A stretch of DNA of 64,000 nucleotides from Tubulanus polymorphus (taxonomy: Eukaryota; Animalia; Nemertea), in contig NC_134034.1 of NCBI RefSeq assembly GCF_964204645.1, positions 12,784,962 through 12,848,961 of the forward strand. Direction: 5' to 3'. Below the pieces are notes generated by a model. That model ran no database searches. It was not told the DNA's origin and saw nothing but the letters and a program-made list of their open reading frames with translations. Made by a program: the position numbers and the translations under genes. Positions 1-64,000 of the stretch are shown here, in pieces. Every line of letters begins with the position of its first letter. Position 1 is the stretch's first letter.

Positions 1-42
1 TTGGGACTAAGATGAAGTTTAATATTAGTATGATATATTTAC

Positions 43-3000
43 CCATAGTAGGTGAATCTCTATCTGAAGGTGAAGCTTTATCAAGGCACTGATTACTGTG
101 AACGTGTTTTAAAGTTAAACTCTGAAAATAAAAACAGAAATACTAAAATATAACAGTCATCAATGAAGCAAAGAAATATGACGTGACAACACTGGACCAA
201 CCGAAAGATTGAAAGCAGTCAAAATTCTACAATTAAGGACTTTATTTCAAACTGTTCTGAGTCTAAACTGAAGTGAGAATTGTGGAGTCCTGTGATTTTG
301 GAATCCATCTGCTGCTGTTGGAAAGAGATATGTTGTGGAGCCCTATAACCGGCATCCATCTGCTGCTGTTGAAGAGAGAGATACCGGTATGTTGTGGAGC
401 CCTATAACCGGCACCCGTCTGCTGCTGTTGAAGAGAGAGATGATGTGGAGCCCTATAACCGGCACCCGTCTGCTGCTGTCGAAGAGAGAGATATGTTGTG
501 GAGCCCTATAACCGGCATCCGTTTGCTACTGTCGAAGAGAGAGATATGTTGTGGAGCCCTATAACCGGCATCCGTCTGCTGCTGTCGAAGAGAGAGATAT
601 GTTGTGGAGCCCTATAACCGGCACCCGTCTGCTGCTGTCGAAGAGAGAGATATGTTGTGGAGCCCTATAACCGGCATCCGTTTGCTACTGTCGAAGAGAG
701 AGATATGTTGTGGAGCCCTATAACCGGCATCCGTCTGCTGCTGTCGAAGAGAGAGATATGTTGTGGAGCCCTATAACCGGCACCCGTCTGCTGCTGTCGA
801 AGAGAGAGATATGTTGTGGAGCCCTATAACCGGCATCCGTCTGCTGCTGTTGAAGAGAGAGGTATGTTTACCTGTTTATCATACTCCCACAGTTGATTTC
901 CACCTAAACCGTGACAGGTGATCATTTTAACTGGACCGCCGAACGCTGCAACATCTAAACATAAATCATCGCTTTGTATTGCCTTCTTCTTCGTGTATGA
1001 GAATACCTATACATAGAGAAATACATAGAGAATACCTGTACATCGAGAAATACATTGAGAATACCTGTACATAGAGAAATACATTGAGAATACCTGTACA
1101 TAGAGAAATACATTGAGAATACCTGTACATCGAGAAATACATTGAGAATACCTGTACATCGAGAAATACATTGAGAATACCTGTACATCGAGAAATACAT
1201 TGAGAATACCTGTACATCGAGAAATACATTGAGAATATGTAGAGAAATACTAGACTCAGATAGCAACACTCACTTTAGCATGGTGTCTACTGAGCCACAT
1301 GCTAACAACTTATCATGGCAAATTCATAATTCACTAATGAACCTTAAAATGCAGTCGCATATTTTCAGGACATATTTCGAACATCGTAAATTGACAACAA
1401 TGACCGGTCAACAATGAATCGACCAGTATCCGAGCGGTCAATAATGAATTGATGAGTTACACACCGGTCAACAATGAATTGACCAGTAACCGACCGGTCA
1501 ACAATGAATCGACCAGTATCCGAGTGGTCAATAATGAATTGATGAGTAACACACCAGTTAGTGACAACTGTTGAGTAATAGATTGAACATACCTGATTGC
1601 CTCCCATGCCGTGACACGAAACTAATCCAACTTTCTCCGTGTTCTTACGACCCATACTGTCTAAACATTGACCAGATTCCTGATTCTTTACCTAAAATTC
1701 AATCAATTATATAACGATTCATCTCAAGATTCATCACAATTCTCTCTTCTTAATTATTAAATCCTAAAAACAAACTCTTCAGTGTCTGAATGTGCACACT
1801 TCATAAATGGTGAAAGCTTAGAGGGGGAGGCTGGATCTAAGCTGCTGTCTGAAGGGGTGGTCCCAAGCTGCTGATTGTCTGAAGGGGTGGTTCCAAGCTG
1901 CTGATTGTCTGAAGGGGTGGTTCCAAGCTGCTGAAGGGGTGGTTTTATTCCGATGTTAGCACCACCGTACAGCGGGTGGGAGTGTTTGCACCACGGTACT
2001 CACCTCGCCTAAAGAGAAATAATCTAAAGGCATCTGAGATTCTGGGTAGATATTCTCCAGATACCATTTAAAATCATGACATTGAAGTTTGTCTCGTAGT
2101 TTCTTACGTTCCGAGACATCTCCATAATCAACGCTCTTAACACCTGCAAATTACAAACAAATCAACACTTTTAACACCTATGGCGATCAACACTCTAAAC
2201 ACCTGTGAATAACAACTATTATGTAAGAGTAAATCTTCCTCTTCTGGTTATTGGTAGTTAACTGAGGATTGAACTGTTCTCAGCAGACGTACGCTCAGTT
2301 CTCAGCAGACGTACGCTCAGTTCTCAGCAGACGCACGTTCAGTTCTCAGCAGACATACGCTCAGTTCTCAGCAGACGCATGCTCAGCTCTCAGCAGACGT
2401 ACGCTCAGTTCTCAGCAGACGTACGCTCAGTTCTCAGCAGACGCACGCTCAGCTCTCAGCAGACGTACACTCAGTTCTCAGCAGACGCGCACTCAGTGCT
2501 CACCAGACATACACTCAGTTCTCAGCAGACGTACAGTCAGTTCTCAGCAGACGCACGCTCAGTTCTCAGCAGACGCGCACTCAGTGCTCACCAGACGCGC
2601 ACTCAGTGCTCACCAGACATACACTCAGTTCTCAGCAGACGCACGCTCAGTTCTCAGACAAGCACACTATTCTCAATGTTAGGTTTTCATTTAAACGATA
2701 AAACATTTACCTGGATTAATTTTATAATAAAACTCCTTCCATTCGTCCATCCAAACTTCCGCTAATCTCGCGTTGTTTTTATTGATTATTTTCACCGTTC
2801 CCCCGGGAAACGAATACGGAGACGCCTTACGGAAAACATGGCCGACGTGCGAACACGTTCCGATCAACAACGTTCCGTGACACATCCAAATACGAAACGA
2901 CATTTCCAGATTCTCGCCGCCCCAAATATCCATCCCTTTATCGTACGATCCGATCTCGTAGAAAAAGTTACGTTCGATCGAGAATAAACCGCCGGCCATT

Positions 3001-6000
3001 GTTGGAGTTCGGGCGGGAACGCTGCGGTCGCCAGAGCGACGATCCATCTCTCTCTGCGGTATCGGGTACCAGCGGAAATTCAGCTTCCAATTGAACCCGC
3101 CCCACGTCATGTCGGAACCGGCGATGTACTCGAACGTATCGTCACTGATCACATCTATAATCGGACAAACGACTGACTTCCTGCAAAATACAGTCAAATA
3201 CATCATCAAATACATCATCAAATACATCATCAAATACATCATCAAATACATCATCAAATAGATGGGTGAATACACAATACACACCAATCAAATACACCAA
3301 TCAATTACGTATTCTTAACCATTAATAATAATCAAATATATCAGAAATGAAAACACTTTTTCAAGATGGATCATTATGGACTTCTGGAGTCGGGTCCCTG
3401 TTGTCTAGGGAGCACTTTTACCTGGCATCTAGCGAGCATTTGTTTATCATCAAACCAATGCAGGACCTTTGAGAATATTATGTCTTATAGGTTAAAGGTG
3501 GTTCAAAATGAATAATCAAAGGAAAATCCTGGTCAGAAAGATATTGGTTCCTTAATAATTGAGGCCCCCGTTTCCCGAGGGGTTTGAGGGGTGAAGGGGT
3601 TCATACCTATCTTTATGTATTTCAGCTAATAATGGTTCTAACCAACCTTCAGCGCATTCACAATGTGAATCTAGGAATGTAATCACTTTACCTTTCGCGC
3701 GACTAGCACCTAGAAATAAAAACAATGCTATCAATATTCGTTGTTCTCATGGTGCCCCCTAGTGTGTATACGACACACTGCTAGCAGCGCCCCTAGCGGT
3801 TGATACTAACCTTTTAATCGAGCTCTGATCAGACCACTGCGTACACCCATTCTTACAACATAAACTGGGACGGAAAGTTCGGATACAAAATCTTCTAATT
3901 GTTTACCTAAATGTTCTATAAACAGACAGAGACTGGGATCAGTTCAATTCCCTGAGGCAGAACCCCCCTCTCCCTCCCCCTCCCTCCCTTTTCAAATACA
4001 TACGTTTTTCACTAGCGTCGTCTACTAGTATAATTTCTCGTATAAGTTTCCGCGGCGACCGATTGATAACACTAAAAACCGTACGAATCAGCGTACTCCA
4101 AGCCTCGTTATGGAATACGATCACTACGCTCGTATCAGGTAAAACATCAGCAGACGGATAAACTTTCTCTTTACATCTAAACACAATAATACAATACATC
4201 ACGCCGGAGCCAACCACTGAGGTATCTTACATCCAGGAGACACTCTGCTGATATATCTGATACTATTGGAGCAGCCCCACATATATATCTGATGTCCCTG
4301 GAGCCACCAACTGAACTCAAATATCCTCGAGCCACCACTCATGTTTCTGATACCTTTGGAGCAGCCCCACTGATATATCTGCTGTCCTGAAGCCACCCAC
4401 TCATGTATCTGATACCTTTGGAGCAGCCCCACTGATATATCTGCTGTCCTGAAGCCACCCACTCATGTATCTGATATCCTGGAGCCACCCTCTATTGTAT
4501 CTGATGCCCTTGGAGCTAACCAACTGATATATCTGCTGTACTGAAGCCACCCTCTATGTATCTGATATCCTGGAGCCACCCACTGATATCCTGGGAGCCA
4601 CCTGTAATGAATCTATGTACTCATGGAGCCACCCCTGTTTGAAATGAACCAGTTAGGAAGCCGGACCTAGTTGTGAGTTAAACTTACTGTGCCATCCTGA
4701 CATCAGCTAGCGTTCTATTCAATGAGATCATATCGCTTGCCATTATATTAAACTGATTGATTTTAAATTTCTCTTTCATCTCTTTTTGTTTTTCAGCTGG
4801 AATGTGAACAGCTTTTCCGTATTCACCCGCTCCTTCTTTCTCTACCATACCTGAAATAATAAATACAACTATAATCGCAGTACGCGCGCGGTGGTGGCAA
4901 CTATTCCCAGACGCGTACGTCGTTTTCTCTGACTTGATCTGCTAACAATCGGATCAATTTACACGGTCAGGGTCTTATGACATAAACAGAAACGTGATTT
5001 CACGCGCGATCTTGCAATCTCAACAAATTTCCCTGTTTGACTTTTCCCTGATTTTAGCTTATAATTTCCAGACTATTCCCCTGATTCCCTGGTAAGTGGC
5101 GCCACCGTATAGCAGTAACCAGGTCATCCATCGGGAGCGAGATGACCTAATTATAAGGCGCGTTCACACAACAATGCTCAAAGTGACTCAATCCGGAACC
5201 ACGGTTGTTATTCAAATGCAATAATTTTACCCATGCTAAAAATCGGCTCGGGCCCGATCCAACGTTTTTGGTCGGGCAAAACGAGCCCCGGGCCCATTCG
5301 GCACCCGTGTAAACAGTTTTGCTCGTGTGCATCGCGGCTTATGTACCGTAAATAATTCTATATACAACCGCGTGTTGATGTAAGTATATGATACGCCTCG
5401 TGATGTTTAGATTTGAAAACCTCTTCAGGGTATTTTTCATAAAACAGGTTCGATATTAATAACAGCGTGAGCACCCACAGGGGATGGGGAGAGGGGAGGT
5501 TGATTATAAGGGTGGTATACACAGCCTGAAGGGGGGAGGGGGGAAGGTTGTACACTGTTTGGTTAGAATAACTGAGCAGCTGTTAGTACGACACAGTGTA
5601 TATACGTAGCTGCAGTATAAACTGAATTAAAAAAAAAGGTCGATCCGTTATTAGGAAAAGCTGAAGCCTTGTAACCGCGGTGTCTTATCTAACCGAATTA
5701 AACAGATTATGAATGATCGTTGCTATGGTAATGAAACAGTCGAAATTGTTACGTACCGCGTCTATGGCGTCCGACTTAAACGACAATATACAATGAAATA
5801 TATCAGTCAAAATAAATATGAGGGGGCGAGAGAGGGGTCAGTTGCCAAAAAGTTGGTTAAAATAACCGATGGATAATAAATAGTGTAGAAACAATGAGCC
5901 TTTAATTGTCACAAAGGTCAACTGTTTACTGGTTAACTGGTTAACTCTGACCTACTTTGCAGCAATTTGCACCTGTTGTATTGATAAACTCAAATATCTA

Positions 6001-6637
6001 TTCTACCTGTCTATCTATCAGTTACTGCTGAACCCTAATAAGACGGTTTATGACTCTGAAACGTACACGTGCTGCGTGGTTCATGGTTTCACTAGGATTT
6101 GAACCCACAACCGCTCAACCTCTCAGGCCACGTGAACTATTACCATGTGTTAATACTATAAATTGTATATTCAATGACATAATTTGTCACCTATAAAAAC
6201 AGATTTGGGTTTACGGGGTTGGGGTTTAGAGTGCGAACAACAAATCGAGATGTCCGCCGTGGCGGCCATATTGGGAGAACGAGAAAACAAATTTCTGATT
6301 ATAGGTTTGACCCATAGCTACCAACTGTCAATAAAGTCGCTCGTTACTCGAAGAGCGCTAACAACAAATTCAAGATGGCCGCCGTGTCACTTCGGTGAAA
6401 TGATAATTACTAATATATCTCACCTTTTGGTAGTAATTTCTGTAGGAAGCTGCCTCCGCCGCCAGCAGGGGGCGCTTTATTACCGCCGGCGATGGCCGCG
6501 TTGTTGTTATTGTTGCACGACGACGGCGAACAGTCGGTGTAATACATGATGACGACGACGTCGATCAGGAACCAGACGAGAGACGTCGCGATTATCACTT
6601 TACAATACTGCGGCCGTACGAAATACCGCAGCGCCAT
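43..6637 (-). CDS. GALNT1: Polypeptide N-acetylgalactosaminyltransferase, GALNT1/GALNT13 type (3'-partial; last exon outside window)
   Basis: Exons (minus): 6424-6637, 4688-4850, 4004-4176, 3811-3915, 3607-3709, 2711-3180, 2004-2143, 1593-1691, 872-1006, 43-121; all GT-AG with matching phases. The protein has an N-terminal signal-anchor ([20 protein letters not shown]), stem [24 protein letters not shown] motifs [26 protein letters not shown], DxH (FLDSHCE) and Gal/GalNAc-T motif WGGENLE. It ends in ricin-B repeats ([33 protein letters not shown]). GALNT1 and GALNT13 cannot be distinguished. Confidence 0.95.
305..862. repeat. Intronic minisatellite, 53-bp unit, ~10 copies
   Basis: Unit GTGGAGCCCTATAACCGGCAYCCGTCTGCTGCTGTCGAAGAGAGAGATATGTT repeated head to tail. 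Confidence 0.95.
997..1245. repeat. 29-bp minisatellite overlapping a GALNT splice acceptor, ~8 copies
   Basis: Unit GAGAATACCTGTACATCGAGAAATACATT; explains the spurious ORFs 955-1269 and 966-1229. Confidence 0.95.
1400..1560. repeat. ~30-33-bp minisatellite
   Basis: Recurring GGTCAA(C/T)AATGAAT.GA units. Confidence 0.8.
2275..2660. repeat. 22-bp minisatellite, ~17 copies
   Basis: Unit CAGTTCTCAGCAGACGTACGCT; source of the spurious ORFs 2269-2682 and 2379-2765. Confidence 0.95.
4205..4635. repeat. Degenerate ~30-bp minisatellite
   Basis: Recurring GGAGCCACCCACT..TATATCTGATG/CTG units. Confidence 0.85.
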
Positions 6638-7614
6638 CTTTACTCCGTCTGCTGAAACAACAACGATACAATATTACGTAACTTAAACTTACAAAATTAA
6701 TACCTTGTTTTTCCGAGCTTAAATATTGACCAGGTTCCATTGTCGAGACTTAAATCCAATTATTGGTTATGTCTGGTGTTCATTTCCTGTTAAGACTGGA
6801 CTTAAGTTGTTAGATTGAGTATAGACCTAAGATCGTCTTAGACTGGACTCAAGTCCGTCTTAGACTGGACTCAAGTCTAAGCCATGACTATAGAACTGCA
6901 ACCTTTAGAAATGAACTGATTACGAATAATCATAGCGATTTATGAAAGCGACCCGGCCGTTTACTAGAAACAAGGTACGATATTCTTAAACATCTTTACC
7001 TGGCGACTACCAACACAATAAAAAAAAAAAAAAACAAAAAAAAACAAATTCAATTTACTGTGTTAGAATTAGTTCATCCTTGAAAAGTCCGCCTCCTCTC
7101 TCTCCTCTCTCTCTCTATAGAAACTGATTCGAATTCGAAACCGGCAGTTTCAGGCTCACTGTTTACTGCAATGACTCGTGCACATGTGAAAATGACACAT
7201 TTACGTTAATTTGACAGTGAAAGTAGCGATACGAGTTAATACTGGTTTATTGACACACGTGTGACCCCCCTCCCTCATATCTATCACACGTGTTGCACCC
7301 CCCTCTCTTCTCTTACCGTTGAGTAAACATTAATAATGAAATGAATCAATTCTCTTTCAAGCGCACATAATAATAATACCAGTATTTATTGGCAGATGTA
7401 ACAATAAACTCTGTGGTCTGTGGCAAGTCACTTGAAAACAAACTGAATTATCAAACTTTTTCCGCAGCCTCAGCAGAATTTCTATATATCCTTGGATCGG
7501 GTCCCGGTTCGGTGTTTAGATTTTAAACATCGCAACTTTAGTCGGTTCAAACTGGAGAACACGGGCCAGTAGCTCTGGTTTACAGCTTTAGCTTTAACAC
7601 CACCAATAAAACAC

Positions 7615-8412
7615 CATTTTGGTTCTATAACCAATCTAACAACTTAAAACCAGTTTAAGCTCTTTTTAGTTCTATAACCAATCTAACAACTTAAGACCAG
7701 TCTTAACTCATTTTGGTTCTATAACCAATCTAACAACTTAAAACCAGTTTAAGCTCTTTTTAGTTCTATAACCGATCTAACAACTTAAGACCAGTCTAAG
7801 CTCATTTTGGTTCTATTACCAATCTTACAACTTAAGACCAGTCTAAACTCAGTTTGGTTCTATAACCAATCTAACAACTTAAAACCAGTTTAAGCTCATC
7901 TTGGTTCTATAACCAATCTAACAACTTAAAACCAGTTTAAGCTCTTTTTAGTTCTATAACCAATCTAACAACTTAAGACCAGTCTTAACTCATTTTGGTT
8001 CTATAACCAATCTAACAACTTAAGACCAGTCTAAACTCATCTTGGTTCTATAACCAATCTAACAACTTAAGACCAGTCTAAGCTCATCTTGGTTCTATAA
8101 CCAATCTAACAACTTAAAACCAGTTTAAGCTCTTTTTAGTTCTATAACCAATCTAACAACTTAAGACCAGTCTTAACTCATTTTGGTTCTATAACCAATC
8201 TAACAACTTAAAACCAGTTTAAGCTCTTTTTAGTTCTATAACCGATCTAACAACTTAAGACCAGTCTAAGCTCATTTTGGTTCTATGACCAATCTAACAA
8301 CTTAAGACCAGTCTAAACTCATTTTGGTTCTATAACCAATCTAACAACTTAAAGATCAGTCTAAAGTCATTTTGGTTCTTTAACCAATCCGAACAACCTA
8401 AGACCAGTCTAA
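7615..8412. repeat. 47-bp satellite derived from MITE family B interior, ~17 copies
   Basis: Unit TTCTATAACCAATCTAACAACTTAAGACCAGTCTAAGCTCATTTTGG; matches 56025-56060 inside a MITE. Confidence 0.92.
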
Positions 8413-9179
8413 AATCAAGAGCTGTCAGACACTGTCCCTGCTGTAAGAAGCCGCGTCCGAGAGAAATCAATAATCTGAACCCCAGTTGGATGTCACTTGA
8501 ATCGGGGATTTAGATGAATGTATTACAGATCCACGGGGATTTATCCACATCGATCCACACTGATCCACAGTAATCTTACGGCTATTAATTATACATCTAA
8601 ATCATCCCCGAAGGCGATGCGAGTAATAAACAATTAAACCAAGGTTTCATCGTGGTCGGATGTACTGAACAGCATCAGCCACGGCTAGTAGCCCGTAGGT
8701 ACTCATCATCATCATCATCATCATCAAAATCACGGACAGAAGGTCTGGTGGTGGGCTATTGGTGTCCGGCTCGTTTGTTCTGGTTCAGGTACTGTTCATT
8801 GTTTGGACACCAATCTAGGGCCGGATGAAGAAGCTCATTTCGAGGAACTTGTCACATCTCGAAACGTCACTTCGACGTCAAAAAAGGCAATATCAAACAC
8901 ACTTGCGCACTGAAATACGGCAATTTTTTTCAGTTTGAAGATTTGAATGATGGATTTACACAAGTCCTCCCTGCCTCGCAATCAGTTCATTATTTAACCC
9001 AATAATTATTCAATTCGACGTAGGTCTATACATTTCTAAGATAAAATTTGCTATCAAATTACATACACGCAGAGTCAATCAAGTTGTCAGTTTATTAAAT
9101 GTGACATAAGATGGGGATGGGAGGGGAGGAGATGGGGAGGAGAGGGGAGTCGATCTCCAGTGATTGTATCTAATTAGAG

Positions 9180-9540
9180 ATAACTTCCCACTCCCCACTC
9201 CACTCCTATTTCCCCTACCCACTCTGCTCTCCCCTCTTCTCTCCTCCCCCTCTTATCGCCCCTCCCCCTCCAGCTCCCCTCTCCCTTTATCCCCTGCCTC
9301 TCCACTCGTATTTCCCTACCCACTCTCCTCTCCAACTCCCCTCTCCTCCCCCACTTATCGCCTCTCCCCTCCAGCTCCCCTCTCTCTCCTTTTATCCCTT
9401 GCCTCTCCACTCCTATTTCCCCCTCACCACTCTCTCCTCTCCTCTCCCATTCTATCACCCCTCCTCCCAACTCCCTGTTTCCCTCCCTGCTTTCCACTCC
9501 TATTTCCCCCTCACCACTCTCTCCACTCCTATTTCCCACG
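9180..9540. repeat. Polypyrimidine (CT-rich) low-complexity repeat
   Basis: Almost purine-free plus strand with recurring CTCCACTCCTATTTCCCC; the ORFs here are artefacts. Confidence 0.85.
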
Positions 9541-9595
9541 CTAGTACACGCACCTACTCACCGACTGTGTGATATTAAAACTATTCGACACTTAC

Positions 9596-9770
9596 CTCTC
9601 AACAAACGACAACAAGGTCGAGGTCACTGTCTCTCTATCTCTCTCCGCTCGAGCTCTTAACAAACTATATATTTAATATAAATATTACACCGAAGATGAT
9701 ATATTTCGCGGGGTTATTGTTGCCGTATCCATGACGACTATACAGTACAAACGTAGAACGGCGAACTGAA
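9596..9770 (-). other. Candidate non-coding 5'UTR exon of the GALNT gene
   Basis: The ATG-bearing exon has an acceptor 14 nt upstream of ATG (TTGTTTCAG at 6652-6660), so an upstream exon is needed. A strong minus-strand donor GAG|GTAAGT lies at 9594-9595 (alternative CG|GTGAGT near 9560). The 5' boundary is a guess. Confidence 0.35.
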
Positions 9771-12088
9771 ACGAAGAATGAATTAAATTCTAAGGGTTTT
9801 AGCTTTCTTTAAGCGCAAAATTTGACAGTAGAAAATAGAAAAAAAAAACCTACGGAACAGTTCCATACGCTTTGATATCTTTCTTAAATTCCATACTGAT
9901 AAAAAATGTTTAACGCTCTACGCGAGGAATTTTATCAGAGATAAGAATTCGATAAACATGGTTATTTAAATTTGTAGAGATAGATAATAAACATTCGACA
10001 AATACTCAACACATATAAAACGGTCTCATCAGTCTATTGACATTAAAAAAACCGAACTGAATCTAACAGTCAGTCCATAGGGCCTAATAAATATATTAAA
10101 TAAAACATCTAAAAGACACCCAGCCCTCGGGCGTCAGACTATCGTCACCCCGCCCTCGGGCCCTTCAATCACGAATATATACGAAAGAACTGTGAATAGT
10201 GACACATCACAAACAGACAACGAGAGACGCACAATTCTCGTAACAGGGGCATCGCGCGGAAATAGAGAAGCGTCTCATTCACTGACGATTGTTTATTAGA
10301 ATAACATTCTACTGTTAGTTGAATTTTTAAAATTAGCTCAGGAAAATATTTACGAAAACTGATTTTTTAATGTTTTTAGGATGATATTATGATTAAAAAA
10401 GGTACCACACACGACTTAAAACTAGGCCTATTGGCTCTCTAGGCTAAGCCCGCAGACCCCTGCCCTAGCCTACACCACTGTCGGCTATAGCCGAGGTGGA
10501 CAACCAATCATTGCAATATTAACAGAAACATCAGGGCTCTCATCTACCCTGAACCCCTAGCCAACCAGTCATACCATCCAACAATACCCCCGCGCCCGGC
10601 CCAAGGCATATCCATTCCACCCACCCCTCGCTCGGCCCTGGGGGACCCTCCACCATCAGAGCCTAAATAACCTGCATTACAATTAAACACATACAGGTCC
10701 AGTTAATATAAATATCTATTGAAGCCAAGCTCTAGTCAAATCTCGGGGAGAAGCGGCCCTAGGGCCGGATTTATGTAAATCACGCCAGCCCAAACCTTCG
10801 TCCTCGCAATTAAATTTTATTGAATTCAACAATAACATGTTGAATTTGTTCAGTTTTCGACTGGAAATAAATCTGTTCCCGAGTTCTCATTTTCATCGGA
10901 TTGAATTCATTCAGATTAAAGAATTGACTGATTACCTGTAACTGACGGTTTTATATCCAACAGACCACATTTAGTAGGAGGAACGAATCCTATTACCCGA
11001 TCCAATGTGACAGGTAGTGGTGAGAGTCGGGTAGCACTAAATACCGCTCTAAACCTTTATAAACCACACAAATGAAATCATCCCAGCAGAAATACATACA
11101 TTCGAACATAACCGCGATATTATAAAAATATTGAATTTCATGAATTTTTCTTTATCATTCTAGCGTGAGATAAGATATCATTAATAAATTCCAAATTGTA
11201 AAAGACAAATGTCGCTTACGTGTTCTCATAGATGGCGCATGTGAATGTGGCTCGATTGTAAAACTCGGTCGATTCCAGAATTGTGACAGTTCAGATAAGT
11301 TCCAATAGATGGTGAACATATCGTTGCGAGCAAAATGGGACCACAAAAACGAGGGGTCGGGTCCTCTTCCAGAACATTGTCATTGGACAGACATGTTTAC
11401 CGATGCACGGGAGATTCCCGCGGCACAGTACCAGTAGTACCGGTACCCATACCTCAGTCATCTTCTTCACCCGTCAAGGGATCTTGAACCCACTAAGCTA
11501 AAGCAGTTACCGGAGCGATATCGGACCCCGGCAAGCGAGGATGCACTCTCTAGTCATCCTCGCTTGCCAGTGGTTCAGTAGACTGGTTGCCAGTCCCATT
11601 CTAACTGTAGGTAGAAACCGGCAACCAGTCTAGTGCGGGGTCGTTCGAGAACTATTTTGTTAATGCGCTTTCACGCATGTTGCAGGAGCGTTGCCTAAAT
11701 ACTTGGCAACCATTCTAACTGATCTAAAGAACATTTAACGCCCATCTTTTAGATGGGCTAGGTGCATATCAAACTATGGCTGCATGAGAAATATTTTAAA
11801 CCGACCGTCACCTAAATTGATGTTAATTACCAAACGAGCCGGACACTAGCCTCAACAGGCCTCCATAAGTCCGCGATATTGATGATGATGTTCTCGGCCG
11901 TGCTACACACACGTGTGCGCCACAAGACTCGCTGCGATCTGTGCGTGTAGTGAAAAGCGCCTCGTGCGTGACCTAGTAAACGGTTTCCTGGGAACAGCTA
12001 CCGATTCAACTGCCAGGGCCAAATTCGGTTTTCGTATCTAGTTGACTAGTGGTCGAATGCGCTTGATTTTCGAGATTATAGTTCCGAC

Positions 12089-12129
12089 CAGGGAAGTGTG
12101 ATGAGACACTTCCTCATCACACTTCCCTG
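12089..12129. mobile_element. 41-bp micro-MITE (17-bp perfect TIR, 7-bp TSD TTCCGAC) nested in a larger MITE (~12014-12205)
   Basis: CAGGGAAGTGTGATGAG...CTCATCACACTTCCCTG flanked by TTCCGAC at 12082-12088 and 12130-12136. Confidence 0.7.
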
Positions 12130-14833
12130 TTCCGACTAACGGACATTCGGTTTCGTTTAGTTCGACTATAGTCTCGACTAACTCAGATAACCGAAAGTGG
12201 CCCTGGGTTCGTGAAAATGATTCACGGGCCGGCCGCGAAAAGCAGTTAATTTTATAGCAAGGCAGTGAAATGGGGGTGTTACTAAAAACATGCGCTACTA
12301 AAACGAAGACCTATGCACTTTGGGGTATTAGAACTATGCATGACTAAAAAGAAGTCAGAAGATACTCGAAATCATCACTTGAGGCGCTCTGTACCACCTC
12401 TGTCGGAAACGTTAATTGCCTGGTCGGTTTTCTCGGGTGCATATAGTTTTCGTTTTTAGTAGTGCTTCGTTTTAGTAACACTTGTTGAAACGAATGACAA
12501 ATTTCAAAATCAATCATATTTATTCTCATACAACAATTATACAAAATACCAGGTTTGTGCTCGAGGAATTATAATGTAAGCTCCTCAAACACGTGGACTT
12601 TCAAAAACAATTAGTCCAACCACCATAGGCGTATAAACTATAAACGAGAGTTTATACGCCCATGGTCCAACCATAGACTCTAAAACAGAAAAGTCTATGG
12701 CCCAACCATGGACTCTTAAACTGTAAAAGTCCATGGCTCCCCGCACTAAAACCAGAGATAAACCTGGCCAAATACTCTGGAAAGCGTAGGATTAAGTAAT
12801 CTGATTTACATTCTTACATCATTTTATTTTCACATCATATTATTAACTTTTAGCTTATTTTCTCAAATTCTAATAGTAATTTTATTTCTATTACTATGTA
12901 TGAAATTGTACTAACTTAAAACAAAGTTACATGTTAGGTATTTAGAAGTCTTTATCTACGATACATTTCCACTGCAGCTGATTTATACAATTTACATCGA
13001 TAGGAAAATGACAAAAATACACAAAGAATTATAAACTTTGATCCATAAAAAAAATTGGACTTGTCTGAAAGTCTAAGATTATGAATTTGACAATTCATGA
13101 GGTCAATGTAACCGACACTTTGTTATATTTCATGAAATATGAATCTATCATCGTCAACTTTTCAAATGACATCGATTGAGGACATCTCATTTATCAACAA
13201 AAAGCTCAACTTTATTCGATAGGACCTTAATAAATCAATGTTTTATGAACAATTGACATGAACATGTCATTTTATCTCCACAACAACAATTATACCTAAA
13301 TGACAGGTAATGATGTACTGGAGGAAGTGCGTCAGCCATTTACAAAAACGTGACCTGTATTTCAAAAAAAATCTCCAACATAAAAACATTATAACCGGAG
13401 ATAAAACCTCAAATTCAATCTGGAAAGCGTAAGATATGATTTAATTTTCATTAAAATTATTTTACAAGATAGCTAGTTTTGCCACCTTTGCCTTGTCTTT
13501 AAGAGGTTTCAAGACATTATCAAATTGGTTATTTTCTCAAATGTTACATTTAATGCAAAGTATTTTGGAGGTATTCTCTTCTATGCATTCAGCAAGAGTA
13601 TATGAATCGAGTATATAAATATTGTTCAACTTCCAATTTGAATAGAGCTAGGGCAATTACTAATAACTAATGGCTTTGCTACAAATAAGTTAAGATTCAA
13701 TAACTAACTTTTTGAGGTGCTTCTTGTGCAGATATTTCAGTACCCATGTAGACATCGATAAACCATGGTTTTAGTCCATAGCTAGCATAATCTACTGATT
13801 AATACTGTTCATATATCCTCATTTATCAAGAGACTGCTCCTCTATTTTGCTACTCTATTTTCCATAAGGGCCTTAATGAAAATAGTATTTTATGAAGCAT
13901 TGATGAGCACCACAGTATGAATGACGAAACATGTATATCATTTTATTCTTACACAACAATTATACCCCGCTAAATGAGTTATTTAAAAAAACAGTTCAAC
14001 ATAAAACCTACAAATTCGCTCACTCTGGAAAGCGTAAGGTAAACTAACTAATCTTAGTTACTACAAGAAAACTAAAAACATTGTCAAAAATTTCCTCGTC
14101 GTAGAGATTTCTTTCATTTTCAACTAGCTCATTTCACAAATGTTACATTTGAAACAAAGCAGGGTCTGATTTAAGCACTAGTCCAATTGCCCGGGACAAG
14201 TAATTTTCATTAGGGCATGTAGGTTATCACAATCACTCGTCCACCGGGCTTGTGTAATTCTATATCTCAAAGCTTTTATCCCACTCGATGTAAGGGAAGA
14301 TTGTGCAAGTTGATTTTTGAGGGGGGCAGTGATATTACATATGCCTGTCCCAAGGTCAAGTGGCATTTATTCCTTAGATCAAACCCTGCAAACTATCTAT
14401 TATAAAGGTTTTTCTTCGTGATAATTTAAGATAAATCGAGTATTTTCATATAAATATGGTTTGACTGACGAAGCTACGGCAACTTCTTAATTTGTATTAT
14501 TCAACTTGACAGTAGATATTAATACAACTCTATATAAAGATCAGAAATTCTTCTTAACCAGATATTACAGGCCCCACACAGACGTGGTTAAACTGATAAT
14601 CTAAACAAAGCTAGGACAATTGACCAATTAGCACTGTATCCTGGAGTTAGCCTATCAAGAAACTGCTCCTTCTATTCTATGTTCCCGCTAATTAAATCAG
14701 TATTTTATGAACCACTGAAAAGCACCACAGTGAAATTGTTGCTATAGAAATTAACAACTAAAAAGTTTCAACATGAATGATGAAAATGTACATCGTTTTA
14801 TTCACACAATAATATCTTAAACGAGGAATCATT

Positions 14834-15148
14834 CAGGCGCGGATCTAGGGAGGGGGCCCGGGCCCCACTCCTTCTTTTAAGTGAAGGTCGCAAAAATTAA
14901 TCCCTTTGTTTTAGTTTATCAGCAGCAGAAAAGGGGAAGTATTATTCATGAATTCTTGCCTCAGAATGTAGGAAATGGCCCCAAAACAGAGTTAAATTTC
15001 AAAAAATTTCTGACCCCCGCAGGGGCTTCGCGCCCGAGGCGCAAAGCGTAGGAACGTCTCGCGCCTACGACACTCGTTGCCAATAAAGTATCATCATAGC
15101 TACATTTATTAGGTGCCCCCCCTAAATTGGGCTCTAGATCCGCCCCTG
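14834..15148. mobile_element. Non-autonomous DNA transposon with hAT-like termini and 5-bp TSD TCATT
   Basis: Termini CAGGCGCGGATCTAG / CTAGATCCGCCCCTG with TCATT on both sides. A related element at ~35857-36155 is interrupted by a family-A MITE. Confidence 0.7.
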
Positions 15149-17199
15149 TCATTATGCAAGTTTCTAATTTCCAAACATGCGTTATGTATTACGATAACAG
15201 TCTCCAACATAGAGCATTAAAACTAGAGATGGAACACACAGATTCACTCTGGAAATCTAAGTATCCACTAATCATTACTTTCAAAACTAGAAACCTAGAA
15301 AACTAGAATTTTGCCTACTTTGCCCTGACTTAAAGATGTCCAAGCACCTTGGCATTAAATACTAAGTATTCTGATGTTCTTTTCTGTCAGCTTCGAAAAC
15401 ATCAACATAATCATACAATCGGTAACTAATCAATAACATCAATAACTTAAGTTTATAGCTGTTTTACATTCTTTCTAAAAAGTAAAATGTATGTACCAGA
15501 TTTTAGATAGTAAGTCTACCCCAGTATAACGATCAACAGTCACAGCAGTGATTGAGCGCGGCTAGTTGAAAGGACGGGTCGATCTTTCATCACAGTTATT
15601 CAAAGCATTCTATCATATCAGTTATTTTCTTTAAGTGTGTTCGATTTAGTTAAGGTTTATGGTTATTTGTTTTGTTCATTACAATAACTGAGTCCGATAG
15701 AATGCTTTGAATAACAACAGAAAAGATCTCGGGTTTTCGCTATACTTAGGGAAGGTTGTTCGATAAATGAAGAACCTTGTTTATAAATATTTGAAAAAAT
15801 GCCTTTTCATGTAAATAGAATATTAATTTGTTGATGTTTCTATTGTTGTTTATTATTTTCATCTTTTTTTTAGTATTATCTATTTATGTATGTACTTGTA
15901 TTTTGTATTATTTTCTACTTATTATTTATTGGGTTTTTTTTATTTATTTTTTTATTAATTTATGTACTTGTAGTTTGTATTATGTATTATTTAAACTCCT
16001 CTATTTACAACTGCAGGCATTTTTTCACTGTAAAGTTTCTGGGCCCATTTTAGAAAAGCACTACCGATTCACTGCCACTCCTTGATAATCATTATACACC
16101 CAATTTGAAGCTAAGTGATTATTCACGAGAGCCATCTCGTGATATGGATTTACCCATTACAATAAAAGAAGTTCAAACAGCTATAAACAATGTTAAAACG
16201 TTAAAAATTAGTCCTAGCTATAACTTTATGCCTTGTTATTCTTAGCTTTACCTCTCAAATGTAAATAATGGTCTCCTTTCAAATAAAGCTTTTGATTTCA
16301 AATACATAGCTATGATCATCTAACAGATTGATGGAGGCTCAAAGTTAAAACTCGATGTGAAAATCGACATATACGATTCAATTGTGAAATCAGTTACATG
16401 GGCCTTCGAAAATATATATCCATCAAATAAATACATCTACAATTCAGCAAATACTTAATATTTGTACATCAAACACTGGCCTAACGTTATGTTCTATGTT
16501 TCCTAACTATGTGATACCTACACGGACAAATAGCCATAGTTGACTATGTTTAACTATGGTAAAGTTTAAAGATTAAACTCACAATATATCTCAGCTTAGG
16601 AGTTAACTCAACAGACCTGCAGCCCAAACAAGGCGCTCGACGCGACCATTTACCCCTAGTGACTAACCTAACTTGACTTCTCTATCGACCAAGGATCGAA
16701 TACCAATATCGTGAATTAATGGAGCTTCGCTTTTATTACTCTCACATTGCATTAAACATTATGAAATAATTTCCTTGAAAACACTATATCAGACTGGTTT
16801 GAGAAAGGGTGATCAGTAAAAAAATCAATACTTTACGACAGAAATCCGCTGTTGTCTTTGCCGCTCCTGGATCTCAGTGTTTATAAAGATGCACTATTGT
16901 TTATGCTGCTCCTAATAAGATACACTATTGTCTTTGCTGCTTTTAAAACAGTGCTTATCCTGAATCGGTGTTTATGAGATAATCCATGAGCTTTGTCGCT
17001 CGAATCAGTGTTTATAAGATTCACTATAGTCTCTGCTGCTCCTGATAAAATATTTTATAGAAATCAACAACTGTTTGTAGAAGAATCCATCGTTGAGTGA
17101 TTAATCCGTTGATGGCTCCTCAACTTCTAATCTGGGCTTCTGCAGTTTTCATCAGCAAATGGGTCAATCAGTATTCATCTACTTGTAGATTTTCTGATG

Positions 17200-20100
17200 A
17201 GTAGTTGATCTCAAGCTGGGTTTTTTCTCATAGTTGATATTAAGCTGCAATAATTAAAAGAAGATATCCTGTAATGACCAAATATTTCAATAAGAATTAA
17301 TCGTAATAATTTCATGTATATCAAGTTACCTTTTATGATTGCTGGGTTTGTTATCGGCGATTATCTTATTAGTTGATTGGTTAATGAGTTCGATCCTAGT
17401 TGGCTGTGCACCGTTCAAGTTGGTCGATTTTGGACGAGTAGTTGTTCTCAAACTTGGTTTTTTTCGCATAGTTGAAATTTAGCTGCAATGATCAAAAGAA
17501 GATATCCTTTAATGACAAAATATTTCAATAAGAATTAATCGTAATAATTCCTTGAATATCAAGTTACCTTTTATGATTGCTGGTTTCATTATCAGCGATT
17601 AACTTATTAGTTGATTGGTAAATGAGTTCGATTCTGTTGGCCTCATCTGTGCGCCGTTCAAGTTGGTCGATTTTGGACGAGTAGTTGATCTCAAGCTGGG
17701 TTTTTTCTGATAGTTGAAATTTAGCTGCAATGATTAAAAGAAGATATCCTGTAATGACAAAATATTTCAATAAGAATTAATCATAATAATTCCATGTATA
17801 TCAAGTTACCTTTTATGATTGCTTGGTTTGTTATCGGCGTGGATCATCTAAAGTTTATGGGTTAATGAGTTCGATTCTGTTGGCCCCATCTGTGCGCTGT
17901 TCAAGTTGGTCGATTTTGGACGAGTAGTTGATCTCAAACTGGGTTTTTCCGCATAGTTGAAATTTAGCTGCAATGATTAAAAGAAGATATCCTGTAATGA
18001 CAAAATATTTCAATAAGAATTAATCGTAATCATTCCATGTATATCAAGTTACCTTTTATGATTGCTGGTTTCATTATCGGCGATTATCTTATTAGTTGAT
18101 TGGTTAATGAGTTCGATCCTAGTTGGCTGTGCGCCGTTCAAGTTGGTCGATTTTGGACGAGTAGTTGATCTCAAACTGGGTTTCTTCTTATAGTTGAAAT
18201 TTAGCTGCAATGATTAAAAGAAGATATCCTTTAATGACAAAATATTTCAATAAGAATTAATCGTAATAATTCCATGTATATCAAGTTACCTTTTATGATG
18301 GCTGGTTTCATTATCGGTGTGGATCATCAAAAGTTGGTGGGTTAATGAGTTCGATTCTGTTGGCCTCATCTGTGCGCTGTTCAAGTTGGTCGATTTTGGA
18401 CGAGTAGTTGTTCTCAAACTGGGTTTTTTCGCATAGTTGAAATTTAGCTGCAATGATCAAAAGAAGATATTCTGTATTGACAAAATATTTCAATAAGAAT
18501 TAATCGTAATAATTCCATGTATATCAAGTTACCTTTTATGATTGCTGGTTTCATTATCGGCGATTATCTTGTTGATTGGTTAATGAGTTCGATCGTAGTT
18601 GGCTGTGCGCTGTTCAAGTTGGTCGATTTTGGACGAGTAGTTGATCTCAAGCTGGGTTTTTTCTTATAGTTGAAATTTAGCTGCAATGATTAAAAGAAGA
18701 TATTCTGTAATGACAAAATATTTCAATAAGAATTAATCGTAATAATTTCATGTATATCAAGTTACCTTTTATGATTGCTGGTTTCATTATCGGCGATTAT
18801 CTTATTAGTTGATTGGTTAATGAGTTCGATCCTAGTTGGCTGTTCGCTGTTCCAGTTGGTCGATTTTGGACGAGTAGTTGATCTCAAACTGGGTTTTTCC
18901 GCATAGTTGAAATTTAGCTGCAATGATTAAAAGAAGATATCCTGTAATGACAAAATATTTCAATAAGAATTAATCGTAATAATTCCATGTATATCAAGTT
19001 ACCTTTTATGACTGCTGGGTTCATTATCGGTGTGGATCATCAAAAGTTGGTGGGTTAATGAGTCCGATTCTGTTGGCCTCATCTGTGCGCTGTTCAAGTT
19101 GGTCGATTTTGGACGAGTAGTTGTTCTCAAACTGGGTTTTTTGGCATAGTTGAAATTTAGCTGCAATGATCAAAATAAGATATTCTGTATTGACAAAATA
19201 TTTCAATAAGAATTAATCGTAATAATTCCATGCATATCAAGTTACCTTTTATGATGGCTGGTTTCATTATCGGCGATTATCTTGTTGATTGGTTAATGAG
19301 TTCGATCGTAGTTGGCTGTGCGCTGTTCAAGTTGGTCGATTTTGGACAAGTAGTTGATCTCAAGCTGGGTTTTTTCTTATAGTTGAAATTTAGCTGCAAT
19401 GATCAAAAGAAGATGTCCTTTAATGACAAAATATTTCAATAAGAATTAATCGTAATAATTCCATGTATATCAAGTTACCTTTTATGATTGCTTGGTTCGT
19501 TATCGGCGTGGATCATCTAACGTTTGTGGGTTAATGAGTTCGATTCTGTTGGCCTCATCTGTGCGCTGTTCAAGTTGGTCGATTTTGGACGAGTAGTTGT
19601 TCTCAAACTGGGTTTTTTCTTATAGTTGAAATTTAGCTGCAATGATTAAAAGAAGATATCCTGTAATGACAAAATATTTCAATAAGAATTAATCGTAATA
19701 ATTTCATGTATATCAAGTTACCTTTTATGATTGCTGGTTTCATTATCAGCGATTATCTTATTAGTTGATTGGTTAATGAGTTCGATTCTGTCGGCCCCAT
19801 CTGTGCGCTGTTCAAGTTGGTCGATTTTGGACAAGTAGTTGTTCTCAAACTGGGTTTTTTCGCATAGTTGAAATTTAGCTGCAATGATCAAAAGAAGATG
19901 TCCTTTAATGACAAAATATTTCAATAAGAATTAATCGTAATAATTTCATGTATATCAAGTTACCTTTTATGATTGCTGGTTTCATTATCAGCGATTATCT
20001 TATTAGTTGATTGGTTAATGAGTTCGATTCTGTTGGCCCCATATGTGCGCCGTTCAAGTTGGTCGATTTTGGTCGAGTAGTTGTTCTCAAACTTGGTTTT

Positions 20101-20345
20101 TCCGCATAGTTGAAATTTAGCTGCAATGATTAAAAGAAGATATCCTGTAATGACAAAATATTTCAATAAGAATTAATCGTAATAATTTCATGTTTATCAA
20201 GTTACCTTTTATGATTACTTGGTTTGTTATCGGTGTGGATCATCTAAAGTTGGTGGGTTAATGAGTTCGATTCTGTTGGCCTCATCTGTGCGCTGTTCAA
20301 GTAAGTCGATTTTGGGCGATAGTATACTAAGTTACCTTTTCTGAT
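17200..20345. repeat. ~233-243-bp tandem satellite, ~13 copies, two interleaved variants
   Basis: CAAGTTACCTTTTATGA recurs at about 17322, 17560, 17802, 18045, 18282, 18525, 18758, 18996, 19238, 19471, 19714, 19956 and 20198. The repeated MKYFV... ORFs are one per monomer. Confidence 0.97.
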
Positions 20346-20384
20346 TGCCGGGTTCATTATCGGTGAGGTCTCCTAAGTTTGTAG

Positions 20385-20605
20385 TCTAATTTTACATATC
20401 TTTTGTTGTTTTTTCTGTGTAAATAGTCCGAAAGTTTACAATGTTTGAATTTTGTCTAATTTTACATTTCTTTGCTCTTTTTTTCGTGTAAATAGTCCGA
20501 AAGTTTACAAGGTTTAAGAGAATTTTGTCTAAGTTTTACATATCTTTGGTCTTTTTTTTCATGTAAATAGTCCGAAAGTTTACAAGGTCGTAATTTTGTC
20601 TAATT
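20385..20605. repeat. ~68-bp tandem repeat, 3 copies
   Basis: GTAAATAGTCCGAAAGTTTACAA...TTTTGTCTAA three times. Confidence 0.85.
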
Positions 20606-23600
20606 TAAATTTTTTTTGTAGTTTTAAGTTTTTTCAAAATCGGAAATCGAAGTACAGATATAGTTGTGTGATCGGCGGTCGATTTCACATAGATTTCTTT
20701 TTCTTTAAATCCGAGGAGCGCATAATTGGGAAATTCGGTTCCAGTTTATTCAATTAATCTTCCAACCAGTCTGAACCGGCAAGCGACTGATTGGGGTCAA
20801 TTAAGTTGACTGCCTATTTTAATACATCGAGATTTGGAATATCTATATTACAAGGTTGAAGATCATTTTTTACATTTTATGAATAGTTGATTACTGGGTA
20901 GTAGTATAGCTGAAAAAAAAAGAGCAGAATCTTGTGAGCAGAAAATCCTTTCGAATATCACTGATCATAATTAACGTGTCAATTCATATGTATATAAGAT
21001 CAGCAATGTGGACCGGTACGTAGATTTTGATAATAGTCAATTATTAAACAATATCTATATGAAATTCAACTCATATCGTAATTCATCTATATTTTAGATA
21101 TCTAAGCAACGGTTGATTGTTATAGTTTAAAAACAATTCGACTAAAGCATCTTTAGTCATCTCTAGGAATACCAGAGTCACAACAAATTTAGTAATGCAT
21201 AATAAATCTTATCAAATTGTTTTTGTACTGTTTCTATCTTCAGAGATTCTTGATGTTTTTCTTTCTTGGGTGCTAAACACTCAGTGACCAGTAGGCTTTT
21301 ACTGAAACCCAGGCCCATCCTACTAAGTGCAAACCTGCTAGTAATAATGCCCTAAATACATTTCAATTGTCAGTTAAACCTTGTTCGTATTATCAAATTA
21401 ACTTCATCGTCAATTAATAAACTTTAAGAGATTTGTTTTCTACCCATAGGTGGTGACATCTGTGCCCAGTGAATGTTATTCTAATCCATTCCAGTAATTC
21501 TAAATATCGCTCCTAATATATACAATGATCTTGTAATTATGATGATATAACTAACTGTGCGCTGCCAGCATTGATCCTGGTCAACATGGTTCTACAGATT
21601 TAAGAAACCTTGAATCATTCCAACGCCTTGACAAATCCAGAATTCTGCAAAGCCTTAAAAGATTCAATAAATCCCACGCCTAAGAGACAGAGTTTAAACA
21701 CACCCTGTTTTTTTTAGATATCAACCAATTAGATTAAACAGTTTTCTTATCAACCCCTACGGTTTAGATTTGAGCACTTTTACCTTATATGAAGATGCTG
21801 AATTAATCTTTATCTTAGATGCCTAATCACCCAATTAATTTCCTAGCTATAATTAAAATTGTCTCTTAAAATTTTATACGGGGCTTGATATTTCTACATG
21901 ACAAGAATTTCAGATCTGGTTTCGATTGATCACTATTTCAAAATGCTTATTTTGCATAAGAGCTTTTGATATCTAGTTTGACGAATACAGAATTCCCCAA
22001 AACCTAACTGATTCAACAGATCCCACACACATGTCGCCCAGTTATGACGCAGGTGACATTGCACGATACAGTCGTCTCATCCACTGCACTATTATTTAAA
22101 TAATTTTCACTTATATATATTACATTGAATTAATTTTAATTAATCTTCTAGATATCTAAGTGATCTGTTAATTAGTGATCATACTAGCTACATTTTAAGT
22201 GGTAAATTAGAAATTCCCTTAAAGCCGAATTGCTATATAATCTTTATTTCCCTTTTATAGTAGTACACTGTGTATAAGGACCGAAAGACCTTGTTATAAC
22301 CGGACCTCCCTGGTGCGGTGCAAGACATTATGCTAGAAAATAGTTTGAAGGAGAGGGGTTAGTAAAAGAGAGCTATTAGCAAGAGGAATAAGACCTAAGT
22401 TTAGGATATCCTGTCAGAATAAGGCTCTCAATCTGATATACACAGTGAAATTGAAATATTCTCCCTTCCAAATTCAGGAATGTATTTGTGCACGTACAGA
22501 TTTGTTTTATCTCCCTTCGATCGGAAGTAAATCAGCGTGAAATGATTTTGGCAATAGGCCTATGTATCAAAACTAATACAGCTGTATTTAGATATCATAT
22601 AGTAATACATTTATGAGTAATTCACCTTTGATTCTAATTGTCAGTTAAACAATATCTATTATGCGTAACTTGACACACAGTATGGCTTTTAGATGAATCA
22701 GTTAGGTTTAGGTAAATTTTGGCAATTGTGAAGGACATGACCAGTTGCCATAAGCACGGCAGTTGGAGATGTAAATACTGATCAGTCGATGAGACTGATT
22801 CAGATGTGCTTATACATATATCAGCTATATTTAAATTTTCAATTTTACTACATTTATATTATGGACCTGTATTACATACCGGATAAAAAGTTTTTGATCT
22901 TAGAAATATTGAATTCATCTTTATTGTGGATCTAAGCCATTGGTTAATGAGCAATTTTTCCTAGCTTTAAATGATAATTGTCAGTTAAATAATAATCATA
23001 GCGCAAAACAAGGCACAGAGTGTGGCTTTCGGGAATGATTTGAACCGCTTAAAGCTTTGTTTTATTCTAGATTTGTCAAAGCGCTGAGACCTAATCACAG
23101 TTTCTGAAAGACCCGCAGTCCATAGTTTTCCCCATATATATTACACCAGATCTCGATAGAGCCCTAGACACTATTTTATACATCTTTCCCCCAGAAATTC
23201 ATTAATGCAATGGGTAAAGCAGCACATAATATACACTGTAAAGTGCCTGAATGTTTATAAATGACATATGTATCAATATATCATTTGTAAAAAAATCTAT
23301 CAACTGACGATAAAGTTTAATTGATATATATCTTTACAAGTAAAGCCAGCCTTAATGTATATGGGCCCCTAAAATATCTACACCAGAAGAATTTTTCATC
23401 AAGCATTATAAGATATTGAATGATTGCTAATATCTAAGCGATTAGTTAATTAGTAAATTGTCCTATCTATATCTTGATTGTCAGTTAAACAATAGTCATA
23501 TGAGGCCTGAAATATCTACGGTACATTCGAAAAATTTCAAATGTCACATAAGATATTGAATTTACCTTAATTTTACATTACTTACAAAATCTTTTAATCA

Positions 23601-24194
23601 ATAACTGACCAATCTACATTTTAATTACGAGACCAAAGAATATTTAAAGGACGTCACTCAATCATTTCGTCTAATATTCTAAATATTCAAGCAATCATTG
23701 CCTAGCTATATTTCAATTTACTACCGGCCACAGAGCTTCAATAAAGTAGTGCGGAGATGGTGAGCTTGACCAGCGTCTCTATCCTCTCCAGCGCCTATGC
23801 ATTCTAACCCAGATATGAAGAATCAACTTAGCTTTATGTCTGTATGCATTCCTGTTGCCATGCAGGATGAGGTCAAGACTGCCAGGTTCGGTTGCGGCAG
23901 GTCTTTGGTGGTCCTTCAAGGTGGAGTCTTTTGTGGGCACTTCTGGTGGGCAGATTTTAGATGGGCCTTTCCGGATTAACCTGAAATGAGTAAAAGAACA
24001 ATATTCTGTAGTTACACAATCCTTTTCGTATCACTCATCGTAATTTACATGTGTATCAACTTAACTTTCAATATTGCTGAATTCAGTGTTCTTTTTTTCG
24101 GCATCCTCTTCGTTGTAGTCGCCTTCAGCATCTTCTTCTTCATCTTGGGAGTCCTGAAATTAAAAAAAAGAGAAGAGCGATGAAAACCTGGTAC

Positions 24195-24432
24195 GGAACA
24201 AAACTAATGTTCGAAAGCTTTACAGCTCTCCGTCGCCGGTCACATGCCCAGAACACCAGACAAAGAGCCAGCCAGGAATATACTGCCCTCTACACGCCCT
24301 CACACAGAACGCGAAAACCAGGATGACAACGCCTCACATTCCCCATCTAACTGCAGGATGTACTGGGCGACGTCAGTAACTGACACACCTGTAAAATTGC
24401 ACGAAACACAAATAGTGCAGTACAACCAGCTT
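24195..24432 (+). mobile_element. Second, inverted copy of the same LINE fragment (left arm of inverted repeat)
   Basis: Aligns nearly gap-free to the reverse complement of 24735-24970; shared blocks include GGAACAAAACTAATGT and CTGCCCTCTACACGCCCTCA. Confidence 0.75.
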
Positions 24433-24734
24433 GACCGGGTTGAGATTCAGGATCTCAACTAGCACCCAAAAGCGTGACAAGAGACTTCATCCACTGACCG
24501 AGGTTATCACAAGGACACAATGAAACTAGCACTCACAAGCCGACGAGAGACTTCATCCACTGACCGAGGTTATCACAAGGACACAATGAAAACTAGCACT
24601 CAAACTAGAAATCAAAGAGCGTGACAGTAGAATCATCCCTCAGCCGACTCAGAATACCAGAAACAAAGAGCGTGACAGTAGAATCATCCCCCATCCGGGT
24701 GGTCGCAAGGACACAATGAATGCTAGTAGCGTGA

Positions 24735-24970
24735 CAATCCAGTATAACCGCTCCATTTGTTTCCCGCGCAATCCCACAGATATGCCCGTCATTGACATCA
24801 CTCAGCACACTTTGTAGATAGGTGGGGGCAGTGAGGCCTCGTCATCCTAGTTTTCGTGTTCCGTATGAGGGCGTGTAGAGGGCAGAATTTCCTGACCGAC
24901 TCTTTGTCTGACATCCTCGACACATGACCGGCGAAGGAGAGCTGACGCTTTCGGACATTAGTTTTGTTCC
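24735..24970 (-). mobile_element. Degraded 3' fragment of an RTE-type non-LTR retrotransposon ORF (right arm of inverted repeat)
   Basis: With two frameshifts it translates to VRKRQLSFAGHVSRMSDKESVRKF-ALYTPSYGTRKLG-RP, matching the post-RT C-terminal signature of RTE-like LINEs (R.rL.faGH..R....E.......P..G.R..GRP). Confidence 0.6.
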
Positions 24971-26765
24971 AGCAAACGTTGAAATTCGACAGAGAAATCG
25001 GCCCTGAAAAATAAAACGGGTTAGAACCTGGAAAAAAGAACGGATTAATAAACACGGAACAGTACAGGACAGTACGAAGACGAACAGTAACACATAAAAC
25101 ATGAAGACGTCGTTCCTCAGGAAGCAGGAACAGGAGCGGGAGCAGGAGCGCAGCGAAGATCGCCAGGAGGAGAATCCACGGTAGCATGTTCACAGTGTGA
25201 GTGTGCAGAGGTGAATGAGGCCTATGCTTGTGTACACGTGGTCAGCCGGTGACGTATTCAATAGCGCGTGTCAGAATGATATCAACAACTCTGAAAAACC
25301 GCAATTGTGTCTCTCTATCGTTGAATGGGTTTACATTATGAAAGGTTCCACCGCCGGGTTGAATACACGCCAGTAGTCAGCTGAACAATATAGTGGAGGT
25401 ACTGAATAAAGGTCATGAAATAAATTACTTGATTCCCAACAGCTACCTCCGAATTTATTAGCCGCCGCCTGTTTTTTTCCTGCTAGAATATTCTGGAAAA
25501 ATTTATAAATTTATACCGACCGATAGCTCTTCAGTTAAAGATTCACACCAACACAGGTCTTCATTAGAATCCGCGTAAACATTTACTAATGAAATTAGTT
25601 TATTAGTCATGCACCCCGAGATAACTAACTCACACCATGCACGAGGAAAGCGGTCTATTTGAGTCATTGGGGAAAACCCACTAATTAGTGGTATTAATAC
25701 CATGTATTCATGATTAATCATCATTCATGCTGTTATCACAGAATCCCGTCAATCGACAGATTTATAAAAACTCCTTGATTCAATTGAGGGGAGACAGGTT
25801 TTTTAATTACTTGGAGCACCGATCCTCTGAAATTCCAGGTCGAAATTCTCAAAAACTTCATGCTAATTATCACTCATAATTTGAAAAAAAACCAAATTGT
25901 TTTCTTTAATTTCGATACTGAATTAAACGCCGTACATCATCATGTAAATTTAGGAAAGTCCATATTAGAATTTCGTTTCTTGTTCCAATCTACTCTTATC
26001 CCATTTTTGATTTTGGTCAAAGAGTATGGCGGAATCAAATCATGTGTACAGGGCACCGTAACAACGACTGCTATTCAGCAGACTACCTTGACGGGTGAAG
26101 ATGGATTGTCCATCAATAATGAGAAGGGGAAGTAAATTCGAGGTCCTGCCAGTAATCCGCGTCCGGTCCATGACTCCGTATGTCAATTCAAAAAAACATC
26201 AAGACTTTATTGCCACAAAACAATATTCGTAAATAAAGTTTTTCGGTCAGGAAGAATTGAGTGAGTGGGTTTTTTGATAGCAACTTAAATACTTAAATCA
26301 CGGAATTAACCACCTGGCTCAAAGTGTACTGTCTGTCAACACCCCGGCCCCTTCTTAGCCCCTGCCGGCGAACTCGGCTGCTGGGGCTGCGGCCAAGGGG
26401 CGCAGAGCAGAGGGGTGGCTGGGGAGGGATGGATCTGGTCGGTGCCGAGAATCTATGGTGGTTCCCTTCTTTTCGCAAACCCAGCGTTAGGCTACACGCC
26501 CGGGCGGGTGGGTCCGCGACACATAAGGCGCCCCGTCAGTCAGTGCGCGGGCCAGAGATCAACACGTGCGATCATAGACTATAGTCTGAATACCTGTCAT
26601 TGTAACCTGTTCCCTCTCTGTGGGAATTTGGAAGGATGGCTAGGTACTATCTCATTCAATACCTGCGCTAGTTAGTTACGTAATCATTGGTGGTGAGCTT
26701 TTTATAATCGGATGAGCTTATACCAACGTTAGGGATGACAACCGGGCCAAAACACGGTTGAAAAA

Positions 26766-28910
26766 AGTAACACTTCAAAAATATACTTTCTGTTCACTTC
26801 AGTCCACAGTCTTAATTCATTCACTACGACCACTTCGATTTCATCCGTTTGAATTGTTCATATATTTGTAGTGGATTATTACGTAAAAGGAGAAGTGAAG
26901 GAACTGGAGGAGGAGGAGACGGCGGGACTGCCCGGGTTAAACACGACCACAAACACTATTCATATGTATGTGAAATACGGCTCTAAAATACGTAACCTAA
27001 TAGCGTATTCACTCAATAGAATGAAGGTCAGCGATCGGATTATAATAATCTGTTAATCCGTCCGCATCGCGGGATAATCCGTCTTAATCCTCTCTGATTT
27101 AAACGCGTTTTTGTTTCTAGGAAACCGATGTCGCTCAAATCACGTGGAACGGAATCGGAAAATCTGTCGCTAAAACGATAAACTGTGCTGAGATTCTCGC
27201 TGATAAACTGAAGGTGCGTTTACCCGGGAGACCGCGTCCTGCTGGACCGCGCAGCCTGGAAGCACTAGGGGAGGGGGGAGGGGTCAGTGCAATTGTGTAC
27301 TGTAATGCTTAATGTATATGAAAGAATGGCCGATTTTGCGTACAGAGGGCGAGGGGGGGTTGAAAAATTCAAATTTTATGCGTATGTAATAAATGAATGA
27401 TCCCTTAAATAGAGATTGCCCTCTTATTTGGTTGGTATAGGTTTGTATTGATTCGGTGTCCTTTGCAAACCGGCAACCTGCTAGGAGTGAAAAAGAGGGT
27501 TTGATTTTGAAATCGGAAATCAAAGTACAGATATAGTTGTGTGATCGGTGGTCCAGTTCGGCATAATTTTTAACTTAAACCCAGGAGCCAGTTGCATAGT
27601 CGTGGCTCAAGTCTTGTCTTGAATCTTAAGACTGGTCTTAAGTTGTAAGATTGGCTATAGAACTAAGTTGGTCTTAGACTGGTCTTAAGTCTAAGCCATG
27701 ACTTTGCAACCGGCCCCTGGGACTAACTCTTGTCCCTCAAGTTAAAGTTAATACTGGAGTCTATAAAAGCTGGTCCTTGGTTTTGAAGTTAAAACTGGTG
27801 CTTTTTAACTTCTCGAATCCGATTCAATATTCTATTTCTATTTTCAGTTGCATCAAGTCCGAAAATTCAAAGTTTTGAGGTAAAAATTCGAACAGTTCGA
27901 AAATCTCATCAAATTCGGGCACATTTTTCGCGAATAATTCAAACGATATTTTGTGTATTTGAAGGATTGAAGAATATTGGGAGCCGACGATAGAAGGCTT
28001 GGATCGACTAAAGGTGAATCGAGATATTCCAGCAGTAACTATACTCCTCACTAAAATACAACTTACTCCCGAACAAAAAAGGTATTTCATCCGATTAAAC
28101 CGAGTTTAAGTACGAGCCTAAACTCTGGAATATGTAAGAATATTCGATTTTAAATTGCGCAGGGCTGGAGACAGTGACACGTTCGAGGAGTGGTGGATGA
28201 ATCGACTTCACGAGGCTCGTTTAATACGCAGACAATTAGCCGGAGATATCGTCGACGACAACGAACAACAATCAATCGTCGCTACGGAAACTAAAACTAA
28301 AAATACCCGACATCGAAAAGATTCCTCGACGAATAATAGACAATCGGCAAAAAATAAACATTCCGATCGGACTATAGATGGCGCTACTCGTTTGGATCGA
28401 GGAGACTCGAACGTTGAAGGCGATAGTGATAGAACGTTGAATACCGCGGAGGACGGGAGTAGAGTGGGGGACCAGAGCAGGGGGGAGCAGGGCTGGGGGG
28501 AGCAGGGCTGGGGGGAACAGGGCAGGGGAGATCGGGGTAGAGGTGGCCAAGGTAAAGGAGGGGAGCACGGGAGAGGGAGGGGTCAAACAGGCCTATCTCG
28601 TAGGGGAGGTCCAGGCAGCAGGGGAGGGAGAGGTCCAGGCAGTAGGGGTGGGGGTGGTCCAGGCAGTAGGGGAGGGGGAGGTTCAGCCAGTAGGGGAGGG
28701 GAAGGTCCAGGCAGCAGGGGAGGGAGAGGTCCACGCAATAGGGGTGGAGGTGGTCCAGGCAGTAGGGGAGGGGGAGGTTCAGCCAGTAGGGGAGGGGAAG
28801 GTCCAGGCAGCAGGGGAAGAAGAGGTCCACACAGTAGGGGTGGGACTGGTCCAGGCCGCAGGGGAGGGGGAGGTTCGGGTAGTAGGGAAGAGAGTGGTGG
28901 AATGGGATGA
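26766..28910 (+). CDS. RPP25L: Ribonuclease P/MRP subunit p25-like (Alba domain) protein with RGG-rich C-terminal tail
   Basis: Exons: 26766 (A of ATG), 26872-27026, 27121-27213, 27848-27879, 27965-28081, 28163-28910; phases consistent. The translation contains Rpp25-family motifs MYVKYGSKIRNLIAYSL, ITWNGIGKSVAKTINCAEIL, LHQ and EEYWEPTIEGLDRLKVNRDIPAVTILL. AATAAA at 29004-29009. Confidence 0.9.
27268..27405. mobile_element. MITE-like dispersed repeat; inverted copy at 29692-29822
   Basis: TTTTGCGTACAGAGGG.GAGGGGGGTTGAAAAATTCAAATTTTATGCGTA occurs here and reverse-complemented at 29705-29760. Confidence 0.75.
27584..27716. mobile_element. MITE family B (Harbinger-like); other copies 55973-56110, degenerate ~6730-6900
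   Basis: TIR GCCAGTTGCATAGTC.TGGCT / AGCCATGACTTTGCAACCGGC; the interior is the reverse complement of the 55973-56110 copy; CWG flanks. Confidence 0.8.
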
Positions 28911-29003
28911 GAAAGAATTGAGGGATAAACATGTACATGTGACCTCATTTATACATGCACATGTAAAATGTCAGTATTTAATAATCATTGAATTCATTGA
29001 TGC

Positions 29004-29009
29004 AATAAA
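29004..29009 (+). terminator. Polyadenylation signal (AATAAA) of the Rpp25-like gene
   Basis: AATAAA about 95 nt after the TGA stop at 28908-28910. Confidence 0.55.
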
Positions 29010-29306
29010 ATAGTTTATATTTCAACGATGCTTTTAGAGTTTGTTACATTCTCATCTCAAAAGGAAGCAGCACGCAACCTGTTGGTCATTGTGTAAACTA
29101 ATAATTCATACGAACAACAAAAAATAGTTGAAAAATCTTTTTCTTTTATCACAGCAAAACGTTTGTCAATAATTTAAAATATCTGTAAATAATGGATGGA
29201 TTTTCATTTTCTAGAGTTAATTTCAGTAGTTAATTAACTAATTAATATTATACAGCAGTTTAAACTTGTTTCTGGACGGAATCAATATCTGTTACAAAAA
29301 AATAGT

Positions 29307-32300
29307 TCATAATTTGACCACTAGGTGGACATTTTTTGGGATCCACCAATCTGCGGTTTTTTCGCACGGTAAATCGAGGTGCATTATGGGATCACTACCG
29401 TTGGAATCGTTTAAATAAACGGGGCATTGTAACGTTTCTATGGTATCAGTGGTTACCACGGTTTCTGATTGAGTCGTATCTATCGGTTTCAACCAAACGA
29501 TCGGCATCCGTTGAGAAATGTGACGTCTGCTGTCGTCGTCGTGGTGATCGGTAAGAGTTGAATTCGTAGAATCCCACGAGGCGTGTCTGACGAGTAGGTC
29601 CGGGAGGTAAACGCCACACGGTGGAGGGCGGCTCGGCTCGTCACTGTTAAACGGCAAAAACTATCAAATATAAAAAAATACAATACAGGATTAGGGATCA
29701 TTTATTGCGTACGCATAAAATTTGAATTTTTCAACCCCCCCTCCCCCTCTGTACGCAAAATTGGACATTTTTTCATATACACTAAGCATTACAGTACGCA
29801 ATTGCACCGACCCCTCCCCTAATGTGTACGTAATAAGTACAGGGCTGCCAACCTCTGAAAACTGCTATCAGTAACAAATTGAATTTTTTTCAGTAACATT
29901 TCATTGAAATATGAAAGAAAATGTTCATATCAATCAGTAATCAACAGCAAGACCCCCAGCTTTCATATTTCTGTGATGCATCAAACAAATCGAATCAGTA
30001 TTTTTCATTATAAAAGAGTAACAAATACTGAAAATCAGGAACTGTTGTCAGCGCTGAGAGTAGCCTGCGTACACGAGGTGGAGCTGCTTTAGATAATGAG
30101 CGCCCTCTATAGTAATACCTGTTGAACTAGTTTGAGATTGTGTACGTCACAGTAATGAGTAACAGCGTGGTGTTGTAAGATAGTCTGTATAAACTGCTCC
30201 GGTCGATTGAAAACCGGTAATCTGTACAGAACGATAGAATCCGTCTGCTCGATGTAACTCTTCATCGTCTGTCGTCTGCTCGCTATCAGATTCAACCAAT
30301 CCGTCAACGTTTCCCCGGTAACCGAGCTATCCCGTTGCCACGCCGACGGTATGGTATTTGTCGATATAGAACGCCACATTTCAACGAGTTGCGGAGTTAG
30401 TGCACCGTCGCCACGGATACCGCTAATAATCGATTCTAAATCGGCCTGCAGTCGATTCTGTTGCCGTTGGAAACGTTCGACTTCGTGATGGAAGAATATT
30501 TCCATCGGGTTGAAAGCGAGGCTGTTTGTCGCCGGTAGCGATGGTAATTTTAGAACGGACTGTAAGTGATGCTCGAGTATTCGTATGTTAGCTGAATGAG
30601 GCTGAACGGTCTCACCTCCACCTCCGCTCTCAACATCGTTTACAACACCTTCAACTGTCAGTAAATCATCAATCAAACACCTACAACATTAATCACACAC
30701 ATTCTTTAATATCAGACACCCACAATGTACATAGATAATATTCGCTGCTGGACTGGAACAAACTGGGTTCAGAACTATGGAACTGGCTGCCGAACTGTGG
30801 AACTGGGTCTGAACTGTGCAACTAGGTTCAGAACTGCGGAACTGGCTGCCGAGTTAAAGAACTGGGTCTGAACTGTGGAACTGGATTCAGAACTGTGGAA
30901 CTGGCTCAGCTGCCGAGTTGTGGAACTGGGTCTGAACTGTGGAACTAGGTTCAGAACTGCGGAACTGGCTGCCGAGTTATAGAACTGGGTCTGAACTGTG
31001 GAACTGGATTCAGAACTGTGGAACCGGCTGCCGAGTTATAGAACTGGGTCTGAACTGTGGAACTGGGTTCAGAATTGTGGAAGTGGGACCAGAACTATGT
31101 ATCTGGACCCAGAACTTGGGAACTGGAACCAGAACCGTGAAACTGGATTCAGAACTGTGGAACTGGGTCCAGAACTGCGGAACTGGGTTCAGAACTGTGC
31201 AACTAGGTTCAGAACTGTAGAACTTGGTTCAGAACTGTATAGAACTGGATCATGTAAGCAATAAATACACCCGCAATGTATACTGTACAAACCTGCTGTT
31301 AGCAGCCGTGTGTAACGAATCGACCAATGAATGAGCACCTAACATTTGACCAGTCACAGACGACAGCTCATCCAGTTTATTGATTATTACGTCTTTACGT
31401 TCGTGATCTAAAGCTAACCACAACGAGGTCATATCATTCTTACCAAACGACGCCTAGAAATTAAAATACATTTATTACACGCATAATCAACCGTAATCAG
31501 TGTCTCCGGGTTTTAATCCGGGTTTAAATTACCTGGTTATGATCGGATTTAAACACGACGTTCAGTAATAACTGTAACAGCGAGTCGACGCCGCAGCGAT
31601 CAGCCTTGTTCTGACACAGTCCGCCGTACGTCGCCGTGACGATCGTTTTCAGCCCGAAACACGTCTGCTCCCTCGTCATCACCGTTAGCAACGCGTTTAA
31701 ACTCGTCTCGATCTCTTTATACGTCCAGCCAGGCGTCTGCTCATATATGGCGCTAGCGCCCGTGTAGTTCTGACGATGTACGAGAACGGAATGTAACAAT
31801 ACAAGCAGTTTCTTCAGCCAATCAGCGTCGCTCAACTGTAAATATATTTCACCAAATTCTTCAAAGGTTTCGGACTCAATCTTTATAATCGGCCAAACTT
31901 GGTATTCCACCCAAATCCCTGGGGCTGCAGTTGCTCAAAAGTCGGTTAAAGTTAATCAGTGAATAGTTGACAATTGAAAGTTCATTGTTACCGTGGTATT
32001 TATCCGCCAGTTACCGGTATCTTTAACCAACTTATCAGCAACTGGCCCTATATTACTCAAATTTAGTTAATTTGCGATTAAAATATTATGTTCAGTCATC
32101 GGAGCGGGCGACTGCAAGCTTCGACCAATTTCTGTCCACGGTCTGCAATGCTCTGCGGGGACAGGTGGTTGTAATAATCTCCTAACAGATGCTGAATATA
32201 TTTCAGGTAGGAGATGCGGTGTCTACCGGGACGTCGTTTACCAACCCTCCTCCCTGACTCCTCAAACCGTTAAAGATGCGTACGTCAAGTTTGAATACTA

Positions 32301-35300
32301 ACCCATTGATCGCGCGGATACAAAGCGTTCCATTGATCTGTGATTTTACCGACCGCGTCGTAACATTTATCGATCGTTGATTTAATGTTTCCTCTCAATT
32401 CGCACGTCACCTTCAAACTATACTCGATCAATACACCTTTAAAAAGAAATAAAATAAAATCCAAAATCAATCACAGGCCTGGGTTCGGGTTACTCGAAAG
32501 TTGGCTAGAGATAACTGGTGGACCAATCCAGTGGTTATAATGCAATTTCAATTGTCACTATACCAATTATCCAAACTCTTACCAACTTTTGAGCAACTGT
32601 GAGTTCAAGTTTTAAAACATATTTTCAATAGTTTCCGCGATAAAACAAATATCTATAACGCTCGTAGTCTCATACCTGGTATGATTTCTACTCGAGAGTC
32701 TGATTTCGTTGTAATCCAAAGTCTAAACGTTGATTTCACTTCTAAATCACTGGTCTCCGATTGATCTAAAACTTCCTGCAAATTCAAACAAAGTTCTTAT
32801 CATTCAAAACAGTCAAGTCTCGATTCTAAAGATACCCAACAGCCCTGACCCTGCCTCGGACACCTACCCCTGGCTCTGACACCCACCCCTGATGCTGACT
32901 CTGACAACCACCCCTGACTCTGACCCTGCACAGATATATACCTGAAGAATTTCGACGGATTCTTGCGACCATTTTTCAACCAGATGAGCATTCTGCAAGA
33001 CCAGCCAATCACCAGCCTTCATACAACGTTTCAACCTATCGGCCACGAGTTGCATTTGAACATCGGAGCCTAAGTTCATCACGTGAACTCTTCTAAACAT
33101 CTGACAATCTTTACTCAATTCATTCAATGATTCTGTTAAATTCCTGGATAAAACTCCTAGAAAAAATTGAAATACCAGAAAAACATCAGCTATCGGGTTA
33201 ATACTAAATTTACACTTTCCGAGGGATCAGTGATATTTTTCCATCAGTGAGACCAGCAAATGAAATTCTGTCCAGAGTTGGTGTCAAATACTGAGTAAGA
33301 GTTTGTGAAATACAGTAGACTCTGTCTCTTACTGCGGTAAAGTTGAGACTGGTAAAATACTACCCCGAGTTGGTGTCAAATACTGAGTAAGAGTTTGTGA
33401 AATACAGTAGACTCTGTCTCTTACTGCGGTAAAGTTGAAACTGGTAAAATTCTACCCCGAGTTGGTATCAAATACTGAGTAAGAGTTTATGAAATACAGT
33501 AGACTCTGTCTCTTACTGCGGTAAAGTTGAGACTGGTAAAATTCTACCCCAAGTTGATGTCTAATACTGAGTAAGAGTTTGTAAAATACAGTAGACTCTG
33601 TCTCTAACTGTGGTAAAGTTAAGACTGGTAAAATTCTACCCCAAGTTGGTGTCAAATACTGAGTAAGAGTTTGTGAAATACAGTAGACTCTGTCTCTTAC
33701 TGCGGTAAAGTTGAGACCGGTAAAATTCTACCCCGAGTTGGTGTCAAAATACTGAGTAAGAGTTTGTGAAATACAGTAGACTCTGTCTCTTACTGCGGTA
33801 AAGTTGACACCGGTAAAATTCTACCCAGAGTTGGTGTCAAATACCGAGTAAGAGTTTGTGATGTACAGTAGACTCTGTCTCTTACTGCGGTAAAGTTAAG
33901 ACTGGTAAAATTCTACCCCGAGTTGGTGTCAAATACTGAGTAAGAGTTTATGAAATACAGTAGACTCTGTCTCTTACTGCGGTAAAGTTGAGACTGGTAA
34001 AATTCTACCCCGAGTTGGTGTCAAATACTGAGTAAGAGTTTATGAAATACATTAGACTCTATCTCTAACTGCGGTAAAGTTGAGACTGGTAAAATTCTAC
34101 CCCAAGTTGATGTCTAATACTGAGTAAGAGTTTGTAAAATACAGTAGACTCTGTCTCTTACTGCGGTTAAAGTTGAGACTGGTAAAATCCTACCCCGAGT
34201 TGGTGTCAAATACTGAGTAAGAGTTTGTGAAATACAGTAGACTCTGTCTCTTACTGCGGTAAAGTTGAGACTGGTAAAATTCTACCCCGAGTTGGTATCA
34301 AATACTGAGTAAGAGTTTGTGAAGTGGGCACATACCTGCATTAGTAGTAGAAGCAGACGGCAGTACGAGTATAACTGGTGTATACGATGAACTGTTCACA
34401 TACGCATCGTGCAAATCTAACTGAGCATCGTGACCTTCACTGATTTCACCGAGTTCCTGCAAGGTCAACGCTTCACAAACCTCGACAAACTACAATTAAC
34501 AGAAAAACACTTCGTCAAAAATCCAGTTCCATCGATGAAATTTGAGGTCGTTCGATTTGATTTGAAAACAATCCGTACCTTTTCGCTGTAGGCGCACCTC
34601 CAAATTAAACATTTCTGAATCGTAGTCAATCCAAAAAACTGATCGTCCGGCAATGGATTCATCAGCGAGACTGGCAACTGAAAATATACACGGATAGTGA
34701 TGATGTCATAGGTGGATTAACGGGGGCGGCCATATTGTATTATTGATACTTTACTTTGAAATATTCGCGCCATTGTTTTTGATTTTCGTGTAATGAATCT
34801 TGTAATTTGTCAAACGCGGGTAGAATTTCTCTCAATCCCTCGCATTGTGACCACGCCTACAACACACGAACACAAACAAACTAAAACAAACCATCAGCTT
34901 TTAGAGAAATCTCGTAGATGTTTGGACCCTGCATGTGAAATGACAATCTTCGAACAGCCCTCCTCCTCGTATGGGTTTCATAATGAATGGTCCCTTTTGA
35001 TGTAAAAATGTGGATTGACCCTATCTATTATCTATTTGATTCAAGAATGAAAACTTGACAAAAATGAAATTGATTTCAAGCTTTTGGATCTAAAATCAAT
35101 AATGAGTTAATCAGTAAATGTATAAATTTTGCATAGATTTGAATACATTTGCATTAATTAACATAAACTTAGAATATGATTATGAATGATGAATTTGTAA
35201 GTGTATATATTACCTCAGTCGTCATCCACGAGGGCTTCATGAAGAGATCCGAACCTCGCGAGGTCTCGGCCGCCCGAATGAAAACCTCGTATTCCGCGCG

Positions 35301-38300
35301 AGTCATCGATTTATTCGACAATAACAACTCGAGCGTCAACAGAATCGGAAACAGCCTCGAATGCGATTCAAACATCATCGCGTTTACGTAACGACTGATA
35401 TTACTGAGCAGAGCGTTTATCAGTTCACAACAACGAGCTTTCACATCACCTACAGTAGAAACAAAATTAGAATAAATTTTAATCCTGCATGGATCCAGTT
35501 CCGCAGTTTTAAGTTTAATTTAACTCTTAAGAGTTGAAAATGATCTGATTTTAACTCGGAGTTAACTCCTCACTCACTATACTGTGGAACTGGACCGTGC
35601 TCACAACTAGCTACATTCTAACAACTCCTCTCACTGCTCACAACTCATTTCAGTTTCATTTCCTTCAATCAGATCTTATCTATGCTCATCTTGACCTCGA
35701 GGCAGACATCCTCCCCTAAACATGGGTTCCCACAGATAAACCCAGCACCCTATCAATCCCCCCAGTGAGCCCTCTCCACGAGAATGAAATTTCCATTCAC
35801 ATGATCTCCCCAATTTACTTCTTCTCTCATAACTTTGGTGATTCTCACCGGGGTCCACAGGGGCGGATCCAGGATCCAGACCCCAGTTGCTCAAAGGTTG
35901 GTTAGAGTTAACCAGTGGATAGTTGACATAGTGACAATTAAAAGTTCATTGTTTCTATGGTATTTATCCACTGGTTATCTTTAACCAACTTTTGAGCAAC
36001 TCGCCCCAGGATAACTAGTGACACTTGTAAATACGCCCATCAAATTTTCTTAGTGCCCTTTTTCATTTTGGTGCATTTCATTGTGGACTGTACGCTTGAT
36101 ATAGTCTTATTGGGACGTGACCAGCCCTTCAAAACTGGCCTCTTGGTTCGCCCCTGGTCCGGCGCTACAACTCACCTGATAAACCTTTTCCTCTCTGATG
36201 CGAAGAAACGGTTTCCGTAAATATCTGTTTAAACCGTTTTAACCGTGTGTAATAAAACGGGTTTAGCATCTCGAGACGTTTGATCACGCCGTAAGCCGTC
36301 GTCGCGGTTTCAATCAATCGTAAATACGGCCGAACTTTCGACTCGAGTTCCCGCACGTTCGAATTCGTATCGGATAAAATCAGTTCGTTTTTAGCCAATC
36401 GTTCGCGACATTCGTTCAAATCGTCGAGCAACGTGTCGTCTGCTAATAACGACGTCTGCAGATCCACAATTTTACTCTTGATCTTTTCCTGAAAAAATAA
36501 AAACTCGATCTAAATTCATTAATAATAACTTTTTATTTTCCCTCGAATTACAACACGATTATACATACAAAATCATATAAAAGAATACAAGGGTTACAAC
36601 TGTTATATATAAGTGTCATCATGGGCGCATAGACTAGTGTTAAGGTCTAGTCTATACGAGTCTATCATTCAAGAATGAATCCTAATCACGCTTTAATTCA
36701 GTATGTCGAAAACCGCAGCGTATTGATGGAATTAGTTTTTATCTTTAATGAAAGATGGCAGCACTTGTCGAACAGTGAAATGTAGATAACTAATGATACA
36801 CCGCACCACGGTGTAGACGCACTATAGCGGTCGGTATTCCCGTTATTCAGCACGCTTGGATGGAATTTTTTGAAATTTCAAAATTATCTCCAGCATTTTC
36901 AGGTATTAATTAGTCAGCACTGAAAGGGTTGACTTAAGGCGCTTATTACATAAATTACATTAAACAAATTTCTGGGTTTAATGAATCAATTGAAACTGAC
37001 GAATCTAAATTAGACAGATTTTCTGACTATGATAGCGAAGGTTCTATTTCCCGATTGTCTCCCCCGGTAAACCCGGTGTCCTGTCATGTGGCATATGGTG
37101 GATAACGGTATTTGACTCACAACCGATAGGTTGAGGGTTTCGAATCCTAGTGAAACCATGTTATTCAGGCAGGACATATATCAGTGCCGGTCGACTCACT
37201 GATTTAACGACAAAAGTTTAAAAATCTTCAATATGATGAAGTGACCAGTAACCGAATGAATTATTGAATTTTTTTACCTGTTCGCCTTGAATGTTCGTTC
37301 GTTGATTGAATATTTCCGTTTCGTACGAGCGAAGTTGAGCCTCGTATTCGGGACGTTCGTAGCTCATCGTTTCCATCCACAGCCAGTTCGCTAACCCTTC
37401 CTCGTTCATCGATAGATCGATTAGAATCAGTTTATTCAACGTTAAACCGTTCGACTCGACGCCAGCACGTCCTACAAAAACATTCACCAGACGCTTCAGT
37501 CAACGATAGATGTAAAATGAATGAATACCGGTATATGCTCTACAAGGATCTAATTATCACTTAACTTTAAGAGCTGTCTAACAGACAGATGGATGGACAG
37601 ACAGACAGACAGGCAGACAGACAGGCTGACTTACCCTGCAGTGTAAGAGCTGTCTAACAGACAGATGGATGGACAGACAGACAGACAGGCAGACAGACAG
37701 GCTGACTTACCCTGCAGTGTAAGAGCTGTCTAACAGACAGATGGATGGATGGACAGACTTACCCTGCAGTGTAAGAGCTGTCTAACAGACGGATGGATGG
37801 ACAGACAGACAGACTGACTTACCTTGCAGTGTAAGAGCTGTCTAACAAACGGATGGACAGACAGACAGACAGACAGACAGATAGACAGATAGACTTACCC
37901 TGCAGCGTAAGAGGTGTTGACATACTGAGATACAATCTGAAATTCTCATGATATTTGATTTGTCGCGTTGATATTTTGATAGTTTTTGTTCCGTCTGCTT
38001 CTGTTTGATATTGTTTATGAATTAAACTCTGATAAACGACGTCCAGTGGTTTCCTCTCTATATTCGTTATCAGTAACGCGTAACCTAGCAACACAACAAT
38101 CGATATTAGACGAGCTGCTCTGATTGGCTAATCGGTACACCGATGATGTCATAAATGGTTACCTTTAGATACGGCCTGTTCGACGTAATCGTCTAGAAGT
38201 TTATCGGTCGATTTAACGACTCTTACGCCATCTATTGGCGGTTTTAGTACCGGCCGATCGTCGCTACGAGGCGTAAACAAACTCTCGATATCGAACACGT

Positions 38301-41300
38301 GATTCACAGCCGTAAAATCATCGATACTCGAGAATTTCGATATTCCTCGAGATATCGTCGATAACTGACTGTAAAAATATCGAAATATTTATCAAAGATC
38401 ACATCTATAACATTTATTAATTGTGTTTTAATTTAGAGTTCATGGATATTTCACATAAAGTTAAAACATCAATGGTTCCTGTTGGAACTGTTGTATCTGA
38501 TGTTGTGTAAATACAGATTGAACGCAAATATAGTTATGAAAAATGATAAGAATTGTTCAACGAACCTTCTATAAGTCGGTTGTAAAGTGACCTCGTCAGT
38601 TCTTGCCGTCGGTATTTCAACTGTTTCTTCATTTGCTGCGGAAACAAAAACCATTTTCTAAACATAGAATCTTAAAACGACCAGTGACCTGTAGAGCCTC
38701 TAGGCTTTCACTGCTTCCTTCACTTTTGTCACTATTATATGTTGTATTTCCTTAATATAAGTTTAACCCTTACAGTGCATCTACACCGCAGTGCAGTGTA
38801 TGAATCAGTGATGGATTTTGCTAGTACACCACACTGCGGTGTATTGATGTAATTAGTAATTATCTCTCTTGAAAGATGGCAGCACCTTTCAAACATAGTG
38901 AAATAGTAATCACTGATGATACACCGCGCCGGGTTGTAGACGCACTATAGTGGTATTCCCGTTATTCAACACACTAGGGTGGAATTTTTGAAAATTTTCA
39001 AATTATCTCCAGCACTATAGGCTATTAATTAGTCAGCGCTGAAAGGGTTATTGAATAATAAATTATTATTATCATCATTATTAACTTTCCTATGTAATTT
39101 TCTAATATCATATTCTAGTGTTTTTCTGGATAAAATAAAAGGATTTTCCGTACAGATTTCTGTATTCGTCGAAAACTTACTGATCTCAGAACTGCTACCG
39201 TCGGATTCAGACTCTACGGCGTCGCCCTCTATATCGCGACCGCGTAACAATCGTACGTACTGTTCGCCGAGATTCTCCGGATCGATCAACAACGTCCAAC
39301 AATGTCGACAGTTATCGGCAGACGTACGCATCGTCAGTATATTCTGAACGGTTCTCAGATCGGTCGGTAGGTGGCGCTTATACCAGTCGCCCTGTTCTTC
39401 GAACGAACTCAAAATCTCTTCCAAACAGAAATTATCCCGTATTCGTAGGTAATTTTGGTCGGCGGAATTTCTACCTCCCATCGACGACGCTTTCGAATAG
39501 AAAATAAACAAAACTTATCAATCTAATCCATCAGAGACCCCAAACACCTGACCATCCAGAGTTAGACAATCTATAATCCATCAAACACCCCCAAACACTC
39601 CTGTCCATCCAGAGTTTGTAGAATACTGAGATGAAGTCCTGAATGTCTGTCTATGGAGGTGCACGTTGCAGGATGCAAGCTAAGAGGGTGTTGGGTCCAC
39701 TAGGTCCAGTGTTTACAACGCCTTTGATATGGGCCCTAGTTGCTCTAAATTCAGAGAGGGTCCCTGGTCCCTGGGTAGGGTGGCCACTTTCCTCTAATTA
39801 ACAAATTTCCTGAGTTTTCCCTGATTAAAACATGTTATGAAACAAAATTCTCCGCAAGTGAATCAAGAGAAATTTCTAGGTTAAAAATGTTACAATTCAT
39901 TCATTTTTCAGTGAATCACGTATTGATAAAGAAACAAGTGGTCAATAGCATCCAAATAACCTTTTCCAGCAGGTTTTTTGCAAAATTTGTCAAACTCCTT
40001 GGGTTTTCCCATGATTTTTTACGAGATTTTTCCGATTCCCCGAGATTTCAGTGACGATGCTGCTGGGAGTGAGAATTTCAGGGTTGTTGAGACACTTACC
40101 TGAACTGCTGGAGTATTGTTTAATGGGAGTACCGATGTTCGGGTTTTCCCCGGCAGGAAGCGATGTAACAGATTCGGCGATGAAACATCGAGTTTGAAAT
40201 ACGCGGTCGATCTTCGACGTAACGTACGTTCCGCGACCCGTCGTTTCCATGGCGACGTCGAATATACCCGATTTACAGCGTTCCAACCAATCGTTCAATA
40301 ATCTATTTATAGAATCAGAGATAGCGATAAATTCTCGTTCTTCCGTTTATTTCGAAATTCAAATTTCAAAAATTAAATTTTCGTTACCTGAGTCGGTATT
40401 GATTATTTAACGGACCGAAGTAGCAGACGATCGCGGCAGACAACAACGCGTCGCCGTGTAAACTGTTTAATTTACGTTTCGACAGTTTACGATCCGTCTG
40501 CCATCTTTGTTTCTCTACAGCCATATTATCCATTACATTCACCGCTTCCGATATCTTATTTTCAATTGCCTACAAAACAATCAGAACGCAGCTCGCGGAT
40601 TGTACAGAATTCTAAAACTGATCGAGGAAGATTTTAACACCGAGCAAGTTTCAGGATTGATCTCTACTGTTCTGGAATTCTCTTCAGGCACATATTCTGT
40701 TAACCTGATAGAAGCGGCCGGTAGAGAGTTTGTAATCTGTAAACCCGATAGAAGCGGCCGGTAGAGAGTTTGTAATCTGTAAACCCGATAGAAGCGGCCG
40801 GTAGAGAGTTTGTAATCTGTAAACCTGATAGAAGCGGCCGGTAGAGAGTTTGTAATCTGTAAACCTGATAGAAGCGGCCGGTAGAGAGTTTGTAATCTGT
40901 AAACTCGATAGAAGCGGCCGGTAGAGAGTTTGTAATCTGTAAACCTGATAGTAGCGGCCGGTAGAGAGTTTGTTATCTGTAAACCCGATAGAAGCGACCG
41001 GTAGAGAGTTTGTAATCCGGAATTGCTACTCCTAAACCACAATATGCTCTGTCAAAACCTGCCCTGGTCTGATCATCTTGTGTCTATAGCCAACTTAAGA
41101 CTGATCCTGAAGCCAGCAATTATTTTTAGTTTAAATCGAGAATGATTTATACCTGTATTTGTCTTTCTATTGTCTTTGCGTGTTTAAAAGCCTCCGAATG
41201 TTCCTCAATCTGCGACTCTAATTCCTTCTTCTTATTACCGGCTGAAATTCGTTTCTGGGTCAGAACGATCTGTGCCTACAACGAACAACAACTTGTGTAA

Positions 41301-43740
41301 CACCTGACAACCTAAATACGTGACTCCCTAAATACGTGACTCCCTAAACACCTGACCCCCTAAATACCTGACCCCCTAAACACCTGACCCCCTAAACACC
41401 TGACCCCCTAAACACCTGACCCCCCTAAATACCTGACCCCCTAAACACCTGACCCCCCTAAACACCTGACAAACTAAACACCTGACAAACTAAACAGAAA
41501 TCAGAACCCAGGCCCACTAGCGTTGTATCTCATTGGGCTCTAAGTATCTGTTTCTTAGTTGATAATGGAAACTTTAGGGATGAACAATCAGCGGGGCCGA
41601 GTTGCACAGTTATCGCTTACATCTAAGACACAAACCCTAGATCGATGAGAGTCCGGCAGCTTCCCTGCCATTTCCAGAGAGGTGGTTCTCTCATTCATTC
41701 CCCCCAGAGAGGTGGTTCTCTCATTCGACCCCCCCTCCTAATAACGATATTCACAAATCAATCGCACGAACCTTTTTAGCCTCGGATTCGGCATCCATCA
41801 ATTTCGCCAGCCTCGGTTTCATTCCGCGGAAGATCGTCGCATAACGATAAATAGCTTTAATCCAGTGACATAGCAACGACGTCGCTAGGCTGATAGAACG
41901 GATTTTATCCGAATCGAACAACGGGTTTTCCACGTACGACGTCAAACCTTCGTAAACGTCGTCCGACATTTTATCTTTGTCGTAAAACTGTAGGTCGTTG
42001 AAGAAACTGTCTTTCAATAAAAGCAGTTTTGCTTCTTCCCAACTGGAAAAACAAAATACACATTGAATCAATTCATTATCAACAAATAATTGTATATTAT
42101 GCATTTTGTATGTACATAATTGTTAACTATTCTTTAATGATGAAATAAACTTTACATTACATTGTGAACAAATTACAGAATTAATAGATCTAGTATTACA
42201 TTGTTACCAGGACCCAGTTTCACAAAACAGTTAAACTCAAATTTTTGGTGTAATTGCAATTGATTACTTCATGTTTTCGATGAGGACAACAATTCAAACT
42301 TAACTGTTTTAGGATTAAACTTTTTCGTGAAACTGGGCCAAGAGGTTGATTTCATCATAGACCAGCAGGGGCTGCAGTCGCTCAAAAGTTGGTTAAAGAT
42401 AACAAACGGACAAATATCATAGTAACAATGGATTTTTGATTGTCACTATGTCAACGTTTATGGTGCGAATGCCTGTCTTTGAAACCGGACACTGGACTCA
42501 AGTTGAACTTGGACCAGGTGCCAGTTGGTCAAAAGTTGCCTAGTGAGTTAACCATTGAATAGTTGACATAGTGACAATTAAAAGTTCATTGTTACTACGG
42601 TATTCATCTGCTGGTTATCTTTAACCAACTGGCCCCCCTGGTTTCTTAAATGAACCGATGAGCAACAACTCTTAATTTCAAAAATTTATCTATCAAACTT
42701 ACTTTTGTGGTTTATTGAACATTAAGCAGACGGCATCTAAAACGACCCTGACCCCGTGCGGAGGAGAGGGGAACGATTTGATTTCGGCGATCGCTTCTTT
42801 ACTCAGACTTTCAAGAGCTTCCAGAGCTGCGTAATAAATCGGGTTGATCTAAAAATGACATCAAAAACAATCTTCAGGAATAGAATATTCATTAAAAATT
42901 CCTCTCAAAATATCACCTCGAATCATAAACACAAAATCAATGGGATAGAACACTAATAATACAAAGAATTCGGCAATATTTCCATGAGCTGATGGACCAG
43001 TATTGCTTAAGATTTCTTGCGCAGTATTGCTGAATATGACTAGTAAGATTTTGTCAAAACGTCGCAATTGATTCAAGTCAAATTGTTAACAAACAAAAGA
43101 AAAGCCATAAATAAATCTAGAAGAGTTTGTGTGAACTGTGTCTAGAAAGAGGAACAGACCTTGTCAAACAGATCTGCCATGAGGGGGGGAGGTGTAAACA
43201 GACCTTGTCAAACAGATCTGCAATAGGGGAGGGAGGTGTAAACAGACCTTGTCAAATTCGGCTTGTGCTTTTTTCTTCAGATCAGCCATCGGACCGAGTA
43301 AACCGCTGATTTGTCCTTCCTCTTGTTTACACGATTCTAACGCCGTCACGTACGCCGATTTGTGTTTCTCGACCGATTTCACTTTGTCGTCGACGACGCT
43401 CATCGCCGAGCGATATTTCGGCATCAGTTTGTCGACCTCCGTCTGGTGTTTGGCGATTCGCTCTTCTGCTTTCTTCACTCGATCCAACGCGGCGTCGTGT
43501 CTCATTATATTCATCTACAATTAGTGTTACATTTATTACATGCACCATCAACAGTTTTCCACAATTGTCCACGATTCCGCCAGCGACTCAAAAGTTAAAT
43601 CATTGGAAAATGAACTAAAAGATCGAGTTAATGAAGTAATTAAATCATGATGAGACGAAAAGATACACATTATCCGTGTACGATGATAACGAGAGAAATC
43701 CCACAATAACGAAGCCAAAACGAGAAACTTGAATAGAAGA

Positions 43741-43836
<96 letters not shown>

Positions 43837-46800
43837 CGCATGATGATTCACGCCTGATATGGCTAATAGTCTTTAGCCGAAACGTTACGCAAATATATAT
43901 ATACTCTTCTATTCAAGTTTCAAATTTCAAATTTCACACCAGGGATCAAACCCGGGTCTCGTACGTAGAAAGCAAGCGCGCTAACCAGTGGGCCAATGGA
44001 ACTAATCCACTGGGCCAGTGACTAATCCACTGGGCCAGTAGTTATACAACTTGTTGTCATATATTCATAACATTATCGCAATCACTCGATCCTAATTGAT
44101 TCAACTGTTATTTCACTGACTCTCGTCAAACTGAACTGGATATTTTTCCGCAGAAAGTTTTTCCCGAGCGCTGTGTTCACGCTCCGTCTTTGCCCAGCTG
44201 GGACCGAATGAAACTGATAACTATGGAACTAGATGCGGGATATTTTTCCGCAGAAAGTTTTCCCGAGCGCTGTGTTCACGCTCCGTCTTTGCCCAGCCGG
44301 GACCGAATGAAAATTACTTACGTTTTCGGTCTGCGTGATCTGCCTCGCGATGACGTCGATAATTTCGGTGAATTCCTCGTAAATCAACGGCGAATAGAAA
44401 CAGGAAAAGGGCAGACGATGTTTGAACTGATCGGTAACGGCAGCAGACGCCGAATTATGAATATAAACCATCGCTTCAGACAGACGATCGAGCTGAACGT
44501 GCGGAACAGACTTTAACGCATTCTACAATACAAATAACGCAAACTTTTCATTAGATCGAGATTTTGCCTCAAAAAGAGAGAAGTTTGAACATCAATAATT
44601 CTAGAACCAGTACAACAATTATCAGTTAAGATTTGACAGGATCCTGTAGGCTTGCTTCTGCTTGTAGGTCATCATTAAAAATCTAATTCTTATACAAATA
44701 TAAGTTAGAACATCTCAGGACTTGGATGATCGTTGTATCGTTAAAACTAGTTAATTTCTAATGTTTGAACGATCCAAATGTTAGAACGATGAACAGTTGA
44801 TGAACTGGATCCCAAAGCAGCTACGGTATTCGTGAAAGCCGATGGTTTTTGTTTTGTACCTTTTCCATCAGCCATGTTTTAGCTGTGAACTGTAATTCAG
44901 TCGGCGTCCACGGTCGGTAGATGTCGATATTGTGACAATATTTGAATAACGCCGGATATTTAGCCATTTCCGAGTGAGAAATTCTAGGAGTTGAATCTAC
45001 AAAAAATGCAATATATTTACGTGTGAATAAAGCTCGATTCCTGGGAGAGCAACAACTGAAAGGGTACCAGAAACAGAGGTTGTTGGGCTCCTCAAAATCC
45101 AAGTTCATCTCAGGGATCATTTGCTAAATAGTTGGTTTAAGTAAACCGTTCGGTAAATATCATGAAATCTATAAAGTTTTGATTTTAACTACGTCGACTA
45201 CCCTCTGGATTACTACAACCATCCTATGAGTAAGTATGGTCGCCTACTTAAGATATATCTTCCCGATATCTACCAATGAAATAAATAACAAATATAATCC
45301 CTATTTTAAAAGATCTGAAAAAATATATTTTCCCAAAAGTTATTTCTTGCAGCCCTTTCTGCAGGGGAGTCCGAGCATCAGATATCTACCCAGGAGGGGG
45401 AGTGCGAGTATCAGATATCTACCCAGGAGGGGGAGTGCGAGCATCAGATATTTACCCAGGAGGGGGGAGATGTTTAACTGGTCTGGGGGGGGGGGGGAGG
45501 TTGCACTTACCGCTGTTGTTAATTGTATAACTCAAACAGAAGATGAAATGTACGTTATGTCTGACGCGTTGACTGAATTTATCGAACGCCTGCAGAACTT
45601 TATCGAATCGTTTTGTCTGTCCGGGAAACATTTGACTGATGATCGCGTGTTCTTCTTTATCTGTGTAACCGCACGGCAATTCACCTGTTACAATACAAAA
45701 CAATCATTACTTTACATCTCCTCAACCCTCAACCCTCACTGAGGGTATCACTATAGCAGATTCCCCAACCCTCACTCACTGTGGGTATCGCTATAGCAGA
45801 TTCCTCAACCTTCCCTCACTGAAGGGGTATCGCTATAGCAGATTCCTCAACCTTCCCTCACTGTGGGTATCACTATAGCAGATTCCTCAACCCTCACTCA
45901 CTGTGGGTATCGCTATAGCAGATTCCTCAACCTTCCCTCACTGAAGGGGTATCACTATAGCAGATTCCCCAACCCTCACTCACTGTGGGTATCGCTATAG
46001 CAGATTCCTCAACCTTCCCTCACTGAAGGGGTATCGCTATAGCAGATTCCTCAACCTTCCCTCACTGTGGGTATCGCTATAGCAGATTCCTCAACCTTCC
46101 CTCACTGATGGTATCACTATAGCAGATTTTACCTTCCACCCATTATGTTTCATTCGAGGTATTTTCATAAATCCACCAGTTTCAGGCTGCTTACTCCGGT
46201 TTCTCAAGTTTTAAGAGAATTTCACCGAAATTCATTTGGAAAAACCCATTATTTTTCTGGGGCCAGTTTTATAGACTGGCATCAAACTTAAACCTGGGGG
46301 TTTTACTCAAATCATTTTCAATTGAGTTAACCCCTGGGCTTATAAGTTGAAACCAGTCAATAAAACCGGGCCCTGATTCTAAACTCTGTGAAATATTCAG
46401 CCCCGTGTACGGCACAATTTACTGCATTAGGTCCAAAGCTTCCTAAAGATCACATTGAGTCTAAAACCAGATGGGTTGTAATTACTCAGAATCGCTATAG
46501 ATGGCGGCACTGTAACCCCTTACCTGATGTCATAATATGAACGGCTTCTTTCAGACAGTCGTCTCCGAGGGCGTCGGATACGATTATTACTCCCGGTTTA
46601 CCGTGTAATCCAGCGTTTAGGAAACATTGTTTCGTCATTTCTCTGAACACCGTCAGGTTACCGTCGACGTTCGTCTGCGATTTCGGTTCGAACACTTTAC
46701 ACTTAGCGATGAACGCGGCCATTTTAACCAGAGTCGAACGACCCGACATTCCTCGCACGCCGAACAATACGGCGTTTCCAGCGTTACCCGTCTGCAACGC

Positions 46801-49800
46801 CTGTAAATAATCAATTCAAAAATATTCTTAACCTCAACGTCAAATCGCTTAAATCCAATAATGATCATAAATATTGTGAAATTGGTTTTTTAAGTTGTTA
46901 GATTTAACTATAGACATTGTTCCCACAGTTATATGAATTCAAAATTCCAAAGTTTTTCCCAAGTATTTCATGGATGATTTTCAATTTTCCAAAATGGAAA
47001 TGAACAGATATCGTCATGCAACAGTCAACATTTTAGCGGTGATCTGCTAAGAATCATATCAAATCAAAACAGTCTGATTTGCAATCTAGCGATCTTAACA
47101 ACTCTCTCCGATTCTTATAAAGAAAAGAATATTCTGGACTTTTCCCTGATTCCCAGGTTAAGTGTGGCCACCCTGCGATAGTCAAATACATAAGACGCGA
47201 CCGAAACTGTTTGATTTTAAAACGTGATCTAGCAATCTCAAATTCCCCGACTTTAACCTGATCTCCTGGACCCAGTTCCACAGTTGTAAGTTAAGATTTG
47301 ACTCATTGAAAATGAACTAATTTAAATTCAGAGTTCACACTAACTCAGAACTGTGGAACTGGATCCTGGTTTGTGGCCACCCTGTGAGATAGACTCCCCT
47401 TACGGTAAGTTCACTAGAATTGAATAAAATGAAATGTAACGTCTGCTGCACACGTACCAGTATTCTACTGATACGAGCTATACGAACGACTGCTCGACTG
47501 AAGAACGCGAGATTCAGATTCTGTTTCGTGCCTTCGTTATAGACTTTTAAACACGTGACGAGAGCTTGTTGTAAGAGGTTTTCAGACACTTCGGCGTAAC
47601 CTGAAAACATACAAATAATCATTAAACATTTTACACATTACAGCCACTAAACTGTAGAGAAGGACCCTGTTCTACTGGTTGAGTTTACTACGAGTAATTA
47701 AGATATTTTAACCAGAGTGGCTGATACAAAGGGACATCGGTAACAAGTTGTACACGTGTACTTAATATCATTTCATTTTTTAAAACATAATCCAATTTAT
47801 CAAATCAAACTGACATAAGATATAAAAGAAAGAAACCTTTCATGATGCGGGAATAACCCATTATGGGCAGGTTGATCATCATTTCATTGAAATATGAGAG
47901 AAAATTATCAAATTAATCAGTTAACAAGTAAGACCCTTAGTTACAACTGTCTCTTTTCTTGAGAGGGAATACTGAAATTCAGAAGCACAGCAGCTCTGAC
48001 TAACTCTGAATAACTGTGGACAGTGGTACTGGGGTCCTGGGTATTGAAAATGTTACCTTTTTCAATGTGACGCCCGGTTTTATCACCGTGAACGCCGAGG
48101 AAATATCTCGAGAAAATGAAATCCGTCAATTCTTCGTCGGGATCTTTTATCTACGATAAAAAACAAATATAGACCTTTAATCAATGATAAATCCCTACAA
48201 CCTGTCAGTTCCACTGAGCTATAGTTACATTAACATACGACATATATCTTACAGTGAAAATATGAACTGTAGATTGGTATCAGTAAAACTAGAACGAACC
48301 TGATCAATAGAGAACAGTGGACCGGTGAACCAGTCAAATTGACTATCCGGACTGGTTCCGGCTGCGCTCTTAAAACTGATTCCTTTCTGTAGTTGTTTAT
48401 TGCGAGACAATCGGCCGGTAGAACTACCCCTTACACCGGAACCGGCTGCAAACTTTCTATCTGTAAATCAAACAATTTCAATCATAATCTCAGCTTCTTA
48501 GAATCGTAAGAATTTCTGGAACCCTGAGTAAGTGAACCCATGAGGCCCCTTCTGTGAGTAAAACCCCTGAAGGGCTGTGTCTGAATAACCCCCTGAGGGA
48601 GTAAACCCGTTAGGGGCTATGTCTGAGTGACCCCTCTGAGGGAGGAAGTAAACCCTCAGGGGCTGTGAGGGAGTTAATTCCTCAGGGGCTGTGTCTGAGT
48701 GACCCCTCTGAGGGAGTAAACCTTCTCAGAGGCTGTGAGTGACCCCCCTAAGGGAGTATGCCCCTCAGGGGCTGTGCGTGTGAGCGAACTAATTACCTTT
48801 TTGTGCTTGAATTTTCTTCTGTACTTCACGATACAGTTTAGTATCAACAGTAGTCATTGAATGAGAGCCTGAAAATATGCATCAATATTCCTTATACTGT
48901 AACAGGTACATGTAACATGTAACAGGTACATGTAACATGTAACAGGTACATGTGACATATAACAGGTATGTGTGACATGTAACAGGTACATGTGACATGT
49001 AACAGGTACATGTAACATGTACATGTTGATACTGACATGTGATACGGACCTGTTACTGTACCGGTGTAGAACGATTCACTCGACGACGAATCGCTGGAAT
49101 CTGCTGCTTCATCATCTTCCGTAGCGACGGTCATAGCGACGGATGTAGCAGTCGTCATAGCGGCAGCAGACGCTACAGACAGACCGCTTTCATGTTCTAT
49201 AAATACAATTCAAAGTAATCATGAATTCAACTACAGTTTACTGATGCCAGATCCATCCATTCTTTGCATAAATTATAGAATTATTTGCATAAATTATAGA
49301 ATATTCCAAATAAGGAAAATTGTCTGCTTACCCATATTTTGATTGTGAAGTGCCGATTCTGTGAGGTTCGCAGGTTTCTTCGTTGCGCTTGGTGATCGTG
49401 TTTTAGTAGTTGATTTAGCGTTGAATTGAACGCTCCTGACGGGACTCCCTGCGGCAGACGCGCGTCTGGGAATCCCCCCTCCACTGGCTGACGACCGTCC
49501 GGCAGGAATTCCCTCTACACTCGTCGTCACCTCCACCGGACTCTCAACGCCGTCGCAAGTCGGTGTCGTCTGTTGTTGTAACGTCTGCTCGATGATTGGT
49601 GGAGATTGTTGCGATTTTGAACTGCTGCTTAGCGACGAACTTACTAGAAATATCAAATAACAAGAGACTTGAAGATGGTGGATTATTTAATTTCTAGTTT
49701 GCAGAGAACACGATGAGTTTAAAGGGGATAATTCTGATTAGGTTGGCTCCCAGGAAAGGAAGGATACTGTGGATTATTTCACTTCTAGTTTGCAGAGTGC

Positions 49801-52800
49801 ACAGAGAGAGTTTTAAGGTTTTAATTCTGATAAGGGTGGCTCCGAGGAGAGGGAGGGTAGTTTACCTCTAGTCTGAGATGCTGCTGAAGAGGGTGGCTCC
49901 GTGCTGCCCGGACCGCGGCTGGACGGATGTTTCTCAATTGCCGTTGTAACGATCTGATCGACAGACGGTAATTCAGCCGGAGTACACGGCGTACTCAAAC
50001 GAGTATCCGTGGAAACCGTACTCAATTTATCGGGACTCTGTTGCGCGGCGCTGCGGATCTGCAAAAAAACACCCAACACTAACAACAGTTCGTTCAAATA
50101 AACGTGATTTCCGAAAACCGGGAAAAAAATGAAAATTGTTTTACCGTTTCGGTAGCGATGAATGAATTTTCTTCTTTAATTCCGGACATCAGTCGAGAAC
50201 GACTTCGATCGCCGTCGTCTGTCGAACACAAATCATTCAACACAACGTCGTTTAACAATTTACCGAACGAAGTCTTATCTGAAATGAAATGAAGAGAAAC
50301 TGATTTTTACACGGAAACAGCCGAAACATGTTTATCTCAATGATGTCTGTGTTTACAAATGGATGAGACTCATGTTTCCTCTGATATTTTGCTCTTTATT
50401 TTTTAGGAATACACATTAATAGACAGCATTTTTTTAAGTCATGTTAAGAAATTAAAGCTAAATTTAGCAAAATAACACAGAACCAGAGATTTCGAATGAA
50501 AAATATTTCTTTTTACAAATTGCAGTGGCGAAAACAACAGCAATAACTTCCTGAATACCATTTTTTTCTACCATATTTTCGACAAAATTGGTAATTGACT
50601 GCGACAATCAAAATCTCTTCCAATGCGGTTTCATTCGTTGATAAATAAACTCAACCGACGCAATGGCGTCTGCTCCTAGTTACCGGTATTTACCTTCATC
50701 GGAGACGAGTCGATCGTAGAACGTTCTCGTGATCTCGTGACAGCACAGACGCACGACCGATCGCATCATCGGCGGTTTATTATCGGACAATAGATCACCG
50801 CTGGAAACGCTACCACTGCCTTTATTACTCTCTAGAAAATCAATCACGCATCGATAACAATTTCAGATATAGACCTCATTTAACTTAATCCGGATACTGA
50901 AGTCTGATTACTTCAAGATTTTTTAGAATAGTATCAACTTTAACTAAATGATTTCTTAGTTTCATTTCTCAACCTATGAAATGCAACTTAGGAAATCGCG
51001 GAGAAATTAAAACATCCAAAATACTGCGGCCACCAGGATTAGAACTCATTAATAAATTGCTGAGACAAAATAGTGACTGACTTCAAGATAAAGTGAGAAT
51101 TACCGTAGACCTTGGGTAGAGAGTTCAAACAGTTGAAAATCCAAAAAAGCAAAATCTCAAATATCTACTCATTAGAAAATGAGATTTGTTCTGATTTTGC
51201 TTCTATGGATTTCAAAAGTAAGAACTGGTCTATCAAACCAACTCTGTGATCACGAACATAAGCCCTATGAAATTTTTCAGTTATACCGGTAAGTAAGATA
51301 ACGACTCACTGGAGGTTTTCTTGCTCGGTTTAGATTTCAGCGGGCTGCCTCCGCCTGCTAGCCCGGGTGTTGCCCGCGGTGACAATAGAAGCATGCCTCG
51401 TACGATATGAGATAGGTCGTGCAATGTGAATATATAATGAGGGTTAACGGGTGAAGGTCGAAACTTCAAACGTACGCATTCGTACATATCCAGTACCGTT
51501 TTAAACATTGCCTGAAATCAATGAAATTATGTTCGATATAACAATGTGATTCCTATCAGACTGGGCTGTCTGTCACAATGGGGTCTCGGTTGTACTGCAT
51601 AACTAGGCCCCAGGGCCCAGTTTCACAAAAAAGTTTAAATCAAATTTTTGATGAAATTGCTAATGATTATTTCATATCTTCAATGAGGACAATTCAAACT
51701 TAACCGTTTTTGGCTTAAACTTTTTCATGGGCCCTGGGGCCTAGTTATATACGGTACAACCGAGGCCCCATTGTGACAGACCTCGGGCCTAGCTCACCCT
51801 GGAGTGAGTGTGGAAACAAAAAATTCTAAAATCTACAAATTCTTTAAAATCATGCATCGTGTTCTAACAGTGTTTTAAAACATGCAAATCTTCTTACGGT
51901 TTTTAAACAAATTTCTCGCGTGAAAATTTTACCAAAAATTCCAAATAAAAACATGCAGCGAAAGCTATAAATAATAAACTATTAAAGGCTTTCGATGAAT
52001 TTTAAAATTTAGCCCGCTATAAAGCGAAAGGTTACGTAGGGGAGATCTGACCTTCGAGAGTTCGTTCGTGTGCTCCAGAGCGTAGGTCGGGAATTCGTGT
52101 AACCACGACGACAGCATCTTGCCGTAAATTCCGTGCAACGATTCGTCGCTAGGCGTCGTCATGTTGATCGTTACGAACAGACGCGATAATCTCGGCGATA
52201 TCGGACGATTACTTAATCCTAATCCACTTCCTGTAAAACGAACAAGGGTTAATCATACTCTCGGACGGACACGGGTTACCCGGGTAACTATAACCATAGG
52301 CGTCCCCAGGAATTTTCACAGCCAAGCACAATGTGTTGTGTTTGGTGGACCTACCCCAAAAAACTTTTTGAAAATTGGCTTTAGAAACGTTTTACAGGCT
52401 CTAAATGAATCATTTAGAGGTAAAAGACTTTAGTCAAATTGGCAAGAAAAATCTTGAACATTGCAAGTAACATAGTAACTTGAGAAGTTAGCTATCTCGA
52501 AAAGGGGATGCGTCCGCTACCCTCTCACCCCTCTTGGGGACGCCTATGATAACCATAGCGATACAAACCGGCGTATTGTTGACACGTCCAACTGAGCAGG
52601 AGTTGAATTTCGGGAGATTCGGTAAATAGTTTGCGCTGATAATCGTAAACGGATCTCGTCGATGCGATGCTCCTGACCGCTTCTAACGTCGGCTGAATTC
52701 CTACGTCGAAAAAAATCATTTACGATTTATAACAATATTCGACAGTTGAACGTTTTTGAAGTTCGAAAAAATTTGTCCACAATTTTGTTACCGCGTCGTT

Positions 52801-55800
52801 CGTCGTAAGAGGTCATATGAAGGTCGTCGAGTACGAACAGTAGATTGTTGGGTATTTTCGCCGCTGTAGCCGTGGTAACATTAGGAGCGGCGTTACCGGC
52901 AGACGAGCGTTTGTTGCGTAATTCACCGACGTGTCTCATCAGACCGTTACGTAGTTTCTCAGGGGTGAACGAATCGGTCGAACAAACGAATCTACAACCG
53001 CCTGCATTCTTAGGTACAATTACACTCTACATAATACAATACAAATACATAATCAATATCAGCGCCCTCTACCGGTGACCTTACAAATTGAGACCTCAAC
53101 AAGCCTTGCTTCAACAAGCTTGTACTTTTGTGGCCTCATCCAAGATTTGACTCTGTCAGAGGTCTCATGTAAAGATTTCTTATTCTGAGCGTGTGCGGCC
53201 TCATCAAGTTTAAAGCCCTAACCTCATCAGGTTCTGAGGTTTCATCAAGGGTTTTAGCCTCTACCTGAGGCTGAAAAGATTGGTGGCTCCAATGTCAACC
53301 ACTTCCATCTGACACAGTCTCCAGTTTATGAGTTCGTTATACATCAGTGAAATTCACAGTCAGGAATCCACAGTCAGGCCTCGATTCAGAGAAAGTTTCT
53401 AAAACTTTGTAATTCTTTAAGACTGGCAGCTGCTAGTACAAAGACATACCTGGCAGCAGCTAGTAATTAGACACGTACCTGGCAGCAGCTAGTAACTAGA
53501 CACGTACCTGGCAGCAGCTAGTAACTAGACACGTACCTGACAGCAGCTAGTAACTAGACACGTACCTGGCAGCAGCTAGTAACTAGACACATACCTGGCA
53601 GCAGCTAGTAACTAGACACGTACCATGCAGCAGCTAGTAACTAGACACGTACCTGGCAGCAGCTAGTAACTAGACACGTACCTGGCAGCAGCTAGTAACT
53701 AGACACGTACCTGGCAGCAGCTAGTAACTAGACACGTACCTGGCAGCAGCTAGTAACTAGACACGTACCTGGCAGCAGCTAGTAACTAGACACGTACCAT
53801 GCAGCAGCTAGTAACTAGACACGTACCTGGCAGCAGCTAGTAACTAGACACATACCTGGCAGCAGCTAGTAACTAGACACGTACCTGTAAGAGTGAAGAT
53901 TTCCCGACTCCCGGAGCACCGGTCAGTAAAACCTGCTGATTACTTGACACCAGTAAATCCATTATATACACATAACGCTCCAACTGTCGATGAGAAACAT
54001 AATGAGTTACCAGAGATTGACTCCATTACACTGAATAAGGATTTAATTTGAGTCATTAATTAAAGAGTCACCAGAGATTGACTCCATTACATCGAATAAG
54101 GTTTGAATTTGAGTCATAATTTAAAGAGTCACCAGAGATTGACTCCATTACAATGCATAAGGATTGAATTTGAGTCATCAGTTAAAGAGTCACCAGAGAT
54201 TGACTCCATTACAGTGCATAAGGGTTGAATTTGAGTCATCGATTACCTCGGGAGTCATCAGATATTGGATGCCGACATTTTTCGGTTTCGTTTCGACTTT
54301 CGTCCATCTGACGAGCGAACCTGATTTCATATCAACGCAATAATCGAACACCGACCCGTCGTCGGGGACAACAACGCGATGAGCGTCGCGAAACATTGTC
54401 TGACGAACGAAATGATCGAATTTCTCGACGCAACTGGAAAAATTTCAAACGAGTTCATTTGATTTTGAATTTGTATCGAAAAGCAAGGGTCACATCTGTA
54501 AAGACCTAGGGGCCAGGGCCCAGTTTCACGAAAAAGTTTAAGCCTAAGACGGTTAAGTTTGAATTGTTGTCCTCATTGAAAACATGAAGTAACCAATAGC
54601 AATTACACCAAAAATTTGAGTTAACTTTTTTGTGAAACTGGGGCCAGTTGCTCAAAAGTTGGTTAAAGATAACCGGCTGACATATACCATAGTAACAATG
54701 AACTTTTCATTGTCACTATGCCAACTATTCACTGGTTAACTCTAACCAACTTTTAACCAACTGGCCTCGGACTTAGATTAAATTCTGTCTTAGGCCACCT
54801 TTTTTTCTATAGACCAGCTAACAATTTACAATCAATGAAGGATTTAGGAGTACCGCGGCCAAACTTCCAAAGTTCATAGCTTAGATTTAAGACCAGTATT
54901 AAGACTATCTTAACTGTATATCCAATATTACAGTACAAGGGACCAAGGGACCAGTTTTAAGAGTCATTTTTGGACTGAGATCATTTTTGGACTGAATTAA
55001 CAACTGCTCTGGCGTCTGCAGTTGCTCAAAAGTCAAAAATTGATGATTTCAAAAACTGAACTAATTTGAAAGTTATTTTCGGACTGAGATCATTTTTGCA
55101 CTGAATTAACGACTGTGCCCCCCCCCTGGCATTTGCAGTTACTCGAAATTCAAAAATCGTTGATTTCAATAGTCGCCATGTCGGTTATAAACTAAACTAA
55201 TTGTTACCTCTCGTGAAGTTGACCTCCGAATCCCCAGATAAACGCGTACGTGAAAAGCGCTTTCACCGAGTTGATATAATTAGGGAAGTTTTCCTCTATG
55301 ATCGCGCTCGATTGACTGCTCTGATAGCTGCGAGCGCTCCGCGACGAGTTACGCCCTCCACCTCCGCTCTGAGACGACCTCGGTCGTAACCGCGACGCCG
55401 CACTACCAGCGGCGGTATTGTTATCCGATTCAAACTGAGCTACAAACAAAAATACCGAACACACAGAAAATCATGACGTCTGAAAGTTAAGTTAACCCTT
55501 TCAGTGCGTCTACACCGCAGTGCAGTGTATAAATCAGTGATAGATTTTGGTACTACACTGCGCCGCGGTGTAGACGCAATATAGTGGTAATCCCGTTATT
55601 CAACACACTAGGGTGGAATTTTTCAAAATCTTCAAATAATCTCGAGCACTATAGGGTCAGCACTGAAAGGGTCAAGTCAAGTTAAGATTTAAGAACGACT
55701 CGAACCTTTTCTTTGCATTTGTTTTTCGAGTTCGTCCCGCAATAGATAACGTTCCATCAGCGCCGACAATATCTTCAACGTCGCCGACACCTGATGAATA

Positions 55801-58800
55801 CCGGGCGTAGCCGCCGTAACAGTCCGTCCGTCCGATAGTGATAACGAACATTCTGCGTCGATGAACGCGAGAGTTTTAGCGAAAACTCGTAAACACAACT
55901 CCTGAATTACGCGTAAACTGTAAAAACATTCGTCAATATTATTCATTAAGTTAGCAGGGTTCGCAAGACCTGGGGCCGGTTGCGTAGTCATGGCTTAGAC
56001 TTAAGACCAGTCTAAGACCAACTTAGTTCTACAGCCAATCTAACAACTTAAGACCAGTCTTAAGATTTAAGAACACTTTTTGACTTAAGTCATGACTGTG
56101 CAACTGGCCCCTGGTTTTATAGACTGTATTAACCCGGGGCGGTTAACTGAATTCATTTTCACTTGAGTTAGACCCCGGGTCAAAGTTTAAACCCCGTTTA
56201 TAAAACAAGCCCGGTTTCCTAGACTGGGTTTGTAAGTAATCCCTAGGGGTAATCCTTAATCCGTGTAACAACCCCCGTAGTAACAATGAGAAACCATGGT
56301 TATAACTGACGAATTTCAAAATGTTCCCAGGGACTATTTTTCTTCCACATCTATGAAACCCAGCCTAGGATTACAAAGCTGCCAAACTCTGGAAATGATT
56401 TTTTAAAAGGGGTATTTCATCAATGTGTTAAACTTGTTTGAACACTGACCACGATGACGTAAGCAGGTATCTATTTTTAGCCGGAGTACACCACGATTCT
56501 ACCAACGACTTCCAACTGTTAGCGGCGCCATCTATATGTATAACTTGTGACTTAGCGACGATCGCCGGTGAAGCGTTTTCTAAAGTCGACGTTTCAAAAA
56601 TTAAACTGATTGAATCTGAAAAACAACGCGAGACAGATATATATTACTGATCCTGTTCTTCTCTTGCTCGAATCTTGAGGAATACTGGTCAACGAATCTT
56701 GCGGAATACTGGTCAATGAATCTTGAGGAAGACTGGTCAACAAATCTTCTAAAATACTGGTCAACCAATTTTGAGGAAGATTGGTCAAGGAATCTCAAGG
56801 TATACTGGTCAAGGTATCTCAAGGTATATAGGTCAAGGAATCTCCAGGTATACTGGTCAAGATATCTCAACGTAAACTGGTCAAGGAATCTCCAGGTATA
56901 CTGGTCAAGGAATCTCCAGGTATACAGGTCAATAGGCTCAAGGTGAAGTTAGTTTTTACCTTGTAGAACGACGGTTGATCCGTTCGGTAATTTCAATCTT
57001 CTCTCATCGTCGAACACAGACATCATACCGTTGACCCAAACGCCACCTATATTCCCGTCCAATACGATCAGTTTCTGTATCGTATCCACGTCAGTCGTCG
57101 TTTGATTTTTACTCGTCGTTGTTTTATCCGTCTGCTGTTTGTCGCGATAAATTTCGGCCGATTGAATTTGAAACGCGGAATTTTTGAGTAAATTCGCGAG
57201 AATTCCCGTCTCCCAGACGCCAGCATCAGATGAGAATTCACCAAATAGCTACAAATAGATAAACAACACAAAATTCAACTTGATAACATTAACTCATGCT
57301 CCAAATTCTTTTTTTTAGATAAATCATATCCTTCCTTAGAAGTTATTGTGTTTACAGATTTATCAAGATTGACATAAATTCATTTCATGTAAATTAACTA
57401 GTTTAAAATGTAAAAATCAAATATTTACGCGCATGCATTAATACTTTCAGTTATCAAAATAACTTGCTAGAAGGGGTTATTTCTCCTAAAATTGAGATCT
57501 CCTAGCCGTAAAGTTCCCCTAGTTAAGGAAAGGAGGGGGAGCAAGGGGTTAATGCCCTTACCTGTGAAGTTGTAAACATATTCGGGTGTAGAATTTCGAT
57601 ATCTATCTGCGGATAATCTCGTGATGTTTTTCCCGTGTTATCGTTGAGAATATCGTTGTAAAGATTCTGCAGTCGGTTGAGTCTGTGCGACACGTTCCTC
57701 CATTTATTCATGTATTTCGTCATGTGCTGACGTTCATCTTTTACACCCCGTAAAACCTGTCAAATTCGATATCAATTCATAAATCAATCATTGAATTACC
57801 GGTTACAATTAGCAGGGTGGTGCCACTTCCAAATCCCCCCGAGTTTTCCCTCATTTTCCATGTGATTGCACTAAATTCCCTGCGTGAATCAGAGATATTT
57901 CTAGGTTTACGTGTTAAAATTCAATCATTTCTCATTGAATCGCGTATTGATAAAGAAACAATATTATAGCATTCCCAGAGTTTTCTAGGTTTTTTGGCAA
58001 AATTTGTCAAATTCACATTGATCTGCGATCCAGAACTATGGAACAGAGTTCAGAACAGTGGAACTGGGTCCTGAACGGTAGAACTAGATCCTGAACAGTG
58101 GAACTGGGTCCTGGACAGTGGAACTAGATCCTGAACAGTGGAACAGAGTTCAGAACAGTGGAACTGGGTCCTGGACAGTGGAACTGGGTCCTGAACAGTG
58201 GAACTAGATCCTGAACAGTGGAACAGAGTTCAGAACAGTGGAACTAGATCCTGAACAGTGGAACTGGGTCCTGAACAGTAGAACTAGATCCTGAACAGTG
58301 GAACTGGTTCCTGAACAGTAGAACTAGATCCTGAACAGTGGAACTGGTTCCTGAACAGTAGAACTAGATCCTGAACAGTGGAACTGGGTCCTGAACAGTA
58401 GAACTAGATCCTGAACAGTGGAACTGGGTCCTGAACAGTAGAACTAGATCCTGAACAGTGGAACTGGGTCCTGAACAGTGGAACTAGATCCTGAACAGTG
58501 GAACAGAGTTCAGAACAGTGGAACTAGATCCTGAACAGTGGAACTGGGTCCTGAACAGTAGAACTAGATCCTGAACAGTGGAACTGGTTCCTGAACAGTA
58601 GAACTAGATCCTGAACAGTGGAACTGGGTCCTGAACAGTAGAACTAGATCCTGAACAGTGGAACTGGGTCCTGAACGGTAGAACTAGATCCTGAACAGTG
58701 GAACTGGGTCCTGAACGGTAGAACTAGATCCTGAACAGTGGAACTGGGTCCTGAACAGTAGAACTAGATCCTGAACAGTGGAACTGGGTCCTGAACGGTA

Positions 58801-61800
58801 GAACTAGATCCTGAACAGTAGAACTAGATCCTGAACAGTGGAACTGGGTCCTGAACAGTAGAACTAGATCCTGAACAGTGGAACTGGGTCCTGAACAGTA
58901 GAACTAGATCCTGAACAGTGGAACTGGGTCCTGGACAGTGGAACTAGATCCTGAACAGTGGAACTGGGTCCTGAACAGTAGAACTAGACCCTGAACAGTG
59001 GAACTGGGTCCTGAACAGTAGAACTAGATCCTGAACAGTGGAACTGGGTCCTGAACAGTGGAACTGGGTCCTGAACAGTAGAACTAAATCCTGAACAGTG
59101 GAACTGGGTCCAGAACAGTAGAACTAGATCCTGAACAGTGGAACTGGGTCCTGAACAGTAGAACTAAATCCTGAACAGTGGAACTGGGTCCTGAACAGTA
59201 GAACTAGATCCTGAACAGTGGAACTGGGTCCAGAACAGTAGAACTAGATCCTGAACAGTGGAACTGGGTCCTGGACGGTAGAACTAGATCCTGAACAGTG
59301 GAACTGGGTCCTGAACAGTAGAACTAGATCCTGAACAGTGGAACTGGGTCCTGAACAGTAGAACTAGATCCTGAACAGTGGAACTGGGTCCTGAACAGTA
59401 GAACTAGACCCTGAACAGTGGAACTGGGTCCTGAACAGTGGAACTGTGAACTGTGGAACTGGGTCCTGGACGGTAGAACTAGATCCTGAACAGTGGAACT
59501 GGGTCCTGAACAGTAGAACTAGATCCTGAACAGTGGAACTGGGTCCTGAACAGTAGAACTAGATCCTGAACAGTGGAACTGGGTCCTGAACAGTAGAACT
59601 AGATCCTGAACAGTGGAACTGGGTCCTGAACAGTAGAACTAGACCCTGAACAGTAGAACTGGGTCCTGAACAGTAGAACTAGACCCTGAACAGTAGAACT
59701 AGATCCTGAACAGTGGAACTAGATCCTGAACAGTGGAACTGTGAACTGTGGAATTGGAGTCAGAGTATAAATAAAAGGTTCAAGAGTTTTGTAACGTACA
59801 TTAATCGTCTGTTGAATATTACGTCGTAAACCGGTTTCCATGTTCAACTGATCGAAGTCGTCTGCTGCTCCTGCTGCGTCTGCTGTTTCACCGTCAGTGT
59901 GTAGAGCGTTCATAGCACGAGCGAGCGTTTGATAACACGTCGTTTTACCGCTACCCGCCGCCCCTAATAGCACTATAGAGGGCGCCACTGATGACTGTAA
60001 CGTCGTGTATAACTGTAGAATCTACAAAACGCGAGAAAAGGCAAATTTAACAGTTTCCCGGATTCCAAAATTCGGTCGCAATTTTAAAGGTTTTGAAACT
60101 TGAGCTCCACTGACCTTGTTAATAGGTTCCGACGTTACTTGTAGGTTATCGCGTGCCATTTGCTCTTGGACGGCTGACATAACGACTGGGTCGTGAGGCT
60201 GTACGCCGGACTTCGGACGGGAACTCTGCGGGAATACCGTACGCATTAACTCTTTAAACTGCTGCATCGAGCCCGCGTCCGAATCCAGCCGCGGTCCCAA
60301 CACGTTGACGAACCCGTAGATTATCGCGTATTCTTCTTTAGTCGTTAGATCCATTCTCGACAAATGGGACGACGTGGACTCGGTCGTCCGCGCCGACACC
60401 GGCGTACTGCTGCCACCTAGTAGAGAAACGATCAATTATTTACAATCATAGGGGAACGGGAAGAAATTTTCAGTTGTTTCGCTTGTTTCCACTGTTTCTC
60501 ATCGTTAACCATGACGATAACTGACAAATTCAAATTTCAAAATCGAAATTGTCAAATAAGAACGACATTCTTAAAAATTCATAAGATTCTCTTCAAAATT
60601 CATTCAAATCTCCTTTATGTTTGTAAGTCTCGCCCCTAAACACCGATTAAGCGATAAAGAATAACGCAGACCTTGATGATTTTCGGATCCATCGTACGAC
60701 AGATTGTCGTCTGCGTCTGCTTCGAACATCGCTTCGTGTTTCTTACGTCTGACGTGAATTTTAAACGCCGCCAATTCTACAATCTGTTTCAATATTCGCA
60801 TTCCGATACTCAACGACATCTGAAACACACGAGTTCTATATACTCTTCAGAAGCTACATTCAATATCTAGACGCTGAAATCTATGGCTGCCTCCATAAAT
60901 CACCCTATGACATCATTAATTATCAGGGGCTGCAGTTGCTCAAAAGTTGGTTAGATTTAACCAGTGGATAGTTGATATAGTGACAGTTGAAAGTTCATTG
61001 TTACTATGGTTGTTACCCGTTGGTCATTTTTAACCAACTTTACAGCAACTTGCCCCAGAAGTCAGAATACACTTATGGCTTATACTTCTATTATAGAATG
61101 GCTTATACTTCTATTCTCTCTCCCTCTCACTCCCCATTCTTTCCCCATCTCCCTCCCCATTTTCCCACCTCTCCCTCCCCATTCTTTCCCCCTCTCACTC
61201 CCCACTCTTTCCCCTCTCACGCCCTCTCCTCTATTCTCGTACCTGTTTGTTCAAGAATTCAGTAAGCAGAACGATCTTCTTAGTTAACTGCGCAGCGTCT
61301 GTGAATCCTCGACAAATTAAACTCGTTTCCACGACAACTTTAATATCGGGTACAACCAGAGCGCAGGGCCGCATCAACAACTGAAATATATACAACAAAT
61401 TATTTCAACAATCCAAATTCAAATATCAGCGGTGAGTTGCTCAAAAGTTGGCTAAAAATGACCAGCGGATAGATACCATAGTAATAATGCCATTTCAATT
61501 GTCACTATATGAACTATCCCACTAACTCTAACCAACTTTTGAGCAACTGCAGGCCTAGTTTCTTACGACAGCAATCCGCAGAGTGTTTTTTACCTTGATG
61601 GCGTCCGGTATAGTTTTGAAGTTACGATTTCCGGTGTTCAACGTCATAAAACACCCGAAGTGCGACCGCGCCTGAATAAACTCTCCGTTAAACATCATAT
61701 AACCGATAAATCCGGGCTGATAAACAGATCTCGATCTGCTGTCCGATATATCGCTCTCGCTATCAGTAAACTGTTTCAATTTATCTGGGGAAAAAATCGA

Positions 61801-64000
61801 AATGACATTTCATCACATTTGATCAAGTTTTGGTACGATATTTCGATATATATTTCGATAAATACCTGTGAATAAAGGCAGCGTCTGCTGTTCGTCAGTT
61901 ATATTCATTTCTCGATCAATAGAGCGACGTCGTTTATGTGTTAAACACTGCCGCGTATCCTAAACATATCATCATACACACATGAAATTATTATCATTAG
62001 CATTTACCATATTCTATAAAAGACATCTCAAAGCCACCTTGTTCGGTGACTATTACGATAATGGCCGAGTGGGTTAAGCCGCCGGTCACTGGTCTCGTCA
62101 ATCCAGGGTTTATGGGTTCAAATCCTGGTGGCGACACGAGTTTCTTGGTCAAATGGTTCTTCTCTGGTCTCTCCCCCATTGGGAAAAAGAAACATCGAAC
62201 CCGCTGTGTGGCGCTAAGCGGGTTGAGGGTGTTAAAAAAAAAACAATTTCGATAATCAAGATCTCAGAGGGGCGCGTTTGAACTTTGAATCAGGATGTTT
62301 GCGCTGTACAAGAACTATTTGTAATTATCATTATCATCTTCCATATTTGGTGCCTTATTCAATGAGATTTTGTTGAAACCGATCGGATAAAACATTGATA
62401 TATAATAAAATTTTGGCTCGATTGAAAAGAGCTGATCTATGGTGGTTAAAATGATTGCTGAAATCTAATTGTAGATTGTTAAAACGGTTGAGATTTTCGA
62501 GAACTTACTCGAGGAATTAAATCAGCGGAATGAAGAGTTCCGACCGAATGACGACGAGTTCTACGATGAGTTATCGAGTTCGTCCGCCGCTGCTGCGCGT
62601 CCGACTCGTAAAGTCGCGACGACGTGGAATTTAGAGCTCGTACACTGTTACAAATATACTCCAACTGTTCGGCAAATACCGACAATATTCCTACGGACAA
62701 ACAAACAGTGAATCAGAGAAATAGTAGTAAAATTCTGACACTGCCTCAAACGAGTGGTTACTAGTGAGTGAGGCAGAGTCTCTGGTGAATCAGTGTAGCT
62801 CACAATATCCTTGAAAAAACGATAACAGTAAAATCCCACAATAAATGAATTAATGATATCAGAAACACCCATCTTCAATCAAAAATGACTTGCCAAAAAA
62901 AAATGGAAAATTTCTTTTTTTTGGCAAGTCACTTTTAACTGAAGAAGTTTGGTAGTAACCATCCTAAATATAAACTTTTCGTTAAATCATTTATTGAGGG
63001 ATTTTACTATTAGAATCTATGGTTATCATAATTTCAGTTTTGTCAAACTAAAGAATGAACTGTGTATGCGATATAGATGATGATAGCTGCATGGTTCATC
63101 TCTAAAATGAACCCTGATAGATGCATGGTTCACCGCTATTGATAGATACCTGGTTCGATGGATTGAACCTCATCGAATAGAACCCAGCTGCCGGCTTGTA
63201 GAATACCGCGTGTATACCTCAGTAACTGTGGTAAATCGAGACTCTGTGAACAGCTAACTGTCACTAAATGTCGTCCTAACATCTAAAATCAATAATCAAC
63301 TAAAACTTTTACTATCTTTGAAAATCGAATGTAAAAATAAAATTCTTTTGAAATTCTGGACTCGGTTTCATAGATGTGGAAGAAAAATAGTTCTTAGGAA
63401 CATTTTGAAATTCGTCAGTTATAACCATGGTTTCTCATTGTTACTACGGTGGTTGTCACCCAGATTTAGGAGTTACCCCTAGGGATAACTTAGATATTAG
63501 TCTATGAAACCGGGCCCCGGTCTGTGAATATTAAATAGGTTTAGATTTAAGTCTGGCTTTAGGGTCGATTTTGTACCTGCGCTAGGTTTTGAATCGTGTC
63601 CGTTTTACCAGTTGCCGAGCGACCGGTCAATGAGCCGCATTGTACGACTTGTAGCGACATCATCAGCGTCAAATACGCGCGATCGGTGAGAGGCGTAAAC
63701 ACTAAATCATGGTGCGGACTGTAATACTCGTAATCGTACGGGACTGCGTAACCGAGTTGGCGTACAACGCACGAACCAAACTCGTACGTCTGCTTGGTCG
63801 TCGCGGTTACCTTTGTCGTCTGTAACCGAGGAGCTCGTTCTGAAATAGAATTAAAAATCATTAGAAATTATTTACGGATCGAGTGCACATCCATTGTACC
63901 CACTTGTAGAGGGCAGCACCAGTGTATTGCACCACTAGGTGGCAGCACCAGTGTAAGTACCTCTAGTAGAATTACGTCTGATCTGTTTACGCTGCGTCTG
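29307..64000 (-). CDS. DNHD1: Divergent dynein heavy chain, dynein heavy chain domain-containing protein 1 (DNHD1)-like; 5'-partial (AAA1-AAA6, stalk/MTBD, C-terminus)
   Basis: 57 phase-consistent exons: 63961-64000, 63577-63839, 63150-63282, 62509-62690, 61866-61959, 61594-61784, 61243-61380, 60672-60819, 60115-60416, 59800-60021, 57562-57756, 56960-57248, 56450-56615, 55706-55917, 55208-55439, 54247-54433, 53885-53983, 52792-53026, 52569-52700, 52052-52230, 51310-51511, 50694-50831, 50145-50278, 49866-50058, 49332-49643, 49062-49196, 48797-48868, 48300-48460, 48057-48150, 47458-47600, 46524-46800, 45511-45684, 44860-44996, 44322-44522, 43248-43514, 42703-42848, 41772-42042, 41153-41275, 40388-40569, 40100-40302, 39181-39489, 38566-38635, 38163-38368, 37899-38084, 37278-37471, 36176-36488, 35214-35449, 34755-34856, 34579-34677, 34336-34489, 32942-33156, 32676-32775, 32303-32436, 31533-31835, 31293-31453, 30119-30680, 29307-29660. 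Motifs: [16 protein letters not shown]; P-loops GRSATGKT (AAA1), GAAGSGKT (AAA2), GAPGVGKS (AAA3), [10 protein letters not shown] (AAA4); [11 protein letters not shown]; [20 protein letters not shown]; [12 protein letters not shown]; [11 protein letters not shown]; FRLWIT; CPVY. Dynein heavy chain is certain; DNHD1 is inferred from the divergence pattern and insertions. Confidence 0.88.
30765..31250. repeat. 20-bp minisatellite GAACTGTGGAACTGGGTTCA (matches MITE family D TIR)
   Basis: Tandem units; the ORFs 30939-31220 and 30998-31264 are artefacts. Confidence 0.92.
31921..32048. mobile_element. MITE family A (~125-130 bp, Harbinger-like); further copies ~5835-5968, 32485-32600, 35880-36006, 42368-42455, 42520-42635, 54640-54766, 60926-61055, 61434-61552
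   Basis: TIR CAGTTGCTCAAAAGTTGGTTA / TAACCAACTTTTGAGCAACTG with shared interior ATAGTGACAATTGAAAGTTCATTGTTACTATGGTA; CAG TSD visible around the 35880 and 60926 copies. Confidence 0.85.
33270..34322. repeat. 93-bp intronic satellite, ~11 copies
   Basis: Unit GAGTTGGTGTCAAATACTGAGTAAGAGTTTGTGAAATACAGTAGACTCTGTCTCTTACTGCGGTAAAGTTGAGACTGGTAAAATTCTACCCC. Confidence 0.97.
37080..37160 (+). mobile_element. tRNA-derived SINE head (related minus-strand copy ~6080-6135)
   Basis: A-box-like TGGCATATGGTGG and B-box-like GGTTTCGAATCC; AATCCTAGTGAAACCATG is shared with the reverse complement of 6082-6100. No clean cloverleaf. Confidence 0.55.
37568..37905. repeat. (GACA)n/(GATG)n-containing ~50-70-bp tandem repeat copying a DNHD1 splice donor
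   Basis: GACTTACCCTGCAGTGTAAGAGCTGTCTAAC four times plus the authentic junction at 37897-37899. Confidence 0.9.
38767..39047. mobile_element. piggyBac-like non-autonomous element; copies 55496-55671 and partial ~36700-36928
   Basis: Termini TTAA|CCCTT(A/T)CAGTGC ... GC(A/G)CTGAAAGGG|T(T/C)A; TTAA plus CCC is the piggyBac signature. Interiors are shared (TCTACACCGCAGTGCAGTGTAT, CCCGTTATTCAACACACTAGGGTGGAATTTTT). Confidence 0.7.
39777..40020. mobile_element. Dispersed repeat with AGGGTGGCCAC terminus (hAT-like MITE); relatives ~57812-58015, ~46920-47175, ~4890-5107
   Basis: GTGAATCA.GAGA.ATTTCTAGGTT, GTATTGATAAAGAAACA and GCAAAATTTGTCAAA blocks are shared between 39850-39995 and 57880-58012. 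Confidence 0.6.
40700..41016. repeat. 40-bp minisatellite, ~8 copies
   Basis: Unit AAACCTGATAGAAGCGGCCGGTAGAGAGTTTGTAATCTGT; ORF 40581-41042 is an artefact. Confidence 0.95.
41298..41495. repeat. 16-18-bp minisatellite TAAACACCTGACCCCC
   Basis: Tandem units next to the acceptor of exon 41153-41275. Confidence 0.9.
42210..42339. mobile_element. MITE family C; copies 51613-51733 (nested in a palindromic MITE ~51570-51780) and 54516-54645
   Basis: TIR CCCAGTTTCAC(A/G)AAA / TTT(C/T)GTGAAACTGGG; shared interior ATGAGGACAACAATTCAAACTTAAC. Confidence 0.8.
43741..43834. repeat. (TA)n microsatellite
   Basis: About 46 TA units; the IYIY ORFs are artefacts. Confidence 0.98.
43936..43996 (-). mobile_element. 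tRNA-derived SINE head
   Basis: Minus strand TGGCCCACTGGTTAGCGCG (A box) ... GGGTTTGATCCCTGGTG (B-box-like); acceptor stem incomplete. Confidence 0.5.
45733..46128. repeat. ~38-42-bp minisatellite
   Basis: Unit GGGTATCGCTATAGCAGATTCCTCAACCTTCCCTCACTG, ~10 copies. Confidence 0.93.
47269..47365. mobile_element. MITE family D (CTG TSD); second copy ~35491-35596
   Basis: CTG|GACCCAGTTCCACAGTT ... AACTGTGGAACTGGATC|CTG. Confidence 0.75.
52295..52548. mobile_element. Non-autonomous DNA transposon with CATAGGCGTCCCCA TIRs and 5-bp TSD ATAAC
   Basis: ATAAC|CATAGGCGTCCCCA ... TGGGGACGCCTATG|ATAAC; fills most of a DNHD1 intron. Confidence 0.75.
53443..53887. repeat. 29-bp minisatellite copying a DNHD1 splice donor, ~15 copies
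   Basis: Unit GACACGTACCTGGCAGCAGCTAGTAACTA ending at the real junction 53883-53885. Confidence 0.95.
54003..54242. repeat. 61-bp tandem repeat (4 copies) making up almost a whole intron
   Basis: GAGTCACCAGAGATTGACTCCATTACA...GAATTTGAGTCAT four times between exons 53885-53983 and 54247-54433. Confidence 0.9.
55973..56362. mobile_element. Head-to-tail cluster of three MITE families (B, E, F)
   Basis: B 55973-56110; E ~56111-56210 (cf. 46259-46372); F ~56210-56362 (inverted copy at 63360-63517). Confidence 0.7.
56665..56935. repeat. 24-bp degenerate minisatellite
   Basis: Recurring TACTGGTCAAGGAATCTC.AGG. Confidence 0.85.
58030..59755. repeat. 1.7-kb array of a 20-bp unit with 40-bp dimer structure
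   Basis: GAACAGTGGAACTGGGTCCT alternating with GAACAGTAGAACTAGATCCT, ~85 units. Confidence 0.98.
62056..62243 (+). mobile_element. tRNA-derived SINE with A-tail
   Basis: A box TGGCCGAGTGG (62062-62072), B box GGTTCAAATCC (~62115-62125), unrelated body, ends in A10 at 62234-62243. Confidence 0.7.

What the first reader, a model, noticed from the sequence alone, without database searches (positions are those of the whole stretch)
24195..24970. Candidate hairpin-RNA (endo-siRNA precursor) locus: inverted LINE fragment with strand-biased G:U-preserving divergence
Seen: 24195-24432 (+) and 24735-24970 (-) are an inverted pair of ~235 bp with only two small indels, separated by a ~300-bp loop of short tandem repeats. 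My manual alignment gives about 30 transitions with C/A in the left arm against T/G in the reverse-complemented right arm, about 9 in the opposite direction, and about 10 transversions. The majority class turns Watson-Crick pairs into G:U wobbles only in a minus-strand transcript; on the plus strand they would be A-C mismatches. Both arms translate as a broken RTE-type LINE C-terminus (RQLSFAGHVSR...GTRKLG-RP). Known: Drosophila hpRNA loci are long inverted repeats rich in G:U pairs that are diced into endo-siRNAs against selfish elements. Inference: a captured retrotransposon fragment has been kept as a long RNA stem, possibly an anti-LINE small-RNA source. Alternatives are strand-biased mutation or a retro-copied A-to-I-edited duplex.
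Basis: partly seen in the sequence, partly recalled or inferred. Interest (0 to 1): 0.82.

Follow-up and report, generated by a model that had tools for sequence, protein, structure and literature searches.

The report
Multicopy G:U-rich long RNA hairpin module
The inverted repeat and its strand-specific G:U bias are real, but this is not a one-off locus: it is one of about 146 near-identical copies of the best-conserved part of a gene-like repeat in a ribbon-worm genome, probably kept as a long RNA hairpin whose job, small-RNA source or otherwise, is still unproven.

Summary
Observation confirmed. The arms 24195-24432 and 24735-24970 pair over 224 well-aligned columns. Arm differences are 30 minus-strand wobble-compatible transitions, 9 incompatible transitions and 10 transversions (p=0.001). 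The minus-strand RNA folds at -442 kcal/mol against -320 for the plus strand.

The locus is not unique. A 20-mer shared by both arms occurs 146 times forward and 146 times reverse in the genome, so there are about 146 hairpins and no solo arm or parent-LINE copies. The hairpin block (24157-25003) is 97-98% identical between copies, while its flanks are 88-93%. It sits between splice-acceptor-like motifs of a minus-strand, gene-like, mosaic repeat.

Among 30 copies, variants at Watson-Crick stem sites favour minus-strand G:U 30:12 (per-arm normalised OR 2.5, p=0.016). Loop and flanks are symmetric. All common polymorphisms at predicted pairs are WC/G:U swaps. True compensatory changes are almost absent.

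The LINE origin rests on a motif only. No anti-LINE target was found. Nemerteans reportedly lack Dicer-2.

The scan found this family before on other DNA (s1-500207, s1-500200); my results agree and add the tests above.

Verdict: a probably selected sense-strand RNA hairpin module of a multicopy repeat. The endo-siRNA role is unproven.

The parts
24735..24974 (-).
   Evidence: Inverted-repeat blocks. Paired in the MFE and in the RNAalifold consensus of 27 copies. 97.1% mean pairwise identity among copies.
24433..24734 (-). On the minus strand it is G+U-rich and is predicted to extend the rod rather than stay open.
   Evidence: TRF and the repeat finder. Plus-strand keto skew -0.24. Most conserved segment, 98.4% pairwise identity. 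Predicted pairs inside it carry WC/G:U polymorphisms. Its length varies between copies: arm-to-arm spacing is 499-606 bp, and L021, L028 and L029 are 230-270 bp longer.
24192..24432 (-).
   Evidence: 97.6% mean pairwise identity. Three other genomic copies are 100% identical over 238 nt.
24157..25003 (-). Whole conserved hairpin block, the unit that is 97-98% identical across about 146 copies
   Evidence: Sliding divergence from the majority is 0.3-2.9% inside the block and 3-13% outside. Boundaries are visible in the copy alignment. The best flank-only hit is 94%, against 99-100% for hairpin segments.
25004..25020 (-). Upstream splice-acceptor-like motif (T-rich tract + CAG) directly 5' of the block on the minus strand. 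It is followed by a possible 26-nt micro-exon (25003-24978) and a GT two bases before the stem.
   Evidence: Read directly from the sequence. Splicing is inferred, not shown.
24154..24170 (-). Downstream splice-acceptor-like motif (T8 AATTTCAG), 36 nt after the end of the stem
   Evidence: Conserved in 29 of 30 copies; sequence.
24066..24153 (-). Exon-like acidic segment after the hairpin (DSQ[D/E]EEED...)
   Evidence: Conserved start and 3-nt indels, but frameshifts and stops between subfamilies. It is gene-like with weak coding evidence.
25085..25193 (-). Signal-peptide-like ORF start (MLPWILLLAIFAALLLPLLFLL) upstream of the hairpin on the minus strand
   Evidence: the ORF listing. Part of the repeated flank. 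The exon end is not determined.
23978..25478 (-). Core shared by all sampled subfamilies of the repeat
   Evidence: BLAST of 29 other copies. Subfamily 2 has different but internally conserved flanks outside this core.
12500..26053 (.). Largest collinear repeat unit seen for this subfamily, including the 243-bp satellite at 17199-20323
   Evidence: Collinear matches to L032, L033 and L040 upstream, and to L034, L036 and L042 downstream. The ends are ambiguous, with no clear termini or target-site duplications.

Best explanation
The finding is one copy of a roughly 850-bp module (24157-25003) present about 146 times in a ribbon-worm genome. The module is always embedded in the same gene-like, mosaic interspersed repeat.

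The module is most likely transcribed on the minus strand (inferred from splice-like motifs and exon-like flanks). Its RNA folds into a long, rod-like hairpin. The two arms are only 78% identical as DNA, but about 91% of stem positions pair in the minus-strand RNA, because 30 of the 50 arm differences are G:U wobbles.

The pattern is best explained by selection, acting on the lineages that gave rise to new copies, for RNA pairing on that strand. Wobble substitutions are tolerated. As a side benefit they break the DNA palindrome, which lowers cruciform instability and inverted-repeat-triggered silencing.

Individual daughter copies then decay almost neutrally.

Shown: the structure, the bias, the copy number, the extra conservation, and the stem-specific wobble preference among copies.

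Inferred: transcription, the strand, and selection.

What the double-stranded RNA does next is not known. It could be diced by the single Dicer into small RNAs for the retained siRNA-class Argonaute, or it could bring intron ends together. I rank 'dsRNA substrate for small-RNA production, acting on its own repeat family' first among the downstream roles, at about 25% absolute.
For: Structure and polarity: (30:9:10; -442 vs -320 kcal/mol; 204 vs 183 paired of 224).

Multicopy: at least 40 copies at 97-100%; the whole hairpin plus flanks is repeated in all 29 fetched loci, with arms still about 76% alike in each; exactly 146 forward and 146 reverse hits of a shared 20-mer, control 0.

Extra conservation: pairwise identity 0.971-0.984 in the block against 0.88-0.93 in the flanks. 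This is not a sampling artefact, because flank-selected best hits reach only 94% while loop-selected hits reach 99%.

Lineage-level constraint: hairpin divergence plateaus near 2.3% while flank divergence rises to 9-12%. The hairpin/flank ratio is 0.25-0.5 for older pairs and about 0.7 (about 1.0 in two of four) for the youngest duplicates.

Stem-specific wobble preference among copies: 30:12 at WC sites (private 23:9, shared 7:3; p=0.008). Normalised per arm, Mantel-Haenszel OR 2.48, p=0.016. Controls: loop OR 1.22, flankL 1.52, flankR 1.04.

RNAalifold on 27 copies: 309 pairs, -424 kcal/mol. All 10 predicted pairs with a polymorphism in at least 5 copies are WC/G:U swaps, and broken pairs are nearly all singletons.

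Outer flanks lack the compositional skew, and their substitutions are strand-symmetric at 94:88.

Minus-strand sense: conserved T-rich/CAG motifs at both block edges, 3-nt indels in the exon-like flank, and a signal-peptide-like ORF.

Rationale for G:U: engineered G:U hpRNA transgenes keep the RNA stem while disrupting the DNA inverted repeat and avoid self-silencing (PMC9263138, listed; only its abstract was read).
Against: No RNA data of any kind: transcription, strand and processing are all inferred.

Classical covariation is almost absent, with 1 compensatory pair and a covariation term of -1.99 of -424 kcal/mol. The copies are too similar to provide it.

The wobble bias among copies is moderate (p about 0.01-0.02). 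It comes from 30 of about 146 copies, chosen by left-arm similarity.

One polymorphism present in 9 copies (24776) breaks a pair.

The central region is at least as conserved as the stem, so pairing of the two arms alone does not explain the conservation. Homogenisation by gene conversion would also give a divergence plateau and was not excluded.

The central region shares the plus-strand A+C skew of the left arm, which a regional strand-biased mutation process could also produce.

For the small-RNA reading specifically: nemerteans are reported to lack Dicer-2, a Notospermus library showed no endo-siRNA signature (PMC11114477), and no trans target outside the family was found.
Confidence: 0.6

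Rival explanations
1. Hairpin-RNA (hpRNA) family that is diced into endo-siRNAs. The minus-strand stem is cut, by the single Dicer in the absence of Dicer-2, into about 21-23-nt RNAs. These are loaded into the retained siRNA-class Argonaute and silence either a LINE or, more likely, the host repeat family itself.
For: The stem is about 224 bp with three uninterrupted paired runs of at least 21 bp on the minus strand (longest 29). Pairing appears constrained on that strand. Nemerteans keep a siRNA-class Argonaute whose ligands are unknown (PMC11114477). The G:U design matches what makes hpRNA transgenes stable (PMC9263138).
Against: There are no small-RNA data. Dicer-2 is reported absent in Trochozoa, and a nemertean library showed no endo-siRNA overlap signature. 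No parent LINE or other trans target was found: a 20-mer identical in both arms has 146+146 hits, all accounted for by hairpins, within 2 mismatches. The LINE identity of the arms is not supported by Pfam or the Atlas. Drosophila hpRNAs are one-to-few-copy loci, not 146 copies.
Confidence: 0.25
2. No RNA function. The G:U polarity is a frozen accident or the trace of an ancient strand-biased mutation process in the ancestor of the family. The block looks conserved because it is homogenised by gene conversion or spread recently.
For: The 30:9 asymmetry predates amplification. The overall substitution spectrum in the block after amplification is strand-symmetric at 50:45. The central region shares the left arm's A+C skew and is as conserved as the stem. 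The youngest duplicate pairs differ in hairpin and flanks at similar rates. Compensatory changes are nearly absent.
Against: When conditioned on pair state, stem WC sites show 30:12 (OR 2.48, p=0.016), whereas loop and flanks do not. All common polymorphisms at predicted pairs keep pairing through wobble. The overall symmetry arises because G:U sites can only revert (12 of 12 transitions there restore WC). The outer flanks, which would lie in the same transcription unit, show no skew. No empty sites were seen: every top flank hit on contigs C1-C5 has an adjacent hairpin. This argues against recent insertion of a separate mobile hairpin.
Confidence: 0.2
3. Retro-copied, ADAR-edited duplex. A minus-strand transcript with a perfect stem was hyper-edited A-to-I and reverse-transcribed, which fixed A-to-G changes that read as G:U.
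For: The polarity is the one expected for editing of a minus-strand transcript. Among variants at WC stem sites, minus-strand A>G outnumbers U>C 12:3.
Against: Six of the seven common wobble polymorphisms at WC-majority pairs are C/U, not A/G, on the minus strand. Private variants show an equal or larger excess of minus-strand C>U (18:9), which ADAR cannot make. The unit keeps intron-like parts and a 3-kb satellite, and can be 13.5 kb long with no tail or target-site duplication. That is unlike a retro-copy. The ancestral differences could not be polarised because no parent sequence was found.
Confidence: 0.07
4. Intron-architecture element. The hairpin is essentially the whole of an intron, from a GT two bases before the stem to an AG 36 nt after it. 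It acts to bring the splice sites together or to sequester them, with any small RNAs as a by-product (a giant tailed-mirtron-like arrangement).
For: The conserved block is bounded by acceptor-like motifs. There is a GT at 24977-24976 two bases before the stem, and a T-rich tract plus CAG 36 nt after it. Other notes of this scan describe micro-exon genes and splice-site-masking hairpins in this genome (s1-518630, s1-508769; not checked by me).
Against: There is no transcript evidence. A stem that only bridges splice sites would not need 98% sequence conservation over 850 nt, central region included. The exon-like flanks are frameshifted between subfamilies.
Confidence: 0.15

Closest known systems
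Drosophila hairpin-RNA (hpRNA) loci, e.g. hp-CG4068 and the D. simulans Nmy/Tmy suppressors (PMC10292708, PMC10317233, listed)
   Same: A long inverted repeat transcribed from one strand into a stem of several hundred base pairs. The arms derive from another genetic element. The evolutionary logic is silencing of selfish sequences.
   Different: Those are single or few-copy loci with identifiable trans targets and depend on Dicer-2/AGO2. Here there are about 146 dispersed copies, no target outside the family, a host phylum reported to lack Dicer-2, and no small-RNA evidence.
Engineered G:U hpRNA transgenes in plants (PMC9263138)
   Same: C-to-T type substitutions in one arm turn G-C pairs into G:U. 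The RNA stem survives while the DNA inverted repeat is disrupted. This matches what is seen here: 78% DNA identity against about 91% RNA pairing.
   Different: Those are artificial constructs in plants, and the benefit shown there is escape from inverted-repeat-induced DNA methylation. Whether any comparable DNA-level penalty exists in a nemertean is unknown.
Mirtrons and tailed mirtrons
   Same: An intron whose ends lie at or close to the base of a hairpin. Here a GT lies 2 nt before the stem and an AG lies 36 nt after it.
   Different: Mirtron hairpins are about 60-100 nt. This one is about 790 nt. Splicing here is only inferred.
Foldback elements / MITE-derived hairpin RNAs
   Same: A multicopy dispersed sequence with long inverted arms that would give dsRNA when read through.
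   Different: The inverted arms are not at the ends of a mobile unit. The hairpin is always internal to the same larger repeat. No target-site duplications or empty sites were seen, and the arms are 22% diverged in a polarised way instead of nearly identical.
Retrozymes / viroid-like rod-shaped RNAs encoded in animal genomes
   Same: Multicopy genomic units whose RNA folds into a long rod.
   Different: No hammerhead or other ribozyme was found: there are zero Rfam hits at gathering threshold in the whole window. The units are not arranged in tandem.

Membership tests
hpRNA / endo-siRNA precursor locus | Long inverted repeat able to form a stem of well over 100 bp in a single transcript | tested here: met
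   224 aligned stem positions, 204 paired on the minus strand; MFE -441.7 kcal/mol, z -24.
hpRNA / endo-siRNA precursor locus | Transcribed from the strand on which it folds | not testable with these tools
   No RNA-seq access. Exact-ORF look-ups in public assemblies found nothing. The strand is inferred from splice-like motifs only.
hpRNA / endo-siRNA precursor locus | Yields Dicer-dependent 21-23-nt small RNAs loaded into a siRNA-class Argonaute | not testable with these tools
   No small-RNA data. The literature reports that nemerteans have a siAGO but no Dicer-2, and that N. geniculatus shows no endo-siRNA signature (PMC11114477).
hpRNA / endo-siRNA precursor locus | A trans target homologous to the arms exists elsewhere in the genome | tested here: not met
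   A 20-mer identical in both arms, with up to 2 mismatches, gives 146 forward and 146 reverse hits. The listed hits mostly fall in inverted pairs about 583 bp apart, and the control is 0. The first-look candidate count for the arm is 315, about twice 146. Only one 20-mer was tested.
RTE-type LINE fragment | Significant similarity to a LINE ORF2 (RT or C-terminal domain) by a profile or sequence search | tested here: not met
   Pfam at E up to 10 gave no LINE family for four stop-free arm peptides. The best Atlas scores were 0.78-0.89 with no RT family. Only a motif resemblance (R.L.FAGHV.RM ... G.RK.G) recalled from memory remains. A read-through peptide across the stop or frameshift was not searched, because it has no reference.
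RTE-type LINE fragment | A parent or sister LINE copy in the same genome | tested here: not met
   tblastx of both arms against 184 kb of held DNA gave only arm-to-arm hits. The genome-wide 20-mer count leaves no solo copies. More diverged parents could not be looked for, because only the 40 best candidates are scored and no further genomic DNA could be fetched.
Foldback / MITE-type transposon | Inverted arms form the termini of the mobile unit, with target-site duplications and empty sites in paralogous flanks | tested here: not met
   The hairpin is always internal to homologous flanks. The conserved block extends about 30-40 nt beyond the arms to splice-like motifs. All top flank-only hits on C1-C5 have an adjacent hairpin.
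Retrozyme / ribozyme-bearing rod RNA | Hammerhead or other self-cleaving ribozyme | tested here: not met
   No Rfam family reaches its gathering score anywhere in the 64-kb window.
Structured RNA under selection (generic) | Compensatory (both-sides) substitutions at predicted pairs | tested here: inconclusive
   Only 1 of 309 pairs has a both-sides change. The copies are 98% identical, so power is low. One-sided WC/G:U changes are enriched: 30:12, OR 2.48, p=0.016.
Mirtron-like hairpin intron | Hairpin ends coincide with used splice sites | tested here: inconclusive
   A GT lies 2 nt before the stem, and a T-rich tract plus CAG lies 36 nt after it, conserved across copies. Use of these sites is unknown.

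The most novel reading that the evidence does not exclude
A family of about 146 splice-site-delimited, roughly 800-nt rod-like hairpin introns serves as the natural substrate of a non-canonical endo-siRNA pathway in nemerteans (single Dicer plus the orphan siRNA-class Argonaute). Its G:U-for-G-C substitutions are a naturally evolved way of keeping a long RNA stem while defusing the DNA palindrome. The small RNAs would police the host repeat family itself.
Probability: 0.15. Interest if true: 0.8.

Novelty: new variant of a known kind. Interest (0 to 1): 0.55.

Why it matters
Long endogenous hairpin RNAs are well understood only in Drosophila and plants. In spiralians, the endo-siRNA pathway is reported as partly lost, and the retained siRNA-class Argonaute of nemerteans has no known ligand.

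This family offers a concrete candidate to test with one small-RNA library. It has about 146 copies of a hairpin that is better conserved than everything around it, and its arms have diverged almost only in ways that keep pairing on one strand.

Whatever its function, it is a natural example of the G:U trick: the RNA stem is kept while the DNA palindrome is broken. Engineers arrived at the same trick independently for hairpin transgenes.

It is also a warning for genome scans. A striking 'single locus' may be one member of a repeat family.

Tried and rejected
1. Single-copy locus: rejected.

2. 5'-truncated retroelement with a fixed 3' end at 23978: this looked plausible and was rejected. The 'solo' copies are a second subfamily with its own conserved flanks.

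3. Transposon termini of the large unit: the ends near 12,500 and 26,053 are ambiguous, and no terminal repeats or target-site duplications were recognised.

4. Ongoing strand-biased mutation: the raw spectrum is symmetric in the block (50:45) and in the flanks (94:88). Only after conditioning on pair state does a stem-specific bias appear.

5. Parent LINE: none found in the window plus 42 loci. Pfam and the Atlas gave no support. A weak Tad5 hit (E 0.13) and a 0.78 Atlas row with DUF6451 in 13% of members are treated as noise.

6. Transcript evidence through exact-ORF look-ups: nothing on record for a plus-strand and a minus-strand ORF of the hairpin. The tool warns that records of the window's own genome may be left out, so this says nothing about expression.

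7. Rfam: no family in the window.

The sample therefore stayed at 30 short and 12 long loci, and no more copies could be added.

9. The count of structure pairs was not run, because it would have needed a typed 799-character structure string. fold_alignment and my own counts were used instead.

Exon-like pieces were only inspected one by one.

11. The contig is not human: earlier notes identify a ribbon worm, and the GalNAc-transferase and dynein exons are consistent with an invertebrate metazoan.
Full report
**1. The observation**

The repeat finder reports three collinear inverted blocks that together span 24195-24421 and 24747-24970. They are separated by two small indels. The spacer carries a 66-bp tandem repeat and a 51-bp repeat.

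A global alignment of the left arm with the reverse complement of the right arm gives three classes:
- 32 transitions with A or C on the left against G or T on the right;
- 9 transitions of the opposite class;
- 19 transversions, a count inflated by the poorly aligned inner ends.

On the 224 well-aligned columns of the family-majority sequence the counts are 30: 9: 10, with binomial p=0.001. For this copy, 32:9 gives p=4.3e-4.

In this copy the minus strand can form 174 Watson-Crick pairs plus 30 G:U pairs, with 20 mismatches. The plus strand forms 174 Watson-Crick pairs, 9 G:U pairs and 41 mismatches.

As RNA, 24190-24975 folds at -441.7 kcal/mol on the minus strand (z -24.1) and -320.3 kcal/mol on the plus strand (z -11.8).

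**2. It is not a single locus**

The left arm has at least 40 matches at 97-100% identity in the window's own 268-Mb genome, from 315 first-look candidates. In all 29 other loci fetched, the whole hairpin and 1.5-3.2 kb of flank are repeated. Within each copy the two arms are still only about 76% alike. The polarised divergence therefore arose once, before the family expanded.

A 20-mer that is identical in both arms, allowing two mismatches, occurs 146 times forward and 146 times reverse, with zero hits for the reversed control. The listed hits mostly fall in inverted pairs about 583 bp apart. So there are about 146 hairpins and essentially no solo arm-like sequences.

The copies lie on all twelve large contigs, and many are towards contig ends.

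Earlier notes of this scan identify the animal as a ribbon worm. They show that two other copies were already followed up:
- s1-500207, 340 kb upstream, which is my locus L005;
- s1-500200, 1.64 Mb upstream.

Their conclusion was about 150 copies forming the most conserved part of a gene-like interspersed repeat, with LINE origin and small RNAs not shown. I reached the same picture before reading them.

**3. The surroundings**

The core 23978-25478 is shared by all sampled copies. Outside it, at least two subfamilies have different flanks that are conserved within each subfamily. One subfamily, which includes this window, is collinear from about 12,500 to about 26,053. That stretch includes a 13-copy 243-bp satellite. 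I could not recognise transposon termini.

On the minus strand the hairpin block is bounded by two splice-acceptor-like motifs, each a T-rich tract followed by CAG:
- The upstream motif is followed by a possible 26-nt micro-exon and a GT two bases before the stem.
- The downstream motif lies 36 nt after the stem and is followed by an acidic exon-like segment. That segment has a conserved start and 3-nt indels, but it is frameshifted between subfamilies.

Further upstream lies a signal-peptide-like ORF start.

The unit is therefore gene-like with minus-strand sense, but its coding capacity is doubtful.

**4. The hairpin block is the best-conserved part**

| Segment | Mean pairwise identity among 30 copies |
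|---|---|
| Left arm | 0.976 |
| Central region | 0.984 |
| Right arm | 0.971 |
| Flanks | 0.88-0.93 |

This is not a consequence of having picked copies by left-arm similarity. When copies are picked by the right flank alone, the best non-self hit is 94%. When picked by the central region alone, they reach 99%.

Comparing all pairs of copies, hairpin divergence plateaus near 2.3% while flank divergence rises to 9-12%. In the four youngest duplicate pairs the two rates are similar, with a ratio of about 0.7 overall and about 1.0 in two pairs.

That is the pattern expected if the hairpin is held constant, or homogenised, in the lineages that give rise to new copies, while individual copies then decay nearly neutrally.

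**5. Is pairing itself constrained?**

Taken raw, substitutions among copies are strand-symmetric: 50:45 in the block and 94:88 in the flanks. But G:U sites can only revert. All 12 transitions there restore a Watson-Crick pair.

At Watson-Crick stem sites each pair offers one wobble-compatible and one incompatible transition. There, variants run 30:12 in favour of minus-strand G:U (private 23:9, shared 7:3; p=0.008).

Because the arms differ in composition and in sampled variability, I normalised per arm. The Mantel-Haenszel odds ratio is 2.48, p=0.016. The same contrast gives 1.22 in the central region, 1.52 in the left flank and 1.04 in the right flank, none significant.

RNAalifold on 27 copies predicts a rod of 309 pairs at -424 kcal/mol. 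In that consensus:
- The so-called loop is also mostly paired.
- All ten predicted pairs with a polymorphism in five or more copies are WC/G:U interchanges.
- Broken pairs are almost all singletons.
- Only one pair shows a true compensatory change, and the covariation term is negligible (-1.99).

One polymorphism present in nine copies (24776) breaks a pair of my arm map.

The evidence for RNA-level constraint is therefore real but moderate. It rests on one-sided changes in a sample of 30 copies.

**6. The alternatives**

*Strand-biased mutation.* The outer flanks, which would lie in the same transcription unit, have no keto skew (+0.005 and -0.06), whereas the left arm has -0.29. Their substitutions are also symmetric. 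However, the central region shares the skew (-0.24), so a regional process cannot be fully excluded.

*ADAR editing followed by retro-copying.* Six of the seven common wobble polymorphisms at WC-majority pairs are C/U rather than A/G on the minus strand. Private variants show a C>U excess (18:9) as well as an A>G excess (12:3). The unit looks nothing like a retro-copy.

*Independently mobile foldback element.* The hairpin always sits in the same flanks. Every top flank hit that I could check has a hairpin next to it.

*Gene conversion.* This remains open.

**7. The LINE and anti-LINE parts of the interpretation**

Both arms translate, with a frameshift and a stop, into peptides carrying R.L.FAGHV.RM and G.RK.G motifs. 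These resemble the C-terminal tail of many LINE ORF2 proteins. That resemblance is from memory, and no tool confirmed it:
- Pfam gave nothing relevant.
- The Atlas gave nothing meaningful.
- tblastx found no parent in 184 kb of held DNA.
- The genome-wide 20-mer count leaves no room for close relatives.

So no present-day LINE is in sight that small RNAs from this stem could target. The only sequences matching the arms are the family itself.

**8. What is known**

Drosophila hpRNAs are the closest functional analogue, but they are few-copy loci that depend on Dicer-2/AGO2 and have defined targets.

A survey of RNAi genes in Lophotrochozoa reports that nemerteans retain a siRNA-class Argonaute but lack Dicer-2. 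It also reports that a Notospermus geniculatus small-RNA library shows no endo-siRNA signature, and the authors leave open that the single Dicer could serve the orphan Argonaute (PMC11114477).

Work on plant transgenes shows that replacing G-C by G:U in a hairpin keeps the RNA stem, disrupts the DNA inverted repeat, and prevents self-silencing (PMC9263138, abstract). The same logic would explain why a long natural hairpin that must persist in 146 genomic copies has 78% DNA identity but about 91% RNA pairing.

**9. Verdict**

A minus-strand RNA hairpin under some constraint is the best reading (about 0.6). It is, however, a module of a multicopy gene-like repeat rather than a captured LINE fragment at one locus.

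Its proposed role as an anti-LINE endo-siRNA source has no support beyond geometry. About 0.25 is my estimate for any small-RNA precursor role.

It is a new variant of a known kind. The scan had already found it on other DNA.

**Limits**
- No RNA data.
- 30 of about 146 copies were sampled, chosen by left-arm similarity.
- No outgroup was available to polarise the arm differences.

Noticed in passing
window 17199-20323: A 243-bp satellite (13 copies, 89% matches) lies inside the large repeat unit. Diverged versions (72-92%) sit at the collinear position upstream of other hairpin copies (L031, L032, L033, L040).
   Followed up: partly
window 33263-34323; L034:51-362, L035:4572-5244, L036:1-323, L039:4556-4950: A 92-bp satellite (11.5 copies) lies about 7 kb beyond the end of the repeat unit in the window. 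It recurs at 93-96% identity a few kb beyond the hairpin unit in 4 of 7 other copies. The family may be embedded in an even larger recurrent neighbourhood.
   Followed up: no
whole window: The density of minisatellites is very high, with 33 TRF rows at score 200 or more and periods of 16-480 bp. One example is a 40-bp repeat of 42 copies at 58053-59741, which also matches L031 at about 80%.
   Followed up: no
L021:1491-2560, L028:1491-2514, L029:725-1748: Three copies have hairpin blocks 230-270 bp longer, because of a duplication in the central tandem-repeat region. Genome-wide arm-to-arm spacing varies from 499 to 606 bp. The central region thus changes length while keeping its sequence.
   Followed up: partly
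G000 contigs C1-C12 (coordinates): Hairpin copies seem concentrated in the outer few Mb of the large contigs, for example C1 at 0.2-8.5 Mb and 23-31 Mb of 32 Mb. This was judged by eye from the hit lists only.
   Followed up: no
window 2691-3287 (-), 30107-30676 (-), 39029-39511 (-): Ordinary host exons flank the repeat-rich middle of the window. One is a polypeptide GalNAc-transferase-like exon, and two look like exons of a dynein heavy chain. All were recognised by eye from the translations and not searched.
   Followed up: no
window 28155-28910 (+) and 28602-28887: A 251-aa ORF rich in G/R/S is built on 24-bp and 96-bp tandem repeats. All three overlapping frames are open, so it is probably a repeat artefact and not a gene.
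   Followed up: no
L034, L036, L042 just beyond the position matching window 26053: Three copies share a further stretch of about 40 nt that the window lacks, and they then diverge from each other. The window copy may be slightly truncated at this end, or another element may abut the unit there.
   Followed up: no
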